DNA from: Amphiscolops sp. MND2022
Taxonomy: Eukaryota
DNA: 64,000 nucleotides
Assembly (NCBI GenBank): GCA_964187785.1
Contig: OZ076409.1
Location: forward strand, 24,802,001 to 24,866,000
Direction: 5' to 3'
In this document: positions 1 through 64,000 of the stretch, one piece after another
Numbering within the stretch: the stretch's first letter is position 1
Layout of the letters: each line of letters begins with the position of its first letter
The notes under the pieces: model-generated
Seen by the model: the letters and a program-made list of their open reading frames with translations, nothing else
Told to the model about the DNA's origin: nothing
Databases searched by the model: none
Translations under genes and position numbers: made by a program

Positions 1-324
1 AATACAAATGTGTTAAGAAGCTTTTCGATCATCATCATCAGTCAAATCTAAAATTATAAACTTTACAGGAAGCTAAAGGTAGCATAGGTTCGTAAAACAA
101 GGTGTGAAGATAGATTCTATCAAACAGAGGCACCATGTGTGAAAAGGAGCGGCGCTCCAGCTCTAGAACGCGTACTTGAGGCTAACTATTTTGTCTTTAT
201 TCTCAATAGATTGAGAATCGAAAGTGCAAAAATGTATGTCAAAAACAGTATGAGTTTTGTTGTAGTCGGCATGAATATGCTGAGTTCAATGATAAAAAGT
301 ATAAATTTCTGAAACGTTTCCGCC

Positions 325-415
325 CTCGACCTTTCTAGGATTCGAACCCGCGTACACCTGCTCCTCGGTCCAGTCTCCACGCAGAGAAAGCAGCGTTAAC
401 CCGTAGGCCAAGTGT
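325..415 (-). mobile_element. tRNA-derived SINE-like head with Pol III A and B boxes
   Basis: Minus strand reads TGGCCTACGGG (A-box-like) then GGTTCGAATCC (B box); no convincing cloverleaf. Confidence 0.45.
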
Positions 416-618
416 ATAATACTCTCTAGCTTTTCACCAGAATTAGGTAGTTACTGACAGTAATGGTTGAGAAAAAAGCTGGTTTTTTTTTCAAAAATTG
501 ATAATATATCTGTTTTAAAATGGATTTTCCAGTTTGAGATCTGCGGTCTGGAGAAATAAATGGCAGTAGTCGGACAGCGCCTAAAAATGCAATCTTGTAG
601 TTTTGCTCTCCTTTTCAG

Positions 619-3600
619 TGTCAAACGTCATTCAGTTGGTTCCGGGGTTCCATCACATGGATGATCTTGACAAGATACGAAGGAAGAAAGCGGCTGCTGC
701 CGCTGCTGCATCTCAAAAAGTTGCAGAAGACTCTTGTTCTTCACAAGATGAATCTACAGACAAAACTCAAGCGAAGAAGGCTTTGGCCGTGACTGTAAAG
801 TTCGGAAAAAACGAATCCGAAGAAGCCAAAGCTAAGAGGAAGCAAACTTACTTGTATCTGAAGCAAGCGTGGGATGAAGAGCCTTGGTCGCCGTTAACTA
901 TTTTGAGGAATTCAACCAGAGCTGACATATTATCCAGATTATGGACTTGCTCAGTGCCAGCTCAACCCTTGAAAAATTTCGAGTAAGTGCTGTTTCCGTA
1001 TTTCAGTGTTGCTTTAAATATTTCTGAATGATGACTCAAAAACTTGTTCAAATTTTTGTACAAGCATTGAACTTATTTTCAGTCGCACCGATTACCTTAA
1101 ATGCTTGTTGCCTCATATTGATGACAATCTCCAGCAGAAAAAGCGCAAAGAGCCTTACGCCCCTTCGTCTGAACTGAACGTGGAAGGTCTCAAAAACATG
1201 AGCCTGGTGAGCAAAATAACAGCAATTTTGAAAAGTGCGTCTGTTGTGAAGTATTCCCAGCTGATAACTTTGCTCGGAAACAAAGCCGAGAAGGATCATA
1301 TCATTGGATGTCTCAAACAACTGGCCGTGTTGGTTCGGGGATGCTGGGTTCTATCGAGTGCCAAGTTGTACCCTGACAACTCAGTCAGTTCCGCTTGTGG
1401 CGTCAGTGCTCCCTTAATGAGGCGAGGACGAGACTACATTTTGTGGAAGATGAACAGATGTGGGTATGTTATGCGCAAAGAAATGTGTTCTCACACTAAG
1501 GTATTTCCAGTGATTTCATTTTCCTTCATGGAGGGATGACGTTTGATATTTTGCTTCCATTTAACAGCTACCTGGTGAAGAAGTTCGTGGAATTTTGGAG
1601 AAAATCAGTGAGCTGAACTCCGAAACTGGCTGGGAATTCCTCTATCCCATTGATACGTACTTTCTCGAAACAAACAAGGTCCTTTTCATTCATCGTAACC
1701 TAGTGTTATCTTTTTTTTTGAAAGTGAATTCAAACTTTAATTGACAGGCTCTGCGTGATGAATACATTGAGTACTGGAATGAGCATGGGAAGCAATTGTG
1801 TGATCAATTGGGTCTTGTGTTTAAACATGATCATTCTCCCACCAGATACAGGTCGCGAAACTATTCAAATGACTCATGGGGTAAGAAATCTTTTCCCTGA
1901 TGCTGTGCAGCTGGAAAGTCAATACTTCAAGCATTCAGGCTTCTAGCAAATAACATTATATTTTCCTCAGCTTTGTATCAGTTAGAATCGTTGATATCTA
2001 TCTCGTCAATAAGCTTTTCTGTTGGAGTGATCTAAAAATAAAGTGTTTCAGCAGTCTCACCTGGAGCAGGGGAAAGGAAACGAAAGAGAAGAAATTCTAC
2101 TCGACAGTCGATATCGATACAAGACGATACTTTGAATATGCTGACTTCAAGTGGTTTGTAGTTGAAACATTGAATTTCATTGGATTAATATACATGACAT
2201 ACATTAAAGTATTCATAAAGGTATAGAAAATCCAATGTGGACACAAAATGAGCATCAGTGCTCTTCAAGTTTGTGCCCATTTGATCAATCTCAGCACAAT
2301 TAAATATTAAGTATTGCTAAAACACTTTTAGTAAAATATTTCCATCAAACCTCTATTGTTCATGATGTAGACTGACAAAATGTCCTTGATATACATTTTG
2401 ATTTGGTTTTTGGTTAAATCTCCTAAGTTCTCTGGAATTAAATCAAAATCCAGCAACCAATTATAAGCTCTTATCATAGTATTTGACAACGATTTTCGCT
2501 TCACTATTGTTCGGCTACAAGGTACATCCAGAAATCCTTTAACCGCCCTCCTAGTGCTTATTGATTTGCCTGTAGTAAAAGTTAGAGACAGTTCCAAAGA
2601 TGATTCCTTTCGAATTTGCTTGAACAACTCTTGAATTACTTCCACCATGAAAAGTTCAAAAACGTTGAGAATTTTGTTGTCTGCTAATACATTGACCATT
2701 GAATCAAACTTCTTTTTGAAAAAAATTGCTCTCAATATTCGCCTCTGTGCACATTCAATTTTTTGTAAATTTGTTTTCGCTGCACTACCATAAACCAGTA
2801 GACCATAGCAGATAACTGATTTAGCAAAAGAGTTATAAAACATTAAAAGACATTTCCGTGGATAAAAGTGACGGACTCTGTATATAAGACCACAGAACTT
2901 GTTTAGTTTTTTTTACAACATAATCTATGTGCTCTCGGAAAAGGAGTTTTTTATCCAAGTGAACTCCCAGATACAAGACGATACTTTGAATATGCTGACT
3001 TCAAGTGGTTTGTAGTGCTATAATATAAGTCACTTAATAATATAAGTCAATTAATATAAGTGAAATTAGGTTTAAAGTGTAACAAAAGTAGTGTCTAAAG
3101 TCGGCAGGGGTGAAAATGAAAGCACCTGCTTAAGGGTGAAAGTTGTTTGAAAATGTTGAAAGGCTGCTCTCATGAAAGTTCCGAAAATCAGTGCCAAAAG
3201 TATTCGCCTCACCTGTGAATTCAAAAATTTTTTTTCCACCTGAGAACGTTAGAAAACCAATACCCGTCACCAATATTTTCAAAAAAATAGAATAGTGCCG
3301 AAAAACGTCCATAAGGTCTCATATGAATTTGTGGAGCAATTGAAAATATGAAATGCTCAAAGGGAACCCTTTTGGCCTCTATAGGCTTTAGATCTCATTT
3401 ATTCGTAAAGTCTGTAAAAGTGGACCATTTGATATGAATTTTATGGTCTGGAAAAACTAGACACCGTAATAGTTGGACACATTGTTACAAAAGGCTCCGA
3501 CTAGACGAAGAAACTTCCGAATGTTTTTACTTGTTCTTTTTCAGAAGGAGAGCTACTACGCAGATCGCATAGCAGTCCAAGTGAATCATCGGCGTCTGAA

Positions 3601-4047
3601 AAATTTTTATCGATTGAAGAAGTTAAAATCATGCAGAACCGCATGGGAGACTTTCTTATGGTCAAAGCGTCTGATCTTAAAGCGATTTTATCTCAGATAA
3701 CCAAGCGCAATCTACTTTTGGCTGATTGCATCAAAGCGGCCAGAGATCTGGATTTCTATGAAGTTTCTGTCAAAGGAGAAACAAAGGCGAAAATGACTAT
3801 GGCGTACTGTGTGCGCCCAGCTGAATTCTCCGAGGACGAAATGTTGCTTCTAAATCGATGTACGAGTATGTTCACTTCTAAAGGCTTCATCAACCGCCAG
3901 GCAGTTCCAAAGCTGATCGAAGGAGTGAATGTTGACAAAACTCTGCTGCAAAAAATTTTGGGACAGCTGTGTGATTTTAAAGACAAAAGATGGGTTCCAA
4001 AGTACCTTGGAGTCAGTCAGAGCGGAGAACATGACTGCATTGATTGA
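619..4047 (+). CDS. POLR3E: RNA polymerase III subunit RPC5 (Sin-like), 5'-partial; exons 619-982, 1083-1500, 1568-1678, 1748-1880, 2052-2153, 3545-4047
   Basis: RPC5-type motifs VIQLVPGFHHMD, EEPW, LKQLAVLVRGCWVLSS, RGRDYILW and GWEFLYPID. All junctions are GT-AG and phase-compatible. Earlier exons lie upstream of the window. Confidence 0.85.
2163..2969 (-). mobile_element. 5'-truncated LINE (CR1/L2-like), RT C-terminus plus 3' UTR, in a POLR3E intron
   Basis: Minus-strand translation YLGVHLDKKLLFREHIDYV...MFYNSFAKSVICYGLLVYGS...QRRILRAIF. Flanked by a 47-bp direct repeat (2116-2162 and 2970-3016). Confidence 0.85.
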
Positions 4048-4191
4048 GATGTTGTTCAAAAAGCTATTTATGTTTGTTTGTAATTATTTAAAGTCGAAAT
4101 GAAACAATCTTCAGAAAATGTTTTTTTTTGCGAAAGTACGAGGATTGAGTAGTTAAATAAATGAAACTGTTTTTCAGATTTCTTTGAATTC

Positions 4192-7100
4192 ATGTCGGAT
4201 TCTCAGGAAGCTGAACAAACGTGAGTACTTCTTTTCTTGAAATGAACTCTCTGGATTTCCCCATCTACGAATAAATCGCTAAAGTGTTCTCGCTAATGAC
4301 ATCGTCGGCTAGATTTTGAAAATTTGCGTCGGTAGTGGAAACTATCAATCAATTGATGAAATTTTTGCTCTTTGGAATTTGAAAAGATCTAAAAATTTGT
4401 ACCGTCTTGAAACGTTTAACTATTTCAAAAAATTATTTAAAAATAATGCAACTTTTTGGCTCAGGACATCAACCGTTGAGAAGAATAGATTAGCAGAAAT
4501 AAACGAGCCGTCCGAAGGGTGTCTTGGCCTCGAAGTATGTGAAGAGTTCGGTTCTCCGTCAGAGAAAGACTATCTATCTCCAACGGTTGATGAAAGTAAA
4601 CTTAAAGCCGGCCCAGAGGAAACCAACGTTTCTCCAAGAGCTTCTGGCCCAGGAAAGGATGCCCCTCTCAACAAATCACCAGGTAGATCTTCGGTTCCGG
4701 AAGTGTTTCGACTATGCCAGTGGTTTCACTTATTTCTTCATTTTGTTGAAATAATTCAACCTTATTTACCAACGGCTCATTGAGTTTTTTTACCCACGAG
4801 GTCAAACATAAGTGCCTTGAAATCTAATCAAATGTCTAGTTTTGACCTGTAGCTATTGCAACCGTTTTGAGCATTATTGCAAACATTCACTTCTGCCTGT
4901 TCTTGAAAATTCTCAATTCTGGCCCTTTTGAGTCTGCTGCTATAATTGACTTGTTTCAGAAAAAGACAAACTTGCCAACGCGGAAGATAAACCGTTATGC
5001 AAAGAATCGCCTCGGGAATCAAAACGCCACTCCTTGAAAGCCTCCAAAAATGAAGCGGAAAAGGTTGAAACGGAAGAGAATGAAGTTAAAGAAAAGCGCG
5101 CAGCGAGAGCGGATGTTGTCAGCAAAAGAAGTACAAGATCCATAACGTCAACAAACAACGGAAATACCGAACTTTCCAAGGATGAACCCAGCACACCTAC
5201 GAACAAGGTTGCGTCGCCCTTAGGAGTAGCTCTATCTAAACGTGCCCGCAGTACAGCTAGTGTTACTCCCAGGTAAATTATACTTGATTTTTAATCCGGT
5301 CATCCACAAACTGAAAATTCAGAGATCTTCGAAATAATTTGATTATCTGAATAATTGTTTGGTTCGGTAATCCAAAATTTCATTTCCAAAATCACCGATT
5401 CGCTGTAAAAGTTTCTGATTAAACAGTCGAATATTTACTGGCAATTATTTTTTGAGATGAAATGATAGCTTGATACAGTTTTTGCCAGAGTAAAACTCGC
5501 TTATTAGTATTTTCGAATTTGTAACACAAGGCAACTGATTATTAACACGAAGCAACTAATTATTGGAGAAACATCTATTATATTAAGTTTGCCTTTATTA
5601 GAGCATTTGTTTTTAGTCGGCGCTTCATGAAGTGAAACGCGACTATTATAGTGACTTTTTTCAATCCACACGAACTGACCAAAATAGTTCTTGAAGTTCT
5701 ACAAAATTTTATGGTCCTAAATTGAATCACTTGGCCTAGCGAACTGAACCAAAAAGGTTTTTCCTGTTTTTCCGTGTAACATACCGTACCGGGAGAGACT
5801 AAAGGGTCCCCCCTTTCAGTTTTTCGGCATTGTGAGACTTTCGAAAAAAAAATTCCCCAAAGGGTCCCCTCTTCAATTTTTAATGTTTTGCGACAGAATG
5901 GATGTTGAAAAATCCCAAAGGGTCTCCCTTTCAGTTTTTTTGGCATTGAGACTTTTTGTCGGAATTTTTTTTCACCAAAAGGTCCCCCTTCAAAAATGCG
6001 AAAGGGTCCCCCTTCAAAAATGCAAAAGGGTCCCCCTTCAAAAATGCGAAAGGGTCCCCCTTCAAAAATGCAAAAGGGTCCCCCTTCAAAAATGCGAAAG
6101 GGTCCCCCTTCAAAAATGCAAAAGGGTCCCCCTTCAAAAATGCGAAAGGGTCCCCCTTCAAAAATGCAAAAGGGTCCCCCTTCAAAAATGCGAAAGGGTC
6201 CGCCTTCAAAAATGCGAAAGGGTCCCCCTTCAAAAATTCGAAAGGGTCCCCCTTCAAAAATGCAAAAGGGTCCCCCTTCAAAAATCCGAAAGGCGTGCCA
6301 GTTCAGTCGTTTGGGTTTTTCGTGAGTTTGATACTCTTTTTGTGAGTTTGATACTTTGAGTTTTTTGAGACTTTCATGTCGTTTTGCTATTTTTGAGCCT
6401 TAGATATGGAACCGACTTATGCCGTTCCCGGCTTGTTTTAGTTATCAAGATCTCCATTCCCTCGGTCGTCACGAAGCGGAAAATGGCGCAGAAGGTGAGA
6501 TTACATAGTCCATAATTTCTCCCGACTTTTAGTTGTTTTAGTCCTAATCTGATTTTTATTTTAGAAGTATCTCCCAGGTACAGCGAAAAGAGCAAATGTT
6601 ATCAGACCAAAACACCGACACTTATCGTAAGTACCTGCTACTGTTATTTTGTGAAGCCAAAAACAACTGCGAAGATACTCAATTTAGCTGACGAAGATGC
6701 GATATCTTTCATTATATTCTTTCTATAGAAGTCTCGAAAGCGAAAGTTCCTCATATTTTGATCAAAATTACAACGGCAATTTTTGTTTCGAAATCGAATC
6801 AATCATTAAAAAGTTATATCACCTCTTATTTCGAAGAATTTTTTGAATTTTTATGCGCAATATAAGAAAAACTTTATAATTTCTAGACACCGTTCTCTAA
6901 CTTTCATGTTCACTTTTTCTGAGGATGCTCTCTTAAAAAATGAACAGCCAAAAGGAGTTGTAATTCCTTCAAAACAATATTTCCAAGGAGTAATGCGAGA
7001 AGAGTTTGCACTGTGTTAACATTTTGCGGTGTAAATTCTTGAGGGTGTTTGCAAAAAAAGTGTTTGTCAAAAGATCCGAATCGAAGATACAAAGTTAGTT

Positions 7101-10100
7101 GCTGACATTTTTTTGTTACGAACAGCGGCTTTCGAGATACTGTATGATAAATTTCAGAACTTGCTAAACGTCAAGAATTAGCCAAGTGTTATAAGTTTTG
7201 TAATTGACCCCGAAACAAAAATAACCCTGTAATTCTGATCAATATATGAGAATAATTTGCTGGTGGCATTTAGATATGTCAAAAATGTAAAAATTTATTG
7301 CGATTTGAAATTTTTGTCTTCAGCTTTTGTCGAGTTTCTTCAGCTTTTTGGTCCCTAGTGTATTACTGAATACTGATTTGAGCTACTGTATATCGTTGCA
7401 GGCACATAACAAAGACTACTATTGCTGGATTTGCCATGAATCCGAGAACCTACATGCTTGCAATATGTGTTTCCGAGTCTACCACACAGAGTGTCTTGAA
7501 TCAGACCCCGAAAGTGCGCCCTTCAACATCGACGTGGAAAAGCCCAACTGGGAATGTTATGAATGCCTGGTAAGTTCACAAGTCAGTCATCATGACGTGG
7601 ACTACTGATACGAGTCTTTGGTACCAAATAATTTCACATTAGTCCCAACTCAGCCTTTTAAGGCTTTTATATAATATGCTGTATCTTATACCGTGTATTA
7701 CTCAATTCTGAAATCGAAGATTTTTGGTTTTTTTCGGCATTCGTTAATGGAAGAAAGTTTTTAGTTGGAACAGAACTTACATACTTGCATGGAGCAATTT
7801 ATGTCAAAATAGCTGCCGAAAGTAGTATTCAACGAATTTTCAATACTTCAATGATCGTTGAAAGTTCTTGCTAATTAGTGTGTTTTTTCAGGCTGTTGAA
7901 AAGTGTACTCGGACTTCTCGATGCTCCACGTGGCTGAGCATTGAAAATTTAGGAATGTGCCTTCAAAAAGTTGTGTCTCGGCTCGCCAATACTCCCAGCT
8001 TCGACTTGTTTTCGGAAGCCGTGGATAAAAGCGAGTACCCAGATTACACCAAGTTCATCTACAAGCCCATGCATCTGGGCAAAATGGATAAGAAGGCGAT
8101 GACCTTGCAGTATGCTTGTGCAGAATCCCTACGACAAGACTGCAAACTCTTTTACCACAATTCCTCAATTTTTAATGGTCCCCACAGTCCCATCACAAGT
8201 TCAGCCAAGAAAATGCTGACTATTTGTGACAAAGAATTAGCTCAGGTAAGGATTCGTTTGTTTTTCCAACTTCAAATCTCTCAACTGTCCTATCAGATTC
8301 TTTGATGGTTATTACACTTGCGATAAGCAAGTGTTATGGGAAAGTGCGGGTGCTTTTTTTTTCCGCGCGACAACTCTCTGATTTCACGCGGCAACTCGCA
8401 AGTTTCACGCGTTCGTGGTCTAGTGGTAAGATGCTTGCTTTTCAACCCAGAGGTTTCATGTTCGAACCCGTGGGTATGCGCTAATTTTTTTTACAAGTAT
8501 TCCGAAGCAGAAGGTTCTGACTTTTTTCGGCACTATGAGACTTTTCGGCTTTGTGAGACTTTTTTTCGAAATTTTTTAAATGTCCCCAAAGAGTCCTCCT
8601 TTCAATTTTTTTGATATTTTGCAAGAGAACGAATAATAAAAAATCCCAAGGGGTCCCTTTTTTCAGAATTTTCGGCACTATGAGACTGTTCAAAATTCTA
8701 ATTTTTTTTTCAAAAATTTTTTAGACTCCCTTATTTTTTTCAAAAATTTTTTAATATCCCCAAAGCATCCTCCTTTCAATTTTTTGATATCTTGCAACAG
8801 AACGAATGTTATAAAATCCTAAAGGGTCCCTTTTTCACATTTTTCGGCACTATGCGACTTAGCGGAAACTTCAAAAAAATTCGGAAAATTTTTAGTTTTA
8901 AAAGACCGTTTTTCTAAAGACCGATCTTTTTTCTATGCGACTTTTTTAAAATTTGTTTTCACCGAAGCCCCTGCTCAATTTTTACAAGAAACGATACGTT
9001 TTGCGAGAGGACTCCTCAAGGCTTTGCGACTTACCGGAGACCATCAAAAATGTTTTCGAAAAATTTTGAAATTTTTTTCTTCTATTTTCTGTTTAAGGTT
9101 TTCCGTTGAGAAAGAATGGGTTTTTTGCTGTTTTCAGTTGGGGAAGAATTGTTTTCGAGGCTTACGCGTATCCCTTCGGGTATTTTTTGGCGCTGTAAAA
9201 TTGATGAAATTTTAATCTCCTTTTACCCTTGGTTTTCCGTATGATATTGCTTATTTGGTTTTCTTCAAAAGTTCGCAAGTGTTTGCGAAGCACGGCTTCG
9301 CCTCTGTGTTTCGAATTTGATAATTTGCCATCAAACTAGTTTTCAAATACGTTTCATGTATATTCCAGTGAGCTAAAGTAACAATTTTAGTTTTGCGGTA
9401 TCAGTAATGAAAATAAGACCTTTGAAATATAATATATTAAACATTCCATCTTTTTGAATCATTATGCATGTGTTCAGATTGAAGCCTGCCCGGATTGCTA
9501 TTGCAACAGTCTCCTTCGGTCCGACTTTTTCGAGACTCCATGCAGAATACCCCATCCTCTCGTTTGGGCCAAGTTCGGCAACTACCCCTACTGGCCCAGT
9601 AAGGTATTTGCGGTGCTGTATCCCTCAAAGAAAATGGACTGTCGGTTTTTCGGAGCCCACGACCGAGCGAATGTGCCCTTCAATTGTGTTTATAAGTTCT
9701 CCAAGGATCCTCCAGAGCCAGTCACCAAGCATCTCAAGAAGTTTGAAGTCGCTATCGCTGAGGCCGAACGATATGTGAAGAAACTGCAGACAGTTAGTAC
9801 ACGTTTGATGAAAGATGTCTAGAATGGAAATATTTTAGCAGAACAACATAATAATAATAATAATAATTGAATTTATCAGGGTGCGCTGTATATATAAGTG
9901 TCATAGAAAATTATAAACATAAAAGTGCAAACATAAAACAATTTAGCCCCTGAAAAGGCTTCCTATAAGCGCTTAGGCTTTTCAAGAGGAAACCTTTTGA
10001 AATGAATTTTTTTGTGTTTTTTCAGTTTTTTTCTTTTGTGTGTGTGTGTGTGGTAGAGATTTGACATTTAATAACCGTTTCAATCTATCCAGCTGAAAAA

Positions 10101-13100
10101 ATTCTAATTGCATATAAGATCAATCAAGTCACTATTTCCAAAAATGTAGAGATCTGCAATTTGGTGGTAGTAATTTTGAACAACTATTTTATTGAGACCT
10201 TTCTTTCGTGAGGTTTGGTGCTTTTGAATCCCGTCACACTGTCAAATAGCAACAACTTCGTTTGCAATTTGTCGAAGTTTATTTTCTGTAGTTCTGGGTA
10301 AGCTGGAATATCAATGAAGTCGGTCAATGAATCTTTTGCTCTCGTGTTACTCGGTTGGCGAATTCGTCGTTAAATTGAAAATGCCGCGGTGACGAGCGAG
10401 GCTATTCGTTTCTTCTTTTGAATTCTGTCGTTCAATAATTTCATTTACAGCTTCGCCGTGATAGATAATATTGACAGCAAGCGAGCATTGATTTTTAACC
10501 GGGAGTGAGTCTTTATTTTGCAGGCAGCCTCACCTTTTTCCGCTCATTTGTTAAAATTCGAACATAACCCGTGAAAACTAGTTGAAATTATAGATTTTTG
10601 TAAATTTCTCGAATATAGATTTTGTAAACGATTTTTCATCAGCTTGTGTTTCAGTATCAAAGTTTCAAACTCGCTGCGAACAAAACGAAGTACCTACCGC
10701 CAGCACAGGATGAACCTTTCGACGAGATCAACGAGAAAATTGCTGCTGAACTCAAAAAGCAGAACGAAGATTCAGAATCTGTTTCTTCGCAAATCCTGAA
10801 ACAAATAGACAGCAGTAGTGGTGGAGGCAGAAGCGAATCAAAAACGAGCAAAAAGAAATCAAGCAAAGATGACAATGAAATTGTTTCCACAGATGACCTC
10901 AGTTCCGATTCTGAATCTGATTCGGACTCTGAAATGTTATTGGCTAAGCTCAGCTCAGGTCATAAAACATCCTCAAAGAGCAACACCACTCCTGTGGCTG
11001 ATGCGAAAAACTCAATTTCCATCACATCAAAATCAGATGCGAAGAAAAGAATAAGCAGCAATCAGAATAGCTCCACGAGAAGCAAACGGGTATTGGGAAT
11101 GAGTTTCACGTCTCAGACTGATGAAAATGCAAATATGACTCCCATTCCGCCTTCGAAGAAACCGCGCAACGACACGCCGATGCCTTCAGGCACACATTCG
11201 AATAGGAGCAAGTTCAAATTGGAATTGAGTAACAAGAAAGAAATAGTTGCCAATTCACCTTTCAGTGAAGAATCTGAAGGTAGCAAGACTCCTAAAGAAG
11301 ACAAAGATAACAGTTCGTACAATAAAACCAGAAGTAGACGGTCTTTAAGTCCGTCAAAAGAGAAAGATGAGACCCTGGCGGATAAAAAAGAACGTTCAAA
11401 GGGATCAAAAGAGAAAGAGGTGGAAAATGAAGAAGAATTTGTAGAAGATGAAACTCCATCGCCAACGGAGGAAACCGACCAATTTTTACAAAGCCTTGAA
11501 GCTTCTGGGAAGAAGGAATCTGAAACATCGAGTGGGAAGAATGACATTTTGCCTCAGCTAAGTCAAACTGAAGTGGCTAGCAGTGAAACGGAAACAGACC
11601 AAGAAAAACAAAATACAGGCCTTTTTAGCAATCTTTCAGAAAGTATGGACACTAGTCCGTTATCGGAGGAGACATCGGATCTCTCAGAGACTAATCAAAT
11701 CACCTCTACTGGTTCCGAAGTAAAAACGGATCAAAAAACTTCATTCGAATCCCAAACGACTACAACGATAGAAAAACTAGAAGACAAAAAGGATGTAGTA
11801 CAAGTCACAACAGATTCGACAGCAAAATCAGAAGAGCCCATGGACTGTGCTCCAATTCACGACGAACCTCCTAATGCTTCAATTGAAGAAAAACCGAAAG
11901 ATGAAGTAAAACAAGAGAAACCGAAAAAAGAACAGTCCCGAATTGATGAGTCAAAACCTCAAACTATAAAAGCAGAAGTAGCTCTAGCTCCAACACAATC
12001 AGAATCACAAAGCCTACCATCTACAAATTCCAAGAAACCTTCCTTTGAATCTGTTTTGTTGGAGTTAGAAGAAACAGGCCGTGGAAAGCGAACCAAGATT
12101 AAAAACAGTCTCTATAATTCTGATGAGGAAGTGGACCCTCGCCAATTCACCAAGTCTTCAGTTGCTAAGAAAGCAAAGGAGAGCAAAGAGACTGTTAGTT
12201 CTTCAAATGGAAGCAGTTTAGCGGCTACTTTACAGGCGAAAAGGTTGGCAACTTTGACTCCTAAATCAGAAGCAAACACCTCACTGTCTCCGTCGACGAA
12301 ACCGACTGGCATGGCTTTCCAGCGCTCTGTTTCTCATGGGTCACCTGCTGTAAAGCCAGTCATTCTTAGCGAGTCTAACAAGATGCATTGCAAGCCTAAA
12401 GGAGTGGTTAAAGGCACCCCTCAGCCAACACCTCCCAAAACGGCCCCGGGACCTTCTTCCGAAGATGCTCTGGTTGACAAAGTTACCGAAAGAGTAAGTT
12501 GCAAAATGATATTGTAGCCAAAGGTTTATTTGTTTTTAGTGGTTGCATTTTTATTATTTCTGCGATAGCAGGAATATTATTGAAACCTCAAGATGTCTAC
12601 TTTTTTTCAGTGAAATTCTTCGCATGATACTGAATAATTCAGATATTTTGTTCGGTAGTGACTATAAGCGTGAGAATTAAATTTTTCAAGCTGCCGACGA
12701 CGATTTCAATTCTCGGGCGATGGAACGAGCAAGTGGTATTTATGCATTCGTACGCTGACGTCATTGAGATTGTGAAACTTCGTCTACGCTTAGTAGTTAT
12801 ATTTGCTTTAGTCCGAGATTTAAAGGCGGTATAAACTGGTACAGTGATTAATTGTGCGCTATATTAATGATTAAATAGGAGGGTATTGGTATTCCAGACT
12901 TGATTCTGTTATTAATGAAAGATTAAAACAGAAATAATAGTGTGCCCCGGAGGGGCCTATTTTGTAATAGTGAATTTTCGCGAGTTTACTAGAAACCGAT
13001 TCAAGTGATCAAATATAATCGTTTGAACCAAATGTTGGACCAAAAACGAGTTTAACACATTATACAACAAACGCTTAAAGGTCCGGAAAAGGCCCCATGG

Positions 13101-16100
13101 CAAGTCATTCAAACTTCGAGGAAGTGTTGAAACTTGAACAATCAAATTTACCTTCATGTTCAGTGTTCCGGAGTGAACGTTTTCTAACGCTGTCTCAAGT
13201 TTCTCTGCCTATCAACTGCACTAAATTAATCTTGCAATTGAGGGTAATTGAAAACAAGCCGGGAACGGCCCAAGTTGGCGCCATATCTAAAGCTCCAAAA
13301 TAGCAATAGGACTTCAAAGTGTCAAGTATTCTCTTCTATAGTACCTGCATGAGGAAAAAATTTTAAAAAAATTCCGAAATTTTTTTTCGAATTTTTTTTG
13401 TTCTGCGGTAAGTCGCATAGTGCCGAAAAATGTAAAAGGCCCTTTGAGAGTTTTTGAACATCCATTCTTTTGCAAAATAGAAAAAATTGAAGGGACCCTC
13501 TGGAGACATTTAAAAAATTTGCAAAAAAGTCTCAAAGCCGAAATAACCTGCACAAAAAATTTTTGGTAGAGGGTGGGACTCGAATCCACATCCTTCTGCT
13601 TGGCAGACCTCAAAAAAGCCTAATTAACCTCTATGCCAAGTGCCAGAAGTAGTGTGGCAGTTAGTGTTAGCGCAAGTCAGCTTATAAAGCTTATAAAATC
13701 TGTCACTTCGTTTGTCTTAAAAAAAGAAAACTCACTGCTATAGTCTGCATTTTCCACGAAAAGCGCCGACTAATAATCGGCTTAGCACCATTGCATGGGA
13801 TGTCGAAATATTTTCATATCAAGAATTTGGTTGAAAGTTCATTTGTTTTATTTTTCAGTTATCTGGCTCTTTGGGCGATTTGGTTAAACAAGTGTTGGAG
13901 GCTCAGAGCAGAGGTGACACTTTGTCGAAAGAGGACATCATAAATGCTATTATGAATCGGACCTCCTTGGCTCCCAGCAACAAGATGGGAAGCATAGCTC
14001 CCCCGGTTCCCTCCGACGGTTTCTTCTCATCCATACCCCCTATCAAGAAAAAGGTCGAAACCAGAGACAGTCCTGCCCAAGTTGACCTTCCCAACGAAAT
14101 GGCCGCTACTCAGAGAGGTTGTTTTATTATTCCACTCCTGAATCTTGCAAGACTGCTATAACGTAATTTTGATCAAAAGATGCAAACATCAGGCATTTTT
14201 TCTTTGGCTGTGTGTGCTAAACTGAACCTCCGTGTATGATAATTCCAATATGCCTCCCATTGTTTCAGCTGAATTGCGCAAATTGGCGAGTGAGAAGAAA
14301 GCTGCTTTGGACGAGCGACAAAAACTGATTGACGAAATAGCTGCATGGCAAAGGAAGGTGAAAAACATGAAAGAGGCTGAAGTAGAGAGAAGAGAAATAC
14401 ATGGCAACAAATTGCGTCAGGAGTTTTCAGGTGAGAAGAATCATTTACCGTGTGTATACACGCTGCTCTCTGTAAAAATCTTGCTCCTTTATATATCTTC
14501 ACTAAAAGAGAAACTCAAGTAGAGCACGCACGAGTTTTTCAATAATTGAAGTTTATCTGGTGTTTGCTTTGAAAACGATAAAATAATGAGGAGAGTTAAT
14601 GATGGAAAGATGTATTGAAAGACTTGTGTTCATTTTAACGCTTAATTTTTGTGTGAGAAGTTTCATGTTCATTTCTCGATCTTTACAGCCAAAGTTGACG
14701 AATTCAAACGAGAAAAGAATCTTCAGTTGAATGACTTAACCAGACATTACGAGTTGCTGATGGCTGAAATTGACTCTAACCTTTCGTCTTCACATCGGGA
14801 AGAAGTTAGAAAGTTGAAAGAACAACATGCGAATGACCTGAAGGAAGTTAAACGCAAACAATGGGTTAGTAGTAGACTGAATGTTCTCGTGCTTTGCTTC
14901 TGAATATAAAATCTTCCTGACGGATTCCATAATCCACATGAATTTCAGATCGATTGACGTTACCGGCATTCAGTCTTAGGGTTATAACATGATTCTCTTT
15001 CCGATTCGATTCAATATGAAATCATTTCATTTGGGCAAACGACTAGTTGAATAGTTTGTTGACTACCTAGCCCCTTGTGGTCCCTTCGTAATGACGTGAT
15101 ATCGATAAATAGATTTTTCTGACCTTGGTTTTTAGAATAATTTTGTTGCCAATCGGAGTTGAATCCAATCTCGAGGAAAGTTCTAGGTGGCTTATTGACC
15201 GCATATTGGCTACAGGCCACTTAAAGATTTTTTTGAATAACAACAGGTGTCAATCCCTCAGACCAATTGTCTATTGCCTAATTTTTTGAAAATGTTTCAG
15301 TGTGCTTACTGTTTGAAAGAGTCCCAGTACCATTGCTGCTGGAATACTAGTTACTGCGACTACAGATGTCAACAAAAGCACTGGAGCGAACACATGAAGA
15401 CTTGTACCCAGAAGTCGAGGAATTCTGCAAAGGTTTGTTTGCAACTGAATTAAATCCTTGAGTAATTTTAGTAACCGATACCTAGTCGATATTTAATGCC
15501 TTGACAACTGTCGTTATTTTTCAAAAGTGCAATATTCGAAACATTTTTTGTCGGCGCTTGATGAAGTGAAACGCGACTATAGTAGTGACTTTTTCACTCC
15601 ACACGAACTGACCAAAATAGTTCTACAAAATTTTAAGGGCCAAATTGGACCATTTGGCCCAGGGAACTAATAGTTTGAACTGAACTAATAGTTGCTCCTT
15701 TTTTAGCGTAACATACAATACCGGACGAGACTAAAGGGTCCCCCTTTCGGCTTTTTTCGGTACTGTGAGACTTTTTTTCGAAAAACCCCGGTGCCCCAGT
15801 TCTGTCCCCTTTGGGTTTTCGGGTACTGTGGAAGAGAACACTTGACACTTTGAAGTCCTTTTGCTGTTTTCGAGCCTTAGACAAAGGGCTGCTCATCTCA
15901 GTTTTTATATGGCTGATTTTAATCTTTATTTTTTCATTTTCCGCATTTTCAGGTTTCGAAGTACTAGCTTATCGGAACGTTATGACGTTATGTTTTTGAT
16001 AGAAAGCTGCATCTTCGTCTCAGAGCAGTTCTTCGGAAAACAGCAAAGGAAGACCTTCGCCCATGCCTTCTCCCTCTGCCTCTCCGGCATCTACCACTTC

Positions 16101-17298
16101 GTCTAGCCTGCCAATGAACATGTTCACGCCCGCCAGTGTGTCTGGTTTGACCAATGGCCCGGCAGTTCCCTGTAGCAGCAACGTAGCCCTCTCTGTAGCA
16201 GGCATTCATGGTGCACCGCCCCACATGTCTACCAATCCTCAGATGCAGCCAGTGGCCACCATCGCGCCAAACAGCATCCCTCAAGGAGCTCAATTTGTTA
16301 CTCTACCTCCGGGAACTTTGGTGAGTGTTATAGAACAATCTTAATATTTTCAGCCACAACTTTTTTGTCACGTATTTTTAATCAACACCTCACCATTTTC
16401 TCTGTCCCAATGCCATCATGTGATCATGGGTTTGTTATGAGATGAAGAGAAATTAAGGTGCTTTTGTTTTTCAGCCTCCTCCAGGAAGCGTTCCGATGAT
16501 GTTCAATCCCAACGTTCAACAACCTCCCAATGTTCTGCCGTTCAATGCCGCCGCCGTGAGTGCTTCTTTTGATTCTAATGCATTTTTCGAATGCAGAAAT
16601 TGATCGCAACAGCATTTGCTGCCTGAAGTATGCTCTATTTTCTTCCACCATAGTAGTTGACTCCCTTTTGAGCGGTAACAGCACCGTGATTTCAAACAAT
16701 TTTTCACTGCCAGAAAATACTGTCTAGTTAAGTGTGATTTTTTCATGGTCAATTTTATATACCTTAGACTCAATTTGGCTTCTATTTTTCCGTTAAATCT
16801 GTACACTTGCTTTCAAGTTAGGGAGGAGGTTGTGTCACACTGCTTAAGTGGAGCTTCATAGTCCCATTGAGGGAAAACGAAGCCCCTTTTTGGACGTTTT
16901 TCGTCACTTGTTTCTACCCTTGTTCACAATTTTTTACCTCGCGTACATCCCACTTTGTCAGTTTCTCGTTTGTTCTTAATCCACTTCGGTTAGATATTGG
17001 CAAGGCTCGTGTTAGGCTCCCCGGTGCCTATGCTATCTTTATCAGCTGATTTACAAGAAAATACCGCAATTGTAAAAACTTTTGGAATCTCTCTTTCCAT
17101 TTTTTTCCATCAAAACTTTCGTGATCACATTTTTTACACTTTAAAAAAGTTAACTAAGTATTGATGCCAAAGTTGTGGATATTCATTTTTGGATGTATTT
17201 AGATGATGCAGATGGGACCTCCCCCAGTTTCTGTCATGCCCGGATCCAGCATGGGTGCGCCTTGAACACTTGACTTCCGTACTGAACCACAAGTTATG
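4192..17298 (+). CDS. ZMYND8: PHD-bromodomain-PWWP-MYND chromatin reader; exons 4192-4220, 4465-4682, 4960-5272, 6442-6494, 6565-6626, 7402-7569, 7892-8245, 9478-9792, 10655-12493, 13859-14117, 14269-14430, 14689-14864, 15301-15432, 16003-16320, 16475-16555, 17203-17298 (terminal exons less certain)
   Basis: [12 protein letters not shown]...[10 protein letters not shown]; bromodomain [14 protein letters not shown]...IFNGPHS; CPDCY...[19 protein letters not shown]...RFFGAHDRA (PWWP); KRKQW|CAYC...[17 protein letters not shown] (MYND). Splice phases are consistent. Confidence 0.9.
5610..6437 (+). mobile_element. Non-autonomous Helentron/DINE-1-like (HINE) element with an internal tandem array
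   Basis: 5' TTTTAGTCGGCGCT, degenerate inverted copy ACCGACTTA near the 3' end, terminal hairpin GCCG-TTCC-CGGC followed by TTGTT. Same family recurs across the window. Confidence 0.7.
5977..6292. repeat. 24-bp minisatellite, about 13 units of AAAGGGTCCCCCTTCAAAAATGC(G/A)
   Basis: Directly visible near-perfect tandem array. The unit is the GGGTCCCCCTT motif also dispersed through the repeat family. Confidence 0.95.
8355..9310 (+). mobile_element. Dispersed repeat related to the HINE family, with a tRNA-like segment at about 8409-8481
   Basis: Family motifs TTTTCGGCACTATGAGACT and AAGGGTCCC. TGGTCTAGTGG (A box) and GTTCGAACCC (B box) lie near the 5' end. Boundaries approximate. Confidence 0.55.
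9848..10430 (-). mobile_element. Degenerate LINE 3' fragment with a microsatellite tail
   Basis: (AAT)n run at 9848-9866 followed by decayed minus-strand coding-like sequence. Family assignment is tentative. Confidence 0.4.
13253..13773 (-). mobile_element. HINE-like element, reverse orientation
   Basis: AACAAGCCGGGAACGGC hairpin end at left; AAGCGCCGACTAA subterminal repeat at right. Confidence 0.7.
15544..15882 (+). mobile_element. HINE-like element, 3'-truncated
   Basis: 5' end closely matches the copy at 5610 (GTCGGCGCTT.ATGAAGTGAAACGCGACTAT). It ends at GAGCCTTAGA without the hairpin. Confidence 0.65.
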
Positions 17299-18594
17299 AG
17301 AAGAAAGAAAATCAAAACTGCAGAATCCAAACCAAACATTTTTCTCACTGGCCTCTTGTATGAAAAAACTGTTTTGTAATTCTTCCAACATTAGAGTTCT
17401 CATACAATTCTCCTCTCTTCCCACATTATCATGTTACACACGGGTTGTAGTACCTCTGGAGTCGCGCTGACGTTTGAACTGTATATCGTTGATCATAATG
17501 TCCAATTTGTTTACATGTGAGTTTATCCTGTTGATTTCACTTCCAGTCATCTCCGTCAGTCATGATCAGAAACAAATTTAATCTAGTTTTTTTTTGTTTT
17601 GCTGAGTTTTTGAATGTAAAAATGATGACCATAACGCGTTCTGAATCAGCATATAAATATATTTCCACAAAAATATCAAACACATTTCTTCGTCTGTTTT
17701 GTACAAGCAAAGTTATCCGATGAAATAATTTACTGGCGGTGTTTCTGGAAAGAGTCGATGAGGTTTATAAATGTCCTGCTGTTGTCCCTGCATAGTCTTT
17801 TCTTTTCCTCCTTCCCTGATATTTTTAGTTTTTCATGTTTTATGTTGGAACTTTAACACAACTATCATGATCCAAAATTGAGTTGAAAAACTGAAGTACA
17901 AATTTCCTGATGAAGAAACTATTGTCATCTATTGAATGGTTAGTTCCTATGTTTTGGTATAACATTCACACTACACAAATTTGTTTTCGCTATCCATGTT
18001 TAGGCCATGATATCTATAGTATCGGTATCCTATTTCCGCGTTGCTTGGAAGTATTTTGAATACAAAATTTAATTTTTCATTCTCAACTTTTTTTGTTAAA
18101 CAGGCAGGAAATTTTCGGATTAACATTTTATATCATACACTTGATATCTACTTGATTGAAAGCTGCCCTCCAACAAAAGCCATCTCCTTAAATCAGAACC
18201 TGCTCACCAAAAGCAGTTCAAATAGCAAGTTTCACTCCAAACTAATCCTAACAATCTATCTTTCAGTGCTTTTTCAGGTTACCTTGTCAATGCCTGAAGA
18301 TTGTGTGGTTAATTTGTTCCTCGTTGGAATTTCTTCAAAACAACGTGGGAATGCCCCTAATTGGTGTCGAGTTTGAGGCTCAAAAACCAGTGTTTGAAAT
18401 ATTCTAAAAGAATGTTTTTATGGTAATTCTAAAAAAATCTCATGGTACCGAAAAATTACCAAAGTCGCTGCAAACAAGCTCAGAGGGGTCTGGCCCCTTG
18501 GCTTCTTTGACGTTGGGAGCAGATTTATAAAACTTATTTGTTAGGTCTGTCAGTTCGAGTGGTCTTGAATTATATCCCTGAGATGAAGCCTCAA

Positions 18595-19582
18595 TTTTTA
18601 GTCGGCGCTTTTCTAGTGAAAAGAGCCCGACTCTTACAGTGGCTAGTTTTTCTTTTTTTTTCGTCAGACCACAGACCTCATCGCGTATGTACCACTTTTT
18701 ACAGAAACTGATAAAACTACTCCGGCCAAGTCCGGCCGATGCAAACTTAGTGCAAAGGGTCCCCCTTTCATTTTTAACCTTTTTTACGTAACCTACAAAA
18801 CCAGAAGAGACTAAAGGGTCCCCCCTTTCAATTTTTTTCGGCACTGTGCGACTTTTTTGAAATTTTTTAAATGTCTCAGAGTCCCCCTTTCGAGTTTTTT
18901 GATATTTTGCAACAGAATATACGTTAATAAAGCCCAAAGGGTCCCCCCTTTTACATTTTTCGGCACTATGCGACATTTTCTGAAAGAAAAAAATCAAAAA
19001 TTATCGTTTTTTTAAAAGTCTTTTGCGCTTTTTGAGCCTTAGATATAGCGCCGACTTTAGACGTTCCCGTCTTGTTTTTCGTCAGACCACAGACCTCATT
19101 ACGTATGTACCACTTTTTAGTACAGACTTTACTCGGTTTACGGTGAACCCAGCGGTCACGGGTTCGAGTCCTTGCTTTAGCCAGAAACTTCTTCGAGCAT
19201 TTGCGAAAGCGGGCGAGACTAAAGGGTCCCCTTTTTCGGCACGGTGCGACTTTTTTTCGATTTTTTTTGCCTTCAAAGGGCCCCGCCTTCAAGTTTTTTG
19301 ATATTTTGCAGCAACCTAAAGTGCCAAAAAGCTCAAAGGGTCTCCCCTTTTAAGTATTTCGGCACTATGAGACTGTTCAAAATTCTCATTTTTCGTTTTC
19401 TTTCGAAAATTTAAAAAAAATCGAATTTTTTTTTGTCTCCAAAGGTTCCCCCACAATTTTTTTGATCTTTTGCAACAAACTGGATTTTCAAAAAGCCCGA
19501 AGTGTCCCCCCTTTTACAGTTTTAAAAACTGCGCTTTTTGAGCCTTAGATATAGCGCCGACTTTAGACGTCCCCGTCTTGTT
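18595..19582 (+). mobile_element. Composite HINE-like element with two tandem 3' termini (about 19076 and 19582)
   Basis: One 5' TTTTAGTCGGCGCT and two copies of GAGCCTTAGATATAGCGCCGACTTTAGACGT(T/C)CCCGTCTTGTT. Confidence 0.75.
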
Positions 19583-20324
19583 AAATCGAGCAATACTTGA
19601 GTATTACGATGATGACGGAAACAGGAGCTACGAAAAGTTTTTTGTTCCTCTCGTTCAGTTGTTGAGTATTCCGGAATGAAAGTTTTCCCAACTCAGTTTC
19701 ACATTTCAGTTCCAAGACACGACACTGTATTCTTAGTTTAGTCGCAAATTAAACCAATATGCGCTATTTCACGAACAATTCTTGACCTGAATTTTTTGAC
19801 CGATGGTTAAACCAATGGACAAAATTGCTTATTTATTAATGGAACCTCTAAAGTCAAATTTGCCTTTGCGTTTTCTAAGCAACAACAAAGACATTTTCTG
19901 CGGAAACGAGCTTTCGAAGTGAAAACGTCAAACTTGGTTGAATTTGAGGAGCTTCTGTTACAATTTCTACGTTTATTTAACGCGTTCAAAGCTTCTTGAA
20001 AGGTACGAAAAAGTATCAGCCCTCGACTGATAACCGATCAAACTTAACAGCTAACAGCACATTCTAACAGTAATTGAATTTTGATTCATCTCGGCAACAA
20101 TTGAGAGCGGAAGCAGCAATTATTACATCATATTTTTTGTATAATTTTCCTGTAATCTTTCCACTCTTCGTCGAATTTAGTGTTGATGTCTCCTGTAACC
20201 AATCTTTTATTGTGGCATATCAGTCCTCGGTCAACCGATGATTGGTGGTTCTTGAATGCTGTATAACAGTTTTAGCTTTTTGCAGATTAGTATGTTTTAA
20301 TTACCCATCCTATCATACCCAAGA

Positions 20325-23300
20325 ATGGATTTTCTCAAACGTCATCGCAGGAAGTTTGTGGGCACCGGAGTTTTTTTGACAGGCGGCTATGCTCTATACA
20401 GGTCAGTAGCTCTTCCGTTATCGTGGTTTTTTTGGTCGGTTTATGTATCAAGCTTATCGTTACAAATAAAGGAAAATATTCCAAGATATTCAAGACAGAT
20501 TCCACATTGCATTGTTCGATTTGATACGTGGTATTGTGTGTCTGTGCAATACATTATGGATGTAAATAGATCAAAAGGTCTTCTTCAAGTTTGAGTAACG
20601 GCAAGTTTTGCATTTTGAATTTGAAATTTTTCCTACCAAAGTACCAATAAACAAACTAAGCGTGTTTTGCCTCTCAGACATCTGCAAGTTTATTCAAACA
20701 TATCTGAAATACTTGAAAGTGTCTGATGAAATAAAAACTTTGCAGCATTTGACCATCTTCCGGGAATGTGAAAGTTACGGGTCTTTTTCGATAGTTTCTG
20801 AAATTTTTGATCGAGTGTTTGGGCTGGGAACCCGTAATCAACCGTTGGTAACTTCTGGTCCTTTATCTTTGCAGATTTCTGAAGTACAAGATCCAGCAGC
20901 ATGCAGAGTTGAGACTGGAGGAGATGATTGAACAGAGCAGAAAGACGAGCCACTTCTTGTCCAACCAGGAGACCTGTCTGCAGACTGTAGTCTCTTTCCT
21001 GCCCAATCTACAGATACTCATCGCCCGGTGCTTCGACTCACAGCAGCTCAGAGCGAGTCTCGACGAAAACCCAGCCAAAAAGGTTATATACTTTTCGGAA
21101 TGACAAACCATGGCAAGTTCGGCAAAGTAAAGCGTATGCAGCCAATATCCGTTTTGATTTTGTATAGAAAATCCTTCGGAAGGGCGAGCTGGTAATGGCC
21201 AAGTTTTGAGATGAAATTAAATAGAATAACCAATTTTTTTCAAATGCGACGTTCGAAAGTTTCACGATTTTTTTCAACGATGTTTGAAGCAGAGTGAGTA
21301 GCTTGGTTATGCGACGATTGTTACTCTGCTTTTCAGCTGGAAATCTGGAGAGACCTCATGATGACCAGTGTGTGTCGATGCATGGCCTCTATCTACTCTC
21401 TGCCCTTGTTGTATATCTTTGTTAGAGTCCAAGTCAACATCCTCGCAGCTCAGATGTACAAAAATCAACACACTGATACCACAAGTAACTAACAGATTTC
21501 ACTTGAATTGCCATTCATTAATTATCATGACAGAAATGTTTTTCAAATCCCCCCACACCCAACCGAGAACAATTACTGACTCCACTGGATTGTTTCCAAA
21601 ATTTCTCAATCAATTAACTACTCTGTTCAGATTACTCGTACAAGTCGACGACCATAAATAGAATTTTAGGTGAATATATGAGCAGAAACTTGTATTGAAA
21701 TCGCTAAATTTATTTGGAATAAAACAATTTGCAATATTATTGCTATAAAAATATTACAGTTTGAAAATACAAGGAAAGATAGATTTGGACCATTCGGGGC
21801 GAAAGATGCTTGGTTTTGTTCTGTAAACAATCATGAAAATCTGACAATGTTGGACATCTTACAGGTGAGGGCGATGAAAGTGGCCAGGAGCTACGTAGAG
21901 CGTATCTGTCGGAGCTAAAATACTTTCTCACAGATGGGCTCAAAACCCTGTTCGCTGTAATTGAACGGGTGGTTCGGCAGCATGTGAAGAACATTTCGTT
22001 GAAAGATCAATTCTCGGTGCTAGACATGAAAACATTCTTCTTCAACATCAAAAACGACCTCGACTTCCAATTGGACGCAGAGGTGGTCCTGAATGAAGAC
22101 AAAAAGGCTTGCTTCACTCACATTTTGTTGCCCAATGTAGAAAGTCAAAGAGTGGTCACTCTTCCCGCAATGTCTAGAGCTTCTTTGGAGTAAGTTTTCG
22201 CTCAAGTGATGAATTTAATAGCTAGCTATATTCTTCAGTTTTTCGCCAAATGTTTCGAAAAGTGCCCGACTCTTACAGTGGCTAGTTTTTTTCTTTTTTT
22301 TTCGTCAGACTACAATCTCACTCTGATTGGGCCACTTTTCTTACAATCGAAACTACTAAAACTACCAGCATAAGAGGCCAAGTCCGGTCAGCGGAAATTA
22401 CTGCAAAAGGGTCCCCCTTTCATTTTTTACTTTTTTACCGTAACCTACAAAACCGGACGAGACTAAAAGGTTCGATTTTTTTCGGCATTGTGCGACTTTT
22501 TTCGAAAATTTTTTAATGTCTCAAAAGAGCCCCCTTTCGAGTTTTTTGATATTTTGCAACAGAATATATGTTAATAAAGCCCAAAGGGTCCCCCCTTTTA
22601 CATTTTTCGGCACTATGCGACATTTTCTGAAAGAAAAAAATCAAAAATTTCAAGTTTTTTTTAAAAAGTCTTTTGCGCATTTTGAGCCTTAGATATAGCG
22701 CCGACTTTAGACGTTCCCGTCTTGTTTGACTTCGTTTCCAGTTTACTTCCAAATAAGATCACCTTTCTGAAATTTCTCATTGGTCCCTCAGCTTGAGGTT
22801 TTACCTTTCATTTGCTCAAATGTAATTTCCCAATAAGTAACTACAGTTAAGTAAACTGATCAGTTGTAATAATGCATGTTTATATGCAATATTTATAGAA
22901 CGGAGTCAGAATCGGATACTTCTCTGGACAAAAAATCGTCTCTGGCAGCAGCTCAAAAATTTCCATCATTCACAAATTGTGTTCTATCGTACATGGAATC
23001 AAAACGAACGACAGTGCAGAAAGTTTTCCGCCTCAATTCCACCAAAGCCAACAGCTCCTCGTTGAATCTGAAAACGCTGTTGCTCCAGACGAGAGATATT
23101 CTAGACATGCAGGACTTTTCTACAACTGTGATGGAGCTCACCAACAAGAGTGTCCTCTTCTGTATTTCGTTGTTGGCTTCCAACAGTTCCGTGACTGCCG
23201 CTCAGTCTCCTCATCGAGTGAGTTTCATCACTTTTTTCACTGCTTCAAAAAGTGTTTTCACTCAAAAAAAGTTATTTCCTGCTATTTATGTCGCTACCAA

Positions 23301-24116
23301 AAGTTTTTTTTTTAACGCATACGTTGATGCCCCGATTAAGACTCACTTAAAAAGAGCGTTTGGGGTCTTTCGGACTTTGCAAGCCTGAGAACTTAACATT
23401 GCATTGGGACGAGAAAGAGATGAAAAGTAGAATGTTTTTGATTTAAAACGCATTTTTGCAAATGTTTCAACATATTACGTTATAACCGAGCTTGAATTGT
23501 AACTAATATTTCTCAACTCCGAGAAATTTAATCACCCATTTACGTTATATCGGCGATCGTCATATCCAAATTATTCAACGTTTCATTCAATATATCTAAG
23601 TGTGCGGCTGGTGTTGTTGAGTTTTAAAATTTTCATCAATCCAAATGTAATAGTAGAACATTTGATCTCTCTTTTGTCCACTTCGTCGAATTCTAAAAAC
23701 GGAGGCAAGAGAAGTCAGTCATTATAACAGTCGGAGTAGGTTTCATAAAGCGCCGACTGGAAAGAACTTCGAAAATTATTTGATTTGCTCGTTTTCGTCA
23801 GTTTTGGAACAATTGTCAGTAACCAAAGGTTTGGGTGTTTCCTAGCAATTGCATGAGTTTGTACCAGCATATATCCGTACTTTGTTGCCAGGTCAATTTC
23901 TCCGAAGAAGGGTCCGATGACACCTCTGGTGTGGAATCACGGGTAACTATGCCCATGGCTAAATGGGTGCCTGTTCTTGACTCACAGCTTTACTCTCTCT
24001 GTCGGTTCGACGATCAATCCAATTGTCTGCTCCTTCATTTACACTTCGACAAAACTGTGAGGACCTTCTCTGAAAATATTTATGAAGCCTTTCTCAATTT
24101 CGATGACGGAAGTTAA
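20325..24116 (+). CDS. PEX3: Peroxin-3; exons 20325-20401, 20875-21082, 21337-21484, 21865-22189, 22899-23217, 23892-24116
   Basis: N-terminal basic motif plus membrane anchor MDFLKRHRRKFVGTGVFLTGGYALY; HFLSNQETC; KLEIWRDL...RVQVNILA; MPMAKWVP; FSENIYEAF. Phases are consistent. Confidence 0.92.
22258..22726 (+). mobile_element. HINE-like element lacking the 5' end, in a PEX3 intron
   Basis: Close match to 18620-19076, including the 3' terminus. Confidence 0.7.
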
Positions 24117-24441
24117 GTAAAATTTAACTTTATTTTTGAAACTCCCGATCCACTTATGGTTGTTTATTTTTCATTTATAAATAAATCAGTTATTTTTCTA
24201 TAATTTATATTTTATTATATCTTTTCATTCAATTAAAATTCAATTTTCACTCAGTTTTCCCCAGCTTTCCATGGACACTGGCTTAGGAAAATAACGAGTC
24301 TTGAAAAAAAATGAGATATAGCTGAAGTCTTCTTGAAACTTTCGGTCTGTCTAAGGGCTCTAAAAGATGACGTCACTGAGGCGGAGTTGGAGTGACTGGA
24401 GTCATAACCATAGAAACACGGTTAAGTGATGTTAGCTTGTT

Positions 24442-27400
24442 TCACAATCCCATTTTCATCCCAGTTTTGTTGAGAACACTAGTCTTGGAGTTATTCTGGA
24501 ACATTCTCTTGATCAAATGCACTTCGATCAAGTAGACGATGACTAACGATCCGCAAACCATTCCAGACCAAATGTTGACCCATTGAAGTTGATCCTGTTT
24601 GTAGTAGGCGTCCTTCATCATCTGACCTTTGAACTTCATGAAGGCAAATCGACCTCGACCAACATTCGTCTGGATCCATTTCACTATATGCTATAACGAA
24701 AGAAAATTATGTTGAACTTCCTATTTGATGCAGACTTCGTGTTTTGCCATACTATTCTCGAAACCACCTTTTAAACGTGCAGCTAGATGTTGTCTAAATA
24801 TGTTTTTAATAGAAACTTGTTCTAAAGCGCCAAGTGCATGATGACTTACTTATTTTGCAAAAAGATTCGAGGTGTCAGGTCAAACTACCTCAGTTAAAAT
24901 AGGCGAACATGCTGGCGGATCTGGAGATAAGCGAAATGCTCCGGAAAGAAGGCCGTATCAAACAATACTGTATAGCCTCGTTTATTACATGGGTTGGTTT
25001 TTTGACTAAGAACACTAGTCTGGTATTTTCTCTCGTAACCTTTTCGATGAAATCTGCTCTCTATGCCTAGTATTTTCTGCAACTGCAAAACTTCCAATTC
25101 AAGTAGATTTCTTGGAGAAGTTTCCATTATTGAGTTTTGTAGAACTGCGAACCCAGTAACTTCCACTGGAAGCAATTGAATTTGAACTGTGATCTTTGTT
25201 ACTTGAACAAGGAGGAATAAACAATGATAGTTTAGACCCATTCCTTTGAAGCTAGTGAAAATTCTCTGTGAAAAATATAGCCAATAATTTTCATCTTAAG
25301 CAGATGCTAGCGCTAACTAAATATGTTAGCAGATTGTTATCGACATCCAAAACTTTTCATTTACCAGTTTTTAAAATGATGCATATCACGTAGAAACATT
25401 AAACAAGCAGCTCTGATAAATCAACCATGCTTCAAACCAATTTTAAAAAATATATATATTGGAGGAGAAACGCACCAGCATAGTTTCTACTTTCTTGATA
25501 GTGTCAAACTCATCTTGGTCCGACTTCTGGAATGGGTCGTCTCCTTCGGTCTGTTCACTGGGGCTGGGTGCAGGAGGCTCACCCCCCTCTTCGTCATCCT
25601 CGTAGTCCTCGTGACTTGTCAGCTCTTTGGAGATGGCCAAATCAATTGAGACCACTTTGGTGTGCGCAAAGTTGAACTTATTGTTCAAACAAACTTCATA
25701 CTGCCCTAAAGTGAAACAAAATACGACTATTGCTAGTTGTTGAGTAGACAAAATTTCGATTTGAAGCTATTGAACAAACGAAACAGGCCTTTTTTGTTTC
25801 TAAAGAAAGGGGGCTTTTTACTAGAAACGTAAGTTTCCAGAAGGCCTCAGCGAAAACTTTTTCCAGACATTAGGCCGAGAATCCTCACTGAAGCAACATT
25901 CTTACAAAAACATGAGACGTTTTCGTATTTTTTAGCCCCTTCTCCAAAAGTTGAAAATTTTGGACTTTGTTAATGCAATTATGGGAAACTTCCGAGTGAG
26001 AAACGGGTCTTAGCCATTTCCTTGGTATAGGATACAAGTACTGTAATGGTGCTGAATTTCAACGTTCTAAAAATTTTGATGCTGACAGTTATTCGCCAAC
26101 CAGTATGATCTAGCCTGATTTTTCAGGACAAATCTGATCATGATTAAAAGAAGCAATAGAGACATTTTGGCAGAACTATTGCAACCAATTTTACTGGCAA
26201 AGACGCTAACCATCCTCTGGAGTCTTGAATGTACGATAGGCGTTTTTGCTGGGAGGTTTTGGATCAATGTGTTTTTTGTCTTGGAAGTTTCGCAGCACTA
26301 GCCATATTTTGTTATCTCCTCCACGCAGCACCTAAAACATCCCATGACCAGTCACATGATCAAATGAAACAAGCCGGGAACGGCCCAAGTCGGCACCATA
26401 TCTAAGGCTCAAAAAATCGAAGGGGGAGCCTTTGGAAACAAAAAAAATCGCTAAAAAGTCGCACAGTGCCGAAAAAACTCGAAAGGGGTGACCCTTTACT
26501 GTCATCCGGTTCTGTAGGCTACGTTAAAAAAGTAAAAAGCCAAAGGGGACCTTTTGGAGACAAAAAAATTTCGAAAAAAGTCGCACAGTGCCGAAAAAAA
26601 TTGGAAGGGGGGACCCTTCAGTCTCGTCCGGTTTTGTATGATACGTTTAAAAAGTAAAAAATGAAAGGGGATCCATTCTGTTGCAAAAAATTGCAAAGTC
26701 TCATAGTGCCGAAAAATTATAAGGGGGACCCTTCTGCATTGGAATTGTTTTTTTATCTCATGTTAGACGCTTTGGATGCGTTGAAAATGAAGTACTAAGT
26801 ACTTATGGTAAAAGCACAAAAATGCACATAATGCACAAAAAGTGGACCGATCGCGTTGAACTGACGAAAAAAAACTAGCCACTGTAAGAGTCGTGCATTT
26901 TTTTTCAAAAACGCCGACTAAAAAACCAAAACACATCTGATTCCCATTCATTATCGTTTCCCTTTCAAGAGTCGAGAGTTTTCTTTCGAATTTGAAATAC
27001 AAAACAGCGGAATGACATTATTTAAGCAACCTTGAAGTGAGCTATATAATTTCTTTCTAGTTCTGGTTTTTACAATTGCACACTTTCAGACTCTCAATCT
27101 CAACTTACAAACTACAGACTTATAATCTCAACAAAATAGTAGCCGCAGTTCCTTGTGAGCTGTCTCAAGGTAATTTTTTCTACTTCCAAAAAAATAGCTT
27201 TTTGTGCTGTCAAAATTTCGCTTGTCTGCTATGAAGGGTATTTTATAAGCAAGGTTTACAAGCTGCAATGATTTTAGCTATTATCTATTATAAATGCGAT
27301 TCAGTTGCTGCCTTTCTTCAACTGCCGTAATCCAGCTTGTATCATTTTATCAGGGTTTCATGAGCAATTACTTTGTCTTCATCCCAGTCATACATGCGGT

Positions 27401-30400
27401 GGTCTTTCAGAAGCAGTGTTTAATAACATGTATTTTTTAACCATGGTTTTCATTTAAACTTGACGAAATCAATATTCCACAGCTTTTCTCAATAAACAAA
27501 CACTTCCCAGGTACTGTAGGGTTCTAGCCTTGGCTTTTTATTGGGCATGAGTCCGAAATAGGTCCAACTTCCGTGGATTATGAGTTGCGGCATATATTCC
27601 TGATAGTTTTTCTGAAAACTCTCACTTGAACGGTGAAAGGGGTGGAGTGATCACAAAATGTGGTTCTTTCCTCTTCCACTTCATTCAAAATGAGAAACTT
27701 TCTCGCTGTAACGCAAAACACTGAACATTTTTTCTTCAAGCTTTGTGTCGTTCCCAACAACAAGGCATGAGCTTGTTCAACTTAAAACGTTCGAAATTGT
27801 TTCACTATTTTTAGTGGACGCTTTATAAACTAAAACAAGACTACTGTAGTTACTTTTGGTAGGTTTTTGTTCAATCCGGTCGACGATTTTCATGACAAAA
27901 GCAAAATTTACAAACTTTGTAGAAATTTGAAATTTCTACAAAGCAGCAAATTGTTCCGAAGGGTCTTCTCTTTCAGATCTTCACATTTTGATAAAGTTAG
28001 TTGAATAAGAAAAAGACTCGGTGGTTATTTTCGGTACTGAGCGACTTTTTGTTTTAAAAATTCAATATTCGAAAATGATTCCCCTTTTTCAAAACATTGG
28101 ATAGGAAGAAGTGTTTTTTCAAGCCCAAAATGTCATGCCTTTGGATTTTTTTGGCACTGTGTCAATTTTTTTTGTGTCGCTTTGGTTTTGCGACATTTCT
28201 GTTGAAACAAGAAGCAGAAGAGTTTTGGTTATTTGATATTCTGATCTGATCAAAACAAAAACAAAAAAGCCCTTTTAGGTCCTAAGTGCCCCCTTGCATT
28301 TTTGGTACAGTGAAATTGGGGATCTATTCATCAGAGAGTCTTTGACGCTTTCAAGTACTTTTGCTATCTTTGAGCTTTAAGGGTGCGCCGACTAATGCCT
28401 TTCCAGACTAAATCTTTTGAAAATAAGTCCCTGAAGTATTCAATGTATTGTTTTTGAAATCTCTTGATGTTCATACTGTCGAAAATTTCGAAAAATTGTA
28501 CCGAAATTGGAAATTGATTGAAGAAACTCACTCGAACCTTGGAAAATGATTTTTCTAGGACGCACTGCATTTTGTGAGCATGATGTATAACTTACAGAGT
28601 TGATGGGGCTCTTTGTGTGTTCCAACTAATAGCTATTATCAACAAAACGGAACGTCTAAAGTCGGCGTTATACCCAAGGCTCAACCTGCGCAAACTTTTA
28701 AAGATATGCTCAGAAAGTTTATTTTTTTAAAAAATGAAAAACTCTCAAAAAGGTGTCCAAACAATCGAAGGGTGCCTTTCGTCCTCGGAAAACGCTTCAA
28801 AAGTTCGGAAACAGTGTGCTGTGCCACATGGGAGAACTTTTTTAACCTCCGCCACCTCCTTAGTAAAATGCAATTTTGTTCGGATATAGCGTCAAAAAAT
28901 CGGATATAGAGCAATATTTTCGAACATCGACCTCCTCTTTAGTAGAACGCAACTTACGTTGGATAAAAAACTCTAAAAATTTCGGATGGTATTGAAAAAA
29001 ATATTGGTGGATATATATTCAGAAAACTTAATTTCAGACGAAAAATGAGAATTTTAAAACAGTCTCAGTACCGGAAAAAAATTGAAAGGGCGACCCTCGT
29101 CCGGACTTGTATGTAAAATGGAATAAATAAAAGGGGGACCCATTGTAATAACTAAGATGCGTTGACTTTGGCCGGTCCAGTAGTTCAGTAGTTTCTGTAA
29201 AAAAGTCCATTACGCAGACGTTCTGTTATGTGACCAAAAAAGTCGCATATTGCCGAAAAACCCAAAAAGAGACCCTTTAGGCTCATAAAACGTTTTTTTT
29301 ACAAACCGAAAGTTTCAAAAAAGGCACCCTTTGATAAAATTCAAAAACGTTCCAAAAAAGTCGCATAGTGCCGAAAAAAACCCTTTGGTCTCCACTCTAC
29401 TTTTGGAAGCATAAGAATATTTTGTAGTTTAGTGCGAGACTCGAACCCACGCTCTCCTGCTTCTGAGACATCAGAAATTTAGTCGGGCAAGAAGTTGAAC
29501 GAATGAACAAAAAAGTGCACCAATCGCGTTGAACTGACGAAAAATAGAACTGTCACTGTAAGAGTCGTGGATTTTCATCGAAAACGCCGACCAAAAACAA
29601 CAGCAACTTCGTCTTGCATGTCAAAAATTTGAAATTTTAGTTTTTCTCGCAGTCAATTCAATTCGCGTTTTCTCTCATAAACACCAGAGTACCTGTCGTA
29701 AAAGCGCACCAGATGGATGTTTGCTCCGTCTCTGATATCTCTGGGTGTTTGACAGTCTCGAAACATTCGAAATTATTGCAGAAACTTCTCAAAGTAGTCA
29801 AAATGTTGATTTTCCAACTATTTTGGGATGTTTTTGTTAAATTTTGTAAATCAATAGACATCCATATGTTTTTCGTAGCAGCGTACGGGATATCTAGCTG
29901 GTTCATCTTTCAACATTCTGACGATCTGAATTTAGAAACGCCTACAAATTTCACAAAAATCTTCAAAAAATCTCAAAAAAGGAGATAAATTAATTTATTC
30001 AGCATTGTTCGGGTCACTTTTTGAACAAAACTCTCGGAATATCTCCTCAAAAAGCATCCCGGATGGCTGTTTTTGCTCAATTGTTGCGCATTTGAGGATA
30101 TTCTTTTCTACGAAACTAGTCGAACATTGTCCAAAACTGCATGACCAGGTTGAAGATTGGAAAGTTTTCGAAATTGTGACTGATTTTATTGTCATTTTGT
30201 GGTCAACCAAAATAGTTTTGAAAAGTCTACAACTCGTTGACACGAAACTATTTTTACCAATTGAAATCCATAGGAAAACATTTAGTTTAGCTATGACATT
30301 GGAATATGATTAACGTTGAAAAAAACTCATGTCGTTTAGTAATGCTTCCATTTCCATATGACTCATGCCAATTCCATATGGAATTATGGGCGGAAGATAA

Positions 30401-33400
30401 AAATCGGACGTTCGGACTGTTATAACCCTGCACTTTCAGACTCAGAACCACTGCAACCACTAGGCTATTTATTCGCCTTGAAAAACAAAAAGTGTAGAGG
30501 GTTGGCGAGGGCCTGGAGTCCATTATCCTGTCTGAAAGTGACCTTAGTATTACTGGTCAATTTTGTAAAAACAATTTTCCACCGTTTCGTCGAACCGAAG
30601 CAAAACTATTCTAGTATTTGGTCAATATTTTATAATGAGTCTTTCATAGAGTTTCAAAGAAAAGATTCGCTGAATTGTTTCCATCACGTTCAAACAATTT
30701 TTCATTGGTTCCAAGGTCAGTGCATGTATTGCGGCAATGCTATTATGCTGGTTGATTCCTAAGGATGGATGAGTGATCTTAATCTGCGTTAAATATTCTC
30801 TTTGAAGAAAAAAACACCGGAGGAAAAGACGATTGAAAAATATGACTGCCTGGGAACGACCCAAATCGCCACCACGCTTCGAGCTCAAATTTCAAAAAGT
30901 TTAAATATTGCCCTGATCCTGTTTGAAAACCTCAAAGTGACGAAAAAGAATTAGGTAAGTGTTGAAGGGAAACTCAATAAACTGACAAGTTTAGAGGATG
31001 AAATAGTGAATTGATGTAGTACGTATAAACCAGGCAATTTTAGCAAATGAATGCTGACAACGGTTTTAACTTTAGACTTTGAGCAGGTATCTAAGTATTC
31101 AAAAGTTAATGTTGTTGTTTACAAATACTTCCTACTCTACAACATCCCCCTTTTTAAATGAGAAAGGGCAATGTCTACTCCAGTTTCATCATAATTTTAC
31201 AGGTTAACATAAAATGACTGCCTTACTGCACCGGTTAAGTTGAGTGTTTTTAGTTGGCGCCTTTTCCTTTAAGGAAAAAATCCCGACCATTACAGTGGCT
31301 AGTTTTTTTTTTCTTTTTTTTCGTCAGACCACAGAGCTCATCGCGTATGTACCACTTTTTACAGAAACTGATAAGACTACTCAGGCCAAGTCAGGCCAAT
31401 GGAAACAGTGCAAAGGGTCCCCCCTTTCATTTTTTTACCTTTTTTACGTAACCTACAAAACCGGAAGAGACCAAAGGGTCCCCCTTTCAATTTTTTTTCG
31501 GCACTGTGCGAAATTTTTTTCGAAATTTTTTTATGGTCTCAAAAGAGTCCCCCCTTCGAGTTTTTTGATATTTTGCAACAGAATGTATGTTAATGAAGCC
31601 CAAAGGGTCCCCCTATTTCATTTTTCGGCACTATGCGACATTTTCGAAGTTTTTTTCAAAAAAAAAATTTTCAAAAAAATTTTCAAATTTTGTTTTGTTC
31701 CCAGGGAAACAGTGATTTTCCAGTCATATCGAGCATGAAAGGCACACTTTGGGTGTCTCGAAAGTGTTTTAAAAGCTTTTCATGAATACGTCCTGAGCAT
31801 ATTTAGAAAACTTTGCGCTTCTTGAGCCTTAGATATAGTGCCGACTTTAGACGTTCCGTCTTGTTATGTTGTGAATGCAGTTATTAATTAGTATTAAAAT
31901 TGAATGGCATCGGTCCTGTTAAAGATAACTAACAACTGTAACCAAATGTAAAAGTAACAAGTTTAGGTACTGTCATTTGTTGAGTTTTTGAAAAGTCTCA
32001 TCGTCATTCTCGGGTTCGCTCTCTACTCGCAATACATCGATTCCATACCGTTTGGTGGGTACGCGATTTCTCTCCAGTACTCGCGTCCTTCTTCATTTCC
32101 TCCTGCCTGCCTCCTCATTCGCTGCATTTTTCGCAATCTCGGGGTTTTGCTTATTCCCTTGGTGTGGCGAATTTTCGGATTTGCCCACATTTTGAATGGT
32201 TGGCTCACAATGGCTTCCGCGCTGCTGGAGGCGCTGTCAATTATTTTCGGGGCTTCATCATCATTTAGATCAATCGCGATCTCGGGGACTGCACTTTCGG
32301 TAATCTTCCTCTTTTTTCCTTTTGCTTCTTTGCCATCTCCGATTAGGAGCTGCTTGTTGTCTCCAATCTCTCTTCTTCTCTCCATGAGCGTTTTTGTTCC
32401 GCCGAGGCCTTCGCGATGTCGTGCTTTGAAACATTCTTTCCTTTGTGGAAATTTCTGGCAGCATTGTGATGGTGCTCTCTTTTACCTTTAGTACTTTGCC
32501 TTTCTACTTCCTGAAAGAAATTATCATTTTCGAGCCTCTCACTCGCTCCCTCACCGACACGGTGGAATCGAGATCGTCCTGAATGTTTGAGGACTGAAAC
32601 ACGAGTAGCAAGTCGCTTCTTGAAATATCCAAAAAATTATTGACTACATTTGAGTTCGCCGTTTTTGGCTCCTTCCCTATCTGCTTCTCAAACGGCGATT
32701 TGCCGTCCTTCTTTTTACGTAATCTTAGCGCATACGAAATTTCTGATAAACACAACTTTTCCTTAGTTAGCACTATCTGCTTGTTTGCGCGAAGTCGCTC
32801 TTTAGTCGTCCGGATTAGTCGCTCAATTTTACCATTTCCCACGTGACCGCGCACTGAGCAGATTACACGATTTATTCCGAACTACTCACAAAATTGCTTG
32901 AACTTTTCGCTCAAATACCGTACCTGGGTCAGTACCTTTTTATCATTTTGGGAACACTGTAATTCTCGACATATTGTTTTAAAAATTCCAACACTTTCCC
33001 CGTCGTTGGTGGGCGTAAAAAGATTTCGTCCGGCCATCCGGAAAAATGATCGATCGACACCAGTAAATATTTCTTTCCTTGTTTTGCAATTTGAAAGCGC
33101 CCCGCAAAATCTAATGCTACTTCTTCGTTTTTTCACGAGTTCCTCTAATTTTTCTCCTTGCATTTGCCTCGGTATACATCTCAAGATTTTACCTGCTCTT
33201 AAGCAGTCGTGTCACAGCCTGGCTTTGTCAATGACTTCTCGATGGATTTTGGGCAACCATATGCTGCTAACTAGGCCGAACATGGCATCCCTGCTCGGGT
33301 GTCCGTAATGGAGCTAGCACATTGGTTGCGGAATAACCATTGCGGTTATCGATATATGAAAACTCACGTTCATCAATTGAAAAGGACTGAAATTTTTCCC

Positions 33401-36400
33401 TCCATGGGGATGGGAGGCAGTTAACAGCGGTACGATTGTAGTTTTTACACAATTGCTATAACATTTTGTATACTTTTAACTACTACATAATTAGCTGGCA
33501 GAAGTTTTTCATTAAGCGCTCAAATAGACGGGCACTGACTTACTCTCGCTTTAAATTTATCAACGTTCTAATTGAGTTTACTTGATTCCCGCGAAATGCG
33601 TGTTTCCCGCGATCTGATTGGCCGCTTCGATTTGACTTCTTTCACATGATTGATGATCGCTTTCTCACTCGCAATTTCTGCCGTCGTGCTTTTGTCTCTT
33701 GGCTGCGCGTTGTCTTCTAAAAAGTCATTCCAGCTATTTACACTATTTTCAGTGAACCACTCATTGGAAAGTTTTTTTGCTTTTTTTTCTAAGCCATCTA
33801 ATTTACTTGGGTGTCTAGATAGATAATCTGCTATGCCCAGAATTCTTCCTGCGGCATGGACAACTTCAAATTCGAATAGTAGCAATCTGTCTACCCATCT
33901 ACTTATTCTGCGTGAAAATGATTTGTTACCCATATTCCGTTTCAATACTGATGCTAACGCTTTGCGATCAGATACCTCTTTAATTGCAACCCCGTATACA
34001 AAAATTTTTAGGTTTTTCTATTGCCCACACTATCGACAAAAAACATAAGTTCATTAAATGAACACTTCATTCCAAAATCCGTTAAAAATCGTGATGCAAA
34101 ACTAATCGGTCTTCAATTTTCATCCCTTTGTAATTGTTGAAGTACTGCTCCGAGGCCTTGCTTACTCGCATCGCATATAATTCGAATATCTTTGTATCTT
34201 TTGAATTGCCAGAGTTCCACAACTTGTTCAAGTTCTTCGGTAATTTTGCAAAATGCCTTTTCATGCTCTTTTTCACATTTCCAGTCCGCATCCTTTTTGA
34301 AAATTGTTCTAAATGGGTAACATCACCCCGAGGTTCGATTAACCTTGTTGAACTGATTGACCGACCCTAGGAACAACCTCAACAGTTTTAAGTTGGATGT
34401 CTCAATCGATCGCTTATTACCTGCACCTTTGTGTTTATTTTGTAAATGCCACTTTCTGTCAGTTTATACCCAACCATTCTATGCTGTCCTGTGCAATGGT
34501 ATATTTTTCTGCTTTCAAATGCAAGTTCGCTTCATCCAAAACATTCATGCTTTCTTTCACTTTATTTAAATGTTCAAGCGTGGTTCCTTTAGTTAAAAAG
34601 CAGTGCATCGTCTATTTACGCAAATATACTATTTATATTGCCAAGTGTGATGTTTATCAACTTCAGGAATTCGGGAGACATCACGGTAAGACCGTAAAAT
34701 TCCCTAGTGAAGCGATATGTTCCCATGGATTTTCCTTCCACGATCTGGAAAGTGCAATGATTCTGGGTTAGTTCGTGCAGCGGTACTTGGCCATTTGCAT
34801 AGGTCAGGTTGATCGACGCATACTAAGCTTGCATTTCTTTTTCGTCTATTTTTTCAGCAATCATATCAATTAGGTTTTCCAAATTTGGCATTTGATATTT
34901 ATCTTTTGCTATTGATTGATTTAGTGCTCGAGCGTCTAGGGCTATTTTGGCCGATTTTTCCTTTTTTAAAGTTATCATGGTCTGCTGAATGAATATGTAT
35001 TGAATTTTCGCTTCTTTTTCAATGTGCCCATCCTTCAACAATTACTGGATTTCCACGTCTACTTGGTTTTACAATTGAATTGGTACTTGTCTACCTTTTT
35101 GTTGCGTAGTTCGTGCATTCTCTTTCATTTTGAGTTTTATTTCGTAATTCTTCGCTCGACATTTCCGGCTGTACAATTTTGGAAATTCTTCACTAAGTTG
35201 TTGAACTTCGCGACTAACTTTTTCTTCGGGGTTTCGCTTTTTCTTCGTTATTTACATTTTTTACTGATTTATCAATTTGCTTGACTTGGTTACTTTTATC
35301 ACATTCAACTCTTTCTATTAACTGCGTTATTTGGTAGCGAAGAGCAATTACGCAATCACTCTCGACTATTGACTTAGCTGTATTCGGTGCTGCTAATAAT
35401 CTTGCCTTAGATACGGTTGCGCCAGCCACTTCAAGTTTCACAAAGTGGTATCCAAATAACTTCAAGGGCCTCTTGTTGTAGTCGACGTAATTTTCGTTCT
35501 CAATCATTCGTCTAATTATCACTTTTTTTTCACCCATAAGGTTCTGCAAGCCTTTTTATGTAAAATTTGAAACAGGAGATCGTGTATCATTATTCACCTT
35601 GAAGTATTTGTCACACATCATTCCTTCCATGTAGAAGGATTTGCTCCCCTTTTCATCAATTCGTTGTACTAATTGCTCTTCGGTATCATCATCGTCATCG
35701 GTAACTCCATCTGTTTCCTCGATATATTTTACTCCTCGCATTTTTCGGCCGTTATCTCTGGTCTTCAATCGGTGGACCATCTCTTCAAGACGTTGTGGGA
35801 ATTTCTTATTGCAACAGCTCTCCAAATGGCCTACGATACTGCAGTGCTTGCATCTGCTGGTGGTTCGACAGTTTTTCATGTGCTCCATTGTAAAGTTTGC
35901 TGCCCCACATCTGAAGCACTCTCCGGGGTTAGCCTTTTCTACTGCATAGACCGGTTCGCTCTTAATGTTAGGCTTTGACGATTCTGGCTTTTGTGAACCT
36001 TACGCCTTTTTGGCTCTTTACTCCCCATTTCCAATGCTATTGCAATCTCGAGGGCTTGTTCGGGTTCTTTCAGTTCTGTACATAGCTTCTCTTGCACTTT
36101 TGTAATATTCATGTGTAAGATAAACATGTCTAACACTAATGTCGTTGTAATATCACCAAAGTCGCAAAGAGCTGCCAATCCGTTAAGAGCATGCCAAAAC
36201 TAGTGGAGACCCAGGTTGTTGCATACTGGCGAAGTATCGGTGTCGGTGTCCAGTGCTCTGTTTCTTTTCAGGAAACACTCATTACACAGATTCAATATTT
36301 CTTCAGCTTTCAATTTCTACAGTCGAGTGTGCGGGTATTTATCTTTATATTGTTTCCTGGCTGCTTTGCCCAAGGATAGATACATTGAGCTCACCACTTT

Positions 36401-39400
36401 TTTGTTTGCAGGATGTCCATATCCCCAATAAGTGGTCCCTTGGATTCTGCTCAGTCACGTTTCTCGTCAACTCCGTGATGGAAATTGAGTATTTCGCCTT
36501 GATGGCAACTTGAAATATGTCCACCCACTTGTCCCATTCCATCGTTGGTTTAGCATTGGCGTCGTGCCAGAAGTCAGGAAGTCCGACGAAGGAAGTCCCT
36601 CGGGATGTTGAGGAATTTGCTCCTGAATTCTCGGAAGATGTCCCTCGGAGCGTCATGTTGAAGGGAAACTTAATAAACTGAAATAGTCAATTGTGATAGT
36701 AGGTATAAACAAGGCAATTTTAGCAAATGAATGCTCACAACTGTTTTAACTTTAGACTTTTAGCAGGTATCTAATGAAGTATTCAAATGTTAATGTTGTT
36801 GTTTACAAATACTTCGTACTCTACCACAGTAAGCCTCCTTAATTATTGCGCTGATCCTTCCGGGCTCTTTCAACTTCCATGCAATATTAAACCACTGATT
36901 TGACACCTTTTTGCAGAGTTGAAACTTTTTGGGAGAGTTTTGCAGTGGTGAAAAGATAATCATGTTGTTTCTTTTGATTTTCATAGATGACAGAAATTCC
37001 AAATTATTTAAAATGGGGACACTCTAGATTCTTGTGGATGCTGTAGAACTCTGAACGTTCTGTTAACAATAATGATCAAATCTTCAATAAATAAAGCTTT
37101 CAGAGAGCGTCCGTGTGATAAATCTGGAAACTGATAGGAGGGTCCGGAGACGTTTTTGTGTAAACGAAAGAGCCGGTGATGAAAGCTCTATCTTGAAGCA
37201 AATCTTTCTTTTTATATTCATCCTCTCAGAAGCAGTTTCAAACAAACTATTTCAAAAGCTTTTTCCCAAGAACTGGACAACAAAGTGGAACTGTTTTGTC
37301 TACTCTAATTTTTTGTGTGCATCGTTGTCATGCCAGCATGATGGAAATATAATCTACTAATAATCTGTAATGTAAATATTATGTCTTATGTACTTAGATA
37401 TGGGCAATATGATGTCATATAATAAGAGCCATGGTTGTGAGCAACCCTACGTTACTTATACTTAATCCCCATTTCCCCCATGAGTTTGAGTTATATATAT
37501 TTACTTAATACTGAGCGCTCTAGTTCCGGTGTCCGCATAAATGATCTTGCTAAATAGTCTCGAATGTGCTATATTTCATAAATATTGGTTTGTCACGACA
37601 AGGGAGAGAAGTTTTTCGGGTCAAACTGGACCGAGAGATACAAGAGAGACGAAATGTTAACTTCTACTAGCTCCCCGCCTCAGGACTTGTAGTCGTGACA
37701 ACACTTTCATGAAGTTCATCGCTAGTCCATCAGCGGATTTAACGATGAACCCGAATTGACTGATAAATTCATTAGATCCATCAGCGGATTTAATTTGGAG
37801 CTATTTTGAATGAAGTTCATCGCAATTTCATCTCCGGAATTGCAGATGAACAACGATTGGGACGTTAAACTGACTTTTCACCACTAATCCATCAGCGGAT
37901 TTTATGGGACCTTATTTTAGTAATTTCATCTTAAATTCATCGTTGTATTTCATGTAAAGAAATTTCAATGTGCTTCTCATTTCTTAAAGGACAGTAGCAC
38001 ATCCCCTATTCATCTCTCACTAGCATAGAAGGGAAATGAGAAAGTACATCATTAATCCATCCTAAAAGAGAGTGAAAATGCTGGTTATCTGATTTGCTTA
38101 GTAAACCCATCCTTAAATCATCTTGATTTCGTTCGTGCTGAAAATTGACCATTTTAGTGGATGAGTTCATCCTAAACTCATCGCTAAATTGAATTGCCTT
38201 AGTATTCGGTGTTTTAACTGGTGAGTTCATCCTAAACTCATCGCCAATTTGTATTGCTTTGGTATTTGCTGTTTTAACTGACAAGTTCATCTTAAACCCA
38301 TCGCCAAAAATTCACTTGTGCTAGAATTAGCGTTTATCGACTGAATTCATCCCGAATTCACCGTCATTTTAATCTGTGCTAGAAATTGGCAAATTGTACG
38401 TGGAGTTCATCCTTTTATCATCGTCAGTTTAAATTGTGTTGATTTTCGAGCGAGAAAGACCACCATTCATCGCATTTTCATCCAGAGCTAAACTAGACTT
38501 GAAAATCAACAAATATTCTTACAAGTTCATCGCATTTCCATCTTCAATTTTTAAATCATTGGTTTTGGCGCTAGAATCAGCGGAAAACATCGTTTTCCCA
38601 TCCCGAATTGTGCTTTATCTTAAATTGACTTGAAATCAGTGCGTTATTGAATGATTTGAGCTCATTTTAGTTGTTATTGAAACCATGATGCTACGTGCAG
38701 GCAATTGCGACATTGTAAATTGATGACTAAACACCATTAACATATGTAGATGTACCATGATGCGTGGCCACTTTGCGGCAGTTCACAACACCGGTCACGT
38801 GACTTACCATTTTGACACCAGCTGGTAACAGCCAATGAGAGAAGGTTGGTAAGAGATTTAGCGTCTTACCAACCGAAAAGACACGTGAACTGCTGTATTT
38901 TGGACCGCCATTAGCGATTACTCAGACCGAATTGCGACAAGCTACCATCCAGTTGAATAGTTCACGCCAAAAATCTACTTAAAAATATATCTCTATTTCA
39001 TCTTCAGAAACTATAGAACGGAAACTGAGTAATTTCCTTGGTGCATCTACGACTGCGATGAAAATTGGATGAACTTTCCTAACTACCTTGCTAATTTCCT
39101 TCTTCTCACCTAACGACTTACTTGCTTGTACGACTTCATCTCTAAAACATCTCAGTTCAGATTAGTGAATTTGAGATCGAATAGCCATTTAAATCAGTAA
39201 AGTACATCGAAACAGCATCTCAGATAATCCAGTCTTCACTCATAATTCTTTTCTCTCGACTACATGAACCCAGATCAAGGTACCGAACTTAGAAGCGGTA
39301 GAGTCATAAATTCTTCGTCAGAAACATCTTCTCCGACAGATCCAAACATGGCTCAGGCAAACTCAAATGATTCTGACACCAACGACAATTCAGATATCTC

Positions 39401-42400
39401 TTCTCAATTATCTGAAATAAAAGAAAGTTATTAACGCCGAATTAACGAGTTACACCAGGAGTTTAGTCAACTGAAGGACTTAATGATGGCGATTGTAAGC
39501 AAGGACAATAACGAATCTCAGCCGTCTAGCTCAAAAGGTCCTTCAAAGCCGGCCCAACAGCATGGGCTCGACATGGTGACAGGAGTTACAGAAACCCGCT
39601 CCACCCGCCCGACATCAAGTTTCACAAACTTCAGACGATACCAAGAATATGACTCAGACGAAGAAGGCGATTCAACTCCCACAAGCAACGAAGAACGGCT
39701 GTTAAACGCCATCGAGACGATCCCGCAACGCATAAAGAGCACTACAACAAATACAAAACTACTGCAGACACACGTACCGAATTTCAGAGGACAGAAAGAC
39801 AAATTCGTCGAATTTGAACACCTTCTCCTCAACCACCTCAGCCCGTTAGCCAATAAAATAACTGAGGAGAACAAGCTTCATTTCTTTCAAAGCCTTTTGA
39901 GAGACGAAGCAATCGAGTATTGGCAATCGATCCAAATAACACCACTGACAACGCTGAAAGATGTGCTCGATCTCTTCAGAAAAGAATTCGCGAAAGAGGA
40001 CCTTAAAGAGGTAACGCGCTACAAATGGGATCAAGCCCGTTACGATCCCACAACGGAGACATTCAGCGACTTCCTCAAAAACTTGAAAAAGTTGGCGAAA
40101 CAAGCATTTGGGGATGACGCAGATAAAATCATCAAAATGTTCTTGTTCGGCAAACTTCCAGTCGAAATACAACAAGAACTTACAATGGCCAACAAGGAGG
40201 AGAGCTCACCAGAAGAAATCAAGACATACTTGATGAGGAAATACCAATACCAACAGTATGCAGCACCGCCCACGACAATTCAACCATTCAACGCAGTCAC
40301 CTCCTCTATTCCGACGAACAATGAAACAACCAAACCAACAACGACGACGACAACACAACCAACGGAAAGAAAACGATTCGAAGGACAATGCTTCTACTGC
40401 GGAAAGACAGGTCACCGCAAAACGGAATGTCGCGCCCGACAACGTGACGAAGCAAATGGCATCAAGAAAGAAGACGCAATTCCGATGAAGAAAGCAACCG
40501 ACCCAGACAAACCGAAGTACAATCCCAAGCTGGTTTGTCAGATTTGTGGATACACTGGCCACTCCGCAAGAGACTGCAGACGACGCATTCCCAAAGAAAG
40601 TAGCTCTGCATATGGCAAGATCCCTTATGCCACAAATTCACAAGACGACAATAAGGCTAGAAGACAGGACTTGAAACGACAACAAAGACCAATGAACCCG
40701 ATGCAAGCAGTTGCCGACGAAGAGGAACAGATAAGCTACTCTGATGAAGACATTAATCAGGGTTTTTGATTCAGCCACGATTTCCGCCCGCTAGAAATAC
40801 AACGCGCGACACACGACTTTCGACTCAACCGACTACACACAACCGTCCAATGAAGAAATGGCAGCCTTCACTGGACAAACGACCAAAAGCTGACGATGTC
40901 TATCAGCGAAGATTTTCCAACGATGAAAAAGCGATGGGAAATGCACGTCAACACAACGGCAGCCGCTTTTCCCCACTCGCTGAAATCAACGATGAACATG
41001 AGATGAACTGGCAACACAACACCATGAGGCAGGTGGATGAAGCCAAAGAGATGGCTACCAACCATCTTCACCACGACTCGACTTCTAACACAACAAACAA
41101 CAAACGGCTTAGTATTAGAAAACATGCAACGCAAAATAGTATTAACGATTCAAAAGCTAAAAAACATGCAACTAAAACAGAAATTCACGTTCTTAGTCCC
41201 ACTTTACATTTGAACAAGAAAGATGAAATGCTGTACGTCCCTCTTCAGTTTGACAAATACGAAAACCACGCACTGTTAGACACAAGCGCAATTCAAAGCG
41301 CAATGTCTGAAGCAGAATTGCGAAAAATAACAACGGCTCATCCAGAAGCCATCCTTCAAGAACTCCCCCCTCCGAATTTCAAAATTCAAATAGCAAACGG
41401 GAACTTATTCCCAGTGCGTAAGCAAGTCTTACTTAGATTTTACGTTGCTGGAAAAGTCTTTGAAGAAACGTTCCTAATCCTTCCAACAATGGGCACAATT
41501 TTAATTGGAATGTCATTCTTTGAAAAGTACTCAGTCAACTTAGACATAAAAAACCACCTTGTCCACTTCCCCAATCACATGATGTCCATGCAAGTTAGAC
41601 AGCAAAAGAACAAAAGATTCAAAACTGGTTTAATTGATTTGTGTTCCAGTACTAGAACAGTGATCCCTCCTCTCCATCAAGTGATGATACAGGTCCACAG
41701 TGACGCGGACATCTCACTTACAACTGGTACAGTTGAGGGCTCACCTGGATTCATGCGAAAGACGTGTTTGCTTGTTTCCCCAGCTTTGGTTGACCTAGAT
41801 GAGGGCAAGACGACAATCCAGGTCACCAACCCGAACAACCACACGTTCACACTTAATGCCAACACCACTCTGGCACACTTTCGCATACCGACACCACATC
41901 AGGCGGCAAACATCACACCCATGCCAGTCGAACACTTGAACTTGATCACCAAGTACCCAGATGAGGCGGAAGCGGTGATCAACCAACTGTTCGTGAACCC
42001 TGAAATGAAGTCAACTAAGTGGTACCCAACTCCCGAGACGTGCAGTGAGCCACACAAACTCAACGCAATTGAGCGACGAATCTATGATGAGATTATGGCA
42101 CTGCGAGAGCTCGAGAAGCTTGACCCGTCCCAATCCGATGAACAACGGATGAACTTCCTGAAGAACTTCAACTGGGACGACTCGCTTCTTACTCCGTCTC
42201 AACGGTTACAGGTAGAGGAGTTGCTGGTAAAGTACAACTCCATTTTTGCTAGACATCGTTTTGATATTGGTATGAATACTGATTTTAAAGTTAAGTTAAC
42301 ACCCCAACATGAAGAACCTGTTTATTCACAAAGTCTCCCTACTCCGACAAATTTGAAGACGATTTGCTCGTGGAGTTAGCCTTAATGCAAGAGTACGGGA

Positions 42401-45400
42401 TTATAACTACCTTGCCTCACAGCAAATACTCTTCTCCGATGTCTGCTCAACGTAAACCTAATGGTAAATTGAGGATTTTAGTTGACCTGAGAAGAATAAA
42501 CCATCTCATCAAAAACGATTACGGTGAGCACAACCATCCCGTAACAACAATTGCTGACGCTGCCCAACACATGGCCGGGAAAAAGTACTTCTGTAGACTT
42601 GATTGTTCCCAGGCCTACCATTGCATTCCAATGGCCGATGAGCAGTCTGTCCAACTGTTATCGTTTAATTTTGGTTCTAGAACTTTTGCCTTTTTACGTC
42701 TAGCACAGGGTCTTAATCGTTCTTTGTCAGCATTTACAAGTGTAGTTCGTGAGTATTTGGACCCCTTGGTCAAAGCAGACCGGTGTGCTCAATATGTTGA
42801 TGACATTGGAATTGCAGCACACACCCCTGACGAACTGATTAATAACCTTGAACTTGTTTTTCAGCAGTTGAACAAAGCTGGTCTTAAACTTAGCATGAGT
42901 AAATGTGAATTTGGACAAAAGCAAATTGAGTACTTGGGCAAAACTATTTCTAGCACCGGTATTGCTCCCATTGAAAAACGCGTAACAGACTACTTGACCA
43001 AGTTGAAACCCCCCAATTCAGTGAAAGCGTTGCAACGTTATCTTGGTTTTGTAAACTTTTACAGGTCTTATATTCCCCGCCTAGCTGATAAAACTTGTTG
43101 TTTACAGGAATTGATCAAGAAGGACGTCCCTTTCAAGCTGAGCCAACAACACAAAGATGCTATTTTTGAAATCAATGAAAGTTTGTTAAAAGCAACAAAA
43201 GTGTCTCTGAAATTGCCATTACCTGATAAACAATTGGTAATCATGTGTGACCCAGCGAACACGCTGCCGGCTATGTTTTGTTAATTGAGGATTACGCTGA
43301 CCCGTCAGTCAAACAAACATACGCCCCCGTTGCATTTGGCTCTAAGAAATTTCAGGGCGGCCAGATGTCTCTAACAATGTATGCCAAAAAGTTTTTAGCT
43401 ATGTACTTTGCCTTCGATGAATTTGGCCACATTTTGTGGGGTGCGAAAAAACCCATCATTGTTATGACTGACAATAAGGCCTTGACTAGATTTTTCCAGG
43501 CGAAGCATATCCCGCCTTCATTTTGGAATTTTTGCGATCAAACCCTTCAGTTCAATTTTTTATTAGCACATGTACCAGGAATTGAAAATCCCGCAGCGGA
43601 TTACTTATCTCGTTTTGAGATTAGACCTGAAGACCGTGTACATTTAAAATTGACTGATACTATTCCAATTCACAGAATCGAGTTCGACATCGCCTCCCGA
43701 ACACCAAAACAGGAAGAAGACGAGCCTGATTACTTTCCCACGAGCGAACCACTCAGATGCAAGCGCCAGAAGGTTGTCAAAGAGATGAACTTGGCACCTG
43801 GCACTGACGTGGCTCATGACGGTGGGAAAGGGATGAAGTTCACCAACTGTGAGAGAACAGCGGCCTCAGATGACTTCGCGACTGACAACCATCTGACGTA
43901 CCGCCTCACAGACGTGGACGAGCCGATTCAACTCTCGCAATTCATCCGTAAAGTATCATTATCACACCCGGTAATGAGTCAGGTTAGCCCCGCTGAGGGG
44001 ATCGATCTAATTCAGGTCCAGAAAACTAACTGGGTTATTCAAAAAATGATTAGATTTTTAGAAGGTACTGAAATTTTGCAACACCCAGTTAGTATGCAAG
44101 ATCAGTTTTTTCAAAAGTTGCACAAAAATCGAAAACGCCTAAAAGTTGTAAACGGTGTCTTGTACAGACAGTTTTTTGATCACACGGGACTGGAGTCTCA
44201 CAAGCAGTTAGTTGTTCCTGAAGACTGTATTTTGAAAATATTTAGGACTCTACATAACAGCTCGGTACAAAGACACCCTGGGTTAAAGAAAATGTTGTAC
44301 GAACTTCGTAAACGATATTACTCTCCTAACTTAGCCTGTAAAGTTCAAAAAGTCCTTGACGGATGTGAAAACTGCAGGAAATCTAAAAGTGTAAAAGAAA
44401 CGCAACTACGTCCACCGTTACAAAAAATCTACGACCCGTGCGACGGACCAGAAGACCTGTTGGAAATAGACATCGTTGGTCCACTCCCGGCGTCGAACAG
44501 TTTTACACACATTCTGACGGCTGTTGACGTTTTCTCACGCTACCTGTTCGCCGTTCCGCTGAAGAGACCTGATACACATTCCGTAGTCAGAGGATTACTG
44601 TCGATCTTCACGAAACACGCGTATGTTCCCAAGCACATTCTGACGGACAAGGGCACGGCGTTTACGGCTGAACTTCTGTCTGAAATCGCGAAAGCGGCTG
44701 ATATTCACATCTCCCATGCCACGATGAAGCACGCACAGACAATAGGCATGGTGGAGAGAACGCACGCGAAACTGAAAAAGATCCTTAAAATTAGTGTAAA
44801 CGCAGACAGACCACAATGGGACCGCTATGTCGACATAGCAATCATGGCCCATAACACAACTTACCACGACTCACTGAAATGATCACCAACTGAAATTTTC
44901 CATGGCAGAATACCGTACAACACACTAGACCTGCAATTCCGAAACGCAAACAAGCCGGCTGAAACAAAGTGCAAGGACGTGAATGAAATTCTAGACAAAA
45001 TGAACTTCATCTTCAGAGACAATCTAGACAACATCATCTGCGCCTATCACAAGTACAAAATGTACGATGATAGAAAAGCACGAGCACAGCCACTGAAGGT
45101 GAATGAATTTGTGTTCCTACTAGGTCCTAAGTACGACTCTCAGAGAAGCAAAGAAGAGTTTAAATCTTTCCATTGGAAAGGACCGTACAAGGTGATGAAA
45201 GTGCTATCCGATAGCAACTACATCTTCCGCAAAGTAGGCACACACTAGACTCAGTGCGTACACAGAATGCGAATGATGTTGTTCAAACCGGAATTTCCGA
45301 TTGATGACATCAACGTGTCCAAACATCTCTACCCAGACACTGAAAGGGTTGAAGACACGGACATTTTCGACTCGAATATTCCGACGACCGACGAAGTAGA

Positions 45401-48400
45401 TCAGAATGAGAATGACAATCTAGATCAAGACTTAGTCGAAGAAGAGCCTTCAGAAGAAATAGTTCCGCAGGTACAAGAACGACACAGTCCACAAGTAATT
45501 CCACCAGAAATAACCACGAGAATAGACTATCAGCAAGTAGAAACTGACCACAACAAATTTAGACCACCTACAGTTAGATTTGGAACGCAAGAGGAAATTA
45601 TTCTACCGCCCCCCCCGCGATGAAAGTAGGATAAGATTACCTCTGAGAGACGAACAACACGAAAATCAATCACAACAGACAAACACGCAAACTGAAGATG
45701 AGGAAAGGATGAGTTCTAGACCGTCTAGAAACAATCAGACTAGGTACAGGTTACGCGAGAACCCTACACCGAAAACATATCCTGATTTCCTCATTCATGA
45801 GATTACTGCAGCTAGAAACGCACTGAGAAAGACTAACAAAGTAGACGTAACGATTTAGCCACGAAAAACCACATTTCCAAACACACGATGAGTTACGGAT
45901 GAAAATTCACAAAAACGAGTCAATTACATGCAATTTCAACTTAAAACGAACATGAAGATGTAAAATAGATGAACAATCACTTAAAACTACATGAAATACG
46001 CAAAACAAAACGAAACACGATGTAAAACGGATGAAAAACGACCAAAAAACCAGAAAAACAACACATAAAATTTTGAGATGAAAAAAGGATGAAATCACAT
46101 GAAAATTTATCTCAGACACACGAGAGATGAAAAAGTGATGAACTTAGTCGAAAATTTGACCAATCAACATGCAATATTTACTAGCGATGCATTGGAGATG
46201 GAAAATGCATCATAATACAGGCTAGAGGATGAAATAGCGATGAACTCGATTCAATTATTCAGAACTTACATGAAAACAATTAATGATATGAATTTGTGAT
46301 GGAAACTACCATCAAATCGTGACCGACTTTATCGTTAGCCTGACACGATACTCTAGCTTCGCTGGAGGATGTCAAAACGATGAATTTAGTCTAAATGGAA
46401 GTTCGAAAATATTAAATGACTTACGAAAACCTCCTTGTGATGGGAAACACCATCCACAAAACATCACAATAAATCAGCTAATTCCCAAACAACATGTAAC
46501 TCCACGAAACGATAAAAAACAGCCGACTTTATTTCGAATCACGCAAATAGAATTATGTCAGACAAAAATGAAATGATCAATACATGTAAGCTTCAAAGAC
46601 CTGCCAAATCAATGACGTCACGAAAGAAATTGACAAATCTAAACTACATGCAATACAAATGAGCAACATACGCAAATATACATGTGCCGTTTAAAAATGA
46701 ACGAGATAATATATGCAATTCACACCAAAGCCATACAAACCTAGACGAAAAAAAATGAAACAAACAATCGAAAATACATGAAGCCTACTAATTTACATGT
46801 AAAATATAAGAACTGACGAAACATCCACAAAACGAATAAAGGAGTGAGCCCCCCCCCCCCCCCCAGTGAACATCAGTTCATAACATCATAACAAGCAAAA
46901 TACCCCTATCGAAAAGCCAAAAATGTTCCTTCGTGCTGGCTGGCATTTCTCTGAAAAGAGTGCTGGTTAGTTGAGGCGGGGAGCTCACAACCATATTCGG
47001 ATGAAGCTTGCTGCGTTGGTTATCCAGCGGCTAGTGGATTCTCAGTTAGTTTTGTAGGGGCTTTGTGACGACAAAGCCCTGTCCAAATGAACGAAAATAA
47101 AAACACCAAATTAAAATACATGAAACTAACACCGAACATATAACAACATGTCAATAATGGGGCAACCCATTTAAAGGAATACATTATGAAAACACGCGAA
47201 CATGAAACCACACAATATCACAAAATTTAAAAATTCGAAACATGCAAAGCCGTAGATGTCAATCACCCTGATTGATCAGATTAAACGTCAAATGGACAAA
47301 CCCATTTCGACGTCTGATGACAAACAACCGACCGTAAAAAATAACATGAAGACTATATATAGCTCAAAACTGAGAGATTTCATTCATCTGAAAGGAGCGG
47401 AGCAGCTCCACTCACCCAGCTCTGGATTGGTACCTCAAGTACCTTGCACGCCTACGGGGTACCAATACCATTGCTGAGTGAACATCTCTTCGACTGCCAC
47501 GCAAGCGGCGGTCACAAGAGTCCGGAAAATGATTCATGCAATGATGTTCAAACTATGACAAATCCGAAACGCAACGAAAATGAGTATAACACATGTACAC
47601 TAAAATTCATGCAATCTCGACAACCTGACAAACGATCAACACCATATAACACTAAAATACATGAAGAAAACACTCCGAAACCACCGCAAAGTTGATAAAA
47701 TACCCTCATCCACTATGAAAGACGCAATCCTCGATTACGTTATAGCAAAATAAACACGAAAACACGCAAAATAAATATTTTCCAAAATTACGATGAAAAG
47801 AAGATGAACTATGCAGCAAAATGAGCAAAAATTCGACAAGTCAAAACTTGCGATGCAAAAACGATGAACTACAGCAAATAACTCGCCAAAATGATAAAAT
47901 GAAAACGCAAGATGAAAAAACGATGATCTATGTAGAAAAACCACATGTAACAACATGCACTGATTCACATATAACGAGCGATGTAAAAAAGATGAGAAAA
48001 ACAGTTTTCGCGACATCGCTCGGCCGACTGAGGAAAACGTGATGAAAATGAGATGAAAAATCAAAACGAAGCACTGATTATCTAACTACACTTACACGAG
48101 ATGTAATAACGATGAACAACATGACAAAACTCTCCTACAAATTCTATCAACTGAAAAGTGATGTGAAAGCGATGACCAATGAAAACACAGAGCCGCCGAT
48201 TTGACGCAACCTACCAAATGAACTTAACCAGTGTGAAACTAATTGAACTCTACCTGCATTCCCACTCACTATTAACTCAAGAGAAAAACAATTTCGGGTG
48301 CCAAATATTTAACTTGCACATAGTACACTGCCGATTTTTCCGACGCAGCGCATTTCTTCTTCTCCTCTCATGTCACTTAATGCGACATATAAATTGGTCA

Positions 48401-51400
48401 CCCATTTGCTAGATACAATACTATAACATACAGTAAAATAAAATAACATGAAAGATACAACAGTTTCAAATAAATGTGAACAAAGTACAGGCGTTAAACA
48501 CCAATTTCTGGACTAGCAGGCCGCTCCCCGTTTATGCTGTACCCCAAGTTTGAATATAAGCGCAGTCTATAATCTTCGCCAGCCACAACCCCAATGTCGT
48601 CCCACAACATACTTTCGGTCAGCTCGTTGAGATCGACTAAGCGCCGGTGTGACTCTGCAACTTCGTCTAGAAGAGGACCACTCACACTTTCATAGCTCCG
48701 AATACTGCTGGAAGAAAGATAGCTCACGATAATGGCACATACACCACTCGTTACGTCGCTGCTTAAATGGCCAACTCCGTCACACAACAAAGTATTGTTA
48801 CTCTGAATGCCTCAGTCCAAGCAAAATATACTTCGCAATAAATTCTGGGCACCTCGATTAGTACAATAGCACAGGAGGTCCAACACCGACAGATTCATCG
48901 CACTTCCGGTCGCCCCAGAACCACGTCGATAGTAACTGATGAATTCCAGGAAGCCACGTTCCATGTGTCCTTGCTCTGCATACGAGATTCGGCATAACTC
49001 AACAAGAAGATCCGTAAATACCCGGATTTCGGCCAACAGGACATCTTCAGGAACAATATTGAGACTTGGGAGACTGAACACACTCCGAACAAAGGACACA
49101 TCATCCCGGACTCCTGGCAATGCGCTGACATTTTTCATGACAGTCAAAATGAAGACTGGCACTCGGGACATATCTTCATCATAAAGACATCCGCCCACAT
49201 CCACTTCATTATTGGCAAGAAAACTGTCAATCAGGACTTGTTGTTTAACCTCGGAGATGGCATAACTCTCCACGTCCACGAACAACCAGGAACGCGTATC
49301 CGATGCTGCTGGCAATCGGTCATCATCAACCAGAGTCGACATCAGTTCTCTTATGAAACTGGCACTTTCCACCGCCCAGTAACAACTGCGTACTGAAGAG
49401 GCACCAAAACTCTTCTCGTAGGAATTCACCACTGAAACATTAAGGTACAATAAATTCCACATGCAACTTGTATGACCACCCCCCCCTCACACCAACGAAA
49501 ATAACAACCCCACAATAGCCCATCTAGAAGTGACCCGACAAGACTCCAGCAGGAATATAACAATTACTAACGAGCACGGTAAACTAGACTGAGCGCCTGT
49601 AGCCTGATTGGAATCCCAATCTCTGCTCGCAAGGTCAGGTCAAGTGTGTCCAATGGTCCATCTCCACTGGTAAATCGCAACAGACACACAATGTCAGCCC
49701 AGTTACTCCTCAATTCCTCGCACACATCAGCGAGCGTCCACACAAATACCTCACCAGAAAGAATCGCCTAAATTGTAAATAACATCGTATTAATTAACTG
49801 CATACATTATGAAGTTCACTACAAATCCCCCCTTCAACACTCCGTTCACACATTACTACACATAGATACCATCACATCAGGAAATCATACGTACTTGCAG
49901 CAAATGCGGACACGCCAACAGCAAAGGATCCTTCACGAATCCTTTCAAGCGCTTCTGAAGATGGTTAAGAACCACATGGATATCAGTCCCACCAAGCACT
50001 TGACCAGCCACATCCACGATCGTCCGACTGACATCCGACAACGTGAAGGGTTTTACGTCCACGAGGCCAACCCCAGTGGTGCTTCGGAACAGTCCACTCA
50101 GCTGCGGCAACGCATCACAGCACAGTCCAAGTGGAACAGGCTCTCCGAGCATGCAACACCACATGTTTACCAGCCAAGTGATCACTCGACCCTCCTAGTC
50201 ACGAGCCAGATTAAAGCAGAAGACAGTGTAGTGACTAACTCCGTCCATGCCACACACTGCGACCGTACCAGTCACTCGCCCACCAGTCACTGTCAGATGG
50301 AAACTGCTGTACTCACTATTGCTCCAGATGGTAATCAGTCTCCGCATTACGTACGGCCACAAGCCAAGCAGAACAACGCTCTAAAATCAACATAAGGTCT
50401 TTCGAAACCATACATCATAATATTATACCGCCCCCCCACCCTCCATTTCAATAGTAAACAATAGAAAATCCATACTAAATCGAACGTAACAGAAAACGCA
50501 AAATCAAATTTCTCACCATCACGTCGGACAACGCGCAAGTTGCCCCAAACAAGACCGCATGTTGGGGATCCGACGACACCAGCACTTCCCACAAATTAGC
50601 AACTCCACTAAATTGACAATCGCGGTACAGAGCGTCGACCACGAAGCATACAAACAAGCGCACAGTTTTTTCTGGCCAGTCTTCCCCCTCTTCGTCTTCC
50701 GCCCACACTGGCTGCCCAGCCCCCTCCAGTTCTAATACTTCCAAAACACTGAGTGACGGACAAGTCTCAATGAAGGGTACAATCACCCCACCTAAGTTCG
50801 CACGACACTCGGGGCTCTCTTCATTCGTCATGAGCGTTCCATCACGTCGCCGCAACGGAAGCCCACGGTGTACACGGATCACACAATCCTGACGGTGATG
50901 ACGCAGTCCTCGGCAATGTTCCATAAAGGTGGTAATGCCTCGGCTGCCCACCTTAACGTCTCTCTTGCACATTAGGCATCACACATAGGACATGCGCGAC
51001 TCGTGATTGCGTGCATATCCTAGCGCCAGACCGCAGTATGGATGATCAAACCATCCGGACTTGATCACCTTCTTTCCTGATAATCACAACAAAACACTAA
51101 AAACAAAAGTAACATCATTACAAATCATCATAGACAACGACTAAAATCATCTGTCACACATCCGCAAAATCGAAAAATGCAAAAGTAAAACGTAAAAATC
51201 AAAAACGTTCACCCGGAGTGATGAAAACATGATGTAAAATAATATTTTCATTGGAAATATAAGCGAAAACGAAGAAAAAACTTAACGATGAAAAAGAGAT
51301 GTAAACTGAAAAGAAAACGACGAAAAATAGCTAAAAGACGGGCGAAAAAATTTAAGGATGTAAAAGAGATGGAAAGTTCTAAAAAATGACCAGAAAAGAA

Positions 51401-54400
51401 AAACGCTATATTCAAGACTTTTGACGATGATAAAATGATGAAAAATAGAAAATCGCAGGAAACTAAATAACGAGAAACGGTAAACGATGGAAAATAGATG
51501 AATGCAAGCGGAAAAGAAGAAGGACGTAAAAAACGCTAGTGAAAGTGTAAACGAAAAGAGAAAAGAATAAAAGCTACCGATCAGATACTTCACAGGGTTA
51601 AAGCTGTTTAGGTAACCTGGTAAGCGAGACGCAATGGGCTCGTCGTCGGAGTCCACCGGACTGGGTCCCATGGGAGACGTCTCAGCAGACACAGGAACCA
51701 GACCGGGAACAGCACCTTCCGGAGCAGGCTTAGCGGACAGAGGATCACCAGCAGGGACATCCTCGACTGCCTCAAGAAGGAGCTCAGTGCTGTCAGTTGA
51801 TGGCACGTCAGACTGCTCAACGTCAGCCTCCACAGTTTCAGGGACGCTAGCAGCTGGCGAAGAGGGAGCAGCCGAAAGAGTTTCCACAGGAGGATCGTAA
51901 TCCGTGGAAGTCTCGCCAGTTTCCACAACGGCCTGAACGGACTGGTCAACAACAGCCACGCAGGCATCGACTGCCACATCCACAGGAGTGACGACGACAC
52001 TGATTCCTGCGTCTACAGTGACGCGAGTAAGAGGAAGAGGACTTCTAGCCGCAGATTCACGGTCCAGAAAACGCTGAAAATTCGGCGAAAGTACGGACAC
52101 TAGAGCCTGCGCCACTGGGGAGCTAACTGCATCCAAACAGAGGACCTGGAGAAAAGAAGACATCTCCAACGGAGGAGGCGCCACTTGTGTGCCGGCATCA
52201 ATCTGGGATGCAACAAAATCACTCGTCCCTATACCCACTGAGTAGGAAATAGGACGAGGTCTTGGCGCATGGATGGGAGTCGGGCCTGAAAGAAGAAACA
52301 ATAATCAGATGACGACGATTGGAGAAGAAAGAGCGCGTACGCCGCGCGAAGAAAGAAGACCGGAGAAGAATTCATCTGAAAATCATCTTCAAAAATGGAA
52401 TTTGCAGTGAATCAGTCACGAAGGACTGTGAATGTCCATGACACATCCTAAATTCATCTTAAAAAATGAGTTACACGGGTAACCGACCGCAAAGGGCACT
52501 ACATGAAGATGAGATGTTTATATCGGAATCACATCGGAGTGTCCGGACGATGCCCTAATGTAGATGGAAAATGAAAACGTGGTGCCAACTCACTGTATTG
52601 TTGAATGCTGTCTCGCAGCATGTCCTGCATGTGGCGGTCGTACCACCCGAAAGTGATACTCCCGAGAGAGGCATACCAAGGGTAGTGATCTAAACATCAA
52701 ACGGAAAGAGTCTGCGTCTGAATAAATCAGAGATGAGGAACGAAGGGATTTGTAGACTGAATTGAAGATCTGGGAGGATAGAACTTACACTGCGGAAGGT
52801 ATGGGACATTAGGACCCTGACCGAGCTGCTGATCAGGATTAAACTGGAGTTCAGGTGCTGCTTGCTGAATTACTGGAGACTCTTGGGGCGGCAGGGTCTG
52901 AAGATTGGTCAACTCGGAGATGATACCGACAGAATGGACTGAGTCCGCTAAAGGCAAGACGTACTTTCAATACCTAATTGTCCCTAACCCGTTTTTGAAG
53001 AAAACAAAATTAGTGCACTTACCTTCTGTGGCCTCGGTCTCAGGTAATGAATAGATGGAGTGAATGTCAGACATCGTGTAGGATTGCAAAACAAACAATC
53101 TGAAAAGGAACGGAAGAGAGTGAAGAAAGGAACGAAATCGAAGAATCTGAAGACAGGAATTTGATCAGTAATTAAATGGCCTGATCAACCATGATTGCGG
53201 GATACAAACTCACGTGAAAAATCAAAGAGCGCGAATGCAGCTTGAGTGCCAGGACAAACCAAATACTTGAATTCAGAAGATGAAAAATCGATGAAAACTC
53301 TCCTATTTCAATGACTGACTACACTTTTCTTCCCAGTTACAACCAACGCAAATTTTCTCTGAAAATGGATCGCCCTCTCCTAGAATTCGACTACAAAAGC
53401 TTCAAGTATTTGATTTGATGACAGCTGCCAGTCTCAGATCAATGCCGATGAAGTTGAGCGGAAAACGCGCAAAAGAAATCGTGGCGATTTTCAAACCGAC
53501 ATAACTAGAGATGATTCATGGATGAGAATGTTTGCTGACGACCGGTTGGATTTCCTCCAGTTCAGAAATTTCAGTTTTCAGCCAATCAGATTTAGCAGTG
53601 ATTGATATGGCAACAGTTCATCTCTCTCTCATCGCTGAGAAGTCAGACAGCGGAAGTAGCTTCAACGGTTGCTATGACAACAATTCATCTCTTTCCTATC
53701 GCGAAAACTGATAATAGAGCAACGGCGCCAGTCGTCTGCTAAATCAACATCGATGTCTCGCTGTGTAAACAATTCATCGTTCATTCATCCCTGACTCGCT
53801 GCCACCTTATCAATAAAGCTAGTCGAATTGTTTGTTCAGTGTAGGCGTTTTTGGAGGGAAACTTTTCTCCGAGAAATCAGCTTCTACCGAAAATAACCAG
53901 CCGAAACTCCCATCAAAAGCATGACAACCAATAAAATGCAGATCAGCGGACATTCGATGGGCCAAGAACTAGAGTTGCCGCGTCGAAAAAAGTTAACCGA
54001 AATCACCCAGCATGAAGCCAGATATGACGATTGCCGAAGGTCCTCTTCTCAGAGAAGTTTTACATAGGACAGAACAAACGAAGGACATACCAATTCAGAA
54101 CTAACGAAGGTCATTTTCTCCCCAACCGAACGAAGGAAGCAGTCGAAGCCAACGCCGAGACAACCATCCTCTGCACATTTGGCCCTTGCACTCTCAATCC
54201 AAATCCCACCCCGGGGAGTGTCATGCCAGAATGATGGGAATATAATCTACTAAATATCTGTAATAAAAATATTATGTCTTATGTACTTAGATATGGGCAA
54301 TATGATGTCATATAATAAGAGCCATGGTTGTGAGCAACCCTACGTTACTTATACTTAATCCCCATTTCCCCCATGAGTTCGAGTTATATATATTTACTTA

Positions 54401-57400
54401 ATACTGAGCGCTCTAGTTCCGGTGTCCGCATAAATGATCTTGCTAAATAGTCTCGAATGTGCTATATTTCATAAATATTGGTTTGTCACGACAAGGGAGA
54501 GAAGTTTTTCGGGTCAAACTGGACCGAGAGATACAAGAGAGACGAAATGTTAACTTCTACTAGCTCCCCGCCTCAGGACTTGTAGTCGTGACAACACTTT
54601 CATGAAGTTCATCGCTAGTCCATCAGCGGATTTAACGATGAACCCGAATTGACTGATAAATTCATTAGATCCATCAGCGGATTTAATTTGGAGCTATTTT
54701 GAATGAAGTTCATCGCAATTTCATCTCCGGAATTGCAGATGAACAACGATTGGGACGTTAAACTGACTTTTCACCACTAATCCATCAGCGGATTTTATGG
54801 GACCTTATTTTAGTAATTTCATCTTAAATTCATCGTTGTATTTCATGTAAAGAAATTTCAATGTGCTTCTCATTTCTTAAAGGACAGTAGCACATCCCCT
54901 ATTCATCTCTCACTAGCATAGAAGGGAAATGAGAAAGTACATCATTAATCCATCCTAAAAGAGAGTGAAAGTGCTGGTTATCTGATTTGCTTAGTAAACC
55001 CATCCTTAAATCATCTTGATTTCGTTCGTGCTGAAAATTGACCATTTTAGTGGATGAGTTCATCCTAAACTCATCGCTAAATTGAATTGCCTTAGTATTC
55101 GGTGTTTTAAGTGGTGAGTTCATCCTAAACTCATCGCCAATTTGTATTGCTTTGGTATTTGCTGTTTTAACTGACAAGTTCATCTTAAACCCATCGCCAA
55201 AAATTCACTTGTGCTAGAATTAGCGTTTATCGACTGAATTCATCCCGAATTCATCGTCATTTTAATCTGTGCTGGAAATTGGCAAATTATACGTGGAGTT
55301 CATCCTTTTATCATCGTCAGTTTAAATTGTGTTGATTTTCGAGCGAGAAAGACCACCATTCATCGCATTTTCATCCAGAGCTAAACTAGACTTGAAAATC
55401 AACAAATATTCTTACAAGTTCATCGCATTTCCATCTTCAATTTTTAAATCATTGGTTTTGGCGCTAGAATCAGCGGAAAACATCGTTTTCCCATCCCGAA
55501 TTGTGCTTTATCTTAAATTGACTTGAAATTAGTGCGTTATTGAATGATTTGAGCTCATTTTAGTTGTTATAGAAACCATGATGCTACGTGCAGGCAATTG
55601 CGACATTGTAAATTGATGACTAAACACCATTAACATATGTAGATGTACCATGATGCGTGGCCACTTTGCGGCAGTTCACAACACCGGTCACGTGACTTAC
55701 CATTTTAACACCAGCTGGTAACAGCCAATGAGAGAAGGTTGGTAAGAGATTTAGCGTCTTACCAACCGAAAAGACACGTGAACTGCTGTAATTTGGACCG
55801 CCATTAGCGATTACTCAGACCGAATTGCGACAAGCTACCATCCAGTTGAATAGTTCACGACAAAAATCTACTTGAAAATATATCTCTATTTCATCTTCAG
55901 AAACTATAGAACTGAAACTGAGTAATTTCCTTGGTGCATCTACGACTGCGATGAAAATTGGATGAACTTTCCTAACTACCTTGCTAATTTCCTTCTTCTC
56001 ACCTAACGACTTACTTGCTTGTACGACTTCATCTCTAAAACATCTCAGTTCAGATTAGTGAATTTGAGATCGAATAGCCATTTAAATCAGTAAAGTACAT
56101 CGAAACAGCATCTCAGATAATCCAGTCTTCACTCATAATTCTTTTCTCTCGACTACATGAACCCAGATCAAGGTACCGAATTTAGAAGCGGTAGAGTCAT
56201 AAATTCTTCGTCAGAAACATCTTCTCCAACAGATCCAAACATGGCTCAGGCAAACTCAAATGATTCTGACACCAACGACAATTCAGATATCTCTTCTCAA
56301 TTATCTGAAATAAAAGAAAGTTATGAACGCCGAATTAACGAGTTACACCAGGAGTTTAGTCAACTGAAGGACTTAATGATGGCGATTGTAAGCAAGGACA
56401 ATAACGAATCTCAGCCGTCTAGCTCAAAAGGTCCTTCAAAGCCGGCCCAACAGCATGGGTTCGACAATCGTTGACTATAGATCTAGTATAATAATGTAAT
56501 ATAGTATAATATAATGTAATTACGAATCAAGCGAAGGCTCAGAAAACATTTTCCAAGAAGATGATCAATTGATGACTACGATTTTTAATGATTTTTTTGC
56601 ATGTAATTATTATGCAAAATGAAGTGTTCCAAGATTTTGATATACAAACGGTAAAATTGAACCCCTCTATAGCTATGTCTCATTCAAAAACTGAACCTAG
56701 TTTCCCTTTCATCCCTACAATTGCCAAAATTTACACGAGTCAAAAAGTCCGGAGAAGCCTGAAATTTGTATTTCAAATTTCTGAATTGAACAGACTTCAC
56801 TTTAGATTTTTTTTTGCATATTCTTTTATTATTATTTGATCATTTTATACACTACATTTAGACTATAAAGTAAAAATGGAGTCGTCTTTTATCAAAAAGA
56901 GGTTCAAGATTAGCGGCTTCTTTGTAAGAGGGGTCATGTCACATGTTATTCGCATGATTTATAAATCTCTCTGCCCCGAAAACATTAACGTTCTGTCACT
57001 TCACAATGCCCTTGCTTTTACCGCTAAGTCATTGCACTTAGCTCAAATTATCCCCTATCGATCGGCCCGTGGTGTTAAAGAACCTTTTTTGTGTAACTGT
57101 TGTGTGTAGTATTTAAATTGGCGTTAACACTGTTAAATTCCCTTTATTGTAGCACAGCTGTATGACCAAAAAAGGAAATAAAAGCGGCGAACCTGCATTG
57201 TAACTGTGAGTGTGTCATCTTTTTTAAGGGTGACAAATAAACAAAGCTCCTCTTTGGGACCAATTATAGGTGTGAAGTGTCGGGATCTGAATTTGGGCCG
57301 TAAGGCATCGTCCCTCATGCCATAATCTACATAATCGTAATCTAGAGGGGTCTTAATCTCGGGTTTTCCGCCTTCTTTGCCTTCGTTTGCTTGAACTAAG

Positions 57401-57615
57401 GAATGGGAAAATAGGGCGTCTCCTAAGCAAGCTAAGAATAATATAAAAATATATAATTTGGTCGAAACTGCGAAAGAAGCATGTTTGCTCAAAGATATGC
57501 TATTGGTAGATTTTTGGATCCCTGATTGATTCGAAGATGTAGGTTTTGACGGTAGGAGTAACGAACTTGATCGATCCATTTTTTTGTCGAGATTCGGGTC
57601 AAGTTTTCGAACCAT
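24442..57615 (-). CDS. p24/TMED (emp24/gp25L) GOLD-domain cargo receptor; exons 57615 (or 57579)-57193, 26331-26211, 25705-25476, 24690-24442; intron 1 is 30,861 bp
   Basis: Hydrophobic signal-like segment, then GOLD motifs FTPIIGPKEELCLF...MQ|VLRGGDNKI...G|QYEVCLNNKF...KVVSIDL, a coiled region, and VNIWS-TM-IKRMF tail. Junction phases 0/1/0 match. Exact paralogue not assigned. Confidence 0.85.
26368..26925 (-). mobile_element. HINE-like element, reverse orientation
   Basis: AACAAGCCGGGAACGGC at left and ACGCCGACTAAAAA at right. Confidence 0.7.
28641..29597 (-). mobile_element. Diverged HINE-like element, reverse orientation
   Basis: AACAAAACGGAACGTCTAAAGTCGGCG at left and ACGCCGACCAAAAA at right. 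Confidence 0.6.
30960..36828 (-). mobile_element. Old degenerate Ty3/gypsy element (Mag-like) with short LTRs at 36656-36828 (5') and 30960-31144 (3')
   Basis: TG...CA LTR pair, GTAAG duplication at 30955-30959 and 36829-36833, purine tract at 31145-31155. Fragmented gag (WDKW, double Zn knuckle), RT (IALDARALN), RNase H (ADYLSR) and integrase (GNGKIERLIRT). Confidence 0.9.
31247..31865 (+). mobile_element. HINE-like element nested in the 3' UTR of the old gypsy element
   Basis: TTTTTAGTTGGCGC 5' end and GTGCCGACTTTAGACGTTCCGTCTTGTT 3' end. Confidence 0.75.
38047..38602. repeat. Array of ten CATC-N7-CATC units at about 60-bp period in the LTR (copied at about 54940-55495)
   Basis: Units start at 38047, 38108, 38168, 38228, 38288, 38348 (CACC variant here, CATC in the 3' LTR), 38408, 38468, 38528, 38588. 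Intervening sequence mostly diverges. Confidence 0.9.
38794..38874 (+). promoter_or_regulatory. Candidate LTR promoter: E-box palindrome, CCAAT box and 11-bp hairpin
   Basis: GTCACGTGAC 38794-38803; CCAAT 38832-38836; GGTTGGTAAGA-N9-TCTTACCAACC 38844-38874. Function is inferred. Confidence 0.45.
39264..40769 (+). pseudogene. gag: gag starting inside the 5' LTR; premature TAA at 39432-39434
   Basis: ATG 39264 is in frame with ORF 39483-40769. The 3' LTR copy has GAA at the stop position. Two CCHC knuckles, CFYCGKTGHRKTEC and CQICGYTGHSARDC. Confidence 0.9.
39574..39586 (+). other. Primer-binding site TGGTGACAGGAGT (tRNA-Leu-like)
   Basis: Immediately follows the LTR-terminal CA. One mismatch to the complement of the common metazoan tRNA-Leu(CAG) 3' end (TGGTGTCAGGAGT), recalled from memory. 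Confidence 0.7.
40766..45858 (+). pseudogene. pol: pol (protease, RT, RNase H, integrase with GPY motif), disrupted by frameshifts near 42355, 43250 and 45610 and stops at 44880 and 45246
   Basis: ALLDTSA protease site; LVDLRRIN and YVDD in RT; CD...TDNKAL...ADYLSR in RNase H; H-H-CENC zinc domain; IDIVG/LTDKG/MVERT DDE triad; WKGPYKV. Confidence 0.95.
45887..46242. repeat. Cluster of seven GATG-N7-GATG motifs just after pol
   Basis: Starts at 45887, 45957, 46019, 46077, 46126, 46186, 46228. Confidence 0.9.
47792..48174. repeat. Cluster of seven GATG-N7-GATG motifs at about 60-bp period
   Basis: Starts at 47792, 47852, 47911, 47980, 48041, 48100, 48160. Confidence 0.9.
48494..53074 (-). pseudogene. 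Spliced antisense accessory gene (~1062 codons), hAT-transposase-like with BED-type Zn finger; exons 53074-53023, 52947-52789, 52689-52594, 52285-51617, 51076-50517, 50380-49895, 49767-49572, 49523-49491, 49431-48494
   Basis: Eight GT-AG introns join into one frame. Three in-frame stops (50979, 50195, 48812), each one base from TGG. CLMCKRDVKVGSRGITTFMEHCRGLRH finger and GLWPYVMRRL...SSFHLTVT segment resemble hAT N-terminal regions. Confidence 0.7.
51220..51500. repeat. Cluster of five GATG-N7-GATG motifs inside intron 4 of the antisense gene
   Basis: Starts at 51220, 51287, 51357, 51426, 51486. Confidence 0.9.
54213..54218 (+). other. Short polypurine tract GGGGAG
   Basis: Directly precedes the TG of the 3' LTR. 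Confidence 0.6.
54219..56466 (+). repeat. 3' LTR of the giant gypsy element, containing an open copy of the gag N-terminus (from 56157)
   Basis: Direct repeat of 37326-39573, followed by ATCGT. Confidence 0.97.
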
Positions 57616-59942
57616 CTGTAATAGTTTATATCCGAACAATTAATTCCAAAGCGAATCCCCTTTTGGCTATATATTAAATGGAGTTGTTTCGTACAAGCCT
57701 TTGTTTTTAAAGTCCAACTATGTATTGTTTCTGGCGTGTGACTATTCACACATTAGTTCACGTCGCCATATGTGCTACTGCATTTGATAGATATTCGATG
57801 AACGAACAATTTTCAATTTGGCTAATCCACCATTTTTTCTCTCCGGAACACTCAAAAGCATGACGTGTCGCTCTCTCATTTGAATTTTGTTTGTGTTTTT
57901 TGCATCCCATGTTGTGAAAGTCTGCATTTCTGTTAGTATGATGTATCTAAGCGAATATTCCATGTACAGTAAAGTGAAGGACAAAACTTAATTTCGATTT
58001 TATCCTCCATATACGAATTACACGCAGTTTAAATGTATGTGCAGTTCAAGAAAGTGGTTTTCTTTACATTTGTGAGAAGATCTCAAAAGCCGCAAGAATT
58101 GAAGTATTACAAAATAAAGAAACGATGTAAGGAAATGAGCACATGTTTGCCAACTTTTATATCAATTTGTGAAGTTTCAAGATACCTTTTTGTGGATGTA
58201 AATTTATGAACATGAATGGACGTGGCTCTGAATGCGTTTTTAATTCAAAGTAGTATACATTGAATTCATTTTTTCGTTTTCATAGAATTTTCAGTCAAAA
58301 AACTTTTGTTTCAGTGAACTTTTTCAAGAGTAGGCTTTGAAAACTTCAGATTCACAAAGTTTATCCCATGTTATTTATGTATGCATGCCAAAATGTAATG
58401 ATTTGGAAAGGTTCCTCGTTTGCTCCAGCTGTCTCGACAATTCCAGAAAATTTGAGTGAAATTATAAGTTTTTTTTTGATGAAATTTCAAGCTGAAAAGT
58501 AGAGACCGGGGATCTTAACCAACCACAGTCTGGTGCTCCTGGTCGAAAATCTGTACCTGGATCATGCTCAAAAAACTACCACCGGGCTGCATGATCTCTA
58601 TGGTCCTAATGCGAGCCGGCCCGTTAAGATAACCTTCAAACTAGTAACAATTCCTAAATATAAATATTCTTGTGGGTAAGTGTGATGCGATGTATCTCTT
58701 AAGGTCTTTAAAATACAGAATAAAGATATCCACAACCAGTTTCTGTGAACTTTGTTCATAGCTGGTTGTCACGTCCGACATTTTTCTCATGGTTTGCAGT
58801 CTTTTCTTCAAACATGGTTTGCATACTATGTTCATACTATGGACATGGTCAGTGTGGAAAGGTCTTGGTATTATCATGATTACGGAAGGACTATGATCAC
58901 AGTATGGTTTCAGTATGATCATACTATGGTGAGTATGTTTGACTAACCTGGAAAACCAGATAAAACATGCATTTAAAAGCATGGAAAAGAGAAAGGATGA
59001 CCAGCAAAGGTCACATTATCAAGAATGTCCAAAATAATTGTTAAAATATTTTGAACTTTAAGCAACTTCTCAAACACTACTGGTAAAAAAATCCCTTTCT
59101 CAATTATTTTTGTAGCCGTCACGCCGTCCTTTTTTACGCATTTACAGTTTTACGTTTTACACATTTACTGAAAATGCTTTCTTGAAGAATTAAAAGCCAA
59201 GATTTTTGTAATTTGTTCGAAACGAAAATTTTGCATACTAAAAGTTGAAGGTAACATTTTATGACAAAGGTTGCGGTGTAAATTTATAAGCAGGGCGTTT
59301 TCAGCAGAATTTTATCGTCAAAAGTTGAAAATGTAAATCAAAGACACTCTGGAATTCTTAAACTTTGCCGTTTTGATAAAAATCCCATTGCTTCCAACTA
59401 GAGAGCTAGAAGCAAGTTGAGTCTCGCAGAGACACGATTTTTTCTTGAAAATTACGTTGTCGCTAGCTCAGAATAGATTTTGTGATAACTGATTTGGCTG
59501 AAAATGGAGCCTCAGCAAGATTGAATTGTGCCTAACATAACTGGCTTATTCGCTGATTCGATTGTGGTCGTATCCTTTTATTAGGAATTGGAGATGTAAA
59601 TTGTGAACACATTCGACTGGTTGTTATACCTATCCTTTTATATTAAAATGAATTATTGCAAGCTCGTCTCTCGGTCGATACTCCTGACCCGATAGAGCAA
59701 AACCTGGAGAAAGAATTTGACAGTAACTACAAAAGAATTCACTAACTCATCAAAACAACTTTTTCTCTCCTTTTTTCTGTCAAGTAAAAGTCTCTGCAAT
59801 CTCCCGATATCAGCTTTTTTGTGATACAAAGGTTGTTGCAGATATTTTTCTGTTACGAACAGCGGCTTTCGAGATATTGCATTGTAAATTTTATAGAATG
59901 CTAAAAGTCGAAAATGAGCGAAGTGGTATTTGTAGCTTTTGC

Positions 59943-60049
59943 AGAATAGAATAGAATAGAATAGAATAGAATAGAATAGAATAGAATAGAATAGAATAGA
60001 ATAGAATAGAAAAGAATAGAATAGAGTAGAATAGAATAGAATAGAATAG
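59943..60049. repeat. (AGAAT)n microsatellite
   Basis: About 21 near-perfect pentamer units. Confidence 0.97.
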
Positions 60050-61035
60050 TCAATTTAATTGGGTATTAAAAAAACAGCAATGTCATTAATGTATTTACAA
60101 AGATTACCCAATTAAGTGACAATTACAATTGCAATCGACAATTACCCAAACAAACGACGATTGAAAATCATCGTGAGCAGATATTTCAACTTTTCCAAGT
60201 TCATTCTCTCTCGTTATAATAAAAACTCTCTTCTCTGTAAAACTGTGTAATGTGACTCGTTTACTTCAGTTCAGCAAATAGATGCTTTTACAATGTTTCT
60301 TGTTTGCTGCGAGTCACGCCTTGTTTTAGTGCTATTGGTAAAACACGGAGTATGGATAAAATTCATGTATTTTGAAACTTTAACAATTTTGCCTTCAACT
60401 TGCAGTTGGGAGCGGATTCAAATTGGCACGTTCAAGGCTTAGATGGAGGATTAAACGCGTTCGCCTTTTATTGCTAGATGTAAAAAAGGCGACCATTTAC
60501 GGCGCCTTATACAGCTTTTGCCCGTTATTACGGCTTTGCGTCAGAGAGGGGTGCTCGAAAATTAATAGAACTAAAAATATTTGTGACTAAGTGATTTTAA
60601 CGCTCTTCCAATTAATTTTTGAATAGCCCTGGCGTCAGATATATTTACAAAAAGAGTAATGGATCAATACTTGATACATTCAGAGGTTTTAAAAAGAATG
60701 TGTGCTGCTTGCTTCATTGAGTATAACATATTTCCTACACGGTTGATTCAAATTTGGAAACTTCCCATGTAACTATTTCTGTAAAACATAAAACCAAGTT
60801 TCAGATGGCCCACGGAACTAAGTATCAATCGATTTCCCGCATACTGGAGTCAAGACGGTATACATATATGTATTCTGTGTTGACTTCTGTATGTGGAAAA
60901 ACTTCAATTTTGCACTTTCAGTCGTATTGGGAAAAACCCGACAAAACGCCATTCTTATAGTCAGTCTATTCTTAAACCTTATGCGGGTTTTTTGCAAGTG
61001 CTTCGCTGAGGCCTCCAGTAAATCTGATAAGCGTG

Positions 61036-64000
61036 TGTTGTAACATGATGATACTAATGATGATAAGTGAAGCTTAATCTATCAATTGATAAGAATCTAT
61101 CTGAACATTAATAACGGCAAGTGTAAAAAGAATAGATCGAGCTCCCTAGTGAACTTGAAGAAGTGGACAGCTACTACGCTGTCATTCCATATGAGTTGAT
61201 TAAACACTGTCACATCCCCCCTTTATCAAATTGAAGGATAATATAACTCAAAATGTAAAGCGTTAAATATAATAGCACCGTACTGTATAGTCAATTAGAA
61301 TGTTAGTTTAATGTTTCAAAGTAGACGGTAAGTTTCTCATAAGGGATCTCTTCTCCGTTCATTTCTGAATGCTCCTTCGATTGAGCCATTTTTTATTCCA
61401 TTTGTCAACGGTGTTACCTGTAACAATCAGAATTCTGATTTGTGAATCTCCTTTTTGCTGATTTTTGCGTTTTATGTAGTTGCTTTTTATGTAATCGGTA
61501 TTACCGTTTGGGTCAACCACTGTTATGACATCTGGGTTTTATTCCCTTATGGCTTCAAGTCCAGTAATTTTTCTTTCAGAGCTGGATTGCTGCATCTTTC
61601 ATCACGCTCTGCTGTTGCTGGATTGTGCATTGGAACTGTTTGTTGTTCCTCAAAGTCGAAAGACGTTCGCATGAGGTCGTCAACAGGCCATCTGGTCTAA
61701 TCCGGTTTTTCACCGTCTTGATTGCGGATTCAAATTTGTTGCTCTATATCCGAATTTTGACGTTATATCCGATTATCCCCCTTTTACTTGAGAGGAGGCC
61801 GAGGTTCGAATAAAAGCATTCCCATGTGGCCCCACACATTTTATCAGTTTGTTGATGTTAAATCCGAAATTGCGGTCTACCAAGGAGAAAGCGGTGGTTG
61901 CACTAAGCCGAAAATGTTTCGCTAATTCCAAATTTTGTTTTTTAAGGACATGCAATCTTTCAGTATTATGCACTTTTTTATACCTTGTTTTAAAACTCCC
62001 TTTTACTAAAAAGTAGAAACGAAAAATTTTGCCAGCATAGAGGAATCGTTAGGGTTTTCGGCACTATGCATTTCATCGAAGACATTTTCTCAAAAAAAAT
62101 CAGTTGTTTCATCTCAATTTTTGTTTTTTTTTAGGGGTTTTTGGTCAAGAAAACCGTTTTTCCAATTTTCTGGTAACCTCTGATTACTTTTTCAGTCCAC
62201 TGGGACAGATCAGTGTTTTCTATCTATTTCTGCAGAAGACCTAGGGCATTTTTTAACAATCTTAGACTTTTTGAAGCAGTTTTTTGGTTTAAAAAAGGTA
62301 TCCCTTCACTTTGTAAAAGCGTTTTGCGAAGTTAATGGATTTCTTTGGATTTTTGGCACTTTGATACTTTTATCGAAAAGCCCGAATTGCAAAATGACGT
62401 TTTTGTTGTTTGCCATTAGGGGAAAAGTTGTTTTCGAATCTCATGCTTATGCCTTCCGTTTTCGTTTTCTAGGTCTTGTAAAATTGAATAAAAAATCAAC
62501 AACGTCGTCCTTTCGCATCTTCAAAAAGTTACCTCTTTAGAACTTTGAGCGAGCGTCGACTTGGGGCATTCCCGGCTTGTTCTTCTTTACACTAGTCTGT
62601 TGTTGTATGAATATTTTGTGTTCCAAAAAGATATTTTTTGCTGGAATACTCACAACAATATCTAAATTCATGTAACTGCAACTGCCCGCAACGAAATTTT
62701 CAATGCAAAAATTCGTTCAAGGTCTGACGTGGCACCCAAACATGTTAAAGGTTAAAGACCTGTCAGAAATTAAACGGCAAAAAGCAGAAGACGCCGCCCG
62801 CGAAGAACGAGCACAAGAGACCGCTGTATAGACGTCTATTCCATCTGCAGAACACGGTATTGTGCCCATCCCTGGGAGATTAACGTTGCTTTCGTAGCAG
62901 AAACCAGTGTTCCCTATGCTTGCCTAAGAATTCCCACGGTGTCCTGTGTGGTGACTAGCGCTAGCGCTGGGAAGCCGAGGTCAATTTCCATCGAGTGACT
63001 CAAACTCTTGATTTTATAACGTTTTCCTTGCAGTAGATTGATATGCTCGAGAGCTGCCCTTAACATCTGTATTTGTTTACCTAATTTGGCGATTTTATCA
63101 GATTCTCCAAGACTATGGTTCAACCTTCTCTAGTTTTCAGCACCCTTTTTAGAGGCTAGTTGAGCAGTGGTCTTGAGTCATGCAAGATGCCTGTTACTTT
63201 TAGCAGTTACAGACTAGGACCAGGCCAGAGAGTTTCTTACAAGACGGTTCCCCCACCCTGGGACTGGCTCCTTCGGAGGGAAAATGAGCCAGGGCCGCGG
63301 AGATCTAGGTCCCGGATCCTATTCGCTGCTTTGGTTCCTCCATTCTAAGTTGCGGTTCAAGCGCCAGCGCCTATCGTTACATCACGTGTGGTATAAGTTG
63401 TGCCTTTCTTAATTCTGATCGTTTGTGGTCATGTTTTGGTCCATAACAACTTTAGTTGTAGCTTTCCTTGATGTTTCACAATGGCACGTCGCCGTCCAAC
63501 TACCAAAACGGTCTCTAGGGATTATTAACAAAATTCGGTGTCTCAAATCGTTTTGATCCGATCAAAGTCAATTGGAGTACTTGTTTCGGGTTTCTACAGG
63601 TAGTGAATAGTTTTTTTCTGTCATTAGTAATTGCGGTTTATTGCTCTCATTTTTTACAAGGTATGCAGTCTTCACACTTATGTTGTATATCTTTGTCTCA
63701 CTACGACCACGAAAGTGTCGTATAATTGTGTTTCCAGCATCTTTGATATTATATTACGGTCGTCATGGAATGCCACCTCAAATCGTGTGGAAGATTTCTT
63801 TATATGATGTCGGTATTTGCATGCATTTGTTTGGTGGTTTGGCGTTCTAGGACGACTAAAGTATTCAGTAGTTCAGCTTTGTTGGTCGCTCCGTGGCGAT
63901 CATTTTCAAGTCCGTTGAGAGTTGCTGCTAAGTTTGACCGACTGTTTCTTCCGAGTCCCACTTCGTATCGGACTGACAATGGTTCACCTTTCTCATTCAG
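61036..64000 (-). mobile_element. Third, highly degenerate gypsy element (3' LTR about 61036-61214), running off the window
   Basis: TG...CA segment followed by TCCCCCCTTT (minus-strand PPT). Frameshifted integrase zinc-domain remnants (KDIQHKCEDCIPCK) near 63640-63700. Confidence 0.6.
62000..62581 (+). mobile_element. Diverged HINE-like element
   Basis: TTTTCGGCACTATGC motif and terminal GCGTCGACTTGGGGCATTCCCGGCTTGTT. Left boundary approximate. Confidence 0.55.

What the first reader, a model, noticed from the sequence alone, without database searches (positions are those of the whole stretch)
37717..53789. GATG-N7-GATG motif is highly enriched, helically phased and found in non-coding DNA
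By eye there are about 17 copies per LTR and about 26 in the internal region; a rough estimate for 8 fixed bases in 19 kb is under one by chance. Half-sites are 11 bp apart (one helical turn) with an A/T-rich core. Unit spacings are mostly 58-62 or 67-70 bp, while flanking sequence is poorly conserved. Orientation is mostly CATC on + in the LTRs and GATG on + in the three internal clusters. This pattern favours selection on double-stranded DNA binding geometry over simple satellite expansion.
Basis: seen in the sequence. Interest (0 to 1): 0.85.

Follow-up and report, generated by a model that had tools for sequence, protein, structure and literature searches.

The report
Retrotransposon with self-binding DNA arrays
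A 19-kb jumping gene carries 50 copies of a paired DNA word set in helically phased A/T-rich arrays, plus a backwards gene, predicted to be spliced, for a likely zinc-finger DNA-binding protein, which probably recognises those arrays to keep the element switched on.

Summary
GATG-N7-GATG occurs 50 times in the non-redundant element against 0.64 expected, and once in 44.9 kb of host DNA; other spacers give 0-4. It lies in a Ty3/Gypsy element (37326-56466) and avoids coding DNA. New here: dyad-to-dyad spacing is quantised at 10.0 bp, and the linkers carry AA/TT tracts in one shared phase across five clusters, while flanks outside one LTR array have diverged to near background. The element also carries a predicted seven-exon antisense gene (about 1055 codons, broken in this copy) with a BED-like zinc finger (weak Pfam and PDB support); eight dyads lie in its introns. 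In relatives sharing the finger's predicted recognition helix, intron read-through peptides fit the motif 12 times against 0.68 expected, often 69 nt apart; distant fingers give 1 against 0.86. Best reading (0.55): the element's own protein binds these arrays, like plant VANC/TnpA systems but in a retrotransposon. Binding, expression, hAT-transposase origin and anti-silencing are untested. A host factor (0.22) is the main rival.

The parts
37321..37325 (.). 5-bp target-site duplication, left copy (ATCGT)
37326..39573 (+). 5' LTR, 2248 bp, TG...CA; 23 differences from the 3' LTR; TATA-like run at 37492
37717..38602 (-). LTR dyad array, 13 exact copies, all GATG on the minus strand; 38108-38588 is a 60-bp tandem with phased AA/TT linkers
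39057..39219 (.). 3 dyads near the LTR 3' end, mixed orientation
39348..40769 (+). gag, starting inside the LTR, two CCHC knuckles; broken by a stop near 39432 in this copy; no dyad
39574..39591 (+). primer-binding-site-like TGG stretch directly after the LTR (tRNA not identified)
40757..45623 (+). pol: protease-like region (by eye), dUTPase-like (weak), RT, RNase H, integrase; broken by frame changes near 42340 and 43260 and stops near 44880 and 45246; 4 dyads, two of them 69 bp apart in the N-terminal stretch (40922, 40991)
45697..46465 (+). internal cluster 1: 9 dyads on + and 1 on -; phased A tracts, the strongest 10-bp signal in the window
45926..48450 (+). 23 single ACATG words on + (3.8 expected from mononucleotide shuffles), in and between clusters 1 and 2
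47792..48174 (+). internal cluster 2: 7 dyads, spacings 59-69, downstream of the antisense gene
48494..49431 (-). antisense gene, predicted exon 7 (312 codons with the stop), helical domain conserved in homologs at 58-96%; internal stop at 48814
49491..49767 (-). predicted exon 6; stops at 49569 and 49566
49895..50380 (-). predicted exon 5, alpha/beta-looking region resembling a decayed RNase H-like transposase core by eye only; stop at 50197
50517..51076 (-). predicted exon 4: BED-like zinc finger (C-x2-C...H-x5-H) followed by a helical region; stop at 50981
51077..51616 (-). predicted intron 3 with 6 dyads (51148-51500); 12 of its 14 GATG half-sites are in dyads; donor is a weak GTTACC
51617..52285 (-). 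predicted exon 3, Ser/Pro/Val/Asp-rich, likely a disordered linker
52286..52788 (-). predicted intron 2 with 2 dyads (52373, 52444)
52789..53074 (-). predicted exons 1 and 2 around a 49-nt intron; frames do not join as modelled (broken or mis-modelled)
53279..53789 (.). 4 dyads upstream of the antisense gene, mixed orientation
54208..54218 (+). short purine-rich stretch before the 3' LTR (weak polypurine tract)
54219..56466 (+). 3' LTR with 17 exact dyads (54610-56112)
56467..56471 (.). target-site duplication, right copy (ATCGT)

Best explanation
The GATG-N7-GATG arrays of this Ty3/Gypsy element are likely binding sites for a protein that the element itself encodes on its antisense strand, a predicted BED-type zinc-finger protein probably derived from a DNA-transposon transposase, and that protein would keep related copies transcribable. 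Steps: (1) shown: the dyads, their non-coding placement, the 10-bp quantised spacing and the phased A/T linkers; (2) shown by homology: a conserved multi-copy antisense coding region with splice-shaped borders; splicing and expression are predicted; (3) weakly supported: the finger is BED-like; (4) inferred: two fingers read two GATG words one turn apart, each followed by A/T as reported for the Hermes BED site, and a multimer holds the A-tract-curved array, since the GATG words sit about half a turn from the A tracts, facing the inside of the bend; (5) inferred by analogy with VANC and TnpA: binding in the LTR, the gene's own introns and its upstream region excludes nucleosomes or silencing and acts in trans on the family. 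Self-repression or insulation by the same protein is not excluded.
For: Enrichment 50 against 0.64, element-specific. Non-coding placement, with 8 dyads in the antisense gene's introns and 4 upstream of it. Spacing periodic at 10.0 bp: R 0.69 for 22 internal spacings, 0 of 3000 jitter controls reached it; p 0.014 on 21 distinct values; Rayleigh p 0.005 on the 18 left after removing 58-62 and 120. Linker AA/TT tracts phased at about 10.4 bp with phase 6.0-7.7 in five clusters of either orientation (p from <0.0005 to 0.024). Antisense gene: 37 homologs of exon 4 at 45-95% identity in clusters of up to 84 members, with conservation ending at the predicted splice sites; 14 homologs of exon 7 other than the window's own. 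zf-BED hit in 12 of 34 members at E<=1, best 0.002; top PDB hit of the deeper profile is the ZBED2 BED finger, E 0.08. Upstream intron read-throughs of 15 near-clade homologs hold 12 peptides compatible with CATC-N7-CATC against a shuffle mean of 0.68 (max 5 of 2000; other spacers 0-3), also at 42-44% exon identity; 20 far-clade read-throughs hold 1 against 0.86. Paired signatures lie 69, 69, 69 and 66 nt apart, matching the 67-70 spacing of intron 3 here.
Against: No binding, expression or chromatin data. The BED hits seen with scores are below Pfam's cut-off (12.8-14.9 bits against 20.6). No transposase domain was detected in exons 5-7 by Pfam, PDB sequence or Atlas searches, so the transposase origin rests on by-eye pattern and domain order. 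The homolog evidence is back-translation of peptides, not DNA; the 12 hits come from 6 proteins in about 4 subfamilies, so they are not independent; many far-clade read-throughs are short (11 of 20 under 30 residues) or run into the previous exon. Motif and gene could travel together simply because both belong to one element lineage. It is not known that far-clade genes sit in LTR elements. Spacing periodicity leans on two modes (60 and 70): with both removed n=9 and p=0.11. LTR cluster a and the 13 scattered dyads show no linker phasing (p 0.21, 0.18), and one host stretch scores as high for 10-bp periodicity (20.6 against 22.6).
Confidence: 0.55

Rival explanations
1. The arrays are docking sites for a host dimeric or tandem-finger transcription or insulator factor. 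The element accumulated them as enhancers; the antisense protein does something else.
For: LTR enhancer arrays for host factors are common (established knowledge). All geometry results fit any double-stranded DNA binder. A second word, ACATG, is also enriched, which may point to more than one factor.
Against: 1 dyad in 44.9 kb of host DNA and 0 of 260 host half-sites on the left flank in dyads. Arrays sit in the introns of the finger gene and track the finger clade. I recall no host factor with this site (recalled, not searched).
Confidence: 0.22
2. The arrays are a protein-independent chromatin element: phased A/T tracts, like nematode PATCs, that bend DNA or position nucleosomes and protect from silencing, with GATG a by-product.
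For: Phased AA/TT tracts in linkers of five clusters. PATC-rich introns prevent germline silencing (PMC7725773, passages).
Against: Bending needs no invariant 8-base dyad; the cores are kept perfect while flanks drift. Not exclusive of the best reading.
Confidence: 0.08
3. The gene and arrays are relics of an hAT-like DNA transposon nested in the retrotransposon; the dyads are its subterminal repeats and have no role for the retroelement.
For: BED-like finger; hAT ends carry many short same-orientation BED sites (PMC10368747, passages). Clusters flank the gene on both sides.
Against: No terminal inverted repeat with an 8- or 9-bp duplication brackets the gene. Arrays also lie in both LTRs and in the gene's introns. 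The gene is conserved in frame over many diverged copies.
Confidence: 0.08
4. The motif acts in RNA (packaging, export, or pairing of LTR CAUC units with internal GAUG units).
For: LTR and internal arrays are in opposite orientation, so they are complementary on the genomic RNA; the LTR arrays lie downstream of a TATA-like run.
Against: Cores differ between copies; 10-bp phasing of A tracts is a double-helix property; both orientations occur within clusters; no Rfam match.
Confidence: 0.04
5. Neutral satellite expansion of a 60-bp unit followed by decay.
For: 60-bp tandem in the LTR; modal spacing 60.
Against: Flanks near background while 8 of 8 core bases survive, with few one-mismatch copies; motif retained where introns no longer align.
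Confidence: 0.03

Closest known systems
VANC/VANDAL and TnpA/Spm sequence-specific anti-silencing systems of Arabidopsis (PMC5735166, passages; bioRxiv 10.64898/2026.08.24.746577, abstract, passages and section 8)
   Same: Element-encoded accessory protein; short motif dense in non-coding DNA including the protein's own intron; same-orientation clusters; tandem-repeat origin; family-specific motif. TnpA is reported to derive from a transposase.
   Different: Those are plant DNA transposons acting against DNA methylation. Here the carrier is an LTR retrotransposon, CpG is not depleted (observed/expected 0.91-1.0), the protein has no VANC-type Pfam domain, the site is a spaced dyad with phased A tracts, and binding is untested.
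Retand/Grande plant Gypsy elements (PMC11963269, abstract and passages)
   Same: Long pol-3'LTR region with an antisense ORF for a predicted DNA-binding protein, plus repeat arrays of unknown function.
   Different: Retand carries TRP28 (PF04195) and is confined to flowering plants; no TRP28 here. Here the gene is predicted to have seven exons and a BED-like finger, and the arrays share one motif with the LTR.
hAT transposases such as Hermes and their BED-bound subterminal repeats (PMC10368747, passages)
   Same: N-terminal BED finger reading a 4-base word that must be followed by A/T-rich DNA; many same-orientation sites; a multimer engaging several sites.
   Different: No inverted termini or 8-bp duplication around the gene; no detectable catalytic or C-terminal dimerisation domain; direct dyad at 11 bp rather than a quasi-palindrome.
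BEAF-32 (PMC5021357, passages)
   Same: BED-finger multimer binding clusters of a short word (CGATA), with insulator and promoter roles.
   Different: A host gene; no fixed spacing rule reported, whereas spacing here is strict.
C. elegans PATCs (PMC7725773, passages)
   Same: Periodic A/T clusters in non-coding DNA, linked to escape from silencing.
   Different: PATCs are host-wide and I recall no embedded fixed dyad; here the tracts are locked to a specific motif within one element family.

Membership tests
Ty3/Gypsy LTR retrotransposon | Direct LTRs with TG...CA ends and a short target-site duplication | tested here: met
   2248-bp LTRs, 99% identical, 5-bp duplication
Ty3/Gypsy LTR retrotransposon | gag then RT, RNase H, integrase in that order | tested here: met
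   Pfam zf-CCHC, RVT_1, RT_RNaseH, Integrase_H2C2, rve; RT closest to foamy-virus and Ty3 RT among solved chains. Protease seen by eye only.
Ty3/Gypsy LTR retrotransposon | Placement in a named lineage by RT phylogeny | not tested
   No reference set was available; one search found no relative in viral contigs
BED zinc finger | C-x2-C...H-x(3-5)-H/C ligands with upstream aromatic residues | tested here: met
   W8, F9, C33, C36, H53, H59/H60 invariant or nearly so in 25 sequences; the pattern itself is recalled
BED zinc finger | Score above the Pfam PF02892 cut-off or a matching fold | tested here: inconclusive
   12 of 34 members hit at E<=1, best E 0.002; the scores shown are below cut-off; ZBED2 top PDB hit at E 0.08; the model has low confidence over the finger
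hAT transposase / hAT transposon | RNase H-like core with DDE triad | tested here: inconclusive
   No profile hit. By eye exon 5 follows the strand-helix pattern but lacks the expected first Asp and CxxH (pattern recalled); exon 5 was not folded
hAT transposase / hAT transposon | C-terminal hAT dimerisation domain (PF05699) | tested here: inconclusive
   0 of 14 exon-7 homologs hit it; model pLDDT 45
hAT transposase / hAT transposon | Terminal inverted repeats with 8-bp duplication around the gene | tested here: not met
   None found for 11-bp arms with up to 2 mismatches
VANC/TnpA-type anti-silencing system | Element encodes an accessory protein besides its mobility genes | tested here: met
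   Conserved multi-copy antisense coding exons; expression not shown
VANC/TnpA-type anti-silencing system | Short motif dense in the element's non-coding DNA, same orientation within clusters, rare outside | tested here: met
   (outside tested on 44.9 kb only)
VANC/TnpA-type anti-silencing system | Motif changes with the protein between subfamilies | tested here: inconclusive
   Indirect peptide signature present in near clade, absent in far clade; no DNA of relatives
VANC/TnpA-type anti-silencing system | Protein binds the motif and derepresses copies in trans | not testable with these tools
   Needs binding and expression experiments
VANC protein family | VANC domains (DUF1985, DUF287) | tested here: not met
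   No such Pfam hit in exons 3-7 or homologs; it may work like VANC but is not a VANC
Retand lineage | Antisense ORF with TRP28 (PF04195) | tested here: not met
   No hit
PATC | High score under the published PATC algorithm | not tested
   Only my own 10-bp periodicity measure was run

The most novel reading that the evidence does not exclude
An LTR retrotransposon lineage of a probable animal host captured a DNA-transposon transposase, kept its BED finger and multimer scaffold while losing catalysis, and evolved helically phased dyad arrays in its LTRs and introns that wrap around this protein to block silencing in trans, with finger and motif changing together between subfamilies: a VANC-like self-recognition system in a class I element.
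Probability: 0.3. Interest if true: 0.88.

Novelty: new variant of a known kind. Interest (0 to 1): 0.74.

Why it matters
Sequence-specific self-recognition and anti-silencing by transposon proteins is documented, in the papers I read, for plant DNA transposons; for retrotransposons with long 3' regions, antisense genes and repeat arrays the function is stated to be unknown (PMC11963269). This element supplies a candidate protein, a sharply defined site (GATG-N7-GATG, A/T core) and a spacing rule in one package, so the open question becomes a direct binding test. If true, it shows a class I element turning a class II protein into its own regulator, and gives a natural series of finger variants with which to read a BED recognition code. 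Four full-text searches returned no such system; the motif string itself was not searched, and subscription journals are not covered.

Full report
1. Observation. The motif is real. In 37717-53789 there are 50 exact GATG-N7-GATG dyads, 27 on + and 23 on -, while every other spacer from 0 to 20 gives 0-3. In the 16.9 kb non-redundant element the count is 50 against 0.64 +/- 0.81 in 300 dinucleotide shuffles, and 44.9 kb of host DNA holds 1. Among all 4-mer direct dyads at spacers 0-20 it ranks first by a wide margin; inverted arrangements are not enriched. The profile is R-N-GATG-WWWWW-NN-GATG-AA-C/A-T. Exact counts are 16 in the 5' LTR, 17 in the 3' LTR and 34 internal. One-mismatch copies are barely in excess (27 against 14-24 at spacers 5, 6, 8, 9), so the cores are held nearly perfect.

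2. The carrier. The region is a Ty3/Gypsy element at 37326-56466 with 2248-bp LTRs differing at 23 positions, TG...CA ends, an ATCGT duplication and a TGG primer-site-like stretch. gag begins inside the LTR and has two CCHC knuckles; pol carries RT, RNase H and integrase in Gypsy order with a weak dUTPase-like hit. Both genes are broken in this copy. [quoted passage not shown] The host is a eukaryote, likely an animal (RPC5 exon), without CpG depletion (0.91-1.0); it was not identified.

3. Placement and geometry. Dyads per kb: LTR non-coding 7.9, post-pol spacer 5.9, antisense introns 5.3, antisense upstream 3.9, pol 0.8, antisense exons 0.3, gag 0, host 0.02. Flank identity within internal clusters is 0.315-0.338 against 0.299-0.320 expected from composition; only the LTR array 38108-38588 keeps clear tandem similarity (0.38 against 0.28; period 60). 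Neighbour spacings in one orientation are periodic at 10.0 bp (R 0.70, n 35; 0.69, n 22 internal; 0 of 3000 jitter controls; p 0.014 on 21 distinct values). Removing 58-62 and 120 leaves p 0.005 (n 18); also removing 67-73 leaves n 9 and p 0.11. The linkers, with the dyad excluded, carry AA tracts at about +28, +38 and +47 (0 of 2000 shuffles for 21 internal sites), continuing the peaks at +7 and +17. The phase is 6.0-7.7 in five clusters of either orientation (p <0.0005, 0.016, <0.0005, 0.024, 0.0025), and absent in LTR cluster a and 13 scattered sites (p 0.21, 0.18). A window-wide scan puts cluster 1 first (22.6; host median 3.2, 95th percentile 7.8), but one host stretch near 29.8 kb reaches 20.6. 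From established DNA geometry, phased A tracts curve DNA, and GATG words half a turn from them present their major grooves to the inside of the curve. That suits DNA wrapped on a sequence-reading multimer; it is an inference.

4. The antisense gene. The minus strand from 53074 to 48494 holds seven candidate exons, about 1055 codons, with GT-AG introns of 49, 503, 540, 136, 127 and 59 nt. Phases agree from exon 3 onward; exons 1-2 do not join as modelled, the intron 3 donor is weak, and stops fall at 50981, 50197, 49569, 49566 and 48814. Exon 4, read with X at its break, has 37 homologs at 45-95% identity in clusters of up to 84 members, all from ENA assemblies; conservation starts and ends at the predicted splice sites. 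Exon 7 has 14 homologs besides the window's own. At least 15 contig lengths are shared between exon-4 and exon-7 homolog tables (read by hand), as expected for one multi-copy gene. A profile scan reached 108 proteins, down to about 20% identity; near and far clades align with probability 98%. Exon 4 begins with W/F...C-x2-C...H-x5-H; 12 of 34 members hit Pfam zf-BED at E<=1 (best 0.002), and the deeper profile's best PDB match is the ZBED2 BED finger (E 0.08). These are weak, concordant signals. The roughly 700 residues after the finger follow, by eye and from my recall of hAT transposases, a helical domain, a strand-helix core without the expected catalytic residues and a helical tail, but no search confirmed this.

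5. Link between gene and motif. Eight dyads lie in introns 2 and 3 and four upstream of the gene. No DNA of relatives could be fetched, so I used predicted proteins that read from intron 3 into the finger exon, counting peptides that can be encoded only across CATC-N7-CATC. Among 15 distinct read-throughs (583 residues) of the clade sharing the RGI(T/S)TF-type helix there are 12, against a shuffle mean of 0.68 (max 5 of 2000) and 0-3 for spacers 1, 4, 10, 13, 16; among 20 of the far clade (1036 residues) there is 1 against 0.86. Read-throughs under 15 residues and proteins without a recognisable finger were left out by the script. The hits come from 6 proteins in about 4 subfamilies, including ones at 42-44% exon identity whose introns do not align to ours; paired signatures are 69, 69, 69 and 66 nt apart, and 69, 81, 72 in P0065. 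P0065 (57% exon identity) has an intron that does align to ours, so some sharing may be recombination. The evidence is indirect and cannot separate a functional link from shared descent.

6. Mechanism. I commit to the element's own protein as the binder (0.55). For Hermes, the BED site is a 4-base word that must be followed by A/T-rich DNA, and a multimer engages several same-orientation sites (PMC10368747, passages); each GATG here is followed by A/T. For VANC21, motifs are dense, same-oriented, non-coding, found in the VANC intron and spread by tandem repeats (PMC5735166, passages). A 2026 preprint reports that TnpA derives from a transposase and that transposases become regulators on losing catalysis (10.64898/2026.08.24.746577; abstract, passages, section 8; the passages returned show no occurrence of 'retrotransposon'). 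By analogy, the protein would bind LTR, intron and upstream arrays and keep copies open in trans. As CpG is not depleted, the opposed silencing would more likely be histone- or small-RNA-based. The same protein could instead repress or insulate. Rivals: host factor 0.22, protein-independent PATC-like structure 0.08 (PMC7725773, passages), nested DNA-transposon relic 0.08 (no termini found), RNA-level role 0.04, neutral satellite 0.03.

7. Comparison and novelty. It is a Ty3/Gypsy element. It works like VANC/TnpA if binding holds, but is not a VANC, not a Retand (no TRP28; PMC11963269, passages) and not an hAT transposon. BEAF-32 is a host precedent for BED multimers on short-word clusters (PMC5021357, passages). 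One further preprint (10.1101/2024.04.02.587720, passages) mentions anti-silencing factors only for DNA transposons in the passages seen. Searches found no retrotransposon with a BED-finger antisense gene and cognate arrays; the literal motif was not searched, no supplements were read, and preprint supplements are closed. Verdict: new variant of a known kind, interest 0.74; boldest reading probability 0.3, interest 0.88.

Noticed in passing
window 45926-48450 +: 23 ACATG words on + (mostly ACATG(A/T/C)A) against 3.8 expected from mononucleotide shuffles and 8 on the other strand; they fill the dyad-free gap between clusters 1 and 2 and may be a second site or a variant half-site.
   Followed up: partly
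window 39348-39573: gag starts about 225 bp inside the LTR and reads across the primer-binding site; with a TATA-like run at 37492 and AATAAA at 39416 this would imply an unusually long R region.
   Followed up: no
window 41630-41880 +: Weak dUTPase-like domain between protease and RT (Pfam E 0.008).
   Followed up: no
window 40922-41005 +: Two dyads 69 bp apart overlap the poorly conserved N-terminal stretch of the pol frame, so the array rule also holds in coding DNA there.
   Followed up: partly
proteins P0236, P0241-P0250: A far-clade finger gene in 15 copies at 94-100% identity on different contigs, hence recently mobile; whether it sits in an LTR element or a DNA transposon is unknown.
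   Followed up: partly
proteins P0143, P0146, P0158, P0192 and their clusters: Distant homologs on short contigs from ENA, JGI and Logan suggest the gene family occurs beyond this one assembly.
   Followed up: partly
window 5610-6293, 8542-8899, 13355-13546, 18595-19523, 22257-22727, 26367-26734, 31247-31694: A dispersed host repeat family in both orientations with AAAGGGGACCCTT-type words, including a 24-bp tandem of 13 copies at 5977-6293 and a 122-bp tandem at 26412; it looks like non-autonomous DNA elements.
   Followed up: no
window 29500-30200: Host stretch with strong 10-bp A/T periodicity (score 20.6) but no GATG dyad.
   Followed up: partly
window 10628-12517 +: 629-codon low-complexity Ser/Glu/Lys-rich open frame without Pfam match, probably a large host exon.
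   Followed up: no
window 1018-1539 +: Host RNA polymerase III subunit RPC5 exon (Pfam E 2e-29).
   Followed up: yes
window 56560: One dyad 94 bp outside the 3' LTR, the only host copy; within chance expectation.
   Followed up: yes
window 59943-60049: (AGAAT)21 microsatellite.
   Followed up: no
L129 (CP188088.1) 3001-4622 and L108: Unrelated 69-71 bp tandem arrays that contain GATG-N7-GATG in a Buchnera chromosome record and a Beijerinckiaceae bin; flanks are conserved, so these are ordinary tandem repeats.
   Followed up: no

Follow-up and report, generated by a model that had tools for sequence, protein, structure and literature searches.

Structure of the element

The window, i.e. the whole 64-kb stretch of DNA that was analyzed, contains a Ty3/gypsy element of 19.1 kb with long terminal repeats (LTRs) that are 99% identical. 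It is flanked on the plus strand by a 5-bp target-site duplication (37321..37325, the same five bases recurring at 56467..56471). The 5′ LTR (37326..39573, plus strand, 2248 nt, TG...CA) shares 98.98% identity with the 3′ LTR (54219..56466, plus strand), which is preceded by a short purine-rich stretch. A probable primer-binding site (39574..39591, plus strand) begins with TGG immediately past the LTR; this start is identical in 6/6 elements with the LTR end in view, and no tRNA genes were found within the 64-kb window. The gag frame with zinc knuckles (39435..40769, plus strand; PF00098, E 1e-7) begins within the 5′ LTR. It is followed by pol (40757..45623, plus strand), for which profile matches to protease, reverse transcriptase (RT), RNase H and integrase were obtained; in the window copy, pol is split over five frames and a dUTPase-like match is weak. 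The LTR pair with TG...CA ends and short target duplication, as well as the order gag, protease, RT, RNase H, integrase, are those of Ty3/gypsy elements. Between pol and the antisense gene described below lies a non-coding spacer (45624..48493) with 17 CATC-N7-CATC sites. LTR pairs are 98.6–99.8% identical in 10/10 family elements for which both LTRs were found, and at least 150 RT copies with 97–100% identity are present in the genome; judged by these identities, the family is young and abundant.

Predicted exon–intron structure of the antisense gene

The minus strand between pol and the 3′ LTR is occupied by a further gene (48494..53074). The initial annotation had described it as nine exons joined over GT-AG intervals of 75, 99, 308, 540, 136, 127, 48, and 59 nt to 1062 codons plus stop. 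Its segments, its GT-AG joins, and its position in the LTR element held up, while only eight of the nine exons did; the corrected, sequence-based model has eight coding exons, seven predicted introns, and 1051 codons plus stop. All exons are on the minus strand. Exon 1 (53023..53074) carries an ATG kept in 35/35 copies, exon 2 (52789..52947) has splice sites kept in the alignment of copies, and exon 3 (52594..52689) is a short conserved block also found in a deep clade. Exon 4 (51617..52285; dN/dS 0.20–0.39 between subfamilies) encodes a Pro/Ser/acidic low-complexity region that is presumably disordered and is followed by intron 4 (51077..51616, 540 nt) with six CATC-N7-CATC sites and a conserved 5′ stretch. 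Exon 5 (50517..51076) encodes a zinc finger and dimerisation-like helices, exon 6 (49895..50380) a predicted RNase H-like core lacking a full catalytic set, exon 7 (49572..49767) a part with a Trp invariant in the alignment of copies, and the last coding exon (48494..49431, formerly exon 9) a part resembling the hAT insertion domain and C-terminus. Upstream of the ATG, a probable acceptor of a 5′-UTR intron (53100..53125, minus strand; AG kept in 34/35 copies, comparable site in the deep clade) indicates that there may be a non-coding first exon. Splicing of the gene is thus predicted from conserved splice sites.

The rejected exon is a 33-nt micro-exon (49491..49523) thought to resolve a frameshift. 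Of the aligned copies, 13/35 retain its acceptor and 13/35 its donor, compared to 33–35/35 at every other site, and differences among copies are spread evenly over its codon positions (14/15/15; exon 6: 83/41/231). Because of its length of 33 nt it could not resolve a frameshift, and exon 7 joins the last exon in frame over a single 140-nt intron (49432..49571, minus strand), to which the micro-exon sequence belongs.

Three premature stops interrupt the frame in exon 5 (50979..50981), exon 6 (50195..50197), and the last exon (48812..48814). Each occurs in 1/35 copies, private to the window copy, and therefore they represent lesions of this copy with no sign of another genetic code; reading stops as Trp was rejected. 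Constraint on the plus strand (207-codon ORF, 49772..50395) was also rejected, as the opposite frames are closed across copies. For the alignment, 38 copies were fetched and the truncated copies L005, L015, L037, and L038 were dropped beforehand. Open frames together with all GT/AG sites were found in only 7/34 copies; 27/34 are broken somewhere.

Selection on the gene and its association with the family

In seven between-subfamily pairs (~1,025 codons), dN/dS was 0.11–0.17, i.e. the gene evolves under purifying selection as the initial annotation had anticipated. In the deep clade, pN was 0.11–0.31 at a pS of 0.66–0.80, and stops per copy numbered 0–0.3 in the gene frame compared to 1–19 in the five other frames. 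Among near-identical copies dN/dS was 0.55–0.81, which is expected from decay after insertion yet lends no support to selection. LTR or pol sequences of the family were present within 10 kb at 73/76 fetched gene loci, which were found through the gene itself. Even where copies are only ~30% identical in exon 6, the gene lies in antisense orientation between integrase and LTR, and its introns are the same. The antisense gene appears fixed in the family and is under purifying selection.

A nested hAT insertion decaying passively within the element could account for the three stops of the window copy and the 27/34 broken copies. It is refuted by the between-subfamily dN/dS of ~0.1 at saturated synonymous sites; moreover, the splice sites are conserved and no pair of terminal inverted repeats (TIRs) brackets the gene, and we regard this explanation as almost certainly wrong.

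Similarity to hAT transposases

The proposed hAT ancestry was supported by profile comparison, in which finger and last exon matched the hAT clade A8 collinearly. The CxxC-x16-H-x5-H finger noticed initially is present and conserved (both Cys and the last His in 16/16 copies, the first His in 15/16) and matched A8 with E 4.7e-4 and z 5.7, as a BED-like finger would; Pfam zf-BED matches were sub-threshold (E 0.03–0.14). The last exon, with a helical region like the insertion domain, matched over 187 columns (hhalign P 72.8%, E 3.2e-5; score 52, shuffles at most 20.9) and did not match Ac-type hATs or pol controls. The hhalign E-values are pairwise, and A8 was picked on a presumed resemblance. 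The whole-profile score against the clade was 121.7 compared to 59±7 in 40 shuffles, with z 4.8 for the dimerisation part. A8 itself belongs to hAT (P 82.5% to PF05699-positive proteins), and its predicted structure (pLDDT 88) matches Hermes at E 7.5e-8.

The GLWPY..SSFHLTVT segment, from which the resemblance had originally been drawn, aligns in the register that would be expected, but hhalign scores it no better than shuffles; on these comparisons, the hAT support comes from finger and last exon and not from this segment. Shuffles were likewise not beaten by the RNase H core (z 1.8) and exon 7 (z 0.6), and hhalign of exons 6 and 7 against the hAT clade was not significant (E 0.25, 0.08, 0.91). 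The exon-6 model shows the helix, three strands, helix order of the hAT RNase H-like core, and Hermes ranked top among 48,161 chains with a Z within the common range (4.6; rmsd 4.6, 93 aligned), at low model confidence (pLDDT 58). Foldseek with this model returned nothing at E≤0.001. No named protein occurred among 42 matches in 1.84 billion representatives, and PDB sequences gave nothing significant with the profiles of exon 5, exon 6, or the last exon. Word-indexed searches for homologues, one using exon 5 and another using the exon-6 alignment among longer proteins, were likewise empty, which is weak evidence. Against ORFs of Ac-type hATs (349 from 20 loci) and of four further loci (222), the exon profiles reached a best E of 0.017 and 0.034, respectively. 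An atlas search with exon 5 retrieved unnamed clusters only (0.76–0.78). The language-model neighbors of exon 6 are DDE transposases of the ISL3/Mutator type, not hAT (0.85–0.87), a lead only.

These neighbors, the non-significant core match, and the lack of a named homologue would suit an origin from another DDE family or from a host gene that was captured. As a single hAT clade is matched by four collinear segments (finger, dimerisation part, and two stretches within the last exon) and neither Ac-type hATs nor pol controls are matched by the last exon, such an origin is very improbable, and the gene likely derives from a hAT transposase.

Predicted loss of catalytic residues and transposon ends

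The protein is predicted to be catalytically dead, in line with the initial annotation: 0/16 copies are acidic at all three mapped catalytic positions in either of two possible registers of the RNase H-like core. Because core and exon 7 fail against shuffles, these positions were mapped by means of anchors and secondary structure. With this approximate mapping, the first Asp position is acidic only in the deep clade (5/6 copies) and the second only in the others (8/10). One Cys and one Trp are invariant; their assignment to the C-x2-H and RW motifs depends on the register. The reported absence of TIRs around the gene was borne out, since the longest 25 of 105 inverted pairs are imperfect, 17–25 nt long, and many represent the dispersed motif described below. 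TIRs with an 8-bp target duplication were not found around the gene; old ends may have eroded.

A dispersed CATC-N7-CATC motif

The window element contains 50 CATC-N7-CATC sites compared to 0–3 at five other spacings, and 45/50 are non-coding; 16 lie in the 5′ LTR, part of them in a 60-nt tandem array. Inspection of k-mer counts preceded the choice of this motif. TCATC pairs 11 nt apart numbered 23, against a mean of 1 and a maximum of 5 in 2000 density-matched permutations. Each of 76/76 gene loci contains 7–46 sites and 24/24 control loci contain none, while genome-wide 19,598 sites compare to 727 for the backwards pattern. Motif bases are 97% conserved in seven divergent copies (47960..48490), other bases 66%. 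The direct-repeat pairs, one helical turn apart, occur in both orientations across the whole element, and orientation and 11-nt period suggest double-stranded DNA as target. Within the protein, conservation is highest in the finger core (65–95%; insertion-like region 21–60%).

Protein and motif form a candidate pair, and a host factor could bind the motif instead. In that case the hAT-derived protein would tether or escort the pre-integration complex or bind RNA. C2H2 fingers with five residues between the histidines also occur among RNA-binding fingers. For products of antisense ORFs in plants, a role in nuclear import has been proposed (PMC7264820). The signs of a double-stranded target speak against this explanation. 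In addition, the motif travels with the gene in 76/76 loci and is absent from free hAT loci of the genome, and motif composition shifts in the deep clade, where CATCG is favored and the finger differs too. We therefore consider it unlikely, though it deserves serious attention.

Diverged versions of the gene on one pol

The antisense gene occurs in synonymously saturated versions together with a near-identical integrase: five elements compared to L026 showed pS of 0.02–0.09 for integrase and 0.08–0.25 for RT, while gene pS was 0.53–0.90 and gene pN 0.07–0.41. Divergence in gag (pS 0.38–0.50) likewise exceeds that in pol, and nearest neighbors differ between 5′ and 3′ exons of the gene. Neither the motif with its 11-bp period nor this mosaic, in which different gene versions share one pol, had been noted in the initial annotation.

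The contrast in pS and the differing neighbors could reflect self/non-self specificity alleles (exclusion or addiction) under frequency-dependent selection. The same pattern arises when one pol recently sweeps through old lineages by recombination, dN/dS is far below 1, and gag shares the divergence, so that we judge such alleles improbable.

Proposed function

Our preferred reading, to which we give slightly less than an even chance, is that the conserved antisense gene encodes a dead hAT-derived zinc-finger protein that binds CATC-N7-CATC and keeps copies active against silencing. Most probably, a hAT DNA transposon inserted in reverse orientation into an ancestor of the element, and its ends were lost. 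Due to the antisense orientation, the introns would stay in the genomic RNA, and a separate opposite-strand transcript would be spliced. The protein would no longer cut DNA but keep finger and dimer fold, and might act in trans on the motif sites. While the finger stays constant, the dead core and the insertion domain, possibly facing host factors, might diverge, and template switching would shuffle old gene versions onto the shared pol.

From sequence, activation and repression are indistinguishable. A protein of the same origin and DNA binding could thus repress its own family for copy-number control, and the data on the gene, its hAT similarity, and the motif are compatible with either effect. 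Dead or truncated transposases can act as dominant repressors. Against repression stand the youth and abundance of the family and the spread of motif sites over the entire element rather than the promoter alone, which make it rather unlikely.

If the anti-silencing reading is true, a multi-intron gene would be maintained on an RNA-copied element. The ~19,000 excess motif sites moreover provide the genome with potential regulatory sites.

Comparison with known systems

Extra genes in antisense orientation have been described in LTR retrotransposons, with origin and function stated as open in PMC7264820. In plant Ty3 elements, antisense additional ORFs (aORF-3R) include Retand TRP28 (PF04195), Grande gene23, and RIRE2 (PMC7264820, PMC11963269). 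They are conserved, located antisense between pol and the 3′ LTR in most copies, and proposed to encode DNA-binding regulators. By position and conservation the window gene is such an ORF. It differs in having seven predicted introns, an origin that can be traced to hAT, a candidate motif as target, and a probably animal host; the origin of most aORFs is given as unknown, without similarity to other transposable elements (PMC7264820). PF04195 had no match in the window gene, and the word intron is absent from the text of the Retand paper. Outside plants, brtn of Boty-like Ty3/gypsy elements in Botrytis is another antisense extra gene (cited in PMC7264820 and PMC8365987); these citing texts mention no transposase origin or motif array. 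A full-text search, covering few subscription journals and no Repbase reports, turned up no LTR element described as carrying an intron-rich antisense gene of hAT descent.

In its proposed working, the gene resembles VANC of VANDAL and TnpA of Spm, element-encoded accessory proteins combined with short motifs that crowd the non-coding DNA, the introns, and the tandem repeats of the element; a motif dense in the non-coding DNA is also found here. VANC recognizes short motifs that are packed into the non-coding regions of the element encoding it (PMC5735166), TnpA descends from a transposase (bioRxiv 10.64898/2026.08.24.746577), and for both plant DNA transposon systems binding and derepression were shown (both sources). 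Here, the carrier is a retrotransposon, the protein, predicted from sequence, comes from another element class, and the motif is largely common to the gene versions. As versions with very different cores share it, VANC-like target switching could have occurred at most between the two deep clades. Homology to VANC or TnpA is not claimed; the origin appears to be hAT. By analogy, the captured dead transposase is likely the element's own DNA-binding regulator, as VANC and TnpA are in plants. The fuller proposal, a domesticated transposase serving as anti-silencing factor on ~50 self-built sites, with diverged versions on one pol resulting from a host arms race, as an animal counterpart of VANC across element classes, is possible but doubtful.

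With Hermes and animal clade A8, the window gene shares finger, dimerisation helices, and insertion domain in collinear order, and the predicted secondary-structure order between them would fit an RNase H-like core. Unlike hAT transposases it has no full DDE set, TIRs, or 8-bp duplication, and it has a 330-residue N-terminal extension and predicted introns; in an A8 copy of the same genome (L082), the hAT frame runs 432 codons without intron. Domesticated ZBED-type genes presumably share this domain order, yet the window gene would have been domesticated by a retrotransposon and not by the host. If correct, this is transposon-to-transposon domestication across classes and perhaps, outside plants, a case of sequence-specific anti-silencing, and with a traceable hAT origin and a candidate target sequence in hand, its function is directly testable.

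Host element and gene structure

The gene had been placed within a retrotransposon, which was borne out by an LTR retrotransposon at 37326-56466 (plus strand) with two LTRs of 2248 nt each (98.98% identity), TG...CA ends and a 5-bp target duplication, whose plus strand codes for gag and PR-RT-RNase H-integrase, with pol broken in the window copy. Here and in other copies, the gag frame starts within the 5′ LTR (39348-39573) and continues across the primer-binding site; a weak PF00692 dUTPase-like match (E 0.008) lies in the protease/RT interval (41636-41878). Elsewhere in the window, we observed a 629-codon open frame without Pfam match (10628-12517, plus strand), a dispersed repeat family with many direct and inverted copies of 50-150 nt (5600-31900), and a 24-nt tandem array (5929-6360).

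The antisense accessory gene (53074-48494, minus strand) is real, with corrections. All nine segments of the initial annotation were reproduced without change: they total 3189 nt, are separated by eight GT-AG intervals and contain three premature stops. A DNA search gave 38 copies; four truncated ones were left out, and the other 34 were aligned with the window copy. In this 35-copy alignment, 33-35 copies retain each splice site of introns 1-6, as well as the donor that follows exon 7 and the final acceptor. The 33-nt micro-exon (49491-49523), thought to resolve a frameshift, was ruled out as a coding exon: both its splice sites are kept in just 13 of 35 copies, the region is rich in indels in divergent copies, third-position bias is absent, and the reading frame is intact without it. 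A predicted gene of eight coding exons, seven introns and 1051 codons is thus supported. An AG at 53101-53100, retained in 34 of 35 copies, hints at a further non-coding exon upstream of the ATG. Every premature stop of the window copy occurs in 1/35 copies, and 7/34 copies have open frames throughout and all GT/AG sites intact.

In introns 2 and 3 (52286-52593 and 52690-52788), about 85% identity between subfamilies with near-saturated synonymous sites suggests non-coding constraint beyond the CATC-N7-CATC motif described below. At the start of intron 4 (51600-51616; also loci L088, L092, L054 and L055), the first ~15 bases are alike even in the deep clade of most diverged copies; this similarity extends past the normal donor, and the donor in most copies is an unusual GTTA. 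Part-gene tandem duplications within elements were seen at L043, L053, L094, L020 and G000:C6:65036424-65049794.

Selection and distribution

Neutral evolution was not found: between subfamilies, dN/dS was 0.11-0.17 (seven pairs, about 1,025 codons) and 0.04-0.39 for each exon group. Near-identical pairs gave 0.55-0.81, as expected from mutations arising after insertion. Stops per copy numbered 0-0.3 in the gene frame and 1-19 in the other five frames. It is extremely improbable that the gene is a passive insertion.

Three protein searches of the 1.07 Gb assembly each gave at least 150 matches and revealed additional clades whose exon 6 is as little as about 30% identical. Another 38 loci were fetched (76 gene loci in total), which had an unchanged exon layout, likewise purifying selection, and no match to the micro-exon. 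LTR or pol of the same element family lies within 10 kb of the gene in 73 of 76 loci, and the remaining three (L043, L044, L053) retain the motif; no free-standing copy was found among the 76 sampled loci. An exon-6 profile search of 1.84 billion representatives outside the assembly returned 42 proteins, many stopping at one shared intron position; ten looked up were unnamed ENA records. Two had no close match in the Amphiscolops assembly, so relatives exist elsewhere.

Ten elements were assembled from adjacent stretches, nine of them usable together with the window element. Compared with the element at L026, five showed pS of 0.02-0.09 in integrase and 0.08-0.25 in RT, versus 0.53-0.90 in the accessory gene (pN up to 0.41), and nearest neighbours differed between its 5′ and 3′ exons. 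These values indicate that old gene versions are carried on a nearly uniform pol, which would require recombination between elements. That such diverged versions represent specificity alleles is quite unlikely.

Probable hAT ancestry and predicted catalytic state

Pfam gave zf-BED alone, below threshold. As comparison we used clade A8, a hAT clade of which a member was located in the same genome by a motif search; 58 relatives were aligned, the named ones coming from animals. Judged by alignment and modelling, A8 belongs to hAT: its alignment to PF05699-positive proteins (P 82.5%) runs through D, D, CxxH and RW, and its confident model matches the hAT transposase Hermes (E 7.5e-8). A8 (L082:3530-4825, minus strand; L079; L081) is widespread in animals and has the Hermes fold; beyond the finger no Pfam family scored above E 0.01, PF05699 being matched in 0/58.

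The suggested resemblance to hAT held for the finger (E 4.7e-4) and, over 187 columns ending just short of the third catalytic position, for the last exon (E 3.2e-5, P 72.8%), whose score rose from 37 to 52 on adding deeper copies (shuffle maxima 26.6 and 20.9). Full-length profile alignment scored 121.7 versus 59±7 for shuffles, with segment z of 5.7 (finger), 4.8 (dimerisation part), and 8.6 and 2.5 (last exon). Single A8 members had a median z of 3.8 (51 proteins) and Ac-type hATs 0.3-4.9; among controls, reversed members were mostly below 1 (maximum 2.8, n=10) and pol 0.6-1.4. By these scores the catalytic core is the weak link (z 1.8; exon 7, 0.6). In the core model (pLDDT 58), a helix, three strands and a second helix follow each other in hAT order, and Hermes ranked top of 48,161 chains, but with Z just 4.6; Foldseek with this model gave no match at E≤0.001. 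Overall, the gene very probably derives from a hAT transposase, another origin being very unlikely.

Catalytic death, as initially proposed, is predicted with high confidence: at the three catalytic positions, mapped subject to the weak core match, a full acidic triad occurs in 0/16 copies in either register, and acidic remnants are divided between clades. The reported absence of TIRs agreed with our search, which found no pair bracketing the gene among the 25 longest of 105 inverted pairs.

The CATC-N7-CATC motif

TTCATC is the element's top enriched 6-mer (chosen post hoc); independently of this choice, TCATC pairs occur 23 times at exactly 11 nt and almost never at other distances up to 30 (permutation mean 1, maximum 5, n=2000; background 1 per 154 kb). 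From 5′ to 3′ LTR, 50 CATC-N7-CATC sites span 16.9 kb in both orientations (LTR 16, spacer 17, introns 3-4 8, upstream of the gene 4, gag-pol 4, 3′ exons 1). Motif bases are conserved above their surroundings (97% versus 66%, 3′ spacer). The motif is present at 76/76 gene loci versus 0/24 control loci. Genome-wide it occurs 19,598 times, the backwards pattern 727 times. In the deep clade, 39-44 sites are present, and their preference is shifted to CATCG. At G000:C1:1700895-1703813, three identical pattern matches ~1.4 kb apart apparently belong to another repeat.

From the one-helical-turn spacing, both orientations and conservation, we infer that a protein reads the motif on double-stranded DNA. 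Within the accessory protein, conservation is highest in the finger core. Our tentative reading is a captured, dead hAT transposase that may bind its element's own motif and keep copies active. That a host factor occupies the motif and the accessory protein has another role appears rather doubtful, and repression of its own family by the protein still less likely.

Comparison with known systems

Antisense extra ORFs have been reviewed, with origin and function called unknown (PMC7264820), and in Retand antisense TRP28 ORFs are given for 97% of clusters (PMC11963269). Rotifer ORF3s and brtn (PMC5408684, PMC8365987) and Arabidopsis TEs with co-opted accessory proteins (PMC13547354) are also covered. 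In our literature search, which returned related kinds of papers only, no report of a hAT-derived, intron-rich antisense gene in an LTR element was found. Motifs of VANC have been described (PMC5735166), and TnpA is derived from a transposase, retrotransposons being unmentioned in that account (bioRxiv 10.64898/2026.08.24.746577). The accessory protein may be likened to VANC or TnpA in its working, while being a member of neither.
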